A stretch of 64,000 bases of DNA from a virus: the IMG/VR virus record IMGVR_UViG_3300023180_000017; one strand, given 5' to 3'. The notes beneath the pieces are model-generated. The model made no database searches. It had not been told where the DNA came from and saw only the letters and a program-made list of their open reading frames with translations. Of this stretch, positions 1-64,000 are shown one piece after another. Within the stretch, counting starts at the first letter, position 1; the number at the start of each line of letters is the position of its first letter. The translations under genes and the position numbers were made by a program.

Positions 1-7
1 ACAATAG

Positions 8-598
8 GTTGCATCTGAAAACTACGTAGGAGCATATACAGGTAATTATTCTGGTTCTTATGTAGGTGCTTACGTAGGTGCGAAAACATATTCCGGAAAC
101 TATTCCGGTTCTTATGCAGGTAACTATGTTGGTGGTTATGTTGGTTCCAAAACATATTCTGGAAACTACTCAGGCAACTATTCCGGTTCTTATCAAGGTA
201 ACTATGTTGGTACTTCTGGGTATTCTGGATCTTACTCTGGTTCTTATCAAGGCAACTATGTTCTTTATTACTCTGGATATGCACATGCTACATATACAGG
301 ATACTATAGTGGAACATATACAGGTTATTACACAGGACCTAAAACTTATACAGGTTATTACACCGGCACTTACACTGGATATTTCACAGGCAACTACGTA
401 GGAACTTCTACTTATTCTGGAACTTATACAGGATACTATAGTGGAACATATACAGGCCACTACGTTGGAACATCTGCTTATTCAGGAAGTTATACTGGGA
501 CTTATACAGGATACTATAGTGGAACTTATGCAGGTGACACGATTCAGGCAACTACTGAAACAGTATCTAGCATTAAGCTTTGGATAAGGACAGCATAA
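8..598 (+). CDS. 3' portion of a Tyr/Gly/Ser/Thr tetrapeptide-repeat protein (probable virion fibre/structural protein); missed by the ORF track
   Basis: Frame 2 is open from 8 to TAA at 596-598: VASENYVGAYTGNYSGSYVGAYVGAKTYSGNYSGSYAG...YTGYYSGTYAGDTIQATTETVSSIKLWIRTA*. No ATG, and an in-frame TAG at 5-7 lies at the window edge. Confidence 0.8.
   Translation, partial: VASENYVGAYTGNYSGSYVGAYVGAKTYSGNYSGSYAGNYVGGYVGSKTYSGNYSGNYSGSYQGNYVGTSGYSGSYSGSYQGNYVLYYSGYAHATYTGYYSGTYTGYYTGPKTYTGYYTGTYTGYFTGNYVGTSTYSGTYTGYYSGTYTGHYVGTSAYSGSYTGTYTGYYSGTYAGDTIQATTETVSSIKLWIRTA
20..535 (+). repeat. Degenerate 12-nt coding repeat encoding Y-[S/T/V/A/Q]-G-x
   Basis: Recurrent TAY-(TCN/ACN/GTN)-GGN-NNN units, with near-identical blocks such as acatatacaggatactatagtggaacatatacagg. 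Confidence 0.85.
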
Positions 599-605
599 AA
601 AATAC

Positions 606-634
606 TTGACAAAACATTATATATATCATATAAT
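606..634 (+). promoter_or_regulatory. Sigma70-type promoter
   Basis: TTGACA(606-611)-17 nt-TATAAT(629-634) upstream of 667. Confidence 0.85.
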
Positions 635-666
635 GTAAATTATATTCTACATAATGGAGTGAATAA

Positions 667-1317
667 ATGGCAAGACGAAAAAAGAAATTTGATATCAAAG
701 ATGTCAAAGTAGATTTAGTCGATCCTAAAAAAGCAAATAAAGATCCTCTCAAATTCGAATATCCTTATTGGTCCAATAAGGATGCCAAGCACATTATTGT
801 TACAATAGTTCATCCTGATGGAAGACGTCATCTTGCATCTATAATGGATAAGGATGGCAGTAATCCAGATTATCAAAGGATTATGGAAGAGTTTACTATT
901 GAGCAGATAGATAAAAATACAGATGAAGGTTTAAAGAGAAGAAACGAAAATGTTCGTCGCTCAATGGAAAGGCGTGAAGCAGAAGCGGCAAGAGCAAAGC
1001 AAGAGGGATTATTTGGAGCTAAACTTGAAGCCTTTGAGATTGCAGAAATTAAAAACTCTAAAGACACAGAGTACAAAAAACTTATCCGAAGAGCTAAGTC
1101 CCCAATGGAAGTTTCCGCTTTCACAACTTTGTTATTAGATAAAGAAAGAAAGCAGGATCCCATTGTACAAGCAAAAATGGATGCCTTAGAAATTCCAGAA
1201 ATAAAAGCATCTAGAGATAAACTAAAGCAAAGATTGCATAGTGCAGAAAGCGTTACTGAGGTTTTAATTATATCATCTATTATTATGCAGAAGGCATTGG
1301 ACAATGGCAAAGCGTAA
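667..1317 (+). CDS. Hypothetical protein with a duplicated C-terminal helical module
   Basis: 216 aa, SD GGAG; AKLEAFEIAEIKNSK... is repeated as AKMDALEIPEIKASR... Confidence 0.75.
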   Translation: MARRKKKFDIKDVKVDLVDPKKANKDPLKFEYPYWSNKDAKHIIVTIVHPDGRRHLASIMDKDGSNPDYQRIMEEFTIEQIDKNTDEGLKRRNENVRRSMERREAEAARAKQEGLFGAKLEAFEIAEIKNSKDTEYKKLIRRAKSPMEVSAFTTLLLDKERKQDPIVQAKMDALEIPEIKASRDKLKQRLHSAESVTEVLIISSIIMQKALDNGKA

Positions 1318-2038
1318 AGGCGAAGGGTTTGTTTTAGTTGCAACAAACAGAGTAGGATACTATAAAGCGGCAGTAAAACTAGCTGAATCTATTTTAGACT
1401 TTTGGCCCGAGGCAAGAATAACTCTGTTTACTGAGGAGCGTTGGATAGACCAGACTAGTCCTGAGTGTGCTTTGGGGACAGGGGATTATCAATTATTTGA
1501 GAACGTAATTACATGGGAGGTTCCTAGGCACGTTAGGGCAAAGCTATGGGCTTTGGAACATACACCATATGAAACTACATGTTATCTAGATTGCGACATG
1601 TATTGCGAGCATGAGGACATTAAGGATATCTTTAAACTACTAGGAGATAAGGACTTAGTATTTACAAAGATACGTCCATACAATGCTAAATTAACCAGAC
1701 TTTCTAATTCAGAAGAAATGACTGCACATTGTGGTTGGTTTATATACAATGACAAACCACAAACATTAGCTTTAATGAGTGCTTGGTGGGGAGAGTATTG
1801 TCATCAACAGGAACCTGATTATGACATTGCTCATTATCCAAGAGACTCTATAAAGTGGGATACCTTTACAATGTGGAGGCTTCTCACTTACAGTGATCAC
1901 GGAGTAGATTGGGGATTTATAGACGAGCCAGATGCTCGTTGGAACTTTGTTAACGGTTACAAGGTTGAAGAACTAGGAGATACAGAAAGAGTTTTGTATC
2001 ACTACACTATCCCGCAATGGGACTTGGATGCTAGATGA
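1304..2038 (+). CDS. GT-A fold nucleotide-diphospho-sugar glycosyltransferase
   Basis: KLWALEHTPYETTCYLDCD (DxD motif in its typical context), N-terminal GFVLVAT strand, RWNF. Confidence 0.75.
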   Translation: MAKRKGEGFVLVATNRVGYYKAAVKLAESILDFWPEARITLFTEERWIDQTSPECALGTGDYQLFENVITWEVPRHVRAKLWALEHTPYETTCYLDCDMYCEHEDIKDIFKLLGDKDLVFTKIRPYNAKLTRLSNSEEMTAHCGWFIYNDKPQTLALMSAWWGEYCHQQEPDYDIAHYPRDSIKWDTFTMWRLLTYSDHGVDWGFIDEPDARWNFVNGYKVEELGDTERVLYHYTIPQWDLDAR

Positions 2039-2685
2039 GATGGATAAACGTCGGTGAAGAATTATTAGAAATTCTAACACCATATTCAGATTGGTTCTTT
2101 TCTCAAGACTTAACTGAACTAGAGCAATCTATAGATACTAAAAGAGCAGGAGATGAAACTTTAGAGACTGCCTGCGGTGAAGAGTATCTTAAAATGATTG
2201 TAGAAAAAGATGGAGAACACATAGGATATCCAGAACATACTAGATCCATAGATATTTTAATGGATGGAAGAGCACCTAGAGAACACAGGGAAGCCTGTCA
2301 AAAACTTAATCAAGAGCTTTGTTCTTATTTAGGTGCTAGAAATCAAGCAGTTCAAGTTTTTTATCCTAAAGATGGTTTCATGGGATGGCATAATAATTGG
2401 AATGCACATGGTTATAATATTTTGTTATCTTGTACTCCTAATGGAAACGGATTTTTTAGATATAGAGATCCGTTGACACACGAAATAATAACAATGAAAG
2501 ATAAGCCTGGCTGGACTGCTAAGGTTGGTTATTACGGAAGGGGAAGAGAGCCAGACAAAGTTTATTATCATTGTGCTGGCTCACATGAGCCACGTGTAAC
2601 TTTAGGGTTTGTTATTCCTAATGCAGATATGTGGAGAAATATGATTGAGGACATATCTGGGGAAGACGCCTCGATGTTTAGTTAA
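2035..2685 (+). CDS. Cupin/2OG-Fe(II) oxygenase-like protein
   Basis: FYPKDGFMGWHNN ... YYHCAGS..RVTLGF, a double-stranded beta-helix pattern. Confidence 0.55.
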   Translation: MRWINVGEELLEILTPYSDWFFSQDLTELEQSIDTKRAGDETLETACGEEYLKMIVEKDGEHIGYPEHTRSIDILMDGRAPREHREACQKLNQELCSYLGARNQAVQVFYPKDGFMGWHNNWNAHGYNILLSCTPNGNGFFRYRDPLTHEIITMKDKPGWTAKVGYYGRGREPDKVYYHCAGSHEPRVTLGFVIPNADMWRNMIEDISGEDASMFS

Positions 2686-3065
2686 ATATTTATTGCTGTA
2701 ATTTTATTTGTATCTATTTCAACTTGTTCTAAGTCAAAGTTTATACTCACCCCACACCCACAAGAATCCTTTTCCTTAGGGTTTACAAATTTAAAAAATT
2801 CATTTAGACCTTCTGTTTGCCAATCTAATGTCATTCCCACTATGTAAGGTATAGATACTTTATCTATTACTACGCCGAACCTACCATAATCAACAAATAT
2901 ATCATCAGACACATCGCCGTTATCATTAATAGAGTCGAAAACGTATTCAAAGCCAGCGCAACCTCCGCCTGTAATTCCGAGTCGGATGTTTTTAAAGCCG
3001 TCTTTTTCTTGTTTTTCAAGAAGTTTCTGTATCGCATTATCTGTGATTTCGATTACGCTAGACAT
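2682..3065 (-). CDS. iscA: A-type Fe-S cluster carrier (IscA/ErpA/HesB family)
   Basis: IRLGITGGGCAGFEY and NPKEKDSCGCGVS signature motifs. Confidence 0.92.
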   Translation of the reverse strand: MSSVIEITDNAIQKLLEKQEKDGFKNIRLGITGGGCAGFEYVFDSINDNGDVSDDIFVDYGRFGVVIDKVSIPYIVGMTLDWQTEGLNEFFKFVNPKEKDSCGCGVSINFDLEQVEIDTNKITAINI

Positions 3066-3070
3066 AAAAA

Positions 3071-3078
3071 TATTTATA
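3071..3078 (-). promoter_or_regulatory. T4-type late promoter
   Basis: TATAAATA on the minus strand, 5 nt upstream of the iscA ATG. Confidence 0.6.
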
Positions 3079-3079
3079 A

Positions 3080-3757
3080 TTATTTTTTTCCAATAACTTG
3101 GAATCTATCGTAAAACTTTTTACCGTCCCAAGAATAATAGTATTGAATTGTTTTTCCAGAACTATATACTTCTTCTAGCCCAACGTTTTCAATTAGTGCT
3201 TCTGTAGTATCAACACAATTAATACCGTACATTTCCTCAATAACATTAGAAGACTGACAAGCAAATATTGCGTGTTTGTTAGCTGTTATTAGTTCTTGTA
3301 AAGGATACATTTGTTCACACCCTAAAGAGATAACAACATCTACGTTCAGTTGATTTAATTCATCAAAAGCAAACGGAACATCTAGGTTCCAGTGTTGTAT
3401 TTTAATAAATTCTTCTGTTATATAATGCGAGTTAAATACTTTAGAAAGTTCTAAAGCCTCGGGGTCTATATCAACTAAGTGTAATTGTCCTACAGATAAA
3501 TTTTCACACAATAAAGGAACAAGTGGAACACCTAGCCAAGAATTAAGGACTAATATATTAAAGTCGCTTTCTTTCATATAGTGTTCGTCTAAAACTTTTT
3601 TAAGTTCTTCGACTAACCAAATAGCACCTTCCATTGTATTTGGGTTCAGAGACTGTCTAAAGTCATCATGCTTGTGGGGCATTTCATGTTCTACCTTAGC
3701 TAAGCCATCTCCCCAATGTTTTAAATTGTTTAAAAAATTAAAGTTCAAGTTTGACAT
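3080..3757 (-). CDS. Class I SAM methyltransferase-like protein (degenerate motif I)
   Basis: ILVLNSWLG / LVDIDPEALELSK / ISLGCEQM pattern. Start set at MSNLNF; the track extends it to 3781. Confidence 0.55.
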   Translation of the reverse strand: MSNLNFNFLNNLKHWGDGLAKVEHEMPHKHDDFRQSLNPNTMEGAIWLVEELKKVLDEHYMKESDFNILVLNSWLGVPLVPLLCENLSVGQLHLVDIDPEALELSKVFNSHYITEEFIKIQHWNLDVPFAFDELNQLNVDVVISLGCEQMYPLQELITANKHAIFACQSSNVIEEMYGINCVDTTEALIENVGLEEVYSSGKTIQYYYSWDGKKFYDRFQVIGKK

Positions 3758-4427
3758 CTTCTTTTCTTCCCATTGAGTCAAATAGACAAACGTAGGGAAT
3801 TTGTCTATAGACGTGTGTTTCTATATCATGTGGGTATATATATCCTACGTTATAACTATATGCCCATCCTATAGGAAAATATTTAATTCTAGCCACACCA
3901 CGATGGTGGAAAAAATTATCTATTCCTCTATAATACCATAAAATTTGTTTTATATGTTTTTTAAAATACAATGTTATTTCTTCTGTATTTAAATTGTCGT
4001 TCCAACGTAATACAGAAGAGTTTAAGTCTGTATACTTATGAGGTATATGCCTTGTTTCTTTATACTGCGTTTCCATGTCGTGCCAATGTGTTTTTAAAAA
4101 GCACAAACAATCCTCGGGGTCGTAATTAACAAGCTCATCTATATTTCTTTGTATAATAATGTCTAAGTCAAAGAATAATTTTTCTCCTTTTTGTCTTACA
4201 ACATTCTCATCAAACAAATACATTTTATTCCACCAAACTTCTAATTTATTATCGTTTGGCAATGGAATAACTTTTATATCCTCGTGTAAGTTTTTAGGAT
4301 CTTCTGTTAAACAATAAAAATTAAAGTCGCAGGTTATAAACTTTTTACAACTATTGTAAATAGCCTCAACGTGCTTGGGGGAATATTTTGTTCCCCATTT
4401 AACTGTATAGATGTTTAACATTCCCAA
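3738..4427 (-). CDS. Phage GT-A glycosyltransferase (KWG-KY family)
   Basis: VKWGTKYS, FYCLTED, WWNKMYLF, LFFDLD, NSSVLRW. Confidence 0.8.
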   Translation of the reverse strand: MGMLNIYTVKWGTKYSPKHVEAIYNSCKKFITCDFNFYCLTEDPKNLHEDIKVIPLPNDNKLEVWWNKMYLFDENVVRQKGEKLFFDLDIIIQRNIDELVNYDPEDCLCFLKTHWHDMETQYKETRHIPHKYTDLNSSVLRWNDNLNTEEITLYFKKHIKQILWYYRGIDNFFHHRGVARIKYFPIGWAYSYNVGYIYPHDIETHVYRQIPYVCLFDSMGRKEDVKLEL

Positions 4428-5035
4428 TATATCACTTTGTTTGTTGCAGATTGTTTGACTATTGTTTTTCCTAAATAATCTGCTGCTAAATTAATACCTA
4501 TAGTACATTCTTTTTGCCATAATTGTTGTTTATCAAAACCTTCAAAATAATCATCTACAACCATGTAACTTGCTTTAGGCGACCAGTAGATTAAACTATT
4601 AAAAGTAGAGTTTTTGTCATGTGCTGCATCATAATACACTATATCGTAAGTCCCTCTACTGGCTCGGTGTTCGTTCCAAAATATTGGGTAGCTGTAAGGA
4701 ATCTTCTTATGACTAATATTGTAGTCTTTCGTGTTCTTTAAAAAACACTCATAATTTTTTTTGTTTTGTCCTTTCTCTTCCTCAAACATTTTCCAGACAA
4801 AATTTGATGTTGTTGTTGGACTATTATCCCAACAGTCTAAACATTCCACAGAATACTTTATTCCCTTTTTAATACAAATCTCGGACCAAGCAACTGCAGA
4901 CGCTCCTTTCCAACTTCCAATTTCTAGTATATGTACTTCGTCTTTGCCCAACAAGTTAATAACATTTTCAAATACTTCATAATCAAAAACATTACTTATT
5001 TCAGGACTTAACTTTACAATTTCTTCAAAGTTCAT
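4415..5035 (-). CDS. Class I SAM methyltransferase (Methyltransf_24-like)
   Basis: ILEIGSWKGASA, YYDAAH, VVDDY. Confidence 0.8.
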   Translation of the reverse strand: MNFEEIVKLSPEISNVFDYEVFENVINLLGKDEVHILEIGSWKGASAVAWSEICIKKGIKYSVECLDCWDNSPTTTSNFVWKMFEEEKGQNKKNYECFLKNTKDYNISHKKIPYSYPIFWNEHRASRGTYDIVYYDAAHDKNSTFNSLIYWSPKASYMVVDDYFEGFDKQQLWQKECTIGINLAADYLGKTIVKQSATNKVIYWEC

Positions 5036-5837
5036 TCACTGTCCAATGCTTTAATAATTTAGGATCTGCGAGGTCATCTTGTTTTACATGTCCTCGACTG
5101 TTATCCTCAAAAGGAAGTATGTCCACATTAAATACGCAAAGAATGCAACCTTCCCTATATATACCAACTTCTAAATCACCTGACTCCCAGTCCCTTCCTC
5201 TGTTATAGGAGTAGGCAAATTCTGAGGGAAAGTGATCCCATAAGTCTCTCCACTTCCAACTGTGATAATTATCTGTTCCGTCTGTATAAGTGAACCATAT
5301 TTTATCTTGGTTTTGTAATACATCTTCCCATATTACCTCACATTGATCATCGCTCCATACCTGACAAGAGCCGTTGGTATGCGCTCCATGTGCTAACTTA
5401 AATCTTCTTGTTTTCATTGGGCGAGGATCCTGCCACCAAGATCTCATTTTTGTTGGACGTTCCATATTGTAAGTTAGAACAGGTTCTAAATCTCTTTGTA
5501 TTACAACGTCTAAATCAAAAAAGATAAAGCGGCCATGAGGCTTATCATCAGCAAAGTTATGCGTATTAAAAATAAATGTTTTAGGCCTGTCCCAGCACCT
5601 TGCCATTCCAAACTTGAAATCATCGCTGCCAAACCAATACTTAGGATGGATATTAGGAATATCAGGAAATGGTATAACTTTAATGTCATCTAATAGGCCC
5701 TCGCTGTCGTCTGTATAACAGTAAAAATGAAACTCGTGCTTATCGTTTATATTCTTTTTAGACATGTTATATAAACGATTAACATAGTGAGGACCATACC
5801 TGGTTCCCCATTTACAACATACGACATTTACTCTCAT
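5025..5837 (-). CDS. Phage GT-A glycosyltransferase (KWG-KY family)
   Basis: CKWGTRYG, FYCYTDD, CWDRPK, FFDLD, NGSCQVW, YSYNRG. Confidence 0.8.
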   Translation of the reverse strand: MRVNVVCCKWGTRYGPHYVNRLYNMSKKNINDKHEFHFYCYTDDSEGLLDDIKVIPFPDIPNIHPKYWFGSDDFKFGMARCWDRPKTFIFNTHNFADDKPHGRFIFFDLDVVIQRDLEPVLTYNMERPTKMRSWWQDPRPMKTRRFKLAHGAHTNGSCQVWSDDQCEVIWEDVLQNQDKIWFTYTDGTDNYHSWKWRDLWDHFPSEFAYSYNRGRDWESGDLEVGIYREGCILCVFNVDILPFEDNSRGHVKQDDLADPKLLKHWTVNEL

Positions 5838-6091
5838 GATGTCTCCGTCAGGTTTTGTAGAATAAAGTCTCTGCCGTACATCAAACCATAATTTACAAGT
5901 TCACATACAATATTGCTAGATGTATCGTCAAACTGTTCCCTGGGACCTTTAACTACAATAGAAACAAACCTGCCTCCTCTTACAGAATCAATAACGAAGT
6001 CTGTATCCTCATTATTCCAATCATTAAAGGAACCCATATATGCGGTTGACTTTCTTATTTCTCTTGTCGTGTTCATTTTAATACTCCACAT
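5834..6091 (-). CDS. Hypothetical protein
   Basis: 85 aa, overlapping both operon neighbours; the start may be MNTT at 6076. Confidence 0.55.
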   Translation of the reverse strand: MWSIKMNTTREIRKSTAYMGSFNDWNNEDTDFVIDSVRGGRFVSIVVKGPREQFDDTSSNIVCELVNYGLMYGRDFILQNLTETS

Positions 6092-7572
6092 TTTTTATTA
6101 CAAATTAGACTAGGATCTAATTTTAGTTTGTTGGTAAAGTAAGATGTGAAAAATTTGTTAGTGAATATTTTTTTCAATCCGTGTACTTTACAGTTATTAC
6201 TTTTCCAATCGTACAAAATATCTGTTTCCTCGTAAGGATTTATTTTTGCTACTAATATGTTTTTAGCAGTAAATACACATGGAAAAACGTTTCCTTCTTT
6301 ATCAATATAGGCCTTGTTTTCTATTTTTGCTAAGCATCTTACTTGTTTATCAAATTTTACCTTAACGTCTAAATACTCAGCGTCTTTTTGCCTAAGTTTG
6401 ATTGTCTCCAACTCTATTAACTTGTAGTCAGGCAAGTCTTCTTTTTCCTCTACCTCTACTACATTTATTTTTTCTTCGACTTTATTTTCAATAAAGTTAA
6501 ATCCTGAGAACTTATGTTTTTTAGAAAGTGCTTTAGCTTTCTCTATGTCCTCATCTGTTTGTGTTGTTCTAGTGTATTGCCAAAATACTCTAGCTCCACT
6601 TTGTAACAATGCCTCAGCATTTGACATCTGTTTTTCTATTTCTCTATTATATATGTCGTTTATGGTTACTGTGATGTTTCCCATATTTTTAAATAGTATG
6701 CCTACTGTTCCCCACCAATACTTGTCAAAGTTTGTTAAATCTGTTAGTAAGTCAATACTAATATTTCTTGTTTCCATTAGATATTCACATATATCATAAA
6801 AGTCTTTACAGTTAGTAGGTTCTTCTTCATCATTGGATAATACTATTTTAGACATTCTAGCTAAATTTGTATAGTCCTCAGTAAAGATATTTTTTATTTC
6901 TTCTACAGTAAATCCACATATTTCTATTTCAAGTGCTCTCGGTAGATATGGATATAAATCTGTAGATCTATTATAACAGGATTCTATATAGCTGTCAACT
7001 TTATGTGTATACCAAAAAGGAAAAGCTACTATAGGATCATCTAGACTTACAGGATATTCTTTATTTTTAGAATTTAGAAATGGTAAAGTATCCATTTCAT
7101 TAACTTGAAATTCTTGTTTAAATTCGTGATTATAAAAAGTTAAATCGTTTTCTTCTCTTTCCCATTTTTGTAAAACGTTGCTAACAAATTTGTTATGGTT
7201 AACGAAGTATGCAACATTGCCGTCTTGCATAATACACTTGTCTATACCAGCAGTTTTATACTCCAGGATTTTCTCTGGATTGTTTAAAAGAATATTGGGT
7301 GTAACAAATAAAGATACGCCATATTTTGGTGTATGTTTTATTAAATCTATCTCTAACCATTCATGTCCATATTTCGGTACATGTATTTTAAAGGGCATGG
7401 CATACCCTTTGATTTTGTTTGTCTCTACCATTTCATCTAGTTCTTCTTGTGTAGTAAAGACAACAAACTCAAAAGGATCCTTTATCAAGTTTTTTGCTTG
7501 AGTGTAAAAATTATTTACTTGGACTTGGGTATACTTGGTATCAAGTAGATTTGCTATTAAAGTTAGCTCCAT
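6073..7572 (-). CDS. Fusion of a degenerate GT-A domain and a degenerate radical-SAM barrel with a SPASM/twitch-like C-terminus
   Basis: N-terminus TKYTQVQVNNFYTQAKNLIKDPFEFVVFT parallels the neighbouring GTs but has no DLD. C-half follows the phage radical-SAM pattern without CxxxCxxC and ends CLAK..YIDKEGNVFPC...CNKKC. Confidence 0.6.
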   Translation of the reverse strand: MELTLIANLLDTKYTQVQVNNFYTQAKNLIKDPFEFVVFTTQEELDEMVETNKIKGYAMPFKIHVPKYGHEWLEIDLIKHTPKYGVSLFVTPNILLNNPEKILEYKTAGIDKCIMQDGNVAYFVNHNKFVSNVLQKWEREENDLTFYNHEFKQEFQVNEMDTLPFLNSKNKEYPVSLDDPIVAFPFWYTHKVDSYIESCYNRSTDLYPYLPRALEIEICGFTVEEIKNIFTEDYTNLARMSKIVLSNDEEEPTNCKDFYDICEYLMETRNISIDLLTDLTNFDKYWWGTVGILFKNMGNITVTINDIYNREIEKQMSNAEALLQSGARVFWQYTRTTQTDEDIEKAKALSKKHKFSGFNFIENKVEEKINVVEVEEKEDLPDYKLIELETIKLRQKDAEYLDVKVKFDKQVRCLAKIENKAYIDKEGNVFPCVFTAKNILVAKINPYEETDILYDWKSNNCKVHGLKKIFTNKFFTSYFTNKLKLDPSLICNKKCGVLK

Positions 7573-8320
7573 GCCAATGCCTCAAAAGTTTCTCATCTTG
7601 TAAATCACTAATCTTAATTTGATCCTTAGCTGCAGGATCGGGTGTTAAATCTGTGTTAAAAATACAAACTTTGTATTCTTTTCTATATTTATACTTGTCG
7701 TTATCCTCTTTCCAATGAGCTCCTCTGTTATAAGAGTATACCCAATCAAAAGGAATGTTGCCCCAGAAATTACGCTGTCTCCAATAATGGTAGTTATCTG
7801 ATCCTTTAAAAAATGTTTTGAACACAACATCTTGATGCTCTAAAACATCGTAATATATTTGCTCACATTGATTGTATTCCCAGCACATCATACTTGTATT
7901 ATAATATGTGCCACGAATGTCTATAAAAAATCTATCGTGTTGTTGTCCGTCTGGTTGCCATTTGGAATGTACAAGTCTTGGTTTTTTTGCCAATATTTCT
8001 AAGTCGTTTATATTGTTTTGAATTATTACATCTAAATCAAAATAGCAATACTTGCCTTTATAACCTAAAATATTGTGTGCATTAAACACAAAGAATTTAG
8101 CTCTATCCCAACAATAGTTATCTTTACCAAACCAGTATTTAGGATGCAATGGTTGTACATCTGGAATAGGTAGATATTCACATTCTAATCCTGCAGGATC
8201 GTCTGTGAAACAGGTGAATGTACACGGCCGTGTAAAGTTTTTTTCGACCATGTTTTTGAGGTTGTTTACATATTCAGGAGAATATTTATCACCCCATTTG
8301 ATGCAAATAAAGTTCATCAT
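7541..8320 (-). CDS. Phage GT-A glycosyltransferase (KWG-KY family)
   Basis: IKWGDKYS, CFTDD, CWDRAK, YFDLD, NTSMMCW, YSYNRG; close paralogue of 5025-5837. Confidence 0.8.
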   Translation of the reverse strand: MMNFICIKWGDKYSPEYVNNLKNMVEKNFTRPCTFTCFTDDPAGLECEYLPIPDVQPLHPKYWFGKDNYCWDRAKFFVFNAHNILGYKGKYCYFDLDVIIQNNINDLEILAKKPRLVHSKWQPDGQQHDRFFIDIRGTYYNTSMMCWEYNQCEQIYYDVLEHQDVVFKTFFKGSDNYHYWRQRNFWGNIPFDWVYSYNRGAHWKEDNDKYKYRKEYKVCIFNTDLTPDPAAKDQIKISDLQDEKLLRHWHGANFNSKST

Positions 8321-8945
8321 AATGCTTTGCTATATTTTCCTCTATACTTTCTTGTCCATTTAATAAAGCAATTGTTGCCTTTGGTTTTATCTTTCCGCCG
8401 TCAAACCAAAAGGAATATACTTCTCCTTCTGGGAAGTGTTCAAAAGTAAATCCCTCATGAAATAGAAATCTATCATCTCCTGCATATTTTACCATATAAT
8501 AGTCGGAGTTTTCCTTCCAATAATTATATATGTGAGTAGCATCTTGCCACATCATGACACTAGAGTTATAGTTACTTAAATAATTATAAGACCAGTCTTT
8601 AGATTTGATGAACGCTAGATCATTAGGTTTCCAATAAGTATAACAAATCATAGGGGTTTTGTCAAGCATTTTAAAAAAATTATCTACATTTTTTTGTATA
8701 CGAATATCTAAATCTAGGTACAATACAGAGCCTAGATTATTATAACGCATTAACTTAACCTTTTCCCAATGTCCTTCTATTTCCCAAGTTATAGGAATAA
8801 CTTGTATATTTGGATCTAGACCCTCAGGATTATCTGTGACACAGACAAAATTGTGGGGTCTTGTTTTTTCATAAATAGAATTAACGTCATTCGACGTGTA
8901 TTTGTTTCCGTATTTTAATGTTAAAATGGTGTTCATTGTAATCAA
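8289..8945 (-). CDS. Phage GT-A glycosyltransferase (KWG-KY family)
   Basis: LKYGNKY, CVTDN, HWEKV, LYLDLD, NSSVMMW, GDDRFL; likely ATG at 8936. Confidence 0.8.
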   Translation of the reverse strand: MITMNTILTLKYGNKYTSNDVNSIYEKTRPHNFVCVTDNPEGLDPNIQVIPITWEIEGHWEKVKLMRYNNLGSVLYLDLDIRIQKNVDNFFKMLDKTPMICYTYWKPNDLAFIKSKDWSYNYLSNYNSSVMMWQDATHIYNYWKENSDYYMVKYAGDDRFLFHEGFTFEHFPEGEVYSFWFDGGKIKPKATIALLNGQESIEENIAKHYDELYLHQMG

Positions 8946-8952
8946 AATTTCT

Positions 8953-8960
8953 TATAAATA
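8953..8960 (+). promoter_or_regulatory. T4-type late promoter
   Basis: TATAAATA upstream of the fibre operon. Confidence 0.8.
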
Positions 8961-8979
8961 ACAAAAGTAATAGGAAAAG

Positions 8980-9309
8980 TTGATGGCTACCGTAAAAAAC
9001 ATTGTTATAGATCAGGGTACTACCTTCGATTTCACAATAGGACTAACTAATGACGATGGATCTGGTAAAGATCTATCTAATTATACAGTACGCGCTCAAC
9101 TTAGAAAAAGCTATTACTCTAATACTTATACAAGTTTTACAACCTCTAAAGTAGATTTAGAAGGCGAAATAACCATTTCATTAACTGCTACACAAACTTC
9201 CGAATTGAAGGCTGGAAGATATGTGTATGATATAGAGATTGAAGGAAATAGTGAAACGGTTAGAGTTTTAGAGGGTATTATAACCATAACTCCGGAGGTA
9301 ACACGATAA
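8980..9309 (+). CDS. Virion structural Ig-like adaptor protein (BppU N-terminal-like)
   Basis: IDQGTTF...DLSNYTVRAQLRK...GRYVYDIEI...RVLEGIITITPEVTR, a pattern common in T4-like tail regions. Confidence 0.65.
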   Translation: MMATVKNIVIDQGTTFDFTIGLTNDDGSGKDLSNYTVRAQLRKSYYSNTYTSFTTSKVDLEGEITISLTATQTSELKAGRYVYDIEIEGNSETVRVLEGIITITPEVTR

Positions 9310-9545
9310 TGGCAACATTTAAGGTAACAGTACCTTTAACGAATAGAAGTGGAACAGTTTCTAATGTTACAACAAAGTCTAAAGTTACCACAGCTACAAC
9401 CTTAGATAATTTAAATGGTGTAGATACAGCTGGGGCAGAAGATGGTTATACATTGGTTTATGACGCAGCAACAGGAAACTGGGAGGCAGCACCCGCTAGT
9501 GAGTTGGCAACAACGGTAACAAGATTGGATGGCGGTACTTACTAA
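9309..9545 (+). CDS. Small fibre/adaptor protein ending LDGGTY
   Basis: 78 aa; LDNLNGVD..DGYTLVYD...GNW trimer-type motif. Confidence 0.65.
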   Translation: MATFKVTVPLTNRSGTVSNVTTKSKVTTATTLDNLNGVDTAGAEDGYTLVYDAATGNWEAAPASELATTVTRLDGGTY

Positions 9546-9599
9546 ATTATATTATATTATTTTAGCTAAAATAAAAATTTTTAATTAGGAGAAAAATAA

Positions 9600-11090
9600 A
9601 TGGCAACAGTTATTCAGATTAAAAGATCTAGTGGTGTAGCCGCACCTACTACAAGTGACTTAGCCGAAGCCGAATTAGCGTATAGCCAAGATGCATCCAA
9701 TGACGGTGCAAGTGCTATTATGTACATTGAGTCCTTGGACTCAAACGGCTCAGCGGTTATTCAGAAAGTAGGTGGTAAATACTACACTGATCTTGTTGAT
9801 GGAGCTACAAACTCCAACACAGCCTCTGCTATTGTTAAGAGGGATTCCTCAGGCAACTTTACAGCAGGCACAATTACTGCTGACTTAACCGGTGATGTAA
9901 CTGGTACGGTTAGTGATGTAAGCAACCACGACACAGATGACATTAGTGAGGGTTCAACCAACCTTTACTTTACAGATGCAAGAGCAAGAAGTGCAATCAG
10001 TGTTGGTGGTGATTTAAGTTACGACTCCTCAACAGGTGTTATTAGCTTCACAAACGACGCTGGTGACATTGAGAGTGTTGTAGCAGGTACAGGTTTAACA
10101 GGTGGTGGCACATCAGGAGACGTTACACTTAACGTTGATATGTCAGCATTTGATACCGATGATTTAGGCGAAGGTTCTTCTAACCTTTACTTTACAGATG
10201 CAAGAGCACAAGGTGCTATTTCAGTAGACTCTACACTTAGCAAGTCGGCAGGACAAATTAGCATGCCGGCTACCGGTGTTACTGCTACTTCTTATGGTTC
10301 TACAACAGCGATTCCTGTTATTACAGTTGACGCACAAGGTAGAATTACATCAGCAAGTACAGCAGCAATTGCTACATCATTTGATATTTCAGATGGTTCA
10401 AACACTGATACAGTTAACGGTGGTGAAACTCTTACTTTTGCAGGAACATCTAACGAAACAGATGTTACTGTTTCTGGTAACCAAGTAGCAATTGGTCTTG
10501 TTACTAACCCAACAATTGGTGGTAACTTAACAGTTTCTGGTAACTTAACAGTAGCTGGTACTACTACACAGGTTGACACCACAAACTTAACAGTTAGCGA
10601 TCCTTTGTTCCAATTAGCTTCTGGCAACAATAGCTCAGATGCAGTAGACATTGGTTTCTTCGGTTTATATGACACCTCAGGCTCTCAAGACCTTTATGCA
10701 GGTTTATTCAGAGACGCTAACGATGGTAAGTGGAAGCTGTTTAAAGACACACAATCTGCACCTACAACAACTGTAGACACATCAGCAACAGGTTACTCTG
10801 TAGCTACAATGGTAGCAAACATTGAGGGTGATGTTACTGGTGACTTGACAGGTGATGTAACCGGTAATGTTACTGGTTCATTATCAGGCGGTACAGTTTC
10901 TGGGTTGTCAGCAGCAATTGGTGTTGCAGACGGTGGTACAGGAGCTACTTCGTTTACATCTAACGGTATCGTATACGGTAACGGTACAGGCGCTTTACAA
11001 GTTACAGCAGCCGGTGCCAATGGACAGTTCTTGGTTTCTAATAACGGAACACCTGAGTGGGCATCTACTTTAGATGGTGGTTCTTATTAA
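9600..11090 (+). CDS. Tail/whisker fibre protein
   Basis: SD AGGAG; N-terminal IQIKRSSG..PTTSDL..AELAY; TDDxxEGSxNLYFTDARA repeats; GNLTVSG, GDVTG and DGGTGA fibre motifs; ends LDGGSY. Confidence 0.8.
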   Translation: MATVIQIKRSSGVAAPTTSDLAEAELAYSQDASNDGASAIMYIESLDSNGSAVIQKVGGKYYTDLVDGATNSNTASAIVKRDSSGNFTAGTITADLTGDVTGTVSDVSNHDTDDISEGSTNLYFTDARARSAISVGGDLSYDSSTGVISFTNDAGDIESVVAGTGLTGGGTSGDVTLNVDMSAFDTDDLGEGSSNLYFTDARAQGAISVDSTLSKSAGQISMPATGVTATSYGSTTAIPVITVDAQGRITSASTAAIATSFDISDGSNTDTVNGGETLTFAGTSNETDVTVSGNQVAIGLVTNPTIGGNLTVSGNLTVAGTTTQVDTTNLTVSDPLFQLASGNNSSDAVDIGFFGLYDTSGSQDLYAGLFRDANDGKWKLFKDTQSAPTTTVDTSATGYSVATMVANIEGDVTGDLTGDVTGNVTGSLSGGTVSGLSAAIGVADGGTGATSFTSNGIVYGNGTGALQVTAAGANGQFLVSNNGTPEWASTLDGGSY

Positions 11091-11102
11091 TTTAAATTAA
11101 CA

Positions 11103-11128
11103 AGGGGGGTTTAGCCCCCCTACATTTT
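11103..11128 (+). terminator. Probable intrinsic terminator
   Basis: AGGGGGGT-TTA-GCCCCCCT stem-loop followed by ACATTTT, just after the fibre gene. Confidence 0.6.
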
Positions 11129-11131
11129 GGA

Positions 11132-11677
11132 GTGAAAATGGAAGCACAAAATACAAATGATGCCTTAATTAATGAATATATTAAAAGTTTATCAAAGGCG
11201 TTAACTGATAAAACAATGGAATCTGTTTTACATGAGGCAAAGTATAAACAGGCAAGCGTAGAACTTGAAAAGGCTAACAATTACATTGTTGAACTTAGAA
11301 ATAGTTTTGAAGAACAAACAGAGGTTTCTACTAAAAAAGGTTCAGATGAGATTGAAGGTCTTCTAGATACAACAAGGGTTTTGGAAGAAAAAAATGCGAA
11401 ACTTTTAGAAAAAGTTGAGCGTTTAAAAGAAGATAATAAAAATCTTTTGGCAAAGGTTGAAGGAAAGCCAACAGAGATTGTTGTAGACGAAGCTAGAGTA
11501 AAACATTATGAAAATACTAATGCTATACTTAGCAGAGAATTAGAGCAGGCAGATAAAAAAATTGAGTCATTAAAATTACAGTTAGCACAATATTTAGAAA
11601 CACAGGAGAATTTAAATGGCGATAGTAATCAAGCCCAAGAGATCGGAGACAGCAAGCTCGATTCCGACTACAAGTGA
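11132..11677 (+). CDS. Coiled-coil protein (possible fibre chaperone)
   Basis: Heptad-rich E/K/L sequence, SD GGAG; probable ATG at 11138. Confidence 0.6.
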   Translation: MKMEAQNTNDALINEYIKSLSKALTDKTMESVLHEAKYKQASVELEKANNYIVELRNSFEEQTEVSTKKGSDEIEGLLDTTRVLEEKNAKLLEKVERLKEDNKNLLAKVEGKPTEIVVDEARVKHYENTNAILSRELEQADKKIESLKLQLAQYLETQENLNGDSNQAQEIGDSKLDSDYK

Positions 11678-11972
11678 TCTAGAGGTCGGCGAATTTGCTA
11701 TTAACACAGCCGATAAAAAGCTGTATGTTAGAGATTCTAGCGATAATATAAAAGCTATTGGGGGTGGGTTAGCAGTCAATGACGGAAGTACATCAGCAGA
11801 TGTTAGTACCATATCTTTCTTGGATACTACATTCGGAAACTTTACCGTCGACACAACCACATCCGCAGGAACTGCAATTGTTCGCTGTACTCAAACAGCA
11901 GATTTAGATTATGGATCGATCACAGATTCTGTTATTGGTTATAACTCAGTAGATTACGGAGGGTTAACCTAA
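11616..11972 (+). CDS. Small fibre/adaptor protein
   Basis: IKPKRSETASSIPTTSDLEVGEFAINTADKKLY N-domain; C-terminal DYGSI..DYGGLT. Confidence 0.7.
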   Translation: MAIVIKPKRSETASSIPTTSDLEVGEFAINTADKKLYVRDSSDNIKAIGGGLAVNDGSTSADVSTISFLDTTFGNFTVDTTTSAGTAIVRCTQTADLDYGSITDSVIGYNSVDYGGLT

Positions 11973-12196
11973 TGGCAGCGAGAGTAAAATTAAGACGTGG
12001 TACTACAACACAACATGCCTCCTTTACAGGGTCGCAGGCTGAAGTTACTGTAAATACCACTAAAAATACTTTGGTACTACATGACGGTAGCACACAGGGG
12101 GGACACGAGATATTGAGAGCAGATTTAGATAATCTGCCTAGCAACGCTACAATACCCGGGGCCCAGGTTGATGCACTTGACGGTGGAACATACTAG
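11972..12196 (+). CDS. Mtd N-terminal-domain-like small adaptor ending LDGGTY
   Basis: LRRGTTTQHASFTGSQAEVTVNTTKNTLVLHDGSTQGG. Confidence 0.7.
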   Translation: MAARVKLRRGTTTQHASFTGSQAEVTVNTTKNTLVLHDGSTQGGHEILRADLDNLPSNATIPGAQVDALDGGTY

Positions 12197-12207
12197 GAGA
12201 ATAGACA

Positions 12208-13932
12208 ATGCCAACAATATTACAATTAAGACGTGGTACAACAACAGAACACGCGTCGTTTACAGGCTCTGAAGGTGAAGTAACCGTCAACACTTCTAAA
12301 GATACTTTAGTAGTTCATGATGGCAGTACCCAAGGGGGATTTGAGATAGCATTAGCAGACGGTTCTAACCTGACAGGCGCTAGTGGTATTGATACAGATA
12401 ATCTCTCTGAGGGTTCTAGTAATCTTTACCATACAACAGCAAGAGCAAGATCAGCAATTAGTGTAAGTGGAGACTTAACATATGATAGCAGCACAGGTGT
12501 TATTAGTTTTACTAATGATGCAGGTGATATTGAAAGTGTAGCTGCGGGCTCTGGTTTAACCGGAGGCGGTACAACCGGAGAAGTTACACTTAATATTGGA
12601 GCAGGAACAGGTATTACTGTTAATGCTGATGATATTGCAGTTAATATGTCGGCGTTTGACACCGATGATTTATCAGAAGGTTCAACAAACGTCTACTACA
12701 CAGATGCTAGAGTAAAATCTTTATTAACAACCTTAGACGGAAGTATTGTGCCTAGTGCAGATGTTACTTACGACTTGGGTTCATCTACAAAGCAATGGAG
12801 GGATATTTATGTAGGTCCTGGTTCGTTATATGTTAACGGACAACAGGTTGTATCCGATAACTCAGGTACTATTACAATTTCTGCAGACTCCAACCAAAAC
12901 GTTGCTGTACAAACTAGCGGATCTGGTGATATTGAACTTGATCCTACAGGTTCAGGTACTGTTCAAATTAAAGGTACACTTCAAATTGAAGATGGACAAA
13001 ACATTACAAACAGTGCAGGAAACGATATTACATTTGCTAACAACATTAAAGTTGATCAGATTACAACCAAATCTACTGATACTAACCTAGTATTAAGTGG
13101 TAACGGTACAGGTAATGTAACTGTTAATGACGACATCAACATTACAGGTAACCTAACAGTAGGCGGTACAACCACTACAGTTAACTCTGAGACTATTAAT
13201 TTAGCAGACAATACTATTGTTTTAAACAGTAACTTTACATCTGGTTCACCCACAGAAGATGCTGGACTTAGCATCAGCAGAGGCGGTTCAACTGCCAAAA
13301 CATTCTTGTGGGACGAAACAAATGATAAGTGGACGATTGGTTCAGAGACATTTGTAGCTGGAACAGTTGAAGCAAACTTAACAGGTGACGTAACCGGTGA
13401 TGTTACAGGTAATGCCGACACAGCAACAGCACTAGCAACTGCCAGAACTATTGGTGGAGTTAGTTTTGATGGTACTGCTAACATCAACTTACCAGGTGTT
13501 AACGCAGCCGGTAACCAAGATACCTCAGGAAATGCTGCCACAGCAACTGCTTTAGAAACTGCAAGAACTATTGGTGGAGTATCATTTGATGGTACTGCTA
13601 ATATCAACTTGCCTGGAGTTAACACAGCCGGTGACCAAGATACCTCAGGAAATGCAGCTACAGCAACATCTGCAGCAGCCTGGACAACAGCTAGAACTCT
13701 TAGCTTAGGCGGAGATTTATCTGGTTCAGTTAGTATAGATGGAAGTGCTAATGCTTCATTAACTGCAACAATTGGTGCAGGTACAGTAGAGTTTGCCATG
13801 TTAGCAGGTGCTAATGTTCAGACAAGCGGTGAGTCCTTTAGTGATTCAGATACTGTTTTGATGACAGCAGCAGCAGCTAATAGCAGATTTAGAATCAACA
13901 TATATGATTCTAGTGGTACATTATTAAACTAA
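12208..13932 (+). CDS. Tail/whisker fibre protein with an Mtd-N-like domain
   Basis: Same LRRGTT..HDGSTQGG N-domain; TDDLSEGS repeats; YDLGSSTKQWRDIY; ARTIGGVSFDGTANI repeats. Confidence 0.8.
   Translation: MPTILQLRRGTTTEHASFTGSEGEVTVNTSKDTLVVHDGSTQGGFEIALADGSNLTGASGIDTDNLSEGSSNLYHTTARARSAISVSGDLTYDSSTGVISFTNDAGDIESVAAGSGLTGGGTTGEVTLNIGAGTGITVNADDIAVNMSAFDTDDLSEGSTNVYYTDARVKSLLTTLDGSIVPSADVTYDLGSSTKQWRDIYVGPGSLYVNGQQVVSDNSGTITISADSNQNVAVQTSGSGDIELDPTGSGTVQIKGTLQIEDGQNITNSAGNDITFANNIKVDQITTKSTDTNLVLSGNGTGNVTVNDDINITGNLTVGGTTTTVNSETINLADNTIVLNSNFTSGSPTEDAGLSISRGGSTAKTFLWDETNDKWTIGSETFVAGTVEANLTGDVTGDVTGNADTATALATARTIGGVSFDGTANINLPGVNAAGNQDTSGNAATATALETARTIGGVSFDGTANINLPGVNTAGDQDTSGNAATATSAAAWTTARTLSLGGDLSGSVSIDGSANASLTATIGAGTVEFAMLAGANVQTSGESFSDSDTVLMTAAAANSRFRINIYDSSGTLLN
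13411..13670 (+). repeat. 120-bp tandem coding duplication
   Basis: 13441-13560 and 13561-13680 are nearly identical, encoding ARTIGGVSFDGTANINLPGVNxAGxQDTSGNAATAT twice. Confidence 0.85.
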
Positions 13933-13944
13933 TAGGTTAAATAT

Positions 13945-14256
13945 ATGAATAATGTCGTCATAAAACCTAAAAGAAGTGAGACAGCTTCATCCTCTCCTAC
14001 TGCTAGTGATCTAGCAGTGGGGGAAATGGCTATCAATCTCTCTGATAAAGCAATATTTGTTAAAGACTCAAATGGTAACATTGTGCAAGTTAGCAATTAT
14101 TCTGTATCAGATCCGAGTCTTGTATTTCCAACAGGAGATCTAGGCTCTTTGTCTAGCGGAACGGATGCTTTTGGAGTTAGTTTAGTCGCTAACTTTGATA
14201 ATAAAGTAACTCCCGGAGGACAAGAAAAAACAGAAGATTTAGGAGCATTAAGTTAA
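13945..14256 (+). CDS. Small fibre/adaptor protein, paralogue of 11616-11972
   Basis: IKPKRSETASSSPTASDLAVGEMAIN; DLGSL..DLGALS. Confidence 0.7.
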   Translation: MNNVVIKPKRSETASSSPTASDLAVGEMAINLSDKAIFVKDSNGNIVQVSNYSVSDPSLVFPTGDLGSLSSGTDAFGVSLVANFDNKVTPGGQEKTEDLGALS

Positions 14257-15224
14257 TGGCATTATCTACAAGGCAAGAACTTATTGATTACTGTCTCAGG
14301 AGGCTAGGGTTTCCTGTTATAGAGATCAATGTTGATGAAGATCAAATCAATGATAGGATTGACGATGCCTTGCAGTATTGGCAAGAGTATCATTTCGATG
14401 GTACAGAAAGAACTTATGTTCAGCACGAGATAACAGGAAGCAAATTAAATTTACAGGCTCCTGTGGCAAGTAACTTTAACAAAGGAGAGAAAGTTACAGG
14501 GAATACATCTGGTGCAACAACTGTTATACATGCCGCAAGTGGTTCTGAAATAACTGTAGAAAAAGTTTCTGGAACATTTCAAGCAGGTGAGCAAATTCAA
14601 GGCTCAGAATCTGGATACGTTGCTACTTTATCTTCGGGGTCTCATTATGAAGAGGGAGATATTGAAAAGGGTTGGATCCCAATTTCCAATGGCATTACAG
14701 GTATTGTGAGGCTGTTTAATTTTGGAGGTGCAGCCACAGCTAACACAAGAGACGGCAACCTCTTTGATATTATGTATCAGTTTAGACAAAATGATCTATA
14801 TAATCTAATGGGTGCGGATATGCAATATTATACAATAGTGCAATCTCACTTAACAACATTAGAACAATTATTAGTATCATCTAGACAGATTAGATGGAAT
14901 AGAAAAACTAATAAACTTTATATAGATACAGATTGGGATAAAACATTCAACCCTGGTGACTATGTTGTTGCTGAGGCATACGCAATTTTAGACCCTGCAG
15001 ATTATGCCGAAGTATATGATGACATGTTCCTTAAAAAATATGCCACCGCTCTCATTAAAAGACAGTGGGGCGAAAATATGAAAAAGTTTGGGGGGATACA
15101 ATTACCAGGAGGAGTTACACTCAACGGAGATCAAATATTTCAAGAAGCAGTGCAGGAAATAAATATTATAGAAGATGAAATGCAAAAGAGATATGAATTG
15201 CCTCCAACGTTTATGGTAGGATAA
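14256..15224 (+). CDS. gp13: Neck protein gp13
   Basis: RQELIDYCLRRLGFPVIEINV; YATALIKRQWGENMKKF.GIQLPGGVTLNG. Confidence 0.93.
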   Translation: MALSTRQELIDYCLRRLGFPVIEINVDEDQINDRIDDALQYWQEYHFDGTERTYVQHEITGSKLNLQAPVASNFNKGEKVTGNTSGATTVIHAASGSEITVEKVSGTFQAGEQIQGSESGYVATLSSGSHYEEGDIEKGWIPISNGITGIVRLFNFGGAATANTRDGNLFDIMYQFRQNDLYNLMGADMQYYTIVQSHLTTLEQLLVSSRQIRWNRKTNKLYIDTDWDKTFNPGDYVVAEAYAILDPADYAEVYDDMFLKKYATALIKRQWGENMKKFGGIQLPGGVTLNGDQIFQEAVQEINIIEDEMQKRYELPPTFMVG

Positions 15225-15225
15225 G

Positions 15226-15975
15226 ATGCCTACAAATTTTTATTTTCAATCAGGCGATGCAATTGGAGTTACCTCTGAACAACGTCTTATTGAAGACCTA
15301 ATCATAGAGTCCTTAAAAATATACGGACACGACATCTATTACATGCCTAGAACGCTTGTAAATGAAGATACTATCTTTGATGAAGATCAGTTATCTCAAT
15401 TTACACAGGCATATCCTTTAGAAATGTATTTGGAAAATGTAAACGGCTTCGAGGGAGAAGGAGAGCTGTTTAGTAAGTTTGGTATAGAGATAAGAGATCA
15501 AGCTACCTTTATATTGGCAAGACGTAGATGGGAAGAAATGGTTCACTCTACAGAGGGAGAATTTCAGTTAGATTCTCGTCCTGTCGAAGGAGATCTTTTA
15601 TATTTTCCAAAGACAAATTCTATATTTGAAATTAAGTACGTGGAGTTTGCGGACCCTTTTTATCAGGCAGGCAAGCTATATGTATTTAAATTGCAATGTG
15701 AATTGTTTGTATACAGTTCAGAGGTTCTCGATACTGGAACAGATGCAGATGATATCATGGAGACAAACAGTCTAGATATGTTACGATATCAATTCTTACT
15801 TGAGGACGGCGGACTGTTTACTTTGGAAGATGCTAGTACAATGATATTAGAAGAATACTCATCACAAAAAACTAATGCCAATACAGATAATGAGGATTTC
15901 GCAAATCTAAATTCCGTTGAGGGTATATTAGATTTCTCTGAAAGAAATCCGTTTGGAGAGCTATTAGATGTTTAA
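15226..15975 (+). CDS. gp14: Neck protein gp14
   Basis: EQRLIEDLIIESLKIYG.DIYYMPR; RPVEGDLLYFP; DFSERNPFG. Confidence 0.93.
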   Translation: MPTNFYFQSGDAIGVTSEQRLIEDLIIESLKIYGHDIYYMPRTLVNEDTIFDEDQLSQFTQAYPLEMYLENVNGFEGEGELFSKFGIEIRDQATFILARRRWEEMVHSTEGEFQLDSRPVEGDLLYFPKTNSIFEIKYVEFADPFYQAGKLYVFKLQCELFVYSSEVLDTGTDADDIMETNSLDMLRYQFLLEDGGLFTLEDASTMILEEYSSQKTNANTDNEDFANLNSVEGILDFSERNPFGELLDV

Positions 15976-16768
15976 GAATAAAACATTTTACAACCAACAC
16001 ATAAAAAAGGCTATTATAGCTTTTGGTACCATCTTTAATAATATAAACATTGAAAGGAAGGATAGTGATGGTGTAGTTAATCAGTCGCTAAGGGTTCCTT
16101 TGGCATACTCAACAAAACAAAAGTTTTTATCTAGAATTAGAGCTGTGCCTGATGAACAGTTCAGAGATGTTCAATTAATTCTTCCTAGAATGGGTTTTGA
16201 AATAACTTCTTTAACATATGATCCTTCTAGAAAGATATCACCCATACAAAAAAATAGAGCAGTTGGTGCCGGAGACGACACTAATACAGTTAGACAGTCT
16301 TTTGTTTCTACTCCATATAATATGCAGCTGTCTTTATATGTGTTTGCTAAAAATCAAGAAGATGCTTTACAAATTGTAGAGCAAATTTTCCCATACTTTA
16401 ATCCAGATTTCAATGTTACAGTTAATGAACTTCCTGAACTAGGTATTAAAAGAGACATTAAAATCACATTAGACAGCGTAGATTATGAGGACCAATATGA
16501 AGGAGATTTCTCTCAAAGACAGAGTATTATTTGGACTTTAAATTTTAATATGAGAATTAATTTCTTTGGCTATGTAGGATCAGCAACCGTTATTAAAGAG
16601 TCTATTGCAAGGCTTTATACAGATATAAACTTAGATGCCTTAAAGCAAGTAAAAGTTTCTGGTGCTATAGGTTCTGATGGAACTATAAATAAAGAGTTAA
16701 CTCCAGCAGATGATTATGATTACATAACCAACATATTGGAAAGTTTTGAGGGTGAAGATGTCGGCTGA
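15968..16768 (+). CDS. gp15: Tail sheath stabiliser/terminator gp15
   Basis: IIAFGTIFNNI; VPLAY..KQKF; LPRMGFEI; QIVEQIFPYFNP. Confidence 0.92.
   Translation: MFKNKTFYNQHIKKAIIAFGTIFNNINIERKDSDGVVNQSLRVPLAYSTKQKFLSRIRAVPDEQFRDVQLILPRMGFEITSLTYDPSRKISPIQKNRAVGAGDDTNTVRQSFVSTPYNMQLSLYVFAKNQEDALQIVEQIFPYFNPDFNVTVNELPELGIKRDIKITLDSVDYEDQYEGDFSQRQSIIWTLNFNMRINFFGYVGSATVIKESIARLYTDINLDALKQVKVSGAIGSDGTINKELTPADDYDYITNILESFEGEDVG
16684..16691 (+). promoter_or_regulatory. T4-type late promoter inside gp15, upstream of the terminase genes
   Basis: TATAAATA. Confidence 0.55.
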
Positions 16769-17210
16769 AAATCCATTTGAGAAATTAGATAAAAAATTTA
16801 AAACAAGTCCTACGGCTGCTTTAGATAAGACATTAACTAAAGTTAGGGAAGAAAAGGATTTGCCTGTTCCTGCTGAAACGCATGATAAGCAGTTAGAATC
16901 AGATTTTCAAGAAGCCAGAGATATTTTAAAAAGAACAGCTACTTATAGTGAAGAGGCAATACAGGGCATCCTTAATATCGCAAAAAATAGTGATCACCCT
17001 AGGGCTTATGAGGTTGCAGGACAGTTAATTAAAACTCTACAAGACAATGCACAGGGTATGTTAGACGTGCAGGACAAAGCAAAAAGAGTTAAAGGTGAGA
17101 CAGGAAAGTCTTCAAAGGTAACAAATAATAATCTATTTGTTGGAAGCACAAAAGATCTTTTAAAGGCACTTGGTAGAGAAGAAAAAGATCCGAAAGTTAT
17201 TGAGGGGTAA
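16758..17210 (+). CDS. gp16: Terminase small subunit gp16
   Basis: SDHPRAYEVAGQLIK; NNNLFVGSTKDL; start at MSAENP (the track gives 16746). Confidence 0.92.
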   Translation: MSAENPFEKLDKKFKTSPTAALDKTLTKVREEKDLPVPAETHDKQLESDFQEARDILKRTATYSEEAIQGILNIAKNSDHPRAYEVAGQLIKTLQDNAQGMLDVQDKAKRVKGETGKSSKVTNNNLFVGSTKDLLKALGREEKDPKVIEG

Positions 17211-17217
17211 ATAAAGT

Positions 17218-18864
17218 ATGGAAGATCAAACCTCTTACCACGGCAATCCCAATCTAAAGGCCGTCGGTTACCAACATCAATTCACCAAAGAACAATTACA
17301 AGAATATGTTAAGTGTAAAGAAGATCCAATCTACTTTATAGAAAACTTCTGTCAAATTATCACATTGGATAGAGGGTTACAACTCTTTAAATTATACGAT
17401 TGTCAAAAAACAAAAGTAGATATTATTCTAAAAAATCGTAAAGTTATCTTAATGGAGGGCAGACAGCAAGGTAAAACGGTTACAGCTGCAGCTTGTATTT
17501 TATGGTACACAATATTTCAGGAAGATAAAACAGTCGCTATAATGGGTAACAAGACGGCGGCTGCTAGAGAAGTATTATCTCGTTACCAAATTATGTATGA
17601 GAATTTACCAATATGGATGCAGCAAGGTGTAAAGACATGGAACAAGGGTGACGTTGAGTTAGAAAATAATTGTAAAGTTTTTACAGCAGCAACAACAACC
17701 TCAGGTATTCGAGGTAAATCTGTAAACTGGCTATACATTGATGAGGCGGCAATTATTCCAAACAATGTTGCAGACGAGTTTTTTGCTTCTGTTTATCCTA
17801 CTATTTCTGCTGGTGAGACAACAAAAATTCTTCTCACATCTACTCCATTGGGTTACAACCACTTCTGGAAGTTTTGGAACGAATCAGAAAAGAATGCTAA
17901 TGGGTTTGTAAATCATTTTATTCACTATAGCGAGATTCCAGGAAGAGACGAGAAGTGGGCAGAAGAACAATTTAAACTTCTTGGCGAGCTAAAATTCAAC
18001 CAAGAGGTTTTATGTGAATTTTTAGGGTCATCTAATACACTTATTAATGCTAGAACTATTGCTAATTTAAGTTCAATTGATCCTGTTTTTCAAAATAATG
18101 GTTTGGATATATATGAAGAGCCTAAAGAAAATAGGTTCTATGCTATAACGGTAGACACTGCTAGGGGTATAGGTGGAGATTATTCCGCCTTTGTTGTTTT
18201 TGATATAACAGAAATGCCCTATAAGGTTGTAGCAAAGTATAGAGATAACAAGATCGCACCTATGTTATACCCAGAAGTGGTATCTAAGGTGGGAAAAGAT
18301 TATAATAATGCTTATGTCTTAGTAGAAACAAACGACATAGGCCAACAAGTCGTACAAATATTACATGAGGAAATAGAATACGATAATATTTTTAGTACAG
18401 TAACCGAGAAAGGACGACAGTTTGTGTCTCCTGGTTTTGGAAGAACTACTAAATTAGGAGTAACTACTTCTAAACAAGTAAAGAGACAGGGGTGTTTTGC
18501 TTTTAAATCTTTAATGGAAGAGCAAAAACTTCTATGTTTTGACGCAGACATTATACATGAGATGTCAACGTTTGTTGAAAAAGGTAATACTTATCAGGCA
18601 GATGAAGGATATCACGATGATTGTGTAATGTGTATGGTATTATTTGGTTGGTTATCTGCTAATCCTTTTTTTAAGGAATTAACAGATGTAAACACTAGAG
18701 AGGGATTATATAACCAGCAAATGAAAAGTATTCAGCAAAATCTTACGCCATTTGTTATGCGTAAGTCAAATGATGAGCCAGAAGGAGAAGTTATTGGCGG
18801 AGACTACTGGTTGTTGGACGAAGAATACGCAAAAAAAGTACAGGAATTAGGACTTAAATTTTAA
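17218..18864 (+). CDS. gp17: Terminase large subunit gp17
   Basis: YHGNPNLK; RQQGKT Walker A; YIDEAA Walker B; STPLG; HDDCVM. Confidence 0.96.
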   Translation: MEDQTSYHGNPNLKAVGYQHQFTKEQLQEYVKCKEDPIYFIENFCQIITLDRGLQLFKLYDCQKTKVDIILKNRKVILMEGRQQGKTVTAAACILWYTIFQEDKTVAIMGNKTAAAREVLSRYQIMYENLPIWMQQGVKTWNKGDVELENNCKVFTAATTTSGIRGKSVNWLYIDEAAIIPNNVADEFFASVYPTISAGETTKILLTSTPLGYNHFWKFWNESEKNANGFVNHFIHYSEIPGRDEKWAEEQFKLLGELKFNQEVLCEFLGSSNTLINARTIANLSSIDPVFQNNGLDIYEEPKENRFYAITVDTARGIGGDYSAFVVFDITEMPYKVVAKYRDNKIAPMLYPEVVSKVGKDYNNAYVLVETNDIGQQVVQILHEEIEYDNIFSTVTEKGRQFVSPGFGRTTKLGVTTSKQVKRQGCFAFKSLMEEQKLLCFDADIIHEMSTFVEKGNTYQADEGYHDDCVMCMVLFGWLSANPFFKELTDVNTREGLYNQQMKSIQQNLTPFVMRKSNDEPEGEVIGGDYWLLDEEYAKKVQELGLKF

Positions 18865-18868
18865 TTTT

Positions 18869-18876
18869 TATAAATA
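18869..18876 (+). promoter_or_regulatory. T4-type late promoter (gp18)
   Basis: TATAAATA. Confidence 0.8.
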
Positions 18877-18926
18877 ATTGAATGAAACAAAACTTGTGTC
18901 ATTCATAATAAACCGAGGAGAAAAAC

Positions 18927-20621
18927 ATGGCTTTTCAGCTATCACCAGGCGTACTCGTTACAGAAAAGGATTTAACTACTGTAGTACCTGCGGTCGCTAC
19001 CACATCTGGCGGCATCTGTGGTTATTTCAAGTGGGGTCCAGTTGGCGAGATTCGCACTATAGATTCAGAAAATAATTTAAGAAAATACTTTGGTGTTCCT
19101 GACAATGACGTAGCAGATGTATGGTTTACAGCTGCTTCTTTCCTTGCTTATGGCAACAACCTTCAGGTTGTGCGTAAAGTTGGAAGCACTGCTTTAAATG
19201 CTACAGCATCTGGAGCAGGCGTACTTGTATCGAACGCTGATGATTACGCTTTTAACCACGCCGGCGGAAATAATTCTGTTGGTATGTGGGCAGCAAAATT
19301 CCCAGGAACCTTAGGCAATAGCATTAAGGTATCCTTCGCAGACAGCGCAACTTTTAGCACGTGGACTTATGCAGGTAACTTCGATTACACTCCAGGTACC
19401 ACAGCTTCTGCTACAGCAGCAGGCGGTTCTCAAGATGAGATGCACGTTATCGTCATTGACGAAGACGGAGCTATTACAGGAGTCGCAGGCACAATCCTAG
19501 AAAAATTTGCAGGATTGTCTAAAGCAGTAGACGCTACAAACTCTGTGGGCGAAACTAACTATTATAAAAATGTTCTTAATCGTGAAAGTGAGTGGATTCA
19601 CTGGATGGATCACCCAGCCAAGAAAGATGCTTCTGCATCTAACTGGGGTTCTACCATGGCAGGAACAACGTTCCAGGTCTTGGACGATACGGACATTGCA
19701 CCATCTGTAGCAGATGCTTCTTTACAAGCAGGCGCAGATGCAGCTCCTAGCGACGGAGATCTTCAGAATGGTTACGAACTATTTGCTAATGATGAGCAGG
19801 TAGACGTTTCCTTGATCATGGCCGCAGGACATAGCATTACAGTAGGTAAGTGGATTCAGGACAATGTTTCTACAGTAAGAAAAGACTGTTTAACATTTGT
19901 TTCACCTCAGAGATCTAGCGTAGTAAACAACGCAGGTTCAGAGGCAGCAGACATTGTTTCTGATAGAAATTCTTACACTACAACATCTTACTCCGTTATG
20001 GACAGTGGATGGAAAGTAATGTACGACAGATACAACGACATTTATAGAACTGTTCCTTGTAACGGTGACACCGCAGGACTTTGTGTTATTACTGACACAG
20101 TAGCAGATCCTTGGTATTCGCCAGCAGGTTACAACAGAGGTCAAATTAAGAATGCTGTTAAACTAGCTTACTCACCTAAGAAAACAGACAGAGATACAAT
20201 TTACAAAGCAGGCGTTAACCCGATTGTTGGTTTCCCTGGCTCTGGCATCCTGTTATTTGGTGACAGAACTATGTTAGACAAGCCTTCCGCTTTCGACAGA
20301 ATCAACGTTAGAAGATTGTTTATTGTATTAGAAAAAGCAATAGCTACAGCAGCTAAGTTCCAGCTATTTGAATTTAACGATGCTTTCACAAGAGCACAGT
20401 TCACTAGCTTAGTAGAGCCTTTCTTGAGAGACGTTCAAGGCAGAAAAGGTTTATATGACTTTAAAGTGGTATGTAATGAAAACAACAATACTCAAGAAGT
20501 AATTGACAGACAAGAGTTTGTTGCAGACATTTACTTGAAGCCTGCGAAGTCTATTAACTTTATTCAACTTAACTTCATCGCAACAAGAACAGGAGTTTCT
20601 TTTGAGGAAGTTGGCGCTTAA
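18927..20621 (+). CDS. gp18: Tail sheath protein gp18
   Basis: MAFQLSPGV...EKDLT; PWYSPAGYNRGQI; FDRINVRRLF; KPAKSINFIQLNF. Confidence 0.96.
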   Translation: MAFQLSPGVLVTEKDLTTVVPAVATTSGGICGYFKWGPVGEIRTIDSENNLRKYFGVPDNDVADVWFTAASFLAYGNNLQVVRKVGSTALNATASGAGVLVSNADDYAFNHAGGNNSVGMWAAKFPGTLGNSIKVSFADSATFSTWTYAGNFDYTPGTTASATAAGGSQDEMHVIVIDEDGAITGVAGTILEKFAGLSKAVDATNSVGETNYYKNVLNRESEWIHWMDHPAKKDASASNWGSTMAGTTFQVLDDTDIAPSVADASLQAGADAAPSDGDLQNGYELFANDEQVDVSLIMAAGHSITVGKWIQDNVSTVRKDCLTFVSPQRSSVVNNAGSEAADIVSDRNSYTTTSYSVMDSGWKVMYDRYNDIYRTVPCNGDTAGLCVITDTVADPWYSPAGYNRGQIKNAVKLAYSPKKTDRDTIYKAGVNPIVGFPGSGILLFGDRTMLDKPSAFDRINVRRLFIVLEKAIATAAKFQLFEFNDAFTRAQFTSLVEPFLRDVQGRKGLYDFKVVCNENNNTQEVIDRQEFVADIYLKPAKSINFIQLNFIATRTGVSFEEVGA

Positions 20622-20625
20622 GGGT

Positions 20626-20633
20626 TATAAATA
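20626..20633 (+). promoter_or_regulatory. T4-type late promoter (gp19)
   Basis: TATAAATA. Confidence 0.8.
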
Positions 20634-20654
20634 AAAAGTAAATAGGAGACATTA

Positions 20655-21170
20655 ATGAATATTTCAGAATTTAAAGCCCGACTTGGCGCAGGTGGAGCAC
20701 GTCCTAATCAGTTTAGGGTGTTATTAGGCTTCCCTAGTTATGTTCCAGGCGTTGATCCGTCATATAGCTTATTGGTTACAGGTGCAGCACTTCCTGCTTC
20801 AACTGTTAACCCAGCTATTATACAGTACAGAGGTCGTGAAGTAAAATTGGCAGGCGAAAGAATTTTCGATCCGTGGACAATTACTATTGTAAACGACACA
20901 AGCCAGTCTTTAAGACAAGCTTTCGAACTCTGGATGGAAGGGATGAACGGCAAAGAAGATAACGAAGGTACTCTAAATCCATCAGATTACCAAGCCGATA
21001 TCGTAGTTCAGCACTTGGACCGTAACGACGATGTATTGCCAGGCGGCACATATACATTAAGAAGTGCATTTCCGATTCAAATGTCAGAAATTGCACTCCA
21101 GTATGCACAGAACGATATTATCGAAGAGTTTACAGTTACATTCCAGTACCAGAATTACGACGTCGTTTAA
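20655..21170 (+). CDS. gp19: Tail tube protein gp19
   Basis: GGARPNQFRV; YRGREVKLAGERIFDPWTITI; IEEFTVTFQY. Confidence 0.95.
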   Translation: MNISEFKARLGAGGARPNQFRVLLGFPSYVPGVDPSYSLLVTGAALPASTVNPAIIQYRGREVKLAGERIFDPWTITIVNDTSQSLRQAFELWMEGMNGKEDNEGTLNPSDYQADIVVQHLDRNDDVLPGGTYTLRSAFPIQMSEIALQYAQNDIIEEFTVTFQYQNYDVV

Positions 21171-21195
21171 GGCGACCGTAAGAGTTTAATATAAT

Positions 21196-22713
21196 ATGAA
21201 GATTTTTGGGTTTAACATAACTCGAGAGAAGATGCCACAAAGTGAGAAATCCTTTGTGGCTCCTTCCGACGAGGGCTCAGTAGAGAGCATTAGAGCCGGT
21301 GGCTATTACGGCACCTATCTAGATATAGAAGGGGTTGCTAATAATGAAGCCGAGCTTATTAAAAGGTATAGAGACATATCCTTAATGGCTGACGTGGATG
21401 CTGCCATTGAGGATATTGTCAATGATAGTCTAAGTAATTTAGAAGATGAAGATCCAATTACTTTAAATTTGGATAAGGTACAATTAAGTGCTTCTGTTAA
21501 AAAACAAATTCTAGCAGAGTTTGAAAATATAACAGATATTTTAGATTTTAAAAATAGAGCACAGGATTACTTTAGACGTTGGTACATTGATGGAAGAATG
21601 TACTTCCACAAAGTTATCGACATGGAAAAGCCTCGGCAAGGTATTAGGGACATTAGATATATTGACCCTAGAAAAATTACAAAGGTCCGAGAAGTTAAAA
21701 AAGAAAAGAACGCAGATGGTATACAGTTTGTTAAGAGTGTAGAAGAGTTCTTTATTTTTAATGACAAAGGCATTGCTAATAAGCCAGGACAATATAAGGC
21801 CACAGCTAACGATCAGGCCTTAAAGATTACTAAAGACGCGATAACATACGCGCCAAGTGGATTAGTAGATCAAGATAAAGGAATTGCTTTATCTTACTTA
21901 CATAAGGCAATAAGGCCCGCTAATCAACTTAGAATGATGGAAAACGCTGTTGTAATTTATCGTATTACAAGGGCGCCAGAACGAAGGATATTTTATGTAG
22001 ATGTTGGTAACTTGCCAGCGCAAAAGGCAGAACAATATCTAAAAGACATTATGGATCGTTATCGTAATAAGTTAGTATACGATGCATCCACTGGCGAGAT
22101 TAGAGACGATAAGAAGTTTATGTCTATGTTGGAAGATTTTTGGCTTCCACGTAGAGAAGGTAGCAACGGCACAAATATAGACACACTCCCCGCCGGACAA
22201 AACTTGGGGCAGATTGAGGACGTTGAATACTTTCAAAAGAAATTGTATCAGTCTTTAAATGTTCCGGTTTCTCGCCTACAGCAGCAAGCAGGTTTAAACT
22301 TTGGCAGAGCTGCAGAAATTAATAGAGACGAATTAAAATTTACAAAGTTCGTTGCTAAGTTAAGAAATAAATTTGCTATCATCTTTGATGACTTGCTTAA
22401 GACACAATTAGTTTTAAAGAAAGTAATTACAGAAGAAGATTGGAAATCTATCAGAGATGACATTATATACGAATTTGCTTCTGACGCTTATTATACAGAG
22501 TCAAAAAATCAAGAAATTTTAAGAAGCAGGGTAGAAGTTTTAAACGGGGTGTCTAGTTATATAGGCACATTGTACAGCAAAAAGTATGTACAAAAAAATA
22601 TTTTAATGCTAACAGATGAAGAGATTGAAGAAATGGAAAGAGAGATGATGTTAGAACAGCCTCTTAATCCAGATCAAGAAGGAGAAGATAATGGACCAAC
22701 AACAGGCGATTAA
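21196..22713 (+). CDS. gp20: Portal protein gp20
   Basis: LSYLHKAI..ANQLRMME.AVVIYRITRAPERRIFYVDVGNLP; EDFWLPRREG. Confidence 0.97.
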   Translation: MKIFGFNITREKMPQSEKSFVAPSDEGSVESIRAGGYYGTYLDIEGVANNEAELIKRYRDISLMADVDAAIEDIVNDSLSNLEDEDPITLNLDKVQLSASVKKQILAEFENITDILDFKNRAQDYFRRWYIDGRMYFHKVIDMEKPRQGIRDIRYIDPRKITKVREVKKEKNADGIQFVKSVEEFFIFNDKGIANKPGQYKATANDQALKITKDAITYAPSGLVDQDKGIALSYLHKAIRPANQLRMMENAVVIYRITRAPERRIFYVDVGNLPAQKAEQYLKDIMDRYRNKLVYDASTGEIRDDKKFMSMLEDFWLPRREGSNGTNIDTLPAGQNLGQIEDVEYFQKKLYQSLNVPVSRLQQQAGLNFGRAAEINRDELKFTKFVAKLRNKFAIIFDDLLKTQLVLKKVITEEDWKSIRDDIIYEFASDAYYTESKNQEILRSRVEVLNGVSSYIGTLYSKKYVQKNILMLTDEEIEEMEREMMLEQPLNPDQEGEDNGPTTGD

Positions 22714-22969
22714 AGATATGATGGACAGCATTGCTAGTGGAAAAGCTAGTGAGGTCCAGGACAAGTTTAATTCAATTATGCAGGATAGAGCTAATAATGC
22801 TATCAATGATTTTAAGGCAGAATTAGCTTCATCCGTATTTAAAAATCCAGATTTGCAAGCAATGGGTTTGGCAGACGGCGAGGAACACATACATGAAGTG
22901 GACCCAGCCGCAGAACCTGAAACTGTGGATCTAGACCAACAAACAGGAGACGACGATGAAGACGTTTAA
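22691..22969 (+). CDS. Prohead core protein (gp67-like)
   Basis: Small acidic protein directly after the portal gene, at the syntenic position. Confidence 0.6.
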   Translation: MDQQQAIKDMMDSIASGKASEVQDKFNSIMQDRANNAINDFKAELASSVFKNPDLQAMGLADGEEHIHEVDPAAEPETVDLDQQTGDDDEDV

Positions 22970-23255
22970 AGATTTTAGAAATGGTGTTGAAGTAGATGAC
23001 ATCGCTGAGGCACCTGTTGATGGCGTAGAGAAAGGTTCTTTGCCAGGCGATCAACACATGTGCGCAAGCAAAATTTTCCACAAAGAGTGGAAAGAGGGTA
23101 CACCTATTTTAGGGGAACATGCACAACCAGATGACTTGGGGCATGTTTCTTGGTACAAAGTAATGTTTGAGCATGGAGTAGAAACCGTAGAGATAGACGA
23201 TCCAGATGTAGAAGTTTTGGAAGAAGGCTCTCACGGTAATCATAAGAAGAAGTAA
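22956..23255 (+). CDS. Head-module hypothetical protein
   Basis: MKTFKDFR..E N-terminus typical of T4-like capsid-internal proteins. Confidence 0.6.
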   Translation: MKTFKDFRNGVEVDDIAEAPVDGVEKGSLPGDQHMCASKIFHKEWKEGTPILGEHAQPDDLGHVSWYKVMFEHGVETVEIDDPDVEVLEEGSHGNHKKK

Positions 23256-23277
23256 TTAATAACCGGGAGACACATAG

Positions 23278-23667
23278 ATGGCATTCGCTAGTTCTAATTT
23301 AAAGTTGACACAAGTCCAAGCCGTCGTCAGAGTCAGCGGAACTGGCGGGGACACAGGGACAATCGACTTGGATGTTGATATCAAAAAGGCATCCGAAACG
23401 GTAGGCACACCAGAAGTAAACATTACAAAGATACACTGGTACTGCGATAAAAACTCTGCAATTACAATTGCTAGAAACGGCACAACTATTGCACACTTGC
23501 ACGGTGTAGGGTTTACCGATTGGTATGGTTTCGTTGAGAACACAGAAAACACATCAGACATTGACATTAATATTTCTAATGGTGATGCAGTTCTCATTCT
23601 CGAACTTAACAAATCCGCAGGTTATGGATCACAACAGCATCAAGGTGCTTTAGGGAGTTTAGGATAA
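23278..23667 (+). CDS. Head-module hypothetical (beta-rich) protein
   Basis: 129 aa with SD GGAG, between the portal and the protease genes. Confidence 0.6.
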   Translation: MAFASSNLKLTQVQAVVRVSGTGGDTGTIDLDVDIKKASETVGTPEVNITKIHWYCDKNSAITIARNGTTIAHLHGVGFTDWYGFVENTENTSDIDINISNGDAVLILELNKSAGYGSQQHQGALGSLG

Positions 23668-23668
23668 C

Positions 23669-24331
23669 ATGAAACTTATTACAGAAGTAACAGAAGAAAT
23701 TAAATACCTTTCTGAGTTAAATGAAGAGACAGGTAAGAAGTCTTACTTTATTGAAGGGCCTTTCTTACAGTCTAACATTACAAACAGAAATGGACGTATG
23801 TATCCTAGAGAGATCATGGAGAAAGAGGTTGCACGTTACACTAAAGAGAACATCGATAAAAAACGTGCCTACGGCGAACTTGGTCACCCTGATGGTCCTA
23901 CAATTAATTTAGATAGAGTTTCACATATGATTGTCGGTCTAAAAGAGGACGGAGACAATTTTATTGGAAAGGCAAAGATTCTTGACACGCCTATGGGTAG
24001 AATCGTCAAGGAACTTATAGACGAAGGTGCTAACCTTGGTGTTAGCTCAAGAGGGTTAGGTACTCTTAAAGAGACCAAGGATGGTGTTAACGAAGTCCAG
24101 GACGATTTTATGTTAGCAACAGCAGCAGACATTGTAGCTGACCCCTCAGCACCAGACGCCTTTGTACGTGGTATTATGGAGAATAAAGAGTGGGCTTTTG
24201 TTAATGGTGTTTGGAAAGAACAAGACGCTTATTTAGCACAGGAAGCCATTAAAAAGGCTCAGTCAAGAGAACTTGAGGCAACAAAGTTAAAAGTTTTTGA
24301 AAGTTTCTTGAATAAATTGTCCAAAATTTAA
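23669..24331 (+). CDS. gp21: Prohead protease gp21
   Basis: NRNGRMYP; GELGHPDGPTINLDRVSH; GVSSRGLG; DIVADPSAPDAFV. Confidence 0.96.
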   Translation: MKLITEVTEEIKYLSELNEETGKKSYFIEGPFLQSNITNRNGRMYPREIMEKEVARYTKENIDKKRAYGELGHPDGPTINLDRVSHMIVGLKEDGDNFIGKAKILDTPMGRIVKELIDEGANLGVSSRGLGTLKETKDGVNEVQDDFMLATAADIVADPSAPDAFVRGIMENKEWAFVNGVWKEQDAYLAQEAIKKAQSRELEATKLKVFESFLNKLSKI

Positions 24332-24336
24332 ATAAA

Positions 24337-24344
24337 TATAAATA
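24337..24344 (+). promoter_or_regulatory. T4-type late promoter (gp22)
   Basis: TATAAATA. Confidence 0.8.
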
Positions 24345-24386
24345 TAATTTAGAAGTAAACTAAACAACCGTAAAAGGGAGAAAACA

Positions 24387-25571
24387 ATGGGAGTAGAATC
24401 CAAAATTAGAGAACTTATGGAGGGCGCCGCAAACCGTCCTTTAGATAAGCAGCAAGGTGATGCTACTAACCCTACCCAAGGCGATTCTAATCCAAATCCT
24501 GAAATGCAAGACCTTAGTGGTACTGGCAATGCAGAAGGCGGATTAACATCAGAGGTAGGAAAGGCAGCATCTGCTAAGTCTTCTAAAGACAATACTCTTC
24601 CAGCAGGACAAGGCGCTGGTAAGGCACCTAACTTCGACGATAAGGAAGACCCCAGAAAAGTTGTAGCTCAGTCTACATCTGCTGGTAACGTTCACCAAGA
24701 AGAAGTTGAAGAGTCAGAAGAAGAAGTTATTGTTGAAGACGAAGTTGTTGAAGCAGAAGCAGAAGAAGAAGTTTTGCAAGAAGATGAAGTTGAGGAAGTT
24801 GAAGCCGAAGCTGAAGAACTTGTAGAAGAAGACACTGATGAAGAAGCCGAAGCACTTTTCGAGGCTGACCTAGAAGCCTTGTTCGCAGACGAAGAACATC
24901 TCAGCGAAGAGTTCAAAGTTAAGGCCGCAAACATTTTTGAGGCAGTTTTAACAGCACGTGTCACATCAGAAGTCGAAGCTATTGAAGCCGAACTTACTGA
25001 ACAGTTTAACACAGAATTTGAAGCAGCTAAAGAAGGATTAGTTGAGAGCATCGACAAATACCTCTCTTATGTTACTGAGAACTGGATGAAGGAAAATGAG
25101 CTTGCACTTGAGAGTGGAATCAGAACAGAAGTTACTGAGTCCTTTATTAAGAGCATGCAACAGGTGTTCACAGAGCACTACATTGAACTTCCAGAAGAAA
25201 AATATGATGTTCTTGGTGAGATGCAGCAAAAGATCGACGAATTGGAATCTCGTTTAAACGAGCAAACCGAGAGCAACGTTGAACTTAGTAACGAAGCTAA
25301 CCAACTTAAGAAAGAAAGAGTTTTCGCTGAAGTAGCTGAAGACTTAGCTTCTACAGAGGCAGAGAAATTTGCATCGTTAGTAGAAGATATTTCTTATGGT
25401 AGCGAAGAGCTTTACAGACAGAAACTTACTGTAGTTAAGGAAAATTATTTCCCCAAAGAGCAGTCAGTTGATTCTGAGAAGTTAGAGGATACTGTTGAGG
25501 CTGAAGCTTTAGTTGAAAATAGTGTAATGTCTAGATACACAGCAGCTATTTCTAAGTCGCAAAAGTTTTAA
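24387..25571 (+). CDS. gp22: Prohead scaffold gp22
   Basis: Glu-rich; LSEEFK.KAA.IFEA; YLSYV.ENWM.ENELA.E.GIR.E; KENYF. Confidence 0.92.
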   Translation: MGVESKIRELMEGAANRPLDKQQGDATNPTQGDSNPNPEMQDLSGTGNAEGGLTSEVGKAASAKSSKDNTLPAGQGAGKAPNFDDKEDPRKVVAQSTSAGNVHQEEVEESEEEVIVEDEVVEAEAEEEVLQEDEVEEVEAEAEELVEEDTDEEAEALFEADLEALFADEEHLSEEFKVKAANIFEAVLTARVTSEVEAIEAELTEQFNTEFEAAKEGLVESIDKYLSYVTENWMKENELALESGIRTEVTESFIKSMQQVFTEHYIELPEEKYDVLGEMQQKIDELESRLNEQTESNVELSNEANQLKKERVFAEVAEDLASTEAEKFASLVEDISYGSEELYRQKLTVVKENYFPKEQSVDSEKLEDTVEAEALVENSVMSRYTAAISKSQKF

Positions 25572-25587
25572 TCAAAAAGTAATTTAT

Positions 25588-25595
25588 TATAAATA
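25588..25595 (+). promoter_or_regulatory. T4-type late promoter (gp23)
   Basis: TATAAATA. Confidence 0.8.
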
Positions 25596-25639
25596 AATAA
25601 GTTATATAATAGTAACTGTAAAAACAAGGAGAAATTTAA

Positions 25640-26905
25640 ATGTTTCTAACAGAAGAACTACAAAAAAAGTGGGAGCCAGTTTTAGCTCATCCTGATCTTT
25701 CTGAGATCAAAGATAGCTACAAAAAGGCAGTAACCACAGTTGTTCTCGAAAACCAAGAGAAAGCTCTTCGTGAAGAAAAGGCTGCTCTTTTCGAAGCAAC
25801 ACACGCAAACCAAACAGGTTCAAGCATTGATAACTATGATCCTATTTTGATCAGCTTAGTTAGACGTGCATTGCCTAATCTTATGGCTTATGATGTTTGT
25901 GGTGTTCAGCCAATGACTGGACCTACAGGCTTAATCTTTGCCATGAAGTCTCACTACTCTTCTCAGACAGGCACAGAAGCCCTGTTCAACGAAGCCGATA
26001 CAGACTTCTCTGGCGCAGGCACACATGCCGGCTCCAACCCTGTTGATGGTACTTACACAACAGGTAATGGTGTTTCTACTTCTACAGCAGAAGGTTTTGG
26101 TGACTCTACAACACTTAACGAAATGGCTTTCTCGATCGAGAAGACAACCGTTACAGCTAAGTCCAGAGCACTGAAAGCAGAATACACTGTTGAACTTGCA
26201 CAGGACCTTAAAGCTATTCATGGTCTTGATGCAGAATCAGAACTTTCTAACATCCTCTCTCAAGAGATCTTAGCTGAAATCAACAGAGAAGTTATTAGAA
26301 CTATTTACAAAGTAGCTAAAACAGGTTCTGCTTCTACAGCAACCCCTGGTACTTTTGACTTAGACGTTGATGCAAATGGACGTTGGTCAGTTGAAAGATT
26401 CAAGGGCTTATTGTTCAACATCGAAAGAGACGCTAACGTAATTGCACAAGACACACGTAGAGGAAAAGGTAACTTTATTATCTGTTCCGCAGACGTAGCT
26501 TCTGCAATGGCAATGGCAGGTGTACTTGACTACGCTCCAGCACTTTCAACTAACTTAAACGTTGATGACACAGGTAACACTTTCGCTGGTGTATTAAACG
26601 GTCGCTACAGAGTATACATTGATCCTTATTCTGCAAACACAGGCGCTGCTAGCCAGTTCTATGTTGTAGGTTACAAAGGAACTAGCCCTTATGACGCAGG
26701 TCTTTTCTACTGTCCGTATGTTCCTTTACAGATGGTCAGAGCAATTGATCCTAGCACATTCCAGCCTAAAATCGGTTTCAAAACTCGATATGGAATGATC
26801 GCTAACCCGTTTGTATTGGCATCCGATGGTTCTACAGACGCAGATAACTTTACTGCAGATAGAAACCAATACTACAGATCAGTTAAGGTTACAAACCTTA
26901 TGTAA
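25640..26905 (+). CDS. gp23: Major capsid protein gp23
   Basis: DPILISLVRRALPNLMAYDVCGVQPMTGPTGLIFAM; AKSRALKAEYTVELAQDLKAIHGLDAE; FQPKIGFKTRYG. Confidence 0.98.
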   Translation: MFLTEELQKKWEPVLAHPDLSEIKDSYKKAVTTVVLENQEKALREEKAALFEATHANQTGSSIDNYDPILISLVRRALPNLMAYDVCGVQPMTGPTGLIFAMKSHYSSQTGTEALFNEADTDFSGAGTHAGSNPVDGTYTTGNGVSTSTAEGFGDSTTLNEMAFSIEKTTVTAKSRALKAEYTVELAQDLKAIHGLDAESELSNILSQEILAEINREVIRTIYKVAKTGSASTATPGTFDLDVDANGRWSVERFKGLLFNIERDANVIAQDTRRGKGNFIICSADVASAMAMAGVLDYAPALSTNLNVDDTGNTFAGVLNGRYRVYIDPYSANTGAASQFYVVGYKGTSPYDAGLFYCPYVPLQMVRAIDPSTFQPKIGFKTRYGMIANPFVLASDGSTDADNFTADRNQYYRSVKVTNLM

Positions 26906-26941
26906 TAAAAATAAAAAGATTCCCCTAGGGAACATTTTTGA

Positions 26942-26967
26942 AGGGGGGCATTAGCCCCTCTTTTTTT
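26942..26967 (+). terminator. Intrinsic terminator after gp23
   Basis: AGGGGGGC-ATTA-GCCCCTCT stem followed by a T run. Confidence 0.85.
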
Positions 26968-26971
26968 GTTT

Positions 26972-26979
26972 TATAAATA
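26972..26979 (+). promoter_or_regulatory. T4-type late promoter
   Basis: TATAAATA immediately after the terminator. Confidence 0.8.
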
Positions 26980-27002
26980 ACGTTAGTTAAAGGAGTAATA
27001 TT

Positions 27003-27164
27003 ATGGCTAAACAATGGAACAGTGGTAAAGCAGTGATTAACCACGTTAAAAAAGCTACCTCGCAAGGTGTAGGTGGCAGAGGCAGGAGCGTAAAGTGCTC
27101 AATGTCTCATATGAACAAGCATAAAAAACGTTCATATAAAAAGTATAGAGGGCAAGGTAGGTAG
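27003..27164 (+). CDS. Small basic protein (53 aa) ending KKYRGQGR; below the ORF-track cutoff
   Basis: SD AAGGAG and a late promoter; MAKQWNSGKAVINHVKKATSQGVGGRGRSVKCSMSHMNKHKKRSYKKYRGQGR*. Confidence 0.85.
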   Translation: MAKQWNSGKAVINHVKKATSQGVGGRGRSVKCSMSHMNKHKKRSYKKYRGQGR

Positions 27165-27748
27165 TGGTAGACAAACTGATAAACATAACAGAGGCAAGTT
27201 TTGAAGCTAGCAATCCAAGTGAGTTAGATTATTTAAGGCCAAACGGATTTAAGTTTTTAGTTCACAATATTCCAAACGTGTCTTTCTTTTGTCAGTCTGC
27301 AAACATACCGGATGTTTCAATGGGTACTCCTATTGTAGCAACACCCTTAGTGGACTATGCTGAACCGGGCGATAAGTTACAGTTTGGCGAGCTACAAATT
27401 AGGTTCCTAATACAGGAGAACCTTTTAAACTATACTGAACTCTATAATTGGCTTAGGGGTTTGGGTTTCCCAGAAGACCATGATGAGTATAAAGAGTATG
27501 CCCAAAAACAGGCTTACAGGTTCCCTGATCTTAAGCAACATAGACAGGGCAATTTAGGAGAAAAAAGCGATGCCACATTATTCGTTTTGGACTCTAATAA
27601 TAACCCAATCGCTAGAATTATATTTGAAGATGCTTTCCCTATTGCTTTAAGTGGGTTAGACTTTGATATATCCTCAGGTAATACAGAGTATTTCCAAGGA
27701 CTAGCTACATTTAGGTATAGACAATACATTATCAGTGCAGAAATATAA
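27164..27748 (+). CDS. gp3: Tail tube terminator/completion protein gp3
   Basis: YLRPNGFKF; VSFFCQSANIP; PGDKLQFGEL.IRFLI.ENL.NY.ELYNWL; FEDAFPIALSGLDF. Confidence 0.88.
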   Translation: MVDKLINITEASFEASNPSELDYLRPNGFKFLVHNIPNVSFFCQSANIPDVSMGTPIVATPLVDYAEPGDKLQFGELQIRFLIQENLLNYTELYNWLRGLGFPEDHDEYKEYAQKQAYRFPDLKQHRQGNLGEKSDATLFVLDSNNNPIARIIFEDAFPIALSGLDFDISSGNTEYFQGLATFRYRQYIISAEI

Positions 27749-27764
27749 ACGGTATTCTTAACCG

Positions 27765-27792
27765 TTGACATCTTTACCGTTTCGTGTATAAT
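27765..27792 (+). promoter_or_regulatory. Sigma70-type promoter (uvsY-uvsW)
   Basis: TTGACA-16 nt-TATAAT. Confidence 0.75.
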
Positions 27793-27821
27793 GTCTTATA
27801 TATAGCACCTAGGAGTATATT

Positions 27822-28262
27822 ATGCGACTTGATGAAATACAGAATATGTGGCAACAGGATTGTAAAATAGATGAGCTTAATTTAGGCTCAGAGTCAGTTC
27901 GTACAGCAGAGTTACATTCTAAATATTTAAATCATTTGTCTAACTATAGACTTATGGTTCGTAAGTATGAATCTCAGATGCTTGCTTTACGTAGGACAAA
28001 GTGGAAATACTACAGAGGTGAACTCAGTAGAGAAGAGTTAGAGGCTCTTGGTTGGGATCAGTATTTGGGAAACCAGCCACTTAAAAATGAAATGCAAGAG
28101 TTTTTAGATAGCGATGCAGATATTATAAAACTTGCAGACAGGTTAGAGTATGCTAAAACATGTTTCCAATTTGTTGAAACTGTCATGAGATCCCTGAACA
28201 GTCGTACATGGGATATCAAGAATGCAGTAGAGTGGACTAAGTTCACGAACGGTTTGTTATGA
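27822..28262 (+). CDS. uvsY: Recombination mediator UvsY
   Basis: WQQDCKID; LHSKYL; KWKYYRG; RTWDIKNAVEW. Confidence 0.9.
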   Translation: MRLDEIQNMWQQDCKIDELNLGSESVRTAELHSKYLNHLSNYRLMVRKYESQMLALRRTKWKYYRGELSREELEALGWDQYLGNQPLKNEMQEFLDSDADIIKLADRLEYAKTCFQFVETVMRSLNSRTWDIKNAVEWTKFTNGLL

Positions 28263-29737
28263 TCAAAGTCACAAAGAAAAACGAAGTACATTTATTAGTC
28301 GATACTGATCCAGGTATCGCTCAAGAACTCAACGACTATTTTACGTTTGATGTTCCAGGTGCTCGTTTTATGCCTCTTTACCGTAATCGTATGTGGGACG
28401 GTAAAGCTAGATTATTTAACATATACAGAAAAGAATTATATGTTGGGCTTTTGCCGTATTTGCAAGAGTTTGCCAACACACTGGAGTACGATTTAAATTT
28501 AGATGTCAAAGATATTGGCGATCCCGTATCAAAGACTTACGTTGAAACCTTTACAAAGGAGTTAAAACTACAAAGCAATGGAAAAGATATTGAAGTTAGA
28601 GACTATCAAGTTGACGGAATCACAGAAGCAATTAATAGAGGTAGGAGTCTCCTATTGTCTCCCACTGCTTCAGGCAAGTCTCTCATTATATATTCCCTGG
28701 TTCGTTATCATCAACAGCTAGGAAGAAAACAATTAATCATAGTACCAACCACTTCGTTGGTAGAACAGATGTACGGAGACTTTCAAGACTATGCTACAGC
28801 AGTTGATTGGAAGGTCTCTGAAAACTGTCATAGGATTTACGGTGGCAAAGAAAAGTCCAACGAGTTTCCTATCACAATTTCAACCTGGCAATCAATCTAT
28901 AAGTTTCCAAAGTCCTGGTTTGAAAAGTTTGATGTTGTCTATGGCGACGAAGCACATCAGTTTAAAGCAAAATCATTAACTACAATCCTTGACAAATGCT
29001 CTAATACTCCTTATAGAATAGGAACTACTGGAACTTTGGATGGCACTAAAACACATAAGTTGGTTTTAGAAGGCATCTTCGGATCTGTATACAAGGTTAC
29101 AACCACTAAAAAACTTATGGATGAAAACCAGGTTGCCGATTTAAAAATTATAGGAATGATTTTAGAGTATAAAGATTCTGATCGTCAGTTAGTTAAAAAA
29201 ATGAACTATCAAGAAGAGATGGATTGGCTTGTTACAAATCATAGTCGTAATGTAATTATTAGAAACTTATCTATAACACAAAAAGGAAATACCCTTGTAC
29301 TTTTTCAATATGTAGAGAAGCATGGTAAAGTCCTTTATGAGATGATCAAAGAAAAGGTAAATGATGGCAGGAAGGTCTTTTTTGTATTCGGTGGTACAGA
29401 TACAGAAACTAGAGAACAGATTCGTTCTATTACAGAAAAAGAATCAGATGCAATTATCATCGCATCATACGGCACATTTTCAACGGGTATAAATATAAGG
29501 AACTTACATAATATTGTTTTTGCTTCTCCTAGTAAGTCTAGAATTAGGAACTTACAGTCAATAGGAAGGGGTTTGAGAAAGGGTGATAATAAAGTTTCTT
29601 GTAATCTGTTTGATATAGGAGACGACTTATCCTGGAAGTCTAAGAAGAATTATACACTTCTACATATGATAGAAAGGATCAAAATATATAATGAAGAAAA
29701 GTTTAACTATAAGTTGGTAAAGATAGATGTTAAATGA
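28259..29737 (+). CDS. uvsW: RNA-DNA/DNA helicase UvsW
   Basis: RDYQ; SPTASGKS; GDEAH; GTFSTGINIRNLH; LQSIGRGLR. Confidence 0.96.
   Translation: MIKVTKKNEVHLLVDTDPGIAQELNDYFTFDVPGARFMPLYRNRMWDGKARLFNIYRKELYVGLLPYLQEFANTLEYDLNLDVKDIGDPVSKTYVETFTKELKLQSNGKDIEVRDYQVDGITEAINRGRSLLLSPTASGKSLIIYSLVRYHQQLGRKQLIIVPTTSLVEQMYGDFQDYATAVDWKVSENCHRIYGGKEKSNEFPITISTWQSIYKFPKSWFEKFDVVYGDEAHQFKAKSLTTILDKCSNTPYRIGTTGTLDGTKTHKLVLEGIFGSVYKVTTTKKLMDENQVADLKIIGMILEYKDSDRQLVKKMNYQEEMDWLVTNHSRNVIIRNLSITQKGNTLVLFQYVEKHGKVLYEMIKEKVNDGRKVFFVFGGTDTETREQIRSITEKESDAIIIASYGTFSTGINIRNLHNIVFASPSKSRIRNLQSIGRGLRKGDNKVSCNLFDIGDDLSWKSKKNYTLLHMIERIKIYNEEKFNYKLVKIDVK
29488..29495 (+). promoter_or_regulatory. Possible late promoter inside uvsW
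   Basis: TATAAATA within the GINI codons. Confidence 0.4.
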
Positions 29738-30152
29738 GGAAAGCCAAATATTAGTTGTTCGCCTGTTAGGTGGACAAAATATTATAGGCTATACAGACAG
29801 AACCCAAGAAGGAATTACAGTTTTGTATCCTTTGGAGTATTTGTCAATGCCAGCACCAGGCCCTAGAGGGTTGGGAGAAATAAATCATATTAGACCTTAT
29901 TTGACTATGACGGATTCTATTCAAGTAACTTTTGACGATATAAATGTTATAACAACATATCCCTTATCAGAAAGGTTTTACCGTTCATATAAACAATTGG
30001 TTGACACCGTATACAAACAGAGTGTAGAGTATACAGGATCATTTGTTGAAGATGAAGGAATATTTGAAGATGATTATGTTTCCGCTGAGGAAGAGGAAGC
30101 ATTAAATAAAATGATTGATGCTATGAACAATGTTAAAAAGACAGTACATTAA
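29727..30152 (+). CDS. Conserved T4-like hypothetical protein between uvsW and gp55
   Basis: VVRLLGGQNIIG N-terminus, acidic tail, ends KKTVH. Confidence 0.65.
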   Translation: MLNEESQILVVRLLGGQNIIGYTDRTQEGITVLYPLEYLSMPAPGPRGLGEINHIRPYLTMTDSIQVTFDDINVITTYPLSERFYRSYKQLVDTVYKQSVEYTGSFVEDEGIFEDDYVSAEEEEALNKMIDAMNNVKKTVH

Positions 30153-30194
30153 ATAATTACTAAAGTGTATTATCCTTTTGTCGCTACATAGCGA

Positions 30195-30223
30195 ATTATA
30201 CGACTAAGCGTTACGCTTGTCAA
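30195..30223 (-). promoter_or_regulatory. Perfect-consensus sigma70 promoter facing antisense, just upstream of gp55
   Basis: Minus strand reads TTGACA-AGCGTAACGCTTAGTCG (17 nt)-TATAAT. Confidence 0.75.
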
Positions 30224-30249
30224 GAAAAATTTTTATAATGGAGACCAAA

Positions 30250-30837
30250 ATGAAAGAAAACGTAAGAGCTCACTATGTTGACAACAAAGAGTTCTATCAA
30301 AAAATATCAGAGTATAAGAAGAGTGTTTTAGCTGCCCAGGAAGAAGGGCGGGACAAACCACCTGTAACGGACTATTTAGGTGAGTGCTTTATTAAGATTG
30401 CAAATCACTTATCTATGAAATCTAATTTTATCAATTATACTTTTAGAGATGAAATGGTGTTGGACGGCATTGAAAACTGTTTAACATATATTGATAACTT
30501 TGATCCAGAAAAATCTAAAAACCCATTCGCATACTTCACACAAATAACCTATTATGCTTTCTTGCGCAGAATACAGAAAGAGAAAGACATGATTAACAAA
30601 AAGATTAAGTATCTTCAGAGTATAGATATACAAAGTTTAATGGATGAGGTTGGTGACAACGACCCGCAAACAAATGAATATCTAAAGTGGATGCAAGAAC
30701 AATTGGACAACAATGCTAGAGAAGAAGCCAAGCATAAAGAAGAACAGTCCAAGAAAAAGGTTATTAAACGAAGACCAAAGTATTTAGATAAAAGGTCAGA
30801 TTCAAACACAGAAGAGCTTGACATTTCTTCTAAATAA
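30250..30837 (+). CDS. gp55: Late-transcription sigma factor gp55
   Basis: HYVDNKEF; YLGECFIKIA.HLS...NFINYTFRDEM..DGIENC; NPFAYFTQI.YYAFLRRI.KEK; SD GGAG before ATG 30250. Confidence 0.95.
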   Translation: MKENVRAHYVDNKEFYQKISEYKKSVLAAQEEGRDKPPVTDYLGECFIKIANHLSMKSNFINYTFRDEMVLDGIENCLTYIDNFDPEKSKNPFAYFTQITYYAFLRRIQKEKDMINKKIKYLQSIDIQSLMDEVGDNDPQTNEYLKWMQEQLDNNAREEAKHKEEQSKKKVIKRRPKYLDKRSDSNTEELDISSK

Positions 30838-30846
30838 TAATATAAT
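30818..30846 (+). promoter_or_regulatory. Sigma70-type promoter of the queE operon
   Basis: TTGACA-17 nt-TATAAT. Confidence 0.85.
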
Positions 30847-30871
30847 TCGTTTTATTTAACACAGGTATATC

Positions 30872-31759
30872 ATGAAAGTTCGTTATTCAGAAATGTTCTA
30901 TTCGTTCCAAGGTGAGGCAGAGCTCGCAGGAACTCCAACTGTTTGGATTAGATTTTTTGGTTGTAACTTAGAGTGTAATGGTTTTGGACAAGCTACTCCC
31001 TCAGATCCAAGCACATGGAAACTTCCCTATAAAGATTATGACTTAATAGATGTTAAGCGTGTAGAAGACCTTCCTGTGTGGGAGTATGGTTGCGACTCTT
31101 CCTATTCTTGGTCTATGAAGTATAAACATCTCGCACAAGATACAAACCCAGAAGAAGCTTGTAATAAATTAGAAGAACTTTTACCTTACGGTAAGTTTAC
31201 ACATCCTATAACAAAACAAGAAAATATGCTTGCCTTTACTGGTGGTGAGCCTATGCTACAACAAAGGCAAATGAAAGCCATTGTTAATGAGTTTCTTATT
31301 CGAGGAAATGTTCCTAAGATCATTACAGTAGAAACAAACGGCACAAAAAAACTAAGCAAAGATTTACAAGATTATATAAACATATTCTTAGCTGAAATGG
31401 GCATTCGTTGGCATTGGGCTATTAGTCCAAAGACTTTACATACCGCAGGCGAAATAGACAGGGTAGATGTAGACAACTTTATGTCTTACCTTTTTAATAC
31501 TGTTAGCACTGGTTGTCTTAAATTTGTTTGTAACGGATCAGAAGAAAGTTGGTTTGAACTAGAAGAATATGTACGGCAAGTTCAAGAGTATTGTTCTTTT
31601 GCAGAAATGACTATGCCAGATATTTGGATTATGCCTGTGGGTGCTACAAAAGAAGAACAAGAAGAAGTAGCAGACATTTGTGTCGAAGCTATGAAACGAG
31701 GATACAAGGTTGCTACTCGTAATCATGCTTATGTGTTTGGCAACCAAATAGGTACGTGA
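30872..31759 (+). CDS. queE: 7-carboxy-7-deazaguanine synthase (radical SAM)
   Basis: EMFYSFQGE; RFFGCNLEC...GCDS; FTGGEP; VETNGT; ISPK; WIMPVG. Confidence 0.9.
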   Translation: MKVRYSEMFYSFQGEAELAGTPTVWIRFFGCNLECNGFGQATPSDPSTWKLPYKDYDLIDVKRVEDLPVWEYGCDSSYSWSMKYKHLAQDTNPEEACNKLEELLPYGKFTHPITKQENMLAFTGGEPMLQQRQMKAIVNEFLIRGNVPKIITVETNGTKKLSKDLQDYINIFLAEMGIRWHWAISPKTLHTAGEIDRVDVDNFMSYLFNTVSTGCLKFVCNGSEESWFELEEYVRQVQEYCSFAEMTMPDIWIMPVGATKEEQEEVADICVEAMKRGYKVATRNHAYVFGNQIGT

Positions 31760-32196
31760 TGCAGATAGATGATAGTAAAAAACAATTATTTGTGCAGTGG
31801 TCGGATTTAGAATTAATAATGGAGTCAATATGCAAAAACTTAGACTTTCCCGTAAACAAAATCTTAGGGGTATCAAGAGGAGGATTAGTCCCGGGGGTAA
31901 TGCTCTCACACTTCCTAAATGTGCCATTCGAACCATTCATATGGCAAACAAGGGACGGATCTCAACGGGATCTGGGTACCTTATTAAGGAATGATGAACC
32001 AGACACATTGATATTTGATGACATTTTAGATACAGGGAAAACAATAACTGAAATGAAATCACAAACCAAGTTTGCTAAATACGGTACCATTTTTAACAAA
32101 CGGTCAGATATAGCACTTGACATTGAGGGAATGACGTTATATAATAACGCAAATTGGATAGTATTTCCGTGGGAGAATTTAAATAATGGAAAATAG
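31756..32196 (+). CDS. Type I purine phosphoribosyltransferase (Gpt-like)
   Basis: GVSRGGLVPG..LSH; LIFDDILDTGKT PRPP loop; WIVFPWE. Confidence 0.88.
   Translation: MMQIDDSKKQLFVQWSDLELIMESICKNLDFPVNKILGVSRGGLVPGVMLSHFLNVPFEPFIWQTRDGSQRDLGTLLRNDEPDTLIFDDILDTGKTITEMKSQTKFAKYGTIFNKRSDIALDIEGMTLYNNANWIVFPWENLNNGK
32117..32145 (+). promoter_or_regulatory. Sigma70-type promoter for folE onward, embedded in the PRTase gene
   Basis: TTGACA-17 nt-TATAAT. Confidence 0.75.
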
Positions 32197-32881
32197 AAAG
32201 CCTGTAAGTCAGGAAATCGCAGAACGCCTTAAGAAAAGAGGTGTTCGTTTCTTTGCGTGTGATAACATCTCACAACATATTGAGAGCTGGGAGCACGATC
32301 AACTAATTAACGAACTAGAAGGAAAGTTTCAAGGTGTTCTAGAGTCTCTAGTTATTGATACTGAAAATGATCCTAACAGTAGGGACACCGCTAGGCGTCT
32401 AGCAAAAATGTATGTACTAGAAATTATGGGTGGTAGATACGAAAAGCCCCCTGCGGTTACTTCCTTTCCTAATGAAGATAATTACGAACAATTAATTGTA
32501 ATTAGATCAGACATTAAAAGCATGTGTTCTCACCATCATCAACCCGTTCAAGGTGTTTGTTACATTGCTTGTATGCCTGGACAAAAGGTTATTGGATTAT
32601 CTAAATATACGAGAGTAGCACAACACTTAGCATCTCGCGGACACCTACAAGAAGAACTTACCGAAATGATTGCTAAAGAAATTGAAAGGCTAACTGAGTC
32701 TAAAGCAGTAGGTGTTTATATTAGAGCACGACATGGTTGTTGTGAAAATAGAGGCATTAGATCTTCTAATAGTTCTACACAAACCACAGTTCTAAAAGGT
32801 TTGTTACGCACAGACTCTGCTCTTAAAAATGAATTTATGCACAATATAGAATTACAGGAATTGGGTAGTGGACGTTTCTAA
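32186..32881 (+). CDS. folE: GTP cyclohydrolase I
   Basis: DTARRLAKMY; SMCSHHHQP; IGLSKYTR; LQEELT; HGCCENRG. Confidence 0.95.
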   Translation: MENRKPVSQEIAERLKKRGVRFFACDNISQHIESWEHDQLINELEGKFQGVLESLVIDTENDPNSRDTARRLAKMYVLEIMGGRYEKPPAVTSFPNEDNYEQLIVIRSDIKSMCSHHHQPVQGVCYIACMPGQKVIGLSKYTRVAQHLASRGHLQEELTEMIAKEIERLTESKAVGVYIRARHGCCENRGIRSSNSSTQTTVLKGLLRTDSALKNEFMHNIELQELGSGRF

Positions 32882-33407
32882 AAGACAAATTGTTGTAGAC
32901 TTAGAGACGCTAAGTACACAACCTAACGCATGTATTGTTAGCATCGGTGCTGTTGCATTTACAATACAAGACGGAATTACAGAAGAATTTTTTATTAATG
33001 TAGATCCAGGATCTTGCAAAGACTATGGATTACATGTAGACCCACATACAATAGAGTGGTGGAAAGAGCAGACACCTCAAGCCAGAAAGATGTGGCAAGA
33101 AAACCCTGTGCCATTAGATGAGGCTTTGGATAAATTTGCTTTATTTTATGGCGACACGTCTATTCCTATTTGGGGATTTGGTGCTAACTTTGACGTTGTT
33201 ATTTTAGAGTCAGCATATACAGCCACAGGTTGGAACAGTCAACGTCCTCCAACTAATAAATATCCGTGGATGTTCTGGGACATTTACTGCTTGAGGACTA
33301 TGGCAAATGTTCTTGGTCGCCGTCTTGAAAAAACAGGTGTTAACCATAACGCACTGCACGATGCCGTTGCAGAAACTAAATTATTATTAGATATATTGAG
33401 ATCATGA
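32868..33407 (+). CDS. DEDDh 3'-5' exonuclease
   Basis: VVDLETL; GANFDVVIL; HNALHDA. Confidence 0.88.
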   Translation: MDVSKRQIVVDLETLSTQPNACIVSIGAVAFTIQDGITEEFFINVDPGSCKDYGLHVDPHTIEWWKEQTPQARKMWQENPVPLDEALDKFALFYGDTSIPIWGFGANFDVVILESAYTATGWNSQRPPTNKYPWMFWDIYCLRTMANVLGRRLEKTGVNHNALHDAVAETKLLLDILRS

Positions 33408-34666
33408 AATTAGAGTATGTAGTATCCGGAACTTCCTATATGAGACTTAGCAATCCTAAGATTGCAGGTGATGATATTAATGTAGGAATTGTAAACGAAC
33501 TACTTTCCCAAACCGTACAAGATCATAACTCCCATGAGTTTTCAATGCTGTATAATGCTTATACAGAATCAAGTTTTGGTGAAAGATTCAAAGTCTATAA
33601 AGACAACATTAAGTCTATCCATGCAGACTCCGGTGGCTTGCAGGTAGTAACTCAAGGTAAAACAATAACACCCGAATTAAAAGATAAAGTCTATGAGAAT
33701 CAGGCACAATGGGCTGATGTCGGAATGTGTTTTGACGAGATACCTGTTACATTGGTTGGTGATCGTTCTGATAGGAATGATGTTAAAGGGAGGTTTTTCA
33801 ACCGTGAGGCACATGAGAAATGTGCAAGAGATACGGGAAAAAATATCAAACGACAATTTGAGATCTTTGACAAGTTTAACAGTAAATGTAAACCATTTGT
33901 AATTTTACAAGGTAATTGTTATGATACCTATATGGAGTGGGCAAATTACATTCTTGAAGAAGTACCACAAGAGAAACATAACAAACTAGGCGGTATCGCC
34001 ATGGGTGCTGCTGCCTTGGGTACAGGCAATTTAGAAGATATACAACGAGCATTTATTGCTAGTCAAGTTCCAATTAGAGATGAAAACGGCAAACTACACA
34101 TTCACATTCTAGGTGTGGGTGCTTTACGTAGGTTGCTTCCTTATATTATATTTTTACAAAACGGTTTATATAAGGACGTTGTTATATCATATGATAGCAC
34201 AACGCACTCCAGAGCAGTAGAAACAGGCCTTTATTATATGAATGAGGCCACAGTTAAGTTTAATAGAAAATTCTCAAATTACTACCTAGAAATGTACGAT
34301 GACGTCAATAAAGTGATTGATTTAGGCGTTTCTGTTAAAGATTTTCACAAAATTATGAACACCAACAGTACAACATGGTTAGAAGAAAACAGCGATTTAA
34401 ATACATGGTTAAAGATTAGAACTGCTTTTATTCTAATGAGCATACACAATTTTACCAAACACGTAGAAAAGATCTTGACAAATTCTGACGAACTGTTAAA
34501 ATTTGCTCGTAAGTTAAAACTAGAACACGCATACAGAAATTTATATGATATTAAAGATCCGGATGCGTTTAACTATTGGTACAACAATCCTTATCTAGGT
34601 GGCAGTATGAAATCTGCTCCTGTTAGGGAAGAAGCACCACTATCACTTGAGGAGTTATTTACATAA
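33404..34666 (+). CDS. dpdA: TGT-fold DNA-guanine transglycosylase (DpdA-like)
   Basis: HADSGGLQ, MCFDEIP, VILQG, IHILGVG and SYDSTT TGT motifs; lies inside the folE/queD/queE cluster. Confidence 0.8.
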   Translation: MKLEYVVSGTSYMRLSNPKIAGDDINVGIVNELLSQTVQDHNSHEFSMLYNAYTESSFGERFKVYKDNIKSIHADSGGLQVVTQGKTITPELKDKVYENQAQWADVGMCFDEIPVTLVGDRSDRNDVKGRFFNREAHEKCARDTGKNIKRQFEIFDKFNSKCKPFVILQGNCYDTYMEWANYILEEVPQEKHNKLGGIAMGAAALGTGNLEDIQRAFIASQVPIRDENGKLHIHILGVGALRRLLPYIIFLQNGLYKDVVISYDSTTHSRAVETGLYYMNEATVKFNRKFSNYYLEMYDDVNKVIDLGVSVKDFHKIMNTNSTTWLEENSDLNTWLKIRTAFILMSIHNFTKHVEKILTNSDELLKFARKLKLEHAYRNLYDIKDPDAFNYWYNNPYLGGSMKSAPVREEAPLSLEELFT

Positions 34667-34896
34667 TGGATGCACAAAAAATTAGAAACGCTATCGTAGA
34701 AATCTCTAACTCTATGACTAGATCAGAATCAGAGCGTGAACTTGTTAGAGAAATTATTAAAAAGATTCACGATGAGGAAGGCATTGATCGTAGACTTTTA
34801 CGTAGAATTGCTAGAGCATATCACAAAGGAAACTTTTCTGAAGAAACTACTTTGAACTCAGAGTTTGAGGAACTATTTAATAACTTAATGTCATGA
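34666..34896 (+). CDS. Small dsDNA-binding protein (T4 DsbA-like)
   Basis: EISNSMTR.ESERE.VREI...RRIARAYHKGNF. Confidence 0.7.
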   Translation: MDAQKIRNAIVEISNSMTRSESERELVREIIKKIHDEEGIDRRLLRRIARAYHKGNFSEETTLNSEFEELFNNLMS

Positions 34897-35438
34897 ATTA
34901 TTTTAAACTGTCAAACAATCTTACGCATGCAGCTAGATATCATTTAGACAAGCATGCTGTTAAGATGCCTACAGAGTATTGTCAACTTATGTGTACTGCA
35001 CATCGTGTATTAGACGGTGAGTTGTATATTGACAAAACTGCTAACAATCGACGCATTAAGCGTTGGCGTATGAAAGATGCTGAACTAGAAGATATTTTAT
35101 ATAAGGCATCGCACATCAATCATCCAACGGCAAAGTGGGTACGAGAATCTGTAGAAAACTATAACGAGCTCTATAATGCTTGGTTAGAATTGTGTAAAGA
35201 ATACACATTCAGATATGGCAGAACGCACTTGACACAGACTAAATTAGAGCATATACTAAGCACACCGCCTGAGAATATTCCTAATATTCCTGGCACTGAG
35301 GTACCACAGGCTATGCCAGACGACGTTAAACATTCTGATGTTGTAACGGCATATCGTCAGTATTATAACAAGTACAAAACTAGGTTTGCTGTGTGGACTA
35401 ATAGACAAACACCGGAGTGGTTTCATGCCTGTAGCTAA
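34893..35438 (+). CDS. Pyrimidine-dimer DNA glycosylase-like protein (DenV-related family)
   Basis: HLDKHAVKM..EYCQLMCTAHR; YKASHINHP..KWVRES..NY; EYTFRYGRTH; PQAMPD; AYRQYY. Confidence 0.75.
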   Translation: MNYFKLSNNLTHAARYHLDKHAVKMPTEYCQLMCTAHRVLDGELYIDKTANNRRIKRWRMKDAELEDILYKASHINHPTAKWVRESVENYNELYNAWLELCKEYTFRYGRTHLTQTKLEHILSTPPENIPNIPGTEVPQAMPDDVKHSDVVTAYRQYYNKYKTRFAVWTNRQTPEWFHACS

Positions 35439-35787
35439 AAGACATATTAAAGTAAGTTTTCAAAAAGAGGGTATACACAAATACCCAGCAGCAAAAAAAC
35501 TTAAAGGGGTAGAGTTTTTGCAATACCCCCATCGCCACATGTTTCATTTCTATGTAACATTAGAAGTACATCACGATGACCGTGATGTTGAATTTATTTT
35601 ATTTAAACGTGAGCTCGAAAATTTATTTGAAGAAGGTGCTATGGATATTGATTACAAGTCTTGTGAAATGTTAGCAGAGGACTTGTTAGACTACATTGAA
35701 ATTAATTACCCTAAGCGTGGAATTAAAGTAGAAGTTTACGAAGATAATGAGAACGGCGGCATTGTAACAAATGATTTATTTAATTGA
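35425..35787 (+). CDS. QueD-paralogous T-fold protein (DpdL-like candidate CDG decarboxylase)
   Basis: EGIHKYP; LQYPHRHMF (LxxxHRHxF in place of CxxxHGH); RDVEFI; SCEMLA; VYEDNENG. Confidence 0.7.
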   Translation: MPVAKRHIKVSFQKEGIHKYPAAKKLKGVEFLQYPHRHMFHFYVTLEVHHDDRDVEFILFKRELENLFEEGAMDIDYKSCEMLAEDLLDYIEINYPKRGIKVEVYEDNENGGIVTNDLFN

Positions 35788-36856
35788 TTTAGAAAGTGTA
35801 GAGAGTAGATATACTTCTCAGTGGAAAGAACACTTTCCTAAAATGATAAAAGAACAGGGACTTGAAGTTACAGTAATTGATGGTCCTGAACACATTGCGG
35901 CATGTACAACACCTGGTGCATTCTTAAACTTTTCTGGAACTAATGTATATAAATCTGTACAGGTAGAAAAGTTTTCTAAATTATTCTCTAACAACGAAAT
36001 TAATCCTGGCGATCATTTTGTTTTTGCTGATGCTTGGCATCCAGGTATTATTAATCTAAAATATATGTCGGAACTGTTAAATGTTCCAATTAAAATACAT
36101 GCACTTTGGCATGCTGGTAGTTATGACCCCGCAGACTTTTTAGGCAGACTTATAGGCGATGCTCGTTGGGTAAGAAACTTTGAAAAGTCTTTATTTGAGG
36201 CAATCGATTTCAATTACTTTGCTACAGACTTTCACATTAGGATGTTCTTTGAAAACTTATTAGATGTAGATGAAAGAACGGGTAGAATTAGATACATGCC
36301 GAGTGGTAAAGTTACTAGAGCTGGTTGGCCTATGGAATATGTCTCAGAGCAAATTCAGCCTGCAGAACAAAAAGAAAACATTGTTCTTTTTCCTCACAGG
36401 TTAGCACCCGAAAAGCAAGTAGATATTTTTAATGCACTGTCTTGGGAAAGTGAATATGAATTTATTACATGCCAAGATAAAAACTTAACTAAGGATGCTT
36501 ATCACAAATTGTTGGCAAGGTCCAAGGTTGTTTTCTCAGCAAACTTACAGGAAACATTGGGTATAAGCTGTTATGAAATATTGCACGCAGGTGGAATACC
36601 TTTGGTTCCCGATAGACTAAGTTATACTGAAATGTATCCAGATATTTTTAAATATCCTTCAGAATGGACAACGAATGCTAAAAACTTTTTAGTAGAATAT
36701 AAAACTCCTATGAAGGAAAAGTTACAATGGTTGATTGAAAACTTTGATAGTGAAGAAGTACAAACGGCAATTGAAACTACTAAACAACACCTTTCTGAGG
36801 AATATTTCTCAGCAAACAACATATATAAAAATTTAGGAGCAATAAATGCAACATAG
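35771..36856 (+). CDS. GT-B fold glycosyltransferase
   Basis: DAWHPG; WHAGSYDP.DFLGR; FPHRLAPEKQ; LQETLGIS..E; PDRLSY.EM (GT4-like Ex7E). Confidence 0.8.
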   Translation: MIYLIDLESVESRYTSQWKEHFPKMIKEQGLEVTVIDGPEHIAACTTPGAFLNFSGTNVYKSVQVEKFSKLFSNNEINPGDHFVFADAWHPGIINLKYMSELLNVPIKIHALWHAGSYDPADFLGRLIGDARWVRNFEKSLFEAIDFNYFATDFHIRMFFENLLDVDERTGRIRYMPSGKVTRAGWPMEYVSEQIQPAEQKENIVLFPHRLAPEKQVDIFNALSWESEYEFITCQDKNLTKDAYHKLLARSKVVFSANLQETLGISCYEILHAGGIPLVPDRLSYTEMYPDIFKYPSEWTTNAKNFLVEYKTPMKEKLQWLIENFDSEEVQTAIETTKQHLSEEYFSANNIYKNLGAINAT

Positions 36857-37301
36857 ACATTTGTCAACAAAAACATACGGACACAATGAAGGACTTTCCT
36901 GTGTCTTCAGACAACCCAATGCTACACACAGTCATTGTTCTTTGTTGCATGGTTACGCACTATCTTTTAAATTTAAGTTTGGAACGCATGCACTTGATGA
37001 TAAGAACTGGGCAGTAGACTTTGGTGGGTTAAAGCCTTTAAAGGAATGGCTAAAAAATAATTTTGATCATACTCTTGTTGTAGACAAAGACGATCCAGAA
37101 ATAAAAGAATTGATGTCATTACAAGACAAAGGACTTGCAGTAGTAAATGTCTTACCAGGTGTTGGGTGTGAAAAGTTTGCAGAACAAGCATTTTGGTATG
37201 CAGATGGATTAGTAAAAGATATAACTAATGGTAGATGCTATTGTGTATCTTGTGAAGTTAGTGAGCACGGAGCCAACTCGGCGATATATGAGATTGATTA
37301 A
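36846..37301 (+). CDS. queD: 6-carboxy-5,6,7,8-tetrahydropterin synthase
   Basis: HCSLLHGY; VDFGGLK; FDHT; GCEKFA; SEHGANSA. Confidence 0.9.
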   Translation: MQHRHLSTKTYGHNEGLSCVFRQPNATHSHCSLLHGYALSFKFKFGTHALDDKNWAVDFGGLKPLKEWLKNNFDHTLVVDKDDPEIKELMSLQDKGLAVVNVLPGVGCEKFAEQAFWYADGLVKDITNGRCYCVSCEVSEHGANSAIYEID

Positions 37302-38356
37302 TGAAGGTTGCTCTAATTACGGACTTGCACTTTGGTGCAAGAAGCGATAATATACAGTTTGATGCCTACTTTAGAAAGTTTTATGAAAAAACTTTTTTCC
37401 CCTATTTAGAAGAACATGGCATTAAAACTATTTTCGATCTGGGAGACACGTTCGACAGACGAAAATATATAAATTACAATACACTAAAGTCTTGTAAGGA
37501 ATATTTCTTTGACAAAGCCAGGGACTTAGGTATTGATATTCATATGATTCCTGGCAATCACGACACTTATTATAAAAACACAAACGATGTCAACTCTCCT
37601 AACTTGTTATTACAAGAGTATGATAACATAATCATACACCAGGAACCTGAGGTAGTTGACTTAGATGGGCATCTAGTTTTAATGATGCCTTGGATATGCG
37701 GGGAAAACTATGAACAATCAATGGAACAGATTAAAAACACGCGCGCGAGGACTTGCTTCGGGCATTTTGAGTTCGCAGGTTATGACATGCTTCCTGGCAT
37801 GCCTAATCCTCATGGTATGGACCCTTCTAGCTTTCATAATTTTGAGCTTGTGGTTAGTGGGCATTTTCATCATAGGCATAGCAGAGGTAATATCACATAC
37901 ATGGGCAACCCTTACGAGATCACGTGGTCGGACTACGAAGACCCAAGAGGATTTGCCATATTTGACACGCATAAAGCAGAGCTTGAATATGTTAATAACC
38001 CGTTTAGGATGTTCCATAAATTATACTATGACGATAGTGGAGACTCTTGCGTTTCTGACAGTTGTGATTATAATGTTTTTAGTGGCAGCTGTTTAAAGGT
38101 AATTGTTACTAAGAAAACAGACTTTGCTAAATTTGATTCTTTTATAGATAATCTATATCAACAAAATCCAATAGAGTTAAAAATTATTGAAGACTTTTCT
38201 GAGTTTGAGGACGAGGCTATAGGCGAAGATATCAACTTAGAAGACACGATGACATTGCTAAAAGAATATGTAGATACGGTGTCAACAGATGCAGACAAAG
38301 AAAGATTAAAAAATCTTTTACAGACTTTATACATTGAGGCACAAGATTTCGAGTGA
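37301..38356 (+). CDS. gp47: Recombination endonuclease gp47 (Mre11/SbcD-like)
   Basis: TDLHFG; LGDTFDRRK; GNHD; GHFE; SGHFH; GNPYE. Confidence 0.95.
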   Translation: MKVALITDLHFGARSDNIQFDAYFRKFYEKTFFPYLEEHGIKTIFDLGDTFDRRKYINYNTLKSCKEYFFDKARDLGIDIHMIPGNHDTYYKNTNDVNSPNLLLQEYDNIIIHQEPEVVDLDGHLVLMMPWICGENYEQSMEQIKNTRARTCFGHFEFAGYDMLPGMPNPHGMDPSSFHNFELVVSGHFHHRHSRGNITYMGNPYEITWSDYEDPRGFAIFDTHKAELEYVNNPFRMFHKLYYDDSGDSCVSDSCDYNVFSGSCLKVIVTKKTDFAKFDSFIDNLYQQNPIELKIIEDFSEFEDEAIGEDINLEDTMTLLKEYVDTVSTDADKERLKNLLQTLYIEAQDFE

Positions 38357-40023
38357 TTTATTTTAAGAAGGTACGCTGGAAAAACTTTCTATCTACAGGA
38401 AATTCTTTTACAGAAATCCTTTTAGATAGAAGTCCTAATACATTAATTGTGGGTGACAACGGAAGTGGTAAGTCTACACTTCTAGATGCTCTAACTTACG
38501 CATTGTTTAACAAGCCCTTTAGAAATATATCCAAACCACAGCTCATCAATTCTATTAATAAGAAAAAACTTATGGTGGAAGTTGAGTTTGAGATAGGCAA
38601 GAACAAATACCTAGTTAGGCGAGGAGCATCTCCCAGTATTTTTGAAATAGAAGTTAATGGTGAAAGAGTAAATCAGGACGCCAACGTTAGGGACTATCAA
38701 AAGTATCTAGAAGAAGGCATCTTAAAACTAAATTACAAATCTTTTACACAGATAAGTGTCTTGGGTAGTGCTTCGTTCACACCTTTTATGCAATTACATT
38801 TAGGTGCTAGAAGAGAAATTATTGAGGATATATTAGATATCCAAATTTTTACAACAATGAATAAAGTGTTGAAACAAAAAATGGATAGCTTAAAAGAGAA
38901 GCTACGTTTTCTAGAAGGTGAGATTGAGATTGCTAAAGAGAAGGCAACACTACAGAAGAAATATATAGATACTTTAGAGACAAATAAAAAGAATCGTGTT
39001 AGCAAAATACAAGAGGATATAGATGCAACGCAAGAGACAATTAATGCACTTACAGAACAGGTTGAAAATCTCACAGAGCAGAAGACTTCATTGGGTGATG
39101 TTACAAAAAGAGCCTCAAAGTTTAATGAATACAGAAAACAAATTACAAGAAAACTCTCAGAAGCAAAAACAGAATTAAATTTCTATTCTGATAATGAGGA
39201 GTGTCCTACTTGTAAACAAGGTATTCCACATGAACACAGGCAAAAAATTACAGATGAAAAAATAAAGTCTGTAGAAGAATTTGAAAATGCTCTAACAGAT
39301 TTAGATGTTAAGTTAGAGGAACTTGATAAATTGTATGAGGAGTGGTGTGATATTGAAAGTAAGATACAAGATACACAAAACTCTATTATTGCAGACCAAA
39401 GAACAATACAGCGTCTGACTATTGAAAAGAATGAAGTAACCACTCAGGTTGCAGACATTGATGACGAGAAAAAGAAGTTAAAAGAACTTGCTAAAAATGT
39501 TGTAGGAAAGTCAAATGAAAAAAGTTCTTTGAATGAAGATAAACATTATCACGATATAGCAAGTTCTTTGTTAAAGGATTCTGGTATTAAAACTAAGATT
39601 ATTAGACAATATTTACCTGTTATTAATAAATTAGTTAATAAATACTTAGCAGCAATGGACTTTTTCGTACAGTTTGATTTAGATGAAACATTTAAAGAAA
39701 CTATTAAGTCCAGACATCGAGATAAATTTAGTTACGCTTCATTTAGTGAAGGTGAAAAACAACGTATTGACTTAGCACTTGTATTTACTTGGCGAACAAT
39801 AGCAAAGATGAAAAATAGTGCTAGTACGAATCTACTTTTATTGGATGAGGTTTTTGATAGCTCTCTAGATATAAATGGAACAGATTATGTCATGCAGTTA
39901 TTAAATACAATAGGCGAAGACACACATGTCTTTGTCATAAGTCATAAAGGTGATCAGTTGTTTGACAAGTTTAGAAGTGTAATTAGATTTGAGAAAAAAC
40001 AAAATTATTCTGTTATGGTATAA
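38353..40023 (+). CDS. gp46: Recombination ATPase gp46 (Rad50/SbcC-like)
   Basis: WKNFLSTGN; GDNGSGKST; CPTC hook; FSEGEK; LDEVFDSSLD; ISHK. Confidence 0.96.
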   Translation: MIYFKKVRWKNFLSTGNSFTEILLDRSPNTLIVGDNGSGKSTLLDALTYALFNKPFRNISKPQLINSINKKKLMVEVEFEIGKNKYLVRRGASPSIFEIEVNGERVNQDANVRDYQKYLEEGILKLNYKSFTQISVLGSASFTPFMQLHLGARREIIEDILDIQIFTTMNKVLKQKMDSLKEKLRFLEGEIEIAKEKATLQKKYIDTLETNKKNRVSKIQEDIDATQETINALTEQVENLTEQKTSLGDVTKRASKFNEYRKQITRKLSEAKTELNFYSDNEECPTCKQGIPHEHRQKITDEKIKSVEEFENALTDLDVKLEELDKLYEEWCDIESKIQDTQNSIIADQRTIQRLTIEKNEVTTQVADIDDEKKKLKELAKNVVGKSNEKSSLNEDKHYHDIASSLLKDSGIKTKIIRQYLPVINKLVNKYLAAMDFFVQFDLDETFKETIKSRHRDKFSYASFSEGEKQRIDLALVFTWRTIAKMKNSASTNLLLLDEVFDSSLDINGTDYVMQLLNTIGEDTHVFVISHKGDQLFDKFRSVIRFEKKQNYSVMV

Positions 40024-40031
40024 GGTATTAT

Positions 40032-40262
40032 ATGAAAGTTAAAATTTATGGTAAATTGCGTTGCACATTTTGTGATCAGGCAAAGATGACAAGCAACATG
40101 AAAGGGTTTGACACAGAGTATCTTTTATTAGATGCTGACTATACAATGGAAGAGTTCTCTGAAAAGTTTCCAGATGCTAGAACCTTTCCGCAAATCTGTG
40201 TTGGAGAAGATGAAAAGCATATCGGAGGCTATAAAGAGTTTAGAGAATTTTTAGATGAATAA
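40032..40262 (+). CDS. Glutaredoxin
   Basis: CTFC; RTFPQI; IGGY. Confidence 0.88.
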   Translation: MKVKIYGKLRCTFCDQAKMTSNMKGFDTEYLLLDADYTMEEFSEKFPDARTFPQICVGEDEKHIGGYKEFREFLDE

Positions 40263-40794
40263 AGAAGAATTACAATTACTGCCTTTTGGACATGAGCTAT
40301 TAAGAAAGACTCCTAGTCCTTTCAATTATGAGGAACACGATGCTAAAGAAGTAGCAAAGGTTCTTTTAGAGAGAACACAAGAGCTCAATGGTGCAGGACT
40401 CTCAGCTAACCAAGTAGGATTAGATATGGCAGTCTTTACTATTAATATTCCTCAAGCGGAAGGCTTTAATCGTATTCTATTTAATCCTTTGCTAGTATCT
40501 GTAAGTGATGAAACATCTATAGAAAAAGAGGGGTGTTTGTCCTTTCCTGGATTGTGGTTACATGTAAACAGGCCAACTGAAGCAACCTTTAGATATACAG
40601 ACACTGAAGGTAAAGAAGTCTTTGAAACATTCAAATCACTTGCAGGAAGAATTGCCTTACACGAATACGATCACATGTTAGGTAAAAATTTTACAATGCG
40701 AGTATCTAAATTTAAACTTGACAGAGCATTAAAAGCCTTAGACAAAAAAATTAAGCGTTTCAAAAGGAACATAAATAATATAAAAGGAGTCTAA
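40255..40794 (+). CDS. def: Peptide deformylase
   Basis: GLSANQVG; EGCLSFP; HEYDH. Confidence 0.93.
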   Translation: MNKEELQLLPFGHELLRKTPSPFNYEEHDAKEVAKVLLERTQELNGAGLSANQVGLDMAVFTINIPQAEGFNRILFNPLLVSVSDETSIEKEGCLSFPGLWLHVNRPTEATFRYTDTEGKEVFETFKSLAGRIALHEYDHMLGKNFTMRVSKFKLDRALKALDKKIKRFKRNINNIKGV

Positions 40795-40795
40795 G

Positions 40796-41167
40796 ATGGC
40801 AGATGATATGTTTGACTTTGGCTTTACAGCTGTAGATGATATTCCAACAACAATAACGGAACCTACAGGACCTGTTACAGCTAATATTGATGACAGCCAA
40901 TTACAAATTATTTTAGATAAATTAGAAAGACTAGAAGGTCTTGTTTTATCCTCAGACAATTCTGATATGATTAACGAGCACAGAACTTTATTAGAAGGAG
41001 ATGTGTCTTCTAAATTAAAGCAGGTTGAGGATTTGATATTACCGTTACTATATAATCTACAAAAGAATCCTGAAAAGGAATATATCCACTGGCCCAATAG
41101 AACGGCTGTTATAGATAAACAAATTGAAAAAATTAAGGCGGTAACTAGATACTATGAACGAATCTAA
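40796..41167 (+). CDS. Conserved T4-like hypothetical protein
   Basis: FDFGFTAVD; ILPLLYNLQKNPEKEYIHWPNR. Confidence 0.7.
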   Translation: MADDMFDFGFTAVDDIPTTITEPTGPVTANIDDSQLQIILDKLERLEGLVLSSDNSDMINEHRTLLEGDVSSKLKQVEDLILPLLYNLQKNPEKEYIHWPNRTAVIDKQIEKIKAVTRYYERI

Positions 41168-41714
41168 TGTCAATGTAAATGTAGAAGCAGGAATTTTTGA
41201 AAGAACAGGTGGTAGAGTTTTAGATTTTTATCTAAACGATACAATAGAAAGCCCTAAAGATTATGTGTTATGGAATCAGTCTATTAGATCAGCAGGCGAA
41301 AACGATTACATAATTTTTCATATTAATTGTTATGGTGGTGATATAATGACAACCATACAGTTGATGCGAGCAATAGGCGAATGTAAAGGAACCGTGGTTG
41401 CTTCTGTAGAAGGAGCCTGCATGTCAGCAGCAACATTCTTATTTTTAACGGCAGATGTTTGCGAGGTTTCAGAACATTCTCAGTTTCTAATTCATAATTA
41501 TTCAGCAGGTAATTGGGGTAAAGGAAACGAATTAATTTCAAGAGCACTTGCTGAACACGCTTGGGCTAATAATTTATTACATAGCGTTTACTCAGGGTTT
41601 ATGACTAAAACTGAGATAGATCAAGTTGTGGAAGGAAAAGACTTTTGGATGGATGCCAATGAAGTGATTAAACGTTTGGAAAAAAGAAATAAAAGTGGCA
41701 CAAAGAAAAAATGA
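41154..41714 (+). CDS. ClpP-like serine protease
   Basis: HINCYGG; ACMSAAT (Ser); LIHNY (His); KDFWM (Asp). Confidence 0.8.
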   Translation: MNESNVNVNVEAGIFERTGGRVLDFYLNDTIESPKDYVLWNQSIRSAGENDYIIFHINCYGGDIMTTIQLMRAIGECKGTVVASVEGACMSAATFLFLTADVCEVSEHSQFLIHNYSAGNWGKGNELISRALAEHAWANNLLHSVYSGFMTKTEIDQVVEGKDFWMDANEVIKRLEKRNKSGTKKK

Positions 41715-42409
41715 ACCTTGAAAATGAGGTCAAGGACTTTTATAGTAAAATAAAGTTTCCTGGACCATATACAATAGATAACTTTGATTACTATAACAAT
41801 GGATACACCAATAAATTTTTATCCATGTACGAACGTGCTATACAGGATAAAGAAAATATTTTAGATATAGGTTGTGGTACAGGGTTTATAACAAACTACT
41901 TGGCATATAAATATCCTAGTAAAAAGTTTCTTGGCGTAGACTTCAGTGATTCAATTGATTATGCAAAAGAGTTTAGTAAAAAACACAAATTAAAAAATGT
42001 AGTTTATGAAAAGAAAAACTTTTTTGATTTTGATAAACGTAAAAAATATGATTGTATTATAAGTAATGGAGTAATACATCATATGCCAATGTATTACGAT
42101 GCTATTATAAAAATAAAAAGCATGTTATCACAGGAAGGAACTTTGGTGTTAGGTGTTTATAATAAATTTGGAAAGATTGTCAAAAAAATTATTAACGTAA
42201 AATACAGATCAGAACTTTTAAGAAAAGATCAAGAAGAGGCACCGTTTGAAACAAGTTTTTCCAATAAAGAATTTATAGGTTATTTCTCTGACTTTGATGT
42301 TATAGAAATACATCCTAGTAAGAAGAACAATTTTGTAAATTTAAAAAATATATTAAATTACCGGAATGGTGGTTTAACAGTATACAGGTTTAAAAGGAGC
42401 AGTACATGA
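41711..42409 (+). CDS. Class I SAM methyltransferase
   Basis: ILDIGCGTG; GVDFS; YDCIISNGVIHH. Confidence 0.85.
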   Translation: MNLENEVKDFYSKIKFPGPYTIDNFDYYNNGYTNKFLSMYERAIQDKENILDIGCGTGFITNYLAYKYPSKKFLGVDFSDSIDYAKEFSKKHKLKNVVYEKKNFFDFDKRKKYDCIISNGVIHHMPMYYDAIIKIKSMLSQEGTLVLGVYNKFGKIVKKIINVKYRSELLRKDQEEAPFETSFSNKEFIGYFSDFDVIEIHPSKKNNFVNLKNILNYRNGGLTVYRFKRSST

Positions 42410-42852
42410 ACCGAGAAGCAGTATTTGAACAGTTAAAGATAGACGAGGGAGTAGTATATGAAGTATACAAAGACCACCTCGGATATCCTACTTTCGGAGT
42501 CGGACACCTCATCATTGAGGGTGACCCGGAATTCGGAAAAGAGGTTGGAACTCCAGTGGACGAGGAAAGAGTCCGGGAAGTATTTGATAGAGATTTGGAC
42601 CTTGCCATCGGAGAGTGTAACGCTTTATACGGCGAAGGGTGTTTTGGAGATTTTCCAGACGAAGTCCAACAAATTCTAGTTAATATGATGTTCAACATGG
42701 GTAGAACAAGATTAAGCAAGTTTAAAAAAATGAATGAAGCGTTAGTCAAAGGGGATTGGAAGACCGCCGCAGTAGAAGGTAGAGACAGTCGCTGGCATAA
42801 GCAGGTAAGTAATAGAGCAGAACGCTTAATGGTTAGATTGGAAAACGTTTAA
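42406..42852 (+). CDS. T4-type lysozyme (GH24 endolysin)
   Basis: LKIDEG...YKDHLGYPTFGVGH; NMMFNMG; DSRW..QV..RA.RL. Confidence 0.92.
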   Translation: MNREAVFEQLKIDEGVVYEVYKDHLGYPTFGVGHLIIEGDPEFGKEVGTPVDEERVREVFDRDLDLAIGECNALYGEGCFGDFPDEVQQILVNMMFNMGRTRLSKFKKMNEALVKGDWKTAAVEGRDSRWHKQVSNRAERLMVRLENV

Positions 42853-42870
42853 TTTTGGTCTCCTTGTGTA

Positions 42871-42899
42871 TTGACAAATGGTATTAAAACATTTATTAT
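42871..42899 (+). promoter_or_regulatory. Sigma70-type promoter
   Basis: TTGACA-17 nt-TATTAT upstream of 42924. Confidence 0.65.
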
Positions 42900-42923
42900 A
42901 TACAAACTAATTAGGAGATTTTT

Positions 42924-43283
42924 ATGAAAAAATTAGTTATTGCAGGTCTAGCAGCATCTTTAATAACATTGCCGGCAGAAGCGGCAGACACTAAAGATGT
43001 CATTGCCGGTGTTATCGGCGGAGTTTTTATTGGAAAAGCTTTGGAACGTCGAGAAGACCATCATCACCATGGTAACTCTAGCACGGTAGTTATTGTAGAT
43101 GGACATACTGTAGTGGTACCTAATCCGCATCATACACATTACACTTACCGAAGACGTGCCCATAGCCATTATGAGGCATACTCCAATGCGTTCCCTTGTA
43201 GCTCACAGTGGGCAGGATATCAAGGGTGCGGAAAGGTAGCAATTGAAGCCCTAAAGCATAAAGACTGCGATCATCAGCACTAA
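42924..43283 (+). CDS. Exported His-rich glycine-zipper protein
   Basis: Signal peptide MKKLVIAGLAASLITLPAEA; VIAGVIGGVFIG; EDHHHHG, HHTHY, HSHY, CDHQH. Confidence 0.7.
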   Translation: MKKLVIAGLAASLITLPAEAADTKDVIAGVIGGVFIGKALERREDHHHHGNSSTVVIVDGHTVVVPNPHHTHYTYRRRAHSHYEAYSNAFPCSSQWAGYQGCGKVAIEALKHKDCDHQH

Positions 43284-43360
43284 GTGCTTGATTTTATTAG
43301 GCAAAAAAAGTCAAAAAAATGCTTGACTTTTAGCGTAAAAGGTGCTATCATATAGACATA
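43281..43360 (+). promoter_or_regulatory. Early promoter cassette, copy 1: IHF-like box, phased A-tracts, TTGACT-17 nt-TATCAT
   Basis: TAAGTGCTTGATT (43281-43293); -35 at 43323; extended -10 TGC-TATCAT. Confidence 0.8.
43304..43354 (+). repeat. 51-bp direct repeat, copy 1 (copy 2 at 45629-45679)
   Basis: aaaaaagtcaaaaaaatgcttgacttttagcgtaaaaggtgctatcatata is identical in both copies. Confidence 0.92.
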
Positions 43361-43387
43361 ATATAGAAATGTGAGGACATTCTTAAT

Positions 43388-45598
43388 ATGTTAATAGAAA
43401 CAAAATCAATATTAGCAAAGCTGTTAGCGACCGAGGACCTTAAGATTGAACATCGTAATGTCCCTACCGCAGCTTTTGATCTCAAAACTCGTAAAATCGT
43501 ATTACCTAATTGGGGCGACATCAACGCTTCCTTGTACGATCTGCTTGTAGGACACGAAGTATCCCACGCACTCAACACTCCTCAACAAGGTTGGCATGAC
43601 GCTATTGTAGACGATCAGCGCCTTAAGCCTTTTCTTAATGTTGTTGAAGATGCTAGGATTGAACGTAAGATTAAGGCAATGTATCCAGGCCTTGTTAAGT
43701 CTTTTTACGAAGGATATCGAGAACTTTTCAATCGAGACTTTTTTGGTGTCAAAGATTTAGACCCCAATACACTTCCCCTCATTGATCGGATTAACCTACA
43801 CTTTAAAGTTGGCTCTTTTTTAAACATTCAATTTACAGATGCAGAACAATTGCTTGTAGATCGTTGTTTGAAAACCGAAACTTGGGAAGACGTAGAAGCT
43901 CTTGCTCAAGATATATACGGACAGGCTACAGAAGATCTAGAAAAAGACAAAGAAAGCTTGTCTTCAAACTTTAGCGACGAAGAACTTGAAGAAATAGACG
44001 AAGAAGATTTCGGTGAAATGACTTCAAACTTTGGCGAACAAGACGAAGAGTCCGAAGAAGAAGAGACCGAGGAAGAAGGTTCAACTTCAGGTGACGCTGA
44101 ATCCTCGTCTGAAGAAGAGGAAGAGCCACAGGACAATATGGCATCTAATAATGTTCGAGATGCAATCAGATCCGACGAGCCAACTTCACTTACAGATGAG
44201 GCATTTCGTCAGAACGAAGACAAGTTGGTTAAGAAAGAAAGCGAAAAGCATAGTTACTTTGATGTTCCTACAATGTCAAACTGGAAAGATCATCTAATTA
44301 CAGGTAAAGAAATTTACGGTGATATACACAAGGCATTCAATTTCTATGCAGATGGATGGCGCCAGGGCACCAAGATGAATAACGATGACTATGGCAACGA
44401 CTTGTACAAAGAGTTCCTTAGAACTAATACCAGCCATGTTAATCATATGGTTCAACAGTTTGAAATGAAGCGCAAAGCAAAGGTACTGTCTAAAATTCGT
44501 ATGAGCAAGACAGGAGACCTTAACGAAAACAAGCTGTGGGCATACAAAATATCTGAGGATTTGTTTAAGCAATCCACTATGGTTCCTGAAGGTAAGAATC
44601 ACGGCATGCTTATGTATGTAGATATGTCGGGTAGTATGCACAATCACTTTGCAGGCACCGTTGATCAGCTACTCATTCAAATTATGTTCTGTCGTAAAGT
44701 AAACATTCCATATGAAGTATATGGATTTACTACAGCAGATCTTTGGGGTGCTGAAGGCGAAAACGTATATGCCAACTCCCCCGAAATTGGTGAGGCATGT
44801 CTACAGACTTCAGACTGTAAACTAAGAGAGTTATTTAATTCTACTTGGTCTGCTTCTCAAACAAAAATGGCTATGAAACACATGCTGTTGCTTAAGCAAT
44901 GTTTTCTCAATCGCAAAGCATACCGAGATCAGAAAATTTGGTCAGAAGTTGCTACCAAACATCTAGATTTTTCAGGCACTCCTCTTAATTCTACAATTAT
45001 CTTAGGAATGCAAATTGCCAAAGAGTTTAGGCAGAAGCATAAGGTACAGGTATTGAATAGCATATTCATTACAGACGGCAGTGCTACAGACAGCTTGAAA
45101 TATAGAATCGAAGATGGTTCATATCCAGATTATATGAACACAGGTAACGTCACAGCACGCTACAAAGGCATTCACATTACTTCCAAGTATAACTATTATG
45201 CTAGAACTTGGGCTCAACAGACAGCTTGCTTGTTAGAAATTTACAAGCAATACACAGGTTCTAGAGTTGTGAACTTCTACCTAACTCATTGGAATAAGAA
45301 TTGCGTTGAAAACGAGTTTAATATTTACTATCGCATGAACAACCCTAAAGCTACCTGGACAGATTTTGAGGATCTCTGGAAAGATAGTCGTAGCAAAGGA
45401 ATGCTTGTTGTAAACGATGTTATAGGCTTTGATGCCAGGATACTCCTCAAGGGTGGATCAGCGCTCAATATTGAGGAAACAGAACTAGAAGTGAAATCCA
45501 ACAGTAAGGGCGATCTTCTCCGAGGCTTCCGCAATTTCAACAAGAATAAAGTACAGAACAAGGTGTTTTTGAATACCTTTATGGATATGGTAGCCTAA
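43388..45598 (+). CDS. Metallopeptidase-like/VWA (CobT-like) protein
   Basis: GHEVSH (HExxH), NVVEDARIE, acidic linker, DMSGS MIDAS, GTPLN, ITDG. Confidence 0.85.
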   Translation: MLIETKSILAKLLATEDLKIEHRNVPTAAFDLKTRKIVLPNWGDINASLYDLLVGHEVSHALNTPQQGWHDAIVDDQRLKPFLNVVEDARIERKIKAMYPGLVKSFYEGYRELFNRDFFGVKDLDPNTLPLIDRINLHFKVGSFLNIQFTDAEQLLVDRCLKTETWEDVEALAQDIYGQATEDLEKDKESLSSNFSDEELEEIDEEDFGEMTSNFGEQDEESEEEETEEEGSTSGDAESSSEEEEEPQDNMASNNVRDAIRSDEPTSLTDEAFRQNEDKLVKKESEKHSYFDVPTMSNWKDHLITGKEIYGDIHKAFNFYADGWRQGTKMNNDDYGNDLYKEFLRTNTSHVNHMVQQFEMKRKAKVLSKIRMSKTGDLNENKLWAYKISEDLFKQSTMVPEGKNHGMLMYVDMSGSMHNHFAGTVDQLLIQIMFCRKVNIPYEVYGFTTADLWGAEGENVYANSPEIGEACLQTSDCKLRELFNSTWSASQTKMAMKHMLLLKQCFLNRKAYRDQKIWSEVATKHLDFSGTPLNSTIILGMQIAKEFRQKHKVQVLNSIFITDGSATDSLKYRIEDGSYPDYMNTGNVTARYKGIHITSKYNYYARTWAQQTACLLEIYKQYTGSRVVNFYLTHWNKNCVENEFNIYYRMNNPKATWTDFEDLWKDSRSKGMLVVNDVIGFDARILLKGGSALNIEETELEVKSNSKGDLLRGFRNFNKNKVQNKVFLNTFMDMVA

Positions 45599-45686
45599 CA
45601 TGTTGATATACTTGGGCAAAAAAGATGCAAAAAAGTCAAAAAAATGCTTGACTTTTAGCGTAAAAGGTGCTATCATATACACATAA
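45596..45686 (+). promoter_or_regulatory. Early promoter cassette, copy 2
   Basis: TAACATGTTGATA (45596-45608), three A-tracts, -35 TTGACT at 45648. Confidence 0.8.
45629..45679 (+). repeat. 51-bp direct repeat, copy 2
   Basis: Identical to 43304-43354. Confidence 0.92.
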
Positions 45687-45722
45687 ACTGAAGAAATTGA
45701 TATATTTGTGAGGACTTATATT

Positions 45723-46892
45723 ATGCAAAATGATCGTAAAATACTTATTAATGCTCTTAAAGAAAAAGACAATGCCGACGGCATCTTTAAGCGTATTGAC
45801 ATCCTTAGGACAGCCGAAGAACTTGGACTAGCTTTTCCAGGTTGGATTGTCAACAAGGACGACTATAAAATTAGCCGAGGTGTTTATAACCTAGCAGGCA
45901 TGTTCCAAGGTAACATGTCTCCAATTGTTAGCGCACCTAAGCCTGTAGCCAAGCCAATCCTTGAGGTTGTTACTCCTGAGGCTAAGGTTGTTACACAGGC
46001 AAAACTAACCGTAGACATTCAGAACTTGGTACCGCAGAAGGACACGACATTTGTCCCATTTGGTTTCTACCGAGACCTTAAGCGTGTATTAGAGTCAGCA
46101 ATGTTTTATCCAATTTTTATCTCAGGTCTCTCCGGTAACGGTAAGACTACGATGGTAGAACAAGTATGTGCGAATCTAAAACGTGAGGCGATTCGTGTAA
46201 ACATTAGTATTGAAACCGACGAAGATGATTTGATCGGTGGCAATACCCTAGTTGATGGTAACGTCGTCTATCGAGAAGGACCGGTCCTCACCGCCATGAA
46301 ACGTGGCGCGGTTCTTATCCTTGATGAAGTAGACCGCGGATCCAACAAGTTGATGTGTCTCCAGGCCATCCTTGAAGGTAAAGCGTATTTCAACAAGAAG
46401 ACTGGCGAGACCGTCGCTCCTGCTCCAGGGTTTACAGTAGTAGCAACCGCTAATACAAAAGGCCGTGGTTCAGATGACGGCAAATTTATCAGCGCCCAAC
46501 TATTAGACGAGGCGTTCCTGGAGAGGTTTGCTATCACCGTGGAGCAGGAGTATCCTACAGCAGCCGTTGAGAAAAAGATTGTTCTCAACAAGATGGCTAA
46601 GGCAGAGTGTATAGATGAAGAATTTGCTACACACCTTGTAACATGGTCCGAGGTAATTCGTAAGACTTACTTCGAGGGTGCCATAGACGAGCTAGTTAGT
46701 ACCCGTCGACTTGAGCACATTGTAAACGCATACGCCATGTTTAAAGACAAGCTAAAGGCTGTTCAACTTTGTGTAAATAGGTTTGATGAGGATACAAAGG
46801 CAGCGTTTGTAGATTTGTATACAAAGGTTGATCCAACTAATCCTCAGCCTATAGAAGCACAGGAGCAAGACGAGTTCGATGAAACTTTCTAA
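45723..46892 (+). CDS. cobS: MoxR/CobS-like AAA+ ATPase
   Basis: GLSGNGKT; ETDEDDLIGG; ILDEVD; ATANTKGRG; DEAFLERF; STRRL; ATG 45723 after SD GAGG. Confidence 0.88.
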   Translation: MQNDRKILINALKEKDNADGIFKRIDILRTAEELGLAFPGWIVNKDDYKISRGVYNLAGMFQGNMSPIVSAPKPVAKPILEVVTPEAKVVTQAKLTVDIQNLVPQKDTTFVPFGFYRDLKRVLESAMFYPIFISGLSGNGKTTMVEQVCANLKREAIRVNISIETDEDDLIGGNTLVDGNVVYREGPVLTAMKRGAVLILDEVDRGSNKLMCLQAILEGKAYFNKKTGETVAPAPGFTVVATANTKGRGSDDGKFISAQLLDEAFLERFAITVEQEYPTAAVEKKIVLNKMAKAECIDEEFATHLVTWSEVIRKTYFEGAIDELVSTRRLEHIVNAYAMFKDKLKAVQLCVNRFDEDTKAAFVDLYTKVDPTNPQPIEAQEQDEFDETF

Positions 46893-47415
46893 CTTTATTC
46901 GTAGGTTCGGAAAAGCACTCCCGGCAGATGTTTGTCGGGAGCTCGTATCTATATCCAAAAAAGGTCTAAAAACGGCAGTAGATGCCGGAGGAATAAAAAT
47001 ACATACTGACGTAGGGGCATTAAAACCTATGGCAGGTATGTATAATAATTTTAATTCTGTACTAGGTTCATACAAAGGACTAATGGAAGAGGCACCGCTT
47101 CATGATGATTTAGAACATGAAAGTTTAGAATGGGAAGCACCTTACCTTTGTAAAATACCTAAAGGTGTAGAAGTACAATCCTTCTTTGATAACTATGGTA
47201 CACATAAAAGACGTTGGATGCTATTGTGTACACTAAATAGTACCGACGGATTTATTAAGCTCCCAATAGCAGGTGCAGACTTACCGCACGTTCGAGGTGA
47301 TATATCTATTTTCCCATGCACATTTTTACATAAGCTGTGCATTCCAGAGGATACAAAAGATAGATATATCTTATTTACTTATTTGAGATTAACAGATGCC
47401 AAAGCCCAATTATAA
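46879..47415 (+). CDS. 2OG-Fe(II) oxygenase-like protein (degenerate)
   Basis: ALPADVCRELV N-terminus; GDISIFPCTFLH...RYILFTYL; the HxD position reads FFD. Confidence 0.5.
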   Translation: MKLSNFIRRFGKALPADVCRELVSISKKGLKTAVDAGGIKIHTDVGALKPMAGMYNNFNSVLGSYKGLMEEAPLHDDLEHESLEWEAPYLCKIPKGVEVQSFFDNYGTHKRRWMLLCTLNSTDGFIKLPIAGADLPHVRGDISIFPCTFLHKLCIPEDTKDRYILFTYLRLTDAKAQL

Positions 47416-47671
47416 ATTTAACGAAGATCAACTCATTCAAGAGTTAAAAGAGTATGTGGATGTTACATACAATCAACATTATAGCAAATCTCAATTCCAA
47501 TCCTCTGAGTTCATTATGGACTGCGGACACGGTATGGGATTCTTTTTAGGAAATGTTCTAAAGTATGCACAACGATATGGCAAAAAGGATGGATTTAATA
47601 GAAAGGATTTATTTAAAATCCTACATTATGCCCTTTTAGCATTAAATGAACATGATAGGAATTATAAATAA
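47396..47671 (+). CDS. DUF3310-like conserved phage protein
   Basis: YKFNE; TYNQHYS; GFFLGNVLKYAQRYGKKDG..RKDL.K.LHY. Confidence 0.75.
   Translation: MPKPNYKFNEDQLIQELKEYVDVTYNQHYSKSQFQSSEFIMDCGHGMGFFLGNVLKYAQRYGKKDGFNRKDLFKILHYALLALNEHDRNYK
47663..47670 (+). promoter_or_regulatory. T4-type late promoter
   Basis: TATAAATA upstream of 47706. Confidence 0.7.
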
Positions 47672-47705
47672 GTAGGCACTTAACCCTAAACTAGGAGAAT
47701 AAAAA

Positions 47706-48059
47706 ATGGCACACGTCGTTGTATACACATATACCCGTCCCAATACAGACATAGACTTTACGTCTCCTTCTGTAGAACAAATGGATTGGGATAATGCGAG
47801 AATGGCATCCATTGTGGATAACAATATTGAGTTATCTTATCAGTTTGGTGAGACAGGATTACAGCTTATTGCCACTCATACAGCGCCAGACTTGGAATCT
47901 TGGCAAAATCATTTAAGAGTTTTATTGCAAAATGATGGACAGGCTGTAATGACTGATATGCGAGAAAGAGCTGAAGCAGACGGTATTACTATTGAAGTTA
48001 CTGTTAATGGTCAGCCTGTTACACATTCAGATATGCTAGCAGCAGTATCTAATCTATAA
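47706..48059 (+). CDS. Hypothetical late protein
   Basis: SD AGGAG and its own late promoter; 117 aa. Confidence 0.7.
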   Translation: MAHVVVYTYTRPNTDIDFTSPSVEQMDWDNARMASIVDNNIELSYQFGETGLQLIATHTAPDLESWQNHLRVLLQNDGQAVMTDMRERAEADGITIEVTVNGQPVTHSDMLAAVSNL

Positions 48060-48076
48060 AACGGTACACCAAACAC

Positions 48077-48105
48077 TTGACTTAATTTGAATTTGTTCGT
48101 ATAAT
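48077..48105 (+). promoter_or_regulatory. Sigma70-type promoter (gp45)
   Basis: TTGACT-17 nt-TATAAT. Confidence 0.8.
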
Positions 48106-48136
48106 ATACGGACTTAATAATGGAGTAAACTATATT

Positions 48137-48799
48137 ATGAAAATCAGTAAAACTACCCTCGAAGTTCTTAAGAATTTCGCAACGGTAAATTCCAACATTC
48201 TCGTTCGACAAGGAAATGTTCTTTCTACAATTAGTACAGGAAAGAACATTTTCGCACGAGCAGTCGTAGATGAAACTTTTGATAAAGAGTTCGCTATCTA
48301 TGATCTTAATAGCTTACTTGCTTTACTTACACTTATGGAGGACACCGACGTAGAGTTTGGTGATGAATCTCTTAAAGTGATTAAAGGTAGTAGTGAGTTT
48401 GAATACTTTTATGCAGACCCTAACATTATTGTTTCTGCTCCCGACAAGACTATTGATGTAGATGATTTCTACTCATTCGACTTGTCCTCAGAAAACTTGG
48501 GTATGATTATGAAAGCAGCCGCGATTACAGGTGCACCTATGCTAAGTATCGTGGCAAGTGGTGGTAAGGTAACACTTACTGTAGGTGATCCTAGCACGCC
48601 TAAGAGTAACAGCTTTAAGCAAGTTATTGGTGATGCTACTGTAGAGTTTGATGCAAGACTGCAGATTGAAAATTTAAAAGTAGTTCCTGGATCATACAAG
48701 GTTACAATCTCTAAGAAGAAGTTTATGTTCTTACAGAACAGCAAATCTGATCTTAAGTATTGGTTGGCACTTGAACGCTCTTCAGAAATTGGAGAATAA
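48137..48799 (+). CDS. gp45: Sliding clamp gp45
   Basis: MKISKTTLEVLKNFATVNSNI; FAIYDLN; ENLKVVPGSYKV; YWLALE. Confidence 0.93.
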   Translation: MKISKTTLEVLKNFATVNSNILVRQGNVLSTISTGKNIFARAVVDETFDKEFAIYDLNSLLALLTLMEDTDVEFGDESLKVIKGSSEFEYFYADPNIIVSAPDKTIDVDDFYSFDLSSENLGMIMKAAAITGAPMLSIVASGGKVTLTVGDPSTPKSNSFKQVIGDATVEFDARLQIENLKVVPGSYKVTISKKKFMFLQNSKSDLKYWLALERSSEIGE

Positions 48800-48800
48800 T

Positions 48801-48974
48801 ATGGAAGAAGGAAAATTAAATTTTAACCTAAGGGAAGTATCCAATGGTTGGGTACTTGAAGTTTCTAATTCAGATGATGGTGCAGAATTTATCTTCACTA
48901 GACCTAATCAAGCTTTGACTATGATTAAAAAAATTCTTAATGAAACTTTTGATCCTTTCAGTGATGGAGAATAA
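48801..48974 (+). CDS. Small hypothetical protein
   Basis: SD GGAG before MEEGK; LREVSNGWVL. Confidence 0.6.
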   Translation: MEEGKLNFNLREVSNGWVLEVSNSDDGAEFIFTRPNQALTMIKKILNETFDPFSDGE

Positions 48975-48977
48975 AAG

Positions 48978-49532
48978 ATGCTTAATTTAGTATCTGATCT
49001 TAGTTGGCCTGTTCGTGTAGATAGCGAATGGGCTGAACTAACATCTAAAGAAGTATTTGAAGGTAAGCGTGTAGTATTGTTTGCACTGCCAGGTGCATTT
49101 ACTCCTACATGTTCTAACTATCAATTACCTGGCTATGACGAACTCTATGATGAGTTTAAAGCGCATGGCATTGACGAAGTATATTGCCTAAGTGTCAACG
49201 ACACTTTTGTAATGAATGCGTGGGCAAAGGACTTGGGAATTAAAAATGTTAAACTTATCCCAGATGGTTCTGCTAAGTTTACACATTCTATGAATATGCT
49301 TGTCGCCAAAGACAATTTAGGCTTTGGTATTAGGTCTTGGAGATATGCAATGGTTGTTAATAACGGCGAAGTAGAAAAGCTGTTTGAAGAGCCAGGTAAA
49401 TCTGCAAACCACCCTGAGGATCCATATGAAGTATCTGATCCTCAAACTGTGCTAACTTATTTGAAAGGTGGACGGCACATTGAACTTACACTAAATGATA
49501 CCGCTGACATTAAAGAGCGAATTGGTAAGTAA
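48978..49532 (+). CDS. Peroxiredoxin (Prx5 type)
   Basis: LPGAFTPTCS; CLSVNDTFVMNAW; GFGIRSWRYAM. Confidence 0.93.
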   Translation: MLNLVSDLSWPVRVDSEWAELTSKEVFEGKRVVLFALPGAFTPTCSNYQLPGYDELYDEFKAHGIDEVYCLSVNDTFVMNAWAKDLGIKNVKLIPDGSAKFTHSMNMLVAKDNLGFGIRSWRYAMVVNNGEVEKLFEEPGKSANHPEDPYEVSDPQTVLTYLKGGRHIELTLNDTADIKERIGK

Positions 49533-49557
49533 GTTTTTTTATTATATTATGGAGTAA

Positions 49558-50505
49558 GTGATGGAAAGTAGAGCAGAGCAGTTTCTATGGGTAGAAAAGT
49601 ATCGCCCACAGAATATTGATGACTGTATTCTACCTGAGGACACTAAAAAAACATTTAAGGAGTTTCTCAATAAAGGAGAAGTTCCTAATTTGCTTTTGTG
49701 TGGCACCGCAGGTACAGGTAAGACTACAGTAGCAAGAGCCTTGTGTGAACAGTTAGGATGTGATTACATCATTATTAACGGTTCAGATGAAGGCAGGCAA
49801 ATTGATACCTTAAGAACTAAAATTAAGGACTTTGCTAGTTCAATTAGTTTTGAAGGAAAAACAAAAGTTGTAATCATAGATGAGGCAGACTATCTAAACA
49901 AGGATAGTGTTCAGCCTGCTCTACGTGCGTTTATAGAAACATTCTCTGAAAACTGTAGGTTTATTTTTACATGTAACTATAAAAATCGTATCATTAGTCC
50001 ACTACATTCCAGGACTACGGTTATTGAATTTAAAACAGGTAACGGTAATAAGCCTAAGTTAGCAAGTGCCTTTATGAAAAGAATGCAGGACATTCTTAAT
50101 TCTGAAGGCATTAAGTATCATGAAAAAGTATTGGCAGATTTATTGATTAAATACTTCCCAGACTATCGACGTGTTATTAATGAACTACAAAGGTATTCTG
50201 CGGCAGGTGTTATTGATGAAGGCATTCTCAGCAACTTTGCAGAAATCAACACAAAGGAGTTGATTGCTTCCTTGAAAGAAAAGGATTGGCGTAAGATGCG
50301 ACAATGGGTTGCCAACAATGTTGATACAGATCCACAAGGCATCTTTAGATACATCTATGATACTCTACTGCCTGAGATTAAATCTATACCTCAGCTTGTT
50401 TTACTTATTGCAGACTATCAGTATAAAGCAGCGTTTGTAGCAGATCAAGAAATTAATCTTACTGCCTGCTTAACTGAAATTATGGCAAACGTGGAGTTTA
50501 AATGA
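49558..50505 (+). CDS. gp44: Clamp loader large subunit gp44
   Basis: LWVEKYRP; GTAGTGKTT; IIDEADY; PLHSR; ADQEIN. Confidence 0.96.
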   Translation: MMESRAEQFLWVEKYRPQNIDDCILPEDTKKTFKEFLNKGEVPNLLLCGTAGTGKTTVARALCEQLGCDYIIINGSDEGRQIDTLRTKIKDFASSISFEGKTKVVIIDEADYLNKDSVQPALRAFIETFSENCRFIFTCNYKNRIISPLHSRTTVIEFKTGNGNKPKLASAFMKRMQDILNSEGIKYHEKVLADLLIKYFPDYRRVINELQRYSAAGVIDEGILSNFAEINTKELIASLKEKDWRKMRQWVANNVDTDPQGIFRYIYDTLLPEIKSIPQLVLLIADYQYKAAFVADQEINLTACLTEIMANVEFK

Positions 50506-50612
50506 AAAAAACGAAAATAAAAAAACAATTAAAAAAGAAACTAAAGGCTTTTCACAAGTTCATGAAACGTGGTAGACTTGCCAAAGTAGTAAACAAGACT
50601 TTATCAGAATGA
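50502..50612 (+). CDS. 36-aa Lys-rich peptide (not in the ORF track)
   Basis: MKKTKIKKQLKKKLKAFHKFMKRGRLAKVVNKTLSE*; ATGA overlap with the gp44 stop. Confidence 0.6.
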   Translation: MKKTKIKKQLKKKLKAFHKFMKRGRLAKVVNKTLSE

Positions 50613-50752
50613 ACAGAATGAAAAGAGCAGTATTAGTATTTGCATTTATTGTTTTATTATTATTAGTAGGGTTTGGTTCTTATTATGAGGCAGACTTTAT
50701 GATGAAGAATGCAGAACTTTTAGCATCTTCCTATCAGATCAGAGGTCGTTGA
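50609..50752 (+). CDS. 47-aa single-TM peptide (not in the ORF track)
   Basis: MNRMKRAVLVFAFIVLLLLVGFGSYYEADFMMKNAELLASSYQIRGR*; overlaps both the upstream stop and the gp62 start. Confidence 0.6.
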   Translation: MNRMKRAVLVFAFIVLLLLVGFGSYYEADFMMKNAELLASSYQIRGR

Positions 50753-51210
50753 TGGAAAGTATTTTAGAAGGCTTTGGTCCAGCAGTAAGTGAAATCAATG
50801 AAGAAGATTTCGTAGAAAAACTTGCGAAGATCTCCCCTTTTGATTTTGCCAATAGCATAAACTACACCAAAGAAAATTTGATTGTAGATGATTGGACAGA
50901 GAATCAATACAATCCTTTTATAGTTAATCGTGCTATGGGGTATGGTGCTGATACAGTTATTGCTGGCAATGAAATGAATTCTAGATCTCATTTAGATAAA
51001 AAGATGCAGTATGATTTTCTTTGTGCTGTTGTTCGCAAAAAGAAACGCTACAACAAATGGTTGAAAAGTGAAGAAGAAAATCTTGAAGCAGTACAAAAGT
51101 ATTTTGGTTACAGTTTCAATAAGGCAAAAGAAGCCTTAAGAATTTTAACTCCAGAGAACATTGAGGAGATCAAGGAATACCTAAAATCATCTAAAGGTGG
51201 AAAATTATAA
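50752..51210 (+). CDS. gp62: Clamp loader small subunit gp62
   Basis: PFDFANSIN..K; YNPFIVNR; NEMN; QYDFL....RKKKRY.KW; YFGYS..KAKEAL. Confidence 0.92.
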   Translation: MESILEGFGPAVSEINEEDFVEKLAKISPFDFANSINYTKENLIVDDWTENQYNPFIVNRAMGYGADTVIAGNEMNSRSHLDKKMQYDFLCAVVRKKKRYNKWLKSEEENLEAVQKYFGYSFNKAKEALRILTPENIEEIKEYLKSSKGGKL

Positions 51211-51213
51211 ATA
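51206..51213 (+). promoter_or_regulatory. T4-type late promoter upstream of regA
   Basis: TATAAATA overlapping the gp62 stop. Confidence 0.6.
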
Positions 51214-51261
51214 ACTAAGAATTCCATAGAGTAATTATGGATTAGTTATAAGGTAAATGAG

Positions 51262-51684
51262 ATGAACAACAAAGAAGATTTCTTTGATATTAATTTTCCA
51301 GGTTATTTTCCTTTAGAGATAGAACTCAACAGTCCTGATGACTTCTTAAAAGTCAGGGAAACATTGTCTAGAATAGGCATTGCTTCTAAAAAGGATAATG
51401 TTCTTTTTCAGTCTTGTCATATTTTACACAAGAAGGGAAGATACTTTATTACGCATTTTAAAGAACTGTTTGCTTTAGACGGCAAAGCGGCAGATTTTAC
51501 AGAGAACGATTTGCAAAGAAGGAACACAATAGGTAAACTTCTACAAGATTGGGGACTTGTAAAACTTTTAATTGAATTAGAGGAAGAAAATTTAGCCCCT
51601 CTAAGTCAGATTAAAATAATTGCTTTTAAAGAAAAAGATCAATGGGATTTAATTCCAAAGTACAACATAGGTAAAAAACGATAA
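51262..51684 (+). CDS. regA: Translational repressor RegA
   Basis: DDFLKVRETLSRIGIAS; QSCHILHKKGRYFI.HFKELFALDG; KYNIG. Confidence 0.95.
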   Translation: MNNKEDFFDINFPGYFPLEIELNSPDDFLKVRETLSRIGIASKKDNVLFQSCHILHKKGRYFITHFKELFALDGKAADFTENDLQRRNTIGKLLQDWGLVKLLIELEEENLAPLSQIKIIAFKEKDQWDLIPKYNIGKKR

Positions 51685-51690
51685 CATAAT

Positions 51691-52275
51691 ATGATCCTAA
51701 ATTTGACGCCGCTTATATATTATGAGGACAATTTTCTAACGAGTTACGAATGCGAAACTATAATAGAAATGAGTCGAGATCATTTAGAACGTTCAAAAGT
51801 TTTTGACAAAGACAATCCAATAACAGATGCAAGGACTAGCTATCAACATTGGCTATCTCATACTGATTCCTTTGTCAAAACGTTTATGGAAAAGGTAGCA
51901 TCCAAAGTAGGAATACATCCTGCTCAGAGTGAGCCGCCTCAAGTTATTCGATATGATAAAACACAAGAATACAAACCACATCATGATACTTTTGATCTTG
52001 TAAAAAATCCAGAACTTATTAAGTCGGGAGGACAAAGAGTTCTAACTGCATTAATGTATTTGAATACTCCTACTTCTGGGGGAGGAACAATTTTTCCTAA
52101 ACTGTCTAGAAGAGTAGATGCAGTTCAGGGTCGCTTAATAATTTTTCATACATGTTATCCCGGAACAAACATTGAACACCCATTTGCTTTACATGGCGGA
52201 GAGCCTGTAGGACTAGGAGAAAAGTGGGCTGTTAATTTGTGGTTTAGGGAAGGTGAATTTAATCAAAACCCTTAA
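51691..52275 (+). CDS. Prolyl-4-hydroxylase-like 2OG-Fe(II) oxygenase
   Basis: QVIRY...QEYKPHHD; QRVLTALMYLN; GGGTIFP; LHGGEPV..GEKWAVNLW. Confidence 0.9.
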   Translation: MILNLTPLIYYEDNFLTSYECETIIEMSRDHLERSKVFDKDNPITDARTSYQHWLSHTDSFVKTFMEKVASKVGIHPAQSEPPQVIRYDKTQEYKPHHDTFDLVKNPELIKSGGQRVLTALMYLNTPTSGGGTIFPKLSRRVDAVQGRLIIFHTCYPGTNIEHPFALHGGEPVGLGEKWAVNLWFREGEFNQNP

Positions 52276-52280
52276 ACTTT

Positions 52281-52288
52281 TATAAATA
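52281..52288 (+). promoter_or_regulatory. T4-type late promoter (hsp20)
   Basis: TATAAATA. Confidence 0.8.
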
Positions 52289-52293
52289 AAATT

Positions 52294-52352
52294 GAGACGC
52301 CGAAAGGGTCTCGTATAACTAACCTTGCTAAATATAGGAGGAAACTAAAATG
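52294..52352 (+). ncRNA. Structured hsp20 5'UTR; ROSE-like RNA thermometer
   Basis: Hairpin GAGAC-GCC-GAAA-GG-GTCTC (52294-52312), plus CCTTGCT-AAATAT-AGGAGG (52323-52341) sequestering the SD with a bulged G. Confidence 0.65.
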
Positions 52353-52790
52353 GTAAGAAGATATACTACAGCCAACATGGCTGATTTTTTAAATGATGTA
52401 AAACCTTTCACTGTAGGTTTTGATAGAATGTTAGACAATCTTGTGAATGTTTCAGAGATTGCAAACAATTATCCACCCTACAATATTGTAAAGGTTGAAG
52501 ATGAAAAATTCATTATTGAAATTGCAGCAGCAGGTTTCACAAAAGATGAATTTAACATCAACCTAGTACCCGAAGGTAATAAACTCGTTGTTCAAGGTGT
52601 ACAAGACCGAGGCGAAGATAAAAGAGAATTTTATCACAAGGGTATTGGAGCTCGTAACTTCACAAGAACATTTGCATTAGCAGAACATGTTAAAGTAGAA
52701 GATGCAGAGTTTGTAGATGGAATGCTTTTAATCACTCTGATTAGAGAAGTTCCAGAAGAAAAGAAAGCAACAACAATCAAAGTTAAATAA
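52350..52790 (+). CDS. hsp20: Small heat-shock protein (Hsp20/IbpA-like)
   Basis: VGFDR; NYPPYNI; IEIAAAGF; HKGIGARNFTRTF.LA; DGML.I.L...VPEEKK. Confidence 0.95.
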   Translation: MVRRYTTANMADFLNDVKPFTVGFDRMLDNLVNVSEIANNYPPYNIVKVEDEKFIIEIAAAGFTKDEFNINLVPEGNKLVVQGVQDRGEDKREFYHKGIGARNFTRTFALAEHVKVEDAEFVDGMLLITLIREVPEEKKATTIKVK

Positions 52791-52800
52791 GGAATAAAGC

Positions 52801-53133
52801 ATGGCCAATGTCCAAATTATAAAATTATCATCTGGTGAGGACATCATTGGAGATATCGAAGAGATACAAGTTGAAGGCAGGGAATTTGTTCTAGCCAATA
52901 AACCTTGTTTAATAATGATGGTTCCTAAACAGGATAATCCCAATGAGTTTGGCATTGGCCTTGCTCCCTATGCTCCTTTTGCTAAAGAGCATAAAGTACC
53001 TATTATGCCAGCACACATCGTTTCAATTTATCAACCTGAGACATCTTTGCTAAATGAATACAATAGACGATTTGGTTCAGGACTTCTTGTTCCGGACAAT
53101 AATATTGTTACTAAGCAAACTTTAAAAGGTTGA
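52801..53133 (+). CDS. Conserved T4-like hypothetical protein (Sm-like fold candidate)
   Basis: IIKLSSGEDIIG; LAPYAPF; EYNRRFGSGLLVP. Confidence 0.65.
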   Translation: MANVQIIKLSSGEDIIGDIEEIQVEGREFVLANKPCLIMMVPKQDNPNEFGIGLAPYAPFAKEHKVPIMPAHIVSIYQPETSLLNEYNRRFGSGLLVPDNNIVTKQTLKG

Positions 53134-53134
53134 T

Positions 53135-53545
53135 ATGTACGAGTATAAATGTAAAATCGTAAGGGTAGTAGATGGTGACACCGTGGATGTCGACATTGAT
53201 CTCGGTTTCGGAATATGGTATCGTAACCAACGAGTGCGATTATATGGAATTGACACTCCTGAAAGCCGGACAAGAGATAAGGTTGAAAAGCAATACGGAC
53301 TTATGGCGAAGGCATTTCTTAAAACGGCCCTTGGGAAAGAATCAACTTTACGGACTCACAAAGACGCCACAGGGAAATTTGGTCGTATCCTTGGAGAGTT
53401 TATCGTGTACGATGCCAAGGAAGATAGAGACCAAAGCGTAAAAGATATAATGATTCGAGAACACTTGGGTGTTGCTTATTTTGGTCAATCCAAAGAGGAT
53501 ATAGAAGAAGCCCACTTACTCAATAGAAAGAAAGTGGTCATCTAA
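53135..53545 (+). CDS. Thermonuclease (SNase-like)
   Basis: RVVDGDTVDVDIDLGF; RLYGIDTPESRT; GKFGRILG. Confidence 0.88.
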   Translation: MYEYKCKIVRVVDGDTVDVDIDLGFGIWYRNQRVRLYGIDTPESRTRDKVEKQYGLMAKAFLKTALGKESTLRTHKDATGKFGRILGEFIVYDAKEDRDQSVKDIMIREHLGVAYFGQSKEDIEEAHLLNRKKVVI

Positions 53546-53548
53546 TAC

Positions 53549-53577
53549 TTGACATTATCCTCCAACGATACTATAAT
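53549..53577 (+). promoter_or_regulatory. Sigma70-type promoter (gp43)
   Basis: TTGACA-17 nt-TATAAT. Confidence 0.85.
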
Positions 53578-53603
53578 TATGACTTATTTGTGTTGGAGTT
53601 ATT

Positions 53604-56105
53604 ATGAATTTTTATACGTTTGCCAAGCACTATGGCAACAAGATACTAGTTCGAGGTGTTCGAGATGGTAAACGTTTTACTTCTCGACACGACTTTAAGC
53701 CCACCCTTTATGTAAAAACAGATAAGCACTCTAAATACAAGAGCATGTTCGGTGAAACACTTGCTCCTGTAAAGTTCGAGACAAACAAAGAAGCATCAGA
53801 GTTTGTAGATAGATACAAGGAAGTTTCTAACTTTCCTATCTTCGGACAAACACAATGGGGTTACCAATATATCACAGAAAAATATCCCGGCGAGATTGCC
53901 TGGGATCCTAAACACATCGACATCTATTCTATTGATATAGAAACAACAGCAGAGAATGGGTTCCCAGATGTAAACAATCCTATTGAGAAAGTTCTTCTCA
54001 TAACCTTACAAAACAACAACACAAAAAAGATAACAACATTTGGACTAGGTAACTTTACTCCGGGCGAGGCTACTAAGGACTACAACATAGACTATCGCCC
54101 CTGTTCTGACGAACGAATTCTATTACAAAACTTCTTAGATTGGTGGAATGCTAATACACCTGACGTTATAACAGGTTGGAATACAGAACTGTTTGACTTG
54201 CCTTATCTTATTGCTAGGGTAGAACGTATCTTAGGTGACGAGGATAAAAAACGTTTCAGTCCCTTTGGCTTAGTTGCTAGAAAAAATCTAACGATAGGTG
54301 GTAGGGAGCAAGTTAAGTATGAGATGACAGGCGTTGCTCAGTTAGATTACCTAGACTTGTATAAGAAGTTTACATACATTACCCGAGAATCCTACAAACT
54401 AGATTACATTGCAGATGTAGAACTAGGACAAAAGAAACTTGAAAGTGGGTTTGATACTTTCAGAGAGTTTTATGAGAATGACTGGAACAGGTTTGTAGAG
54501 TATAACATCATTGATACTGTCCTTGTAGATAAACTTGAGGACAAGATGAAGTTAATTGAACTTTGTCTAACAATGGCATACGACGGCAAGTGCAATTATG
54601 CAGATGTATTTTCATCTGTTAGGACTTGGGACTGTTTGTTGTACAATCATTTGATCGATCAAGATGTTGTGATACACTTGAAGCCCGATCGTCCCTCAAG
54701 AAATATTGCAGGTGCTTATGTACAAGAGCCTGTACCCGGTGAATATGAATGGGTTGCTTCTTTCGATGCGACTTCACTGTATCCCTCAATCATTATGCAG
54801 TATAACATGTCTCCAGAAACACTGGTTCCTGGTTATACATTTGATGTGCAAATTAAAGACTTACTTACAAAAGGTTATGACTTATCCCAACTTCGGGATA
54901 AGAACTACGCAATGGCAGCTAATGGTTATTGTTTTACTCGGGAAAAGCAAGGATATTTCCCAGAGATTGTACAAAAGTTTTTTGATGATCGTCAGAAATA
55001 TAAGAAGTTGATGTTGGAATCCAAGCGTAAGTATGAGGAAACAAAAGCAGACGTATACAAAAACGAGATTGCTAAGTACAACAATTTTCAGATGGCTCGT
55101 AAGATTCAACTTAACTCTCTTTATGGTGCGATGGCTAATGAATACTTTAGATACTATGATGATAGGATTGCAGAAGGTATTACATTGTCCGGACAATATA
55201 TTATTCAGGACACAGCACAAGCACTAAACCTTTTTCTCAACAGGGTTTGTGGGACTAATAATGAGGTAGTATATAGCTTTTACTCCGACACAGACTCATG
55301 CTACATTACTCTCAAGAACCTTGTTGAGACTTTTTACAAAGACAAGCCTAAGGATAAGATTGTTGACATCCTAGATCAAATAGGTACAGAGCAGATTGAG
55401 CCCTGTATTGATAAGGCAATGAGTAAACTTGCTAAATACACAAACGCCTTTGAACAAAAAATATTCTTTAAACGTGAGGCAATCGCAGATAAGGCCATTT
55501 GGATAGCAAAGAAACGTTATGCTATGAACGTGTGGGATAATGAAGGTGTTCGTTATTCTACTCCAGACTTAAAAGTTATGGGTTTGGAAATTGTTCGTTC
55601 TTCTACACCTGCTCCTGTTCGAGATAGTTTACGAGAAGCCGTTAGACTCTGCTTAACCTCAGATCAGGACACACTACATAAGTTTATTGAAAGCACAAAG
55701 TCTAAGTTTAAAAGTATGAGCCCTGAGGAAATAGCTTTTCCACGTGGGTGTAATAACATGGCAAAGTATAGAAGTTCCTCACACATCTATAACAAAGGAA
55801 CTCCTATGCACGTTAGGGGTAGTTTGCTCTACAACTTTTATCTAGAAAAAAATAATCTTTCTCATAAGTATGAACAAATTCAGGAAGGCGATAAGATTAA
55901 ATTTTTATATTTGTATGAGCCTAACCTTATAAAAGAAAATACGGTTGCATTTGTTACAAAGCTCCCCGAGGAGTTTGACTTGCACAAGTACGTTGACTAT
56001 GATACAATGTTCCAAAAGGCATTTTTAGAACCTATGGATACTATTGTTAAAAGCATGGGTTGGACAACTGAACCTGTTGCTACATTGGAGGATTTATTTT
56101 CATGA
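53604..56105 (+). CDS. gp43: Family B DNA polymerase gp43
   Basis: DIET (ExoI); FDATSLYPSI; KIQLNSLYG; YSDTDS; KKRY; C-terminal clamp-binding TLEDLF. Confidence 0.97.
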   Translation: MNFYTFAKHYGNKILVRGVRDGKRFTSRHDFKPTLYVKTDKHSKYKSMFGETLAPVKFETNKEASEFVDRYKEVSNFPIFGQTQWGYQYITEKYPGEIAWDPKHIDIYSIDIETTAENGFPDVNNPIEKVLLITLQNNNTKKITTFGLGNFTPGEATKDYNIDYRPCSDERILLQNFLDWWNANTPDVITGWNTELFDLPYLIARVERILGDEDKKRFSPFGLVARKNLTIGGREQVKYEMTGVAQLDYLDLYKKFTYITRESYKLDYIADVELGQKKLESGFDTFREFYENDWNRFVEYNIIDTVLVDKLEDKMKLIELCLTMAYDGKCNYADVFSSVRTWDCLLYNHLIDQDVVIHLKPDRPSRNIAGAYVQEPVPGEYEWVASFDATSLYPSIIMQYNMSPETLVPGYTFDVQIKDLLTKGYDLSQLRDKNYAMAANGYCFTREKQGYFPEIVQKFFDDRQKYKKLMLESKRKYEETKADVYKNEIAKYNNFQMARKIQLNSLYGAMANEYFRYYDDRIAEGITLSGQYIIQDTAQALNLFLNRVCGTNNEVVYSFYSDTDSCYITLKNLVETFYKDKPKDKIVDILDQIGTEQIEPCIDKAMSKLAKYTNAFEQKIFFKREAIADKAIWIAKKRYAMNVWDNEGVRYSTPDLKVMGLEIVRSSTPAPVRDSLREAVRLCLTSDQDTLHKFIESTKSKFKSMSPEEIAFPRGCNNMAKYRSSSHIYNKGTPMHVRGSLLYNFYLEKNNLSHKYEQIQEGDKIKFLYLYEPNLIKENTVAFVTKLPEEFDLHKYVDYDTMFQKAFLEPMDTIVKSMGWTTEPVATLEDLFS

Positions 56106-56872
56106 TAAAAACATTAATTGTGGGTTATGGCTTTGTTGGAAAAGCAACAGAGTACATGTTAGAGTTTACAGATGCTCAGGTATCTAAACATGATCCTTTG
56201 TTGGGTTATGAGGAAGGTAAAGAAAAGAAATACGATTTTGTTTTTCTTTGTGTACCTACTCCAGATAATGGTAAGCATTTAGACACTACTCTTTTAGAAA
56301 AAGTGTATGAGGAATGGAAAGGTAAAGGACAAATTATTATTAGAAGTACAATAGGTCCCGATCAAGTTAGTTTATTCCCAGATGCGGATTTTATGCCAGA
56401 GTTTCTCAGGGAGAAACATTGGAGAGAAGATGTAGTTAGCAAAGAACTTCCCATAGTTACTTCTAATAAAGTTTTGGGTGAATACCTACAAGACTTTTTT
56501 ATGTTGAAGGACATACATATTGTTAGTGGTAAAGAAGCTATGATGTTTAAGTTGGCTAGGAACACAGCCCTAGCTATGCGAGTAGCATTAGCAAATGACT
56601 TTTATGACATTTGTGAAGAACAAGGTATGGACTATGAGAGTATAGAAAAGATGTTATCCCGAGATGTATCAATTGGAGGATCACATTGGAAATGCCCAGG
56701 GCCCGACGGTGGTTTAGGTTTTGGGGGAAAATGTTTACCAAAAGACTTGACACATATGGCTAACCTATGTAATAATACAACATATCACAATCATATGTTA
56801 GAGGCTTTAAAACAAAATACAATTAGACGTGTCAGGCAATTAGATAAACTCTTGTCTGGTATGGAATGGTAA
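56102..56872 (+). CDS. UDP-glucose/GDP-mannose dehydrogenase-like protein (short form)
   Basis: GYGFVG; CVPTP; RSTIGP; PEFLRE; KLARN; GFGGKCLPKD; no C-terminal UDP-binding domain. Confidence 0.85.
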   Translation: MIKTLIVGYGFVGKATEYMLEFTDAQVSKHDPLLGYEEGKEKKYDFVFLCVPTPDNGKHLDTTLLEKVYEEWKGKGQIIIRSTIGPDQVSLFPDADFMPEFLREKHWREDVVSKELPIVTSNKVLGEYLQDFFMLKDIHIVSGKEAMMFKLARNTALAMRVALANDFYDICEEQGMDYESIEKMLSRDVSIGGSHWKCPGPDGGLGFGGKCLPKDLTHMANLCNNTTYHNHMLEALKQNTIRRVRQLDKLLSGMEW

Positions 56873-56881
56873 GGAGATATT

Positions 56882-57955
56882 ATGAGTTTACTTGATAAAT
56901 TAAAAAAGAACAGCACGATTAAAGAATCAGAAATATTATCTAATTCTAAATTTTTTAATACAAAGGATTTAATACAAACGTCTGTTCCAGCACTTAACGT
57001 TGCGTTGAGTGGAAAACTAAATGGAGGACTTACACCTGGCTTGACAGTTTTTGCAGGTCCTTCTAAACACTTTAAGACAGCATTTAGTTTGTTGTTGGCT
57101 AAATCCTATCTAGATAAGTATGAGGATGCCATTGTTCTGTTTTACGATTCAGAGTTTGGTTCACCTCAGTCATACTTTCACACCTTTGGTATTGATACTG
57201 ATCGTGTTGTTCATACACCTATTACAGATATTGAACAGCTTAAACACGATATCATGTCTCAGTTAAATGGATTAGAACGAGGTGATCATGTTATCATTCT
57301 TGTTGACTCCGTAGGAAACTTAGCTAGTAAAAAAGAAGTAGAAGATGCCTTAGATGGTAAGAGTGTAGCTGATATGACAAGGGCTAAACAAATGAAGTCG
57401 TTGTTTAGAATGATTACACCTCACCTAACACTAAAGGATATTCCTGCAGTGGTTGTTAATCACACATACAAAGAGATTGGATTGTTTCCTAAAGACATTG
57501 TTTCTGGTGGAACAGGCATTTATTATTCTGCAGACAATATCTACATCATTGGTAGACAGCAGGAAAAACAAGGTGCTGATCTAGTAGGCTATAATTTTAT
57601 TATTAATGTTGAAAAGTCTCGCTTTGTTAGAGAGAAGTCTAAAATTCCAATTGAAGTAACTTTTGAAGGTGGTATTAGCAAATGGTCCGGACTTTTGGAT
57701 ATGGCAATGTCTTCTGGACATGTTATTAAACCTAGTAATGGTTGGTATCAAAGAGTAGACATGGAAACAGGTGAAGCAATTGATCCTAAAGTTCGTGCCA
57801 AGGATACATACACTAAAGAGTTTTGGTTGCCTGTATTAAAAGACGAAACATTTGTAAAATGGATTGAGAATAGATATCTTATATCCTCAAGCGACGGCAT
57901 TATTAAAGATGAAGTTTCTGAAGAAGACATTGAAAAAGCCTACGAAGAAGCCTGA
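56882..57955 (+). CDS. uvsX: RecA-like recombinase UvsX
   Basis: AGPSKHFKT; YDSEFG; DSVGNLASKKE; DMTRAK; EKSRFVREKSKIP. Confidence 0.96.
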   Translation: MSLLDKLKKNSTIKESEILSNSKFFNTKDLIQTSVPALNVALSGKLNGGLTPGLTVFAGPSKHFKTAFSLLLAKSYLDKYEDAIVLFYDSEFGSPQSYFHTFGIDTDRVVHTPITDIEQLKHDIMSQLNGLERGDHVIILVDSVGNLASKKEVEDALDGKSVADMTRAKQMKSLFRMITPHLTLKDIPAVVVNHTYKEIGLFPKDIVSGGTGIYYSADNIYIIGRQQEKQGADLVGYNFIINVEKSRFVREKSKIPIEVTFEGGISKWSGLLDMAMSSGHVIKPSNGWYQRVDMETGEAIDPKVRAKDTYTKEFWLPVLKDETFVKWIENRYLISSSDGIIKDEVSEEDIEKAYEEA

Positions 57956-58097
57956 GGGATCTTGTGATAGATGTCAAATAACTATCTGGGAAGGCGATAG
58001 GGCTCTTTGCTTTCATGGAGAAGGCGGAGAGCTTTATATATGTGAGAATTGTGTAGAAGAAGTAAGACGAGAATATGTGGACGAAAACATACTTTGA
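57909..58097 (+). CDS. Small zinc-ribbon protein
   Basis: CDRC...CENC; start at MKFLKK (the track gives 57864). Confidence 0.55.
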   Translation: MKFLKKTLKKPTKKPEGSCDRCQITIWEGDRALCFHGEGGELYICENCVEEVRREYVDENIL

Positions 58098-58947
58098 AGT
58101 TTGGCCTGTATTAGACTGTAATCTTAAATGTGCTCGCTGTAGCATGGCAAGTCCCTACTTTAAAAAGAATACGTTTTTAAATTTTAAGGACTATAAAAAA
58201 GATATTGATGTACTAAAACAATGGTTCCACATTGATCTTATACGAATAGGTGGAGGAGAGCCAACACTACATCCTAGAATTGTAGACTTTTTAAAGTACC
58301 CTAAGGAGCAGGGCTTTTGTTATAAGACTAATATAATTAGTAACGGCATAAACCTTGTAAAGATGACAGATGAGTTCTGGGAAGCACTTGATATTTTAAA
58401 CATTAGTGTTTATAAAAATGTAAACATTAACTATGATAAAATTTACAGGCTAATAGAAAATAAACTAGCTCAGTATCCTCATTTGATGTGCCATGAAATT
58501 ACCAATCCTAATGTTGTAGACAATCTCAAGGCTGTTCAAAAAGACATACATAGTAAAAATTCAACTGTGAATATTCTATCTGGAAACTTTAAAGAGCTGT
58601 ATAGAAACACTCCTCAAAGAAATGATATGCTAACTGAAATAGCATTCAGAAGATGTTGGATGAAGGATAGTACCTGGGGATTTCACCAAGGAAATTTTTA
58701 TAGATGTCCGTTATCTTTTGTAAAAGAAAAACTTTACATACAGGAAGGCTTAGACAATCCATATGACTATGGCTTAGATAGAGTTAACCTACACGAAAAA
58801 GACAGCAAAGAAAAATTAGAAAAGTTTTTATATGGTCCTATAAGTCATTTACAAGCATGTAAAACATGCTATGCCTTTAATGACGGTGAGGATTATCCTC
58901 ATGAACAATTAAATAGAATAGACGTGAGAGATATATTACATGTATAA
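58075..58947 (+). CDS. Radical SAM protein with C-terminal auxiliary cysteines
   Basis: CNLKCARC; GGGEPTLHP; ISNG; RCW..FYRCP..ACKTC. Confidence 0.88.
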   Translation: MWTKTYFEVWPVLDCNLKCARCSMASPYFKKNTFLNFKDYKKDIDVLKQWFHIDLIRIGGGEPTLHPRIVDFLKYPKEQGFCYKTNIISNGINLVKMTDEFWEALDILNISVYKNVNINYDKIYRLIENKLAQYPHLMCHEITNPNVVDNLKAVQKDIHSKNSTVNILSGNFKELYRNTPQRNDMLTEIAFRRCWMKDSTWGFHQGNFYRCPLSFVKEKLYIQEGLDNPYDYGLDRVNLHEKDSKEKLEKFLYGPISHLQACKTCYAFNDGEDYPHEQLNRIDVRDILHV

Positions 58948-59578
58948 AATTGTAATGACAGGTGGTAATAAGGGTTTCGGTGTTAAACTTTTTGAGCAAC
59001 TAAAACAAGCAGGACACGAAGTAGAAAGATATAGCAGGTCAAACGGTTATGATATTTCAAAACCAGAGGATCGTCTTTTTATTACCGATGCTACAAATTC
59101 ATGTGATGTTTTTATAAACTTGGCATACAATCATTCTTCCTTAGATAACTCACAGGAACTAATGATTAAAGAAGTTTATGAGAGGCATTATCCTACACAT
59201 AATTTATCCAATGCAGTTCCTCAGCGTGATAATGTTAAACCTTTATTGATAACTATAGGAAGCCATGTTGTTTGGTGGGAGGAGTATGGTGAAGAAGCAA
59301 AAATGTATCGCCCACCTGATGCAGACTTCTATAGTGAAATTTTAAATTTTGATGTCATGGCAGAATATATAAAATCCAAAAAATCTCATTATGAGTACGT
59401 TAAGGATAAAAGGATTTCAAACGTAAGGCTTGGTGCTATTCATTCTGGTGTATCAGCTACAAATCCGGTCACCAAGGATATAGCAATGCCATACGATTCA
59501 ATGTATAATGTAATTAATTTCATAATGGAAATGTATTTTGATAAAACGATTTTCGTATATGATATTGAGGTAAACTAA
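58940..59578 (+). CDS. Short-chain dehydrogenase/reductase-like protein
   Basis: TGGNKGFG; DVFINLA; ITIGS; YIKSK. Confidence 0.75.
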   Translation: MYKIVMTGGNKGFGVKLFEQLKQAGHEVERYSRSNGYDISKPEDRLFITDATNSCDVFINLAYNHSSLDNSQELMIKEVYERHYPTHNLSNAVPQRDNVKPLLITIGSHVVWWEEYGEEAKMYRPPDADFYSEILNFDVMAEYIKSKKSHYEYVKDKRISNVRLGAIHSGVSATNPVTKDIAMPYDSMYNVINFIMEMYFDKTIFVYDIEVN

Positions 59579-60019
59579 TTGAATAAAATTTTAATCATGG
59601 GACTTCCTGGTAGTGGCAAAACTACATTAGCAAAAGAACTAGCATATCATTTTCTTGTTCCATATTACAATGCAGATACACTAAGAGAGAAGCACGATGA
59701 TTGGGATTTTACGGAAGAGGGGAGACTAAGGCAGGCTTATCGTATGTCTTTTTACGACTTTGGTATATTTGATTTTGTTTGTCCACTCAAAAAAATGAGA
59801 GATATTGTAGATGCAGACTATATAATATGGATGGACACAATTAAAGCAGGAAGATTTGCAGACACTAATAAGATTTTTGAGTCTCCACAAAAATACAATT
59901 TAAGGATTAAAACATGGATTGGACAAAACCAACTACTCAACTCCTTGGAAGGTTTCAGCCCTGGCACAAAGGGCATACAGAGCTATTTAAAAGAGCAATT
60001 TCCAAGACTGGTCAAGTAG
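59579..60019 (+). CDS. APS-kinase-like P-loop kinase
   Basis: GLPGSGKTT; NAD..R...DDWDF..EGR.RQA.RM; DFVCP; GRF.DTNKIFE.P. Confidence 0.75.
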   Translation: MNKILIMGLPGSGKTTLAKELAYHFLVPYYNADTLREKHDDWDFTEEGRLRQAYRMSFYDFGIFDFVCPLKKMRDIVDADYIIWMDTIKAGRFADTNKIFESPQKYNLRIKTWIGQNQLLNSLEGFSPGTKGIQSYLKEQFPRLVK

Positions 60020-60294
60020 TAATTTTACTTAGGGCTTCTGATGGAACAGAAGGTAATCCCTATGACTTTAACGAACGCTCAGTACAGATTACAACAGCTT
60101 TGGCAAAAGAAGGCTTTTATTCTTCAGAACATTATGTTATAATGAATGTTCCTAACATAACACATATTACCTATGGTAGGGACGTTGGTTATAAAATTGA
60201 ACAGGAAAAATTAGAAGACAAGATAGAGGAAATCTCTGCTACTAATATCCGTAAAGGACTGCAACAAATTGCAGACACCCACCCTATGGAGTAA
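59914..60294 (+). CDS. HxGH nucleotidyltransferase (cytidylyltransferase/NMNAT-like)
   Basis: LGRFQPWHKGH; NPY; YGRDVGY; ISATNIR. Confidence 0.82.
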   Translation: MDWTKPTTQLLGRFQPWHKGHTELFKRAISKTGQVVILLRASDGTEGNPYDFNERSVQITTALAKEGFYSSEHYVIMNVPNITHITYGRDVGYKIEQEKLEDKIEEISATNIRKGLQQIADTHPME

Positions 60295-60300
60295 AATTAA

Positions 60301-61674
60301 TTGAAGACAAGAATTGAAGATGCAATTTTAAATAACCTGCTAACGAATGATAATTACTTTCGAAAAGTAATTCCTTTCTTAAAGGCAGAGTATTTTTCGG
60401 GTGAACATAAAATAATTCTAAGAAAAATTGTAGAGTATTCTGAGAAGTACAACGACCCACCCACAAAACAAGCATTAAGAATTTCTGTAGATGAAGATAG
60501 AAGTATATCTGAATCTGACTTGCCCGCTGTACAAGAATGGGTAGATGAAATTGCCCAGATAGAGACAGACGAGGCGTGGCTTCTCGATGAAACTGAAAGG
60601 TATTGTAAAGACAAAGCAATCTATAATGCTATTATGGAAAGCATTCAAGTTATAGATGGTAAGGATAAACAAAGAGGTCCTGATGCTCTTCCAGGAATGT
60701 TATCAGAAGCATTACAGGTTGGTTTTGATAACAACGTAGGACATGATTATATCGAAAATGCTGATCAACGTTTTGAATTTTATCATAGACTAGAAGAAAA
60801 GCTACCCTTTGACTTGGAAATGTTTAACAAGATAACAGAGGGAGGCCTTGCTAACAAAACATTAAATATTGCATTGGCAGGCACGGGTGTAGGTAAGTCT
60901 TTGTTTATGTGTCATATGGCGGCTGCTTGTATATCTCAAGGTAAAAATGTTTTATACATTACTCTTGAGATGGCAGAGGAAAGGATTGCAGAACGTATAG
61001 ATGCAAACTTGTTTAATTTGCCTATACATGATTTGAAAGACTTAAGCAAGTCTATGTTTGACGATAGGATATCTAAAATAAATAGCAAAATACAGGGTAG
61101 GCTAATTATTAAAGAATATCCAACAGCATCGGCACATGCAGGACACTTTAAAGCGTTATTGAATGAACTTAAACTTAAAAGAAACTTTTCTCCGGACATT
61201 ATTTTTATTGACTATCTTAATATCTGTTCTTCTAGTAGGTTCAGAGCAGGATCGTCTGCTAACTCATATACTATTATTAAGTCTATAGCAGAAGAGCTAA
61301 GAGGACTTGCTGTAGAATATGATGTTCCTATTGTTAGCGCTACACAAACTACAAGGGGCGGTTACAACAGCAGTGATGTAGAACTAACAGATACTTCTGA
61401 GTCCTTTGGCTTGCCTGCTACAGCAGATTTAATGTTTGCTCTTATAAGTACAGAGGAGATAGAAAAGTTAGGACAGATGATGGTTAAACAATTAAAGAAT
61501 AGATATTCTGATCCTACTAGAAACAAAAGATTTATGATAGGCGTTGATAGGGCAAGAATGAAATTGTTTGATTTAGAAAATCCTACAGCAGATCTTCAGG
61601 ACACAGGTAAAGATGATGGCCCTGTATTTGATAATTCTAAATTTGGTAGCAGGTTTGAGGGCATTAAGTTTTGA
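60301..61674 (+). CDS. gp41: Replicative helicase gp41
   Basis: LAGTGVGKS; TLEMAEE; IKEYPT; IDYLNI; SATQTTR; SESFGLPATAD; QLKNRY. Confidence 0.96.
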   Translation: MKTRIEDAILNNLLTNDNYFRKVIPFLKAEYFSGEHKIILRKIVEYSEKYNDPPTKQALRISVDEDRSISESDLPAVQEWVDEIAQIETDEAWLLDETERYCKDKAIYNAIMESIQVIDGKDKQRGPDALPGMLSEALQVGFDNNVGHDYIENADQRFEFYHRLEEKLPFDLEMFNKITEGGLANKTLNIALAGTGVGKSLFMCHMAAACISQGKNVLYITLEMAEERIAERIDANLFNLPIHDLKDLSKSMFDDRISKINSKIQGRLIIKEYPTASAHAGHFKALLNELKLKRNFSPDIIFIDYLNICSSSRFRAGSSANSYTIIKSIAEELRGLAVEYDVPIVSATQTTRGGYNSSDVELTDTSESFGLPATADLMFALISTEEIEKLGQMMVKQLKNRYSDPTRNKRFMIGVDRARMKLFDLENPTADLQDTGKDDGPVFDNSKFGSRFEGIKF

Positions 61675-62417
61675 TTTTAAATTTTTACGGAATAGAATGG
61701 GAAACAGTTGATCCCTGGACTACAAAACATGCTGTAGCAATCAGAGACAATCTTCAGTATATGAAGGAATACTTTTTCCTTGACAAGGATCGAGAGTTTT
61801 ATTTAGAAAAAATTCGATCCTTATGTGAAGAACTTTTAATCCCAGAAACAGCACACTTTAATTTCTCAAATCCTACATTGATGTTTCAGTATTTGGAAAC
61901 ATGGATAGGAGAATCCACAACAGCACAGAGACAATCTTATCTAGATTTAAGAGACTATTTAATATTGTATGAGAAGGCAGACTTTGAGCAACCTCTGCAT
62001 TGGGGGTTTAAAGGTGGTTCAAAAAGATTTAGATTGCGAGACGAGGATTACTTTAAATTTACTTTACAAAGAAACTTTGGAGATATGTTTTTATCCTATC
62101 CTCACCTTGAAGGAAGATCATTTGAACAAATAGTGGCAACAGGTAATTTTAATATAGACCAATCTCTTCTTGTTCCTCAATATTGGACAAGCACAGACTT
62201 TGAAGTACATTTAGACGATCCTATTACGGAAGAGGACGCGGAACATTTAAAGGAACACTATAAGGCTTTCTATCAAAAGATGCCAGACAAATTGCCTTAT
62301 AATTTTCACGACCCTAGGATGGCGTTAGGTGAAATAAAAATTGCTACACTAAAAACAGAAATAGACAAAGAAGAGCTGTTAAAAGTATTTAAAAACATAA
62401 GGGAAAAAAAGTTATAA
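61671..62417 (+). CDS. Hypothetical protein
   Basis: 248-aa ORF coupled to the gp41 stop (TTGA). Confidence 0.65.
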   Translation: MILNFYGIEWETVDPWTTKHAVAIRDNLQYMKEYFFLDKDREFYLEKIRSLCEELLIPETAHFNFSNPTLMFQYLETWIGESTTAQRQSYLDLRDYLILYEKADFEQPLHWGFKGGSKRFRLRDEDYFKFTLQRNFGDMFLSYPHLEGRSFEQIVATGNFNIDQSLLVPQYWTSTDFEVHLDDPITEEDAEHLKEHYKAFYQKMPDKLPYNFHDPRMALGEIKIATLKTEIDKEELLKVFKNIREKKL

Positions 62418-62420
62418 ATA
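62413..62420 (+). promoter_or_regulatory. T4-type late promoter
   Basis: TATAAATA upstream of 62452. Confidence 0.75.
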
Positions 62421-62451
62421 GTTCTTGATTACTTTAGTAAGGAGAACTATT

Positions 62452-62778
62452 ATGGCAGAAGAAGAAGTAAAGGCTAAAGAGTTCCACCCTGCAGACACCA
62501 ATGGTGACGGTAAAGTAGATGATGAAGAAAAAGCAATGTACATGGAATTTAAGAGAAAAGAACTTGAAGACCAGGATGCAATGCGAGACAGTCAACGTAG
62601 TATGGCTTGGTTTGCACTTTGGGGTATGTTACTCTATCCTTTTGCTGTGGTCGTTGCTAGTTTAGCAGGACTAGAACAAGCTCAAGCTACATTAGGAGAT
62701 ATGGCACCAACATATTTTGTAGCAGTAGCAGGTATTGTTGCAGCATTTTTTGGAGCTCAAGCATTTAAAGGTAAATAA
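62452..62778 (+). CDS. Two-TM membrane protein with an EF-hand-like loop (holin candidate)
   Basis: SD AAGGAG; DTNGDGKVDDEE; hydrophobic segments MAWFALWGMLLYPFAVVVA and YFVAVAGIVAAFFG. Confidence 0.7.
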   Translation: MAEEEVKAKEFHPADTNGDGKVDDEEKAMYMEFKRKELEDQDAMRDSQRSMAWFALWGMLLYPFAVVVASLAGLEQAQATLGDMAPTYFVAVAGIVAAFFGAQAFKGK

Positions 62779-62781
62779 GAA

Positions 62782-63513
62782 TTGATAGATTACATTACGG
62801 CAACGCACAATGCCTTTGAACTACATGATGAGTATAGTACACAGACTCCGGTACCACATGTAAGACTAAAAAACTTTCTGCCAGAAAATCTAGCACGCAG
62901 AATGTTTGAGGAGTCGAACACAATACCTGATCATCACTGGTCTACCTTTGAGAGAAATGGTAGTCGGATGCAGGAGTGTATAAAAACAGAACACATGCCA
63001 GTCGCTAGAGAATTTATTGAAGGATTACATGGCGCTTTGGGCATGGAATGGTTGTGCAAATTAGTAGGAAGAGATGATTTAATTTCTGATCCTTATCTAG
63101 TAGGAGCAGGATATTCTAAATCTTGGAATGGCGACAGTTTAAAAGTTCATACAGATTTTAACTGGAACGACAGATTAAAATTACACAGAGCACTTTCCTT
63201 AATCGTATACTTAACACCCGACTGGGACCCTGAATGGAAGGGTGCCCTAGAGTTCTGGGATCATAAAAAAGAAAATATGATAAAGGACTTTCCGTGCGAA
63301 TTTAACAGTGTAGTAATATGGGATTACCATAAGAGAGGATTTCATGGTTATCCTAAACCACTAAAATGTCCTGAAGATGTACACCGGACAACTTTTAGAT
63401 TATTTTTCTATTATAGTGATGCAGACTATAAAGATGGGGATAGGCCTCATAGAAGTTTGTATTGGTATGATAAAGAAACAGATGAGCCCTTTGATTTACC
63501 AACAAGGAAATAA
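62782..63513 (+). CDS. 2OG-Fe(II) oxygenase
   Basis: LKVHTDFN; LIVYLTPDW...W.GALEFW; FHGYP..L..PE...R. Confidence 0.88.
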   Translation: MIDYITATHNAFELHDEYSTQTPVPHVRLKNFLPENLARRMFEESNTIPDHHWSTFERNGSRMQECIKTEHMPVAREFIEGLHGALGMEWLCKLVGRDDLISDPYLVGAGYSKSWNGDSLKVHTDFNWNDRLKLHRALSLIVYLTPDWDPEWKGALEFWDHKKENMIKDFPCEFNSVVIWDYHKRGFHGYPKPLKCPEDVHRTTFRLFFYYSDADYKDGDRPHRSLYWYDKETDEPFDLPTRK

Positions 63514-63515
63514 TA

Positions 63516-64000
63516 ATGAGATTTTACAGTGCGGCCAAACGAGGTGATGGATTCCTCAATCAACATATCTATAAAATGGATACTGCTCTAAGTGATCCAA
63601 ATGCAATCTATTTTTACGATAGACTAGATGCCGCAGTTCGTGGTGTTAGATTTGAAGACTTGATGTCTCAAGAGCATTGGGATCATTTAAGAGATACATT
63701 CGGTACAAAGATATTAATATACTTTCCAGATGATTATTTTAATAAAAGAGATTTGGTTGCTATTAGAAACCAGCTAAAGAGACAAAAAATACCTGTAGAA
63801 AAAGTTCACTGGATTGTTAAGGACGAACTCTTTAGAAAATTTGTTTTGAAATGCTGGAAGGATTACGGCGAACCTCATATCTATCTTTATGGTGCTCTTC
63901 AATTAAGAGTTCCTTGGGTGCCTGAAGAAAAGTTAATACAGCCTAGCAAAGCACAATTTTCTTGTTTCAGTAGAAACTATCACCCAGAAAGATTGGCACT
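63516..64000 (+). CDS. Hypothetical protein, truncated by the window end
   Basis: ATG 63516, frame open to the end: MRFYSAAKRGDGFLNQ...FSCFSRNYHPERLA. Confidence 0.7.
   Translation, partial: MRFYSAAKRGDGFLNQHIYKMDTALSDPNAIYFYDRLDAAVRGVRFEDLMSQEHWDHLRDTFGTKILIYFPDDYFNKRDLVAIRNQLKRQKIPVEKVHWIVKDELFRKFVLKCWKDYGEPHIYLYGALQLRVPWVPEEKLIQPSKAQFSCFSRNYHPERLA

Follow-up and report, generated by a model that had tools for sequence, protein, structure and literature searches.

Results

Organization of the fibre module

A fibre module that adjoins the neck genes of a marine T4-like phage probably encodes a multi-segment fibre, in which, judged by sequence comparison, two kinds of peptide-into-domain joint would link successive segments end to end. 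It was identified in the window (the whole stretch of 64,000 nt analysed, IMG/VR record IMGVR_UViG_3300023180_000017) and in the complete genome of 162,417 bases, and comprises the genes listed in Table 1. The late promoter box upstream of its first gene is followed by the next T4-type box on the + strand at 16684. The ORF of the collar gene was listed from a TTG at 8980; relatives agree with the ATG at 8983 as the start. Downstream of gp13 come gp14, gp15 and terminase genes (the gene after gp13 giving a T4_neck-protein Pfam match), so that the module occupies the position of wac in T4.

The six fibre and adaptor ORFs (A to F) delineated in the first-pass annotation were all present, but two conserved members, the collar protein and the coiled-coil protein cc, had been missed. 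The N-terminal ~50 aa of cc are conserved, its length ranges from 53 to 191 aa among relatives, and a chaperone function and a structural function are candidate roles. E has a variable shaft (214–862 aa among relatives) and is matched by many tail-fibre PHROGs. A recombined shaft module is common to B and E.

Table 1. Features of the fibre module and its flanks (coordinates refer to the window)
Feature	Coordinates	Strand	Remarks
T4-type late promoter box TATAAATA	8953..8960	+	~22 nt ahead of the collar gene
Collar/anchor protein, homologue of T5 p132 / DT57C LtfC	8983..9309	+	PHROG and PDB profile matches
A, 78-aa plug-only 'root' stub	9309..9545	+	LDGGTY-stop; start overlaps stop of collar gene
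B, 496-aa fibre, N1 (gp37-N-type) socket	9600..11090	+	LDGGSY-stop; phrog_697/15769
cc, conserved coiled-coil protein	11132..11677	+	overlaps start of C
C, 118-aa putative converter adaptor, N1 socket	11616..11972	+	three DxG repeats, DYGGLT-stop
D, 74-aa putative converter adaptor, Mtd_N (N2) socket	11972..12196	+	length-variable linker, LDGGTY-stop
E, 574-aa socket-only fibre (Mtd_N), predicted distal tip	12208..13932	+	conserved tail ...RINIYDSSGTLLN
F, 103-aa putative converter adaptor, paralogue of C, N1 socket	13945..14256	+	three DxG repeats, EDLGALS-stop
gp13-type neck protein (context)	14256..15224	+	phrog_211 8e-43; tblastn to cyanophage gp13

C-terminal plugs

The C-terminal peptides, here termed plugs, are of two classes: the G-plug ([LI]-D-G-G-[TS]-[YF]-stop; sampled as DGGx[YF]-stop) and the h-plug (D-[bulky hydrophobic]-G-x-[LIV]-(S/T/A)-stop). 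The LDGG(T/S)Y ends initially assigned to A, B and D were exact. Those of C and F were likewise correct as motifs but not as pairs, each protein containing three DxG repeats, and C, D and F indeed consist of little more than an N-terminal domain and a C-terminal motif. E had been regarded as a terminal fibre without such a motif; it has neither a G- nor an h-plug, but its own conserved tail (...IY[DN]xxGTLLN) represents a third type. In A, a β-strand-rich N-terminal part and a GYTLVYD..G.W hairpin are followed by a variable linker that leads to the plug.

A permissive C-terminal pattern ([DN]-x-G-x-hydrophobic, 0–2 residues before the stop) was detected in 6 of the 791 ORFs of the complete genome, with five of the six inside the fibre cluster. 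The expectation from composition is ~1.6 per 206 genes (~0.75% per ORF), and the terminal motifs in the cluster exceed chance. Similar ends were found on gp36 of two T-even genera (DFGYY(S)-stop) and on the BPP-1 fibre Bbp9 (DLGGIA-stop), which is encoded immediately upstream of mtd. In AlphaFold2 monomer models, which were of low confidence overall, the tail of D was a coil (pLDDT ~50, compared with 65–71 within its Mtd_N domain), and C reached moderate confidence for its N1 part only.

All members of the module and their termini are kept in dozens of related contigs (gp13 69–100% identical), the minimal relatives having A, B, C/F and E only. The 44 database homologues of D (67–86 aa) retain its tail, and the tails are invariant behind linkers of anything between 0 and 20 aa, a pattern that points to selection on the tails. 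These data bear on the highly improbable reading that the short ORFs are functionless remnants of fibre-gene recombination, i.e. N-terminal stubs fused to C-terminal scraps. It would account for their composition, which is limited to the two segments of a fibre gene that recombine most readily, and for the near-duplication of residues 1–45 of E in D, but it is at odds with the retention of length and both termini of each short ORF over many contigs (at identities as low as ~55%), with start codons that overlap the preceding stops (ATGA) and with the finding that none of ~30 relatives inspected had a frame disruption.

N-terminal sockets

The two N-terminal families described previously were present as stated, and each represents a domain of ~45 residues, termed socket, that is homologous to the N-terminus of gp37 (N1) or to Mtd_N (N2). 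A tblastn search with residues 6–50 of F matched the T-even gp37 N-terminus in 863 phage records (57.8% identity, E 2e-8), gp37 of phage JK38 was matched by BLASTP at 8e-16 (58% identity over 45 aa), and N1 also matches the N-termini of PHROG tail-fibre families. For N2, the Pfam family Mtd_N (PF18454; cut-off 26.3 bits) gave 58.1 bits with D (E 8e-16) and 49.1 bits with E (E 5e-13), and a profile of 39 D/E N-termini aligned to residues 1–51 of PDB entry 1yu0 (E 9e-23). The complete genome contains only three copies of N1 and two of Mtd_N, all within the cluster. Aligned to each other with hhalign, N1 and N2 matched in register (probability 70%, E 4e-5), which suggests that they are probably distant relatives sharing one fold.

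The N-terminal region of gp37 is the binding region for trimeric gp36 (PMC3004832), and Mtd is located at the ends of the BPP-1 tail fibres, presumably attached via its β-prism (PMC2408619, PMC10743442). By sequence similarity, both socket families are thus homologous to domains at which a further fibre trimer is known or presumed to dock.

Genomic pairing of plugs and sockets across phages

The first-pass annotation had proposed that each C-terminal peptide docks into the N-domain of the next trimer, had suggested counting motif–domain co-occurrence across phage genomes, and had left the plug-to-socket assignment unstated. For the count, ~240 socket-bearing genes were taken from IMG/VR and the C-terminal tail of the gene upstream of each was classed; the socket was N-terminal throughout, with one possible internal case. 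G-type tails preceded 70 of the 113 N1 genes (h-type, 3), and h-type tails preceded 63 of the 119 Mtd_N genes (G-type, 9). Counted by clusters, which are not phylogenetically independent, the distribution was [[51,2],[1,17]] (Fisher p = 3e-13). Cultured phages of other families gave the same picture: the h-plug was found upstream of Mtd_N in S-TIP37, CRP-3, HTVC008M, Vibrio K437b and a gut Syntrophomonadaceae phage, and the G-plug upstream of N1 twice in Melnitz. In two T7-like phages, the plug-bearing protein has a T7-type tail-attachment N-terminus, and the Mtd_N protein must therefore be the distal partner.

Genome adjacency by itself thus supports a pairing of G-plugs with N1 and of h-plugs with N2, and the data also support the view that these two pairs would recur where fibre segments meet in hundreds of unrelated phages, T-even phages and BPP-1 among them. 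Together with socket homology and the plugs of gp36 and Bbp9, adjacency lends comparative support to the proposed docking. The two pairs postulated earlier were supported by the tail counts over ~240 loci, but not as absolutely orthogonal ones: DFGYY occurs upstream of N1 in T-even phages, DLGAF(S) is found upstream of Mtd_N, and D, which carries a G-plug, immediately precedes the Mtd_N gene E throughout the clade of the window phage. About 35–40% of the socket genes have something else upstream (NLFWSEAQA, FATAIA[IV]ALG, coiled-coil ends or no gene). Adjacency in different lineages may in part have been inherited as a junction cassette; the spacing at plug–socket junctions varies from -4 to ~+200 nt, and conservation is at the protein level.

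These results also weigh on the unlikely alternative that the C-terminal peptides are intramolecular caps or foldon-like folding nuclei that close their own trimer, with socket adjacency arising from gene clustering and recombination cassettes. Consistent with such a function, the tails of A and B come after β-hairpin-like G[YQ]xLxxxxxGxxxW elements, the three internal DxG repeats of C and F fit a repeated structural unit better than a free peptide, a hairpin-like tail is conserved in E despite its predicted terminal position, and the fibre shafts are clearly recombined. However, two tail classes that track the N-domain type encoded by the next gene are unexpected for a pure cap, and so are a pre-tail linker of 0 to 20 aa and a 74-aa protein (D) without a shaft to cap. 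The variable intergenic spacing with protein-level conservation points in the same direction, and the T-even and BPP-1 products are physically joined at these very ends (PMC3004832, PMC2408619).

Proposed assembly of the fibre

In the multi-segment fibre, a plug would comprise the last 5–8 residues of the preceding trimer, carried on a variable linker and docking into the next socket. In the socket, two invariant basic residues (KR-S or RR-G) probably face the invariant Asp and the free C-terminal carboxylate of the plug, and the terminal hydrophobic residue of the plug probably lies in a pocket of the trimeric prism. The p132/LtfC-like protein would form a collar near the neck and hold A, which would present its G-plug to the first rod, B (N1, G-plug); small key converters or hinges could be supplied by C and F (each N1, h-plug) and by D (N2, G-plug), and E (N2, no plug) would be the distal rod. 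The tally is exact, the three N1 sockets being matched by as many G-plugs and the two N2 sockets by as many h-plugs. A single linear chain from a plug-only root (A) to a socket-only tip (E) fits the counts, also in the minimal relatives; the order A-B-C-D-F-E is preferred. Because every adaptor would be a converter, the adaptors should be unable to self-polymerise, whereas B, having both N1 and a G-plug, could do so under a simple code. Some relatives have D but lack F (in records that are 43–48% complete) and violate the 1:1 count of plugs and sockets, unless the lone C/F protein serves twice.

Comparison with known fibre systems

The T-even long tail fibre resembles the proposed assembly in its several trimers placed end to end with small connector proteins, and its gp36–gp37 joint in combining an N1 homologue with a D-x-G-x-aromatic end; the T4 plug is a hybrid, with a bulky second residue and an aromatic end. 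T4 has one joint of this type; the window phage would have as many as five, of two key types, and its module lies 5' of gp13, outside the position of a T4-style fibre cluster, with a p132/LtfC-type collar and a stub as its root. Searches of the complete genome for the gp36 body domain (PF03903) and the gp9/gp10 N-domain (PF07880) gave nothing at E <= 0.1, although they matched in phage JK38 at 6e-45 and 4e-75, and neither gp34 nor gp35 was detectable in the window phage. In view of the missing PF03903 and PF07880 matches, a long tail fibre of the T4 kind, with gp34-gp35-gp36-gp37 mounted on gp9, was rejected. In BPP-1, the plug-bearing Bbp9 precedes an Mtd_N protein, and D and E begin with Mtd_N as well, but there is one joint and the receptor binder is a C-type lectin diversified by a retroelement, whereas in the window phage Mtd_N forms the N-terminus of an adaptor of 74 aa and of a fibre rich in Gly and Thr, and no such diversity-generating retroelement was seen within the fibre module.

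Anchor–branch systems with T4 gp10-like branching domains, in which a conserved N-terminal peptide or domain docks onto the gp10-like domain, are present in G7C, CBA120 and Klebsiella podoviruses. They are similar in being modular sets of receptor-binding proteins joined via short conserved terminal segments. They differ in that no gp10-like domain was matched in the window phage, where the short peptide lies at the C-terminus and the domain at the N-terminus.

The collar gene matched phrog_3304 (1e-19) and phrog_1084 (1e-27), and a profile of 14 orthologues matched PDB chains 7qg9_R (p132; E 8.6e-4, query residues 5–107) and 8hqz_Q (LtfC; E 1.7e-3) over nearly the full length of the ~110–140-aa β-sandwich, the Pfam family LtfC giving E 0.06, under the cut-off. 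Melnitz and HTVC008M have a collar gene at the equivalent place. The A family matches residues 1–68 of the 1020-aa HTVC008M fibre encoded after the LtfC-like gene (hhalign 92.8%, E 3.8e-7) and a 90-aa Melnitz protein with an NGGTF end. An LtfC-type homologue followed by a strand-rich anchor-type protein (A) corresponds to the order of LtfC and LtfA in the T5/DT57C lateral fibre system with its branched LtfA–LtfB; in DT57C, LtfC forms a dodecameric ring that holds the fibre N-termini by strand addition (PMC10713586). In contrast to that system, the window phage is of the contractile T4-like virion type, its collar gene lies by the neck genes, its anchor is a separate 78-aa protein, and the proposed downstream peptide/prism joints have not been described for T5.

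The position directly upstream of gp13 is shared with T4 fibritin (wac). Fibritin_C had no match in the module, its best score in the genome being 12.5 bits elsewhere (cut-off, 21 bits); a fibritin identity was rejected as no foldon was found, the coiled-coil gene cc lacking one as well. It is quite unlikely that each N1 or N2 protein is an independent whisker on collar, neck or baseplate, whose C-terminal motif points outward to bind host, capsid or retracted fibres. A fibritin-like place in one late transcription unit, the overlap of F with the start of gp13 and the many binding sites possible on a p132/LtfC-type collar (PMC10713586) agree with this arrangement. On the other hand, proteins of 74–118 aa would be shaftless whiskers, tails that do not vary between phages with different hosts are unlikely to bind receptors, T7-like phages have the plug on the tail-attachment protein and the socket on the next protein, and the gp37 N-terminus binds gp36 rather than the virion (PMC3004832).

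Discussion

The chances are evenly balanced that the segmented fibre exemplifies a general two-key connector system common to tailed phages (DGGx[YF] to gp37-N type; D-bulky-G-x-[LIV] to Mtd_N type), which would join separately encoded fibre segments in myo-, sipho- and podoviruses and which the window clade would have taken furthest, with key converters of 74–118 aa giving a five-joint fibre, possibly length-variable or branched. In that case, the six C-terminal residues encoded by a fibre gene would identify its partner, and fibre assemblies could be deduced from sequence in uncultured phages and even in many model phages, for which joining partners and order are usually not established. Many unannotated genes of 60–120 aa in fibre clusters would be accounted for as roots or adaptors, and candidate determinants can be named for the T4 gp36–gp37 and BPP-1 Bbp9–Mtd joints, of which the literature searched yielded no atomic description. 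The pairs may also provide natural compact trimer-to-trimer connectors for fibre-segment swaps in laboratory phages. Where T4 has fibritin, the T4-like relatives of OM43 and SAR11 phages seem to possess a segmented fibre with a T5-type collar as its root.

Proposed plug and socket types

The reading of the fibre cluster as a plug-and-socket system with two connector pairs, put forward in the first-pass annotation, draws support from strong adjacency statistics and from sequence homology to two joints known by experiment. The two predicted pairs consist of a DGGx[YF]-type C-terminal tail (G-plug) with a gp37-N-type N-terminal domain (N1, in proteins B, C and F), and a D-bulky-G-x-[LIV]-type tail (h-plug) with a second N-terminal domain (N2, in D and E), identified as Pfam Mtd_N. 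All the termini described for A to F were found at the ORFs read. A permissive C-terminal pattern matched 6 of 791 ORFs genome-wide, five of them in the cluster, with ~1.6 expected from composition per 206 genes, and both socket types were confined to the cluster in a whole-genome search.

Positions of the features discussed (window coordinates; negative values precede the window start)
Feature	Position	Strand	Remark
Glycosyltransferase-like gene block	1304-8945	mostly -	divergent neighbour of the fibre operon
T4-type late promoter box	8953-8960		TATAAATA
Collar gene	8983-9309
A	ORF 9309	+
B	ORF 9600	+
Shaft module in B	9930-10250	+	DTDD.SEGS.NLY.T.ARA...SFTNDAGDIESV..G.GLTGGGT
Coiled-coil gene	11132-11677	+	between B and C; conserved N-terminal ~50 aa, ..N[DE]xLINEYI..
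C	ORF 11616	+
D	ORF 11972	+
E	ORF 12208	+
Shaft module in E	12390-12750	+	as in B
F	ORF 13945	+
gp13, gp14, gp15 and terminase of a T4-like myovirus	14256-17210 and onward
Next T4-type late box	16684		same strand as the first
167-aa ORF of the phage genome record	-1262..-759	+	fibre-like N-terminus

Genomic setting and conservation of the module

The window belongs to a complete IMG/VR phage record of 162,417 bases, in which the position of the neck genes gp13-gp15 places the fibre cluster where T4 carries wac (fibritin). The gp13 of this phage reaches no more than about 40% identity with that of any cultured phage, and megablast of the module DNA against cultured phages gave no match, the DNA being without a near match there. 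Since a late box lies before the cluster and the next on this strand is at 16684, fibre and neck genes appear, from sequence, to form a single late transcription unit. Glycosylation of the Ser/Thr/Gly-rich fibres by the adjoining glycosyltransferase-like block is conceivable.

Synteny of the module holds across 80 related loci with a gp13 69-100% identical, and every member is conserved. The six proteins originally recognised were borne out, but two conserved genes, the collar gene and the coiled-coil gene, had been overlooked. The coiled-coil gene encodes 53-191 aa in relatives, shares 62 nt with the start of C in the window and gave no informative family match, only bZIP-like noise; its product may serve as a chaperone for the fibres or as a structural strut. 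All 44 database homologues of D (67-86 aa, identity down to ~55%) keep [LI][DN][GC]GT[YF] at the end or a few residues short of it, and the linker before this tail differs in length by 0-20 residues. C and F are paralogous, with three DxG repeats and an invariant terminal D-x-G; A is conserved, with an invariant DGGT at its end. Fibre E, taken to be terminal and devoid of such C-terminal motifs, does fit the terminal role as the only protein with a socket and no plug, but it carries a conserved tail, ...IY[DN]xxGTLLN, that had been missed. A comparison of D tails (DGGTY or DCGTYS) with the E N-terminus yielded no informative covariation. B and E align by BLASTP over 369 residues (37% identity, E 2e-35), and their common shaft module is far more similar than the remainder, a sign that the two fibre genes exchanged shaft sequence recently.

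The collar gene is homologous to T5 p132 and DT57C LtfC (phrog_3304, 1e-19; PDB 7qg9_R, 8.6e-4; 8hqz_Q, 1.7e-3). LtfC is a dodecameric collar that grips lateral fibres via their N-terminal strands (PMC10713586). TTG 8980 is the start that the ORF finder gives for the gene; ATG 8983, ~22 nt after the late box, gives MATVKN.., in agreement with the MATV.N.. starts of all relatives. The A family matches residues 1-68 of a 1020-aa fibre encoded after an LtfC-like gene in Pelagibacter phage HTVC008M (hhalign, 92.8%) as well as a 90-aa protein in the same place in OM43 phage Melnitz, so that A looks like the virion-anchor part of a fibre, detached and furnished with a plug.

Adjacency of plugs and sockets in IMG/VR

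Socket genes were sampled from IMG/VR by two degenerate DNA patterns, and the upstream tail was read from the same-strand ORF ending at most 200 nt upstream of the socket gene. Tails were classed as G-type ([DEN][GC]Gx[YF], 0-2 aa, stop) or h-type (D[non-G/C]Gx[hydrophobic]). The 121 unique N1 gene starts included 113 with an upstream ORF, whose tails were G-type in 70 cases, h-type in 3 and other in 40. For Mtd_N (123 unique starts, 119 with an upstream ORF), 63 tails were h-type, 9 G-type and 47 other. A pairing of DGGxY with Mtd_N was thus rejected on the sampling, since all nine G-type tails (9/119) seem to come from D-E pairs within the window's clade (four were checked, in the first 78 rows). 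After clustering of the sockets at 70% identity, the counts were [[51,2],[1,17]] (Fisher p = 3e-13, a value that overstates the case because the clusters are not phylogenetically independent). The background motif rates at the sampled loci, 4.0% and 1.7%, are inflated by additional fibre-chain members, so that a composition estimate is the better null. Upstream proteins ranged from ~60 to 2500 aa, and the contigs covered both small phages and jumbo phages of up to 290 kb. A strict last-residue rule (aromatic to N1, aliphatic to N2) was rejected, since both L and F occur among the C/F orthologues and DLGAF(S) is seen before Mtd_N.

All of the ~240 sockets stood at the very start of the protein, except for one doubtful internal N1. 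At locus L297 (an IMG/VR contig; ..VLTVDPVLKIQLKRSS..), uniquely among the N1 matches, 86 codons precede the socket in frame and no ATG is near; a fused joint or an unusual start codon may be the reason. No fused plug-socket form (Rosetta stone) was found in HTVC008M.

Relation to known joints

N1 shows homology to the N-terminal ~50 residues of T-even gp37 (57.8% identity at E 2e-8, in 863 phage records; pairwise 8e-16), the region bound by trimeric gp36 (Leiman et al., PMC3004832). The gp36 tail reads ...QDFGYY-stop in Tequatrovirus JK38 and ...QDFGYYS-stop in Winklervirus Virsaitis27, with 9 nt from its stop codon to the gp37 start in both. Recent T4 and fibre-atlas papers contained no residue-level account of the gp36-gp37 contact, and among the papers searched for the terminal motif strings, no phage paper contained them. 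In the genome of the window phage, searches whose positive controls worked detected neither a gp36 body nor a gp9/gp10 N-domain nor a fibritin foldon; orthology of the module with the T4 long tail fibre or with fibritin is therefore rejected, and the joint is all that it shares.

A profile of the D/E N-termini matches residues 1-51 of the Mtd structure 1yu0 (9e-23). Mtd is located at the tail fibre ends of BPP-1 (PMC2408619), and its beta-prism is the presumed attachment domain (PMC10743442). Of nine cultured lineages with Mtd_N genes, six (S-TIP37, Roseobacter CRP-3, HTVC008M, Vibrio K437b, BPP-1 and a gut Syntrophomonadaceae phage) have D-[LFW]-G-x-[LIV](A/T/-) at the C-terminus of the directly preceding protein; this tail is absent in S-SSM7, S-CAM1 and Phosso. 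In BPP-1, the gene preceding mtd, bbp9, encodes a T7-type fibre N-terminus and the tail ...ADLGGIA-stop. By eye, the plug-bearing proteins of S-TIP37 and Vibrio K437b also have a T7-type N-terminus; if this is right, the Mtd_N protein must be distal there. The gene series in Melnitz is LtfC-like, A-like (...NGGTF), B-like (N1 ... DGGTYS), N1 fibre, gp13.

N1 and N2 profiles align in register (probability 70%, E 4e-5), and the two domains probably share one fold. PDB profile searches with A, C/F and N1 brought no significant match. In the single-chain AF2 model of C, the N1 part has a pLDDT of ~75 and the rest < 50, and the D tail is modelled as coil (pLDDT ~50); these values weakly suggest that the tails are not confidently packed on their own chains. 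When the C model, whose confidence is too low for use, was compared with ~48,000 PDB chains, all matches were weak and tied, with the collagen XVIII trimerisation domain (Z 4.2) and the Geobacillus virus E2 ORF18 N-terminus (Z 4.1) at the top; Mtd scored Z 2.2.

Predicted order of the chain

Read with this code, the window holds three G-plugs (A, B, D) for three N1 sockets (B, C, F), and two h-plugs (C, F) for two Mtd_N sockets (D, E). A, which adjoins the collar gene, is the only protein with a plug and no socket. Four linear orders satisfy the code, of which A-B-C-D-F-E keeps the most gene adjacencies. Gene order as the strict assembly order was rejected in favour of the code: it needs three different plug-socket rules, and the code departs from it just by exchanging E and F. 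For minimal relatives, with A, B, E and one C/F protein, the code gives A-B-C/F-E. The relatives that have D and lack F can be accommodated only by two uses of their one C/F protein (A-B-CF-D-CF-E) or by another gene that their incomplete records do not cover.

In the broad sample, socket-plus-plug proteins of at most 150 aa are almost confined to the window's clade, and all except a 62-aa N1 + IDGGNF protein (locus L216) are converters, which pair N1 with an h-plug, or Mtd_N with a G-plug. The combination of different types in one converter would prevent self-polymerisation. B, which joins N1 to a G-plug, is an exception to this pattern, which argues for finer specificity or ordered assembly.

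Other terminal motifs and candidate sockets

Other tails recur before Mtd_N genes, namely NLFWSEAQA, FATAIA[IV]ALG and YV[CV]II, and may be additional plug types. NLFWSEAQA or FATAIA[IV]ALG was seen at loci L106, L117, L119, L141, L146, L152, L158, L166 and L170; L112, L150, L162 and L168. A 71-aa Melnitz protein before gp13 ends in ..GITFAIALG.

The 167-aa ORF of the genome record, ~760-1260 bases before the window start, ends in ..VYDSSGSRIN, a tail of the same kind as that of fibre E (..IYDSSGTLLN), and a 69-aa database protein (P0035) consists only of Mtd_N and an E-type tail. On sequence grounds, the E-type tail looks like a third conserved terminal motif.

The relatives at loci L021, L038, L045 and L034/L036/L044 (gp13 76-78% identical) carry a different module in the equivalent position. 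It comprises an N1 protein of 197-297 aa with the tail ..RWTA[IL]VKT.EV.Q and a 187-aa protein with the tail [VI]DGG[TI]A. The 187-aa protein overlaps the beginning of a fibre of 915-1187 aa, whose N-terminus reads IQLRRD..SW..VNP.L..GE; this N-terminus may be a third socket type, paired with a DGG-type plug.
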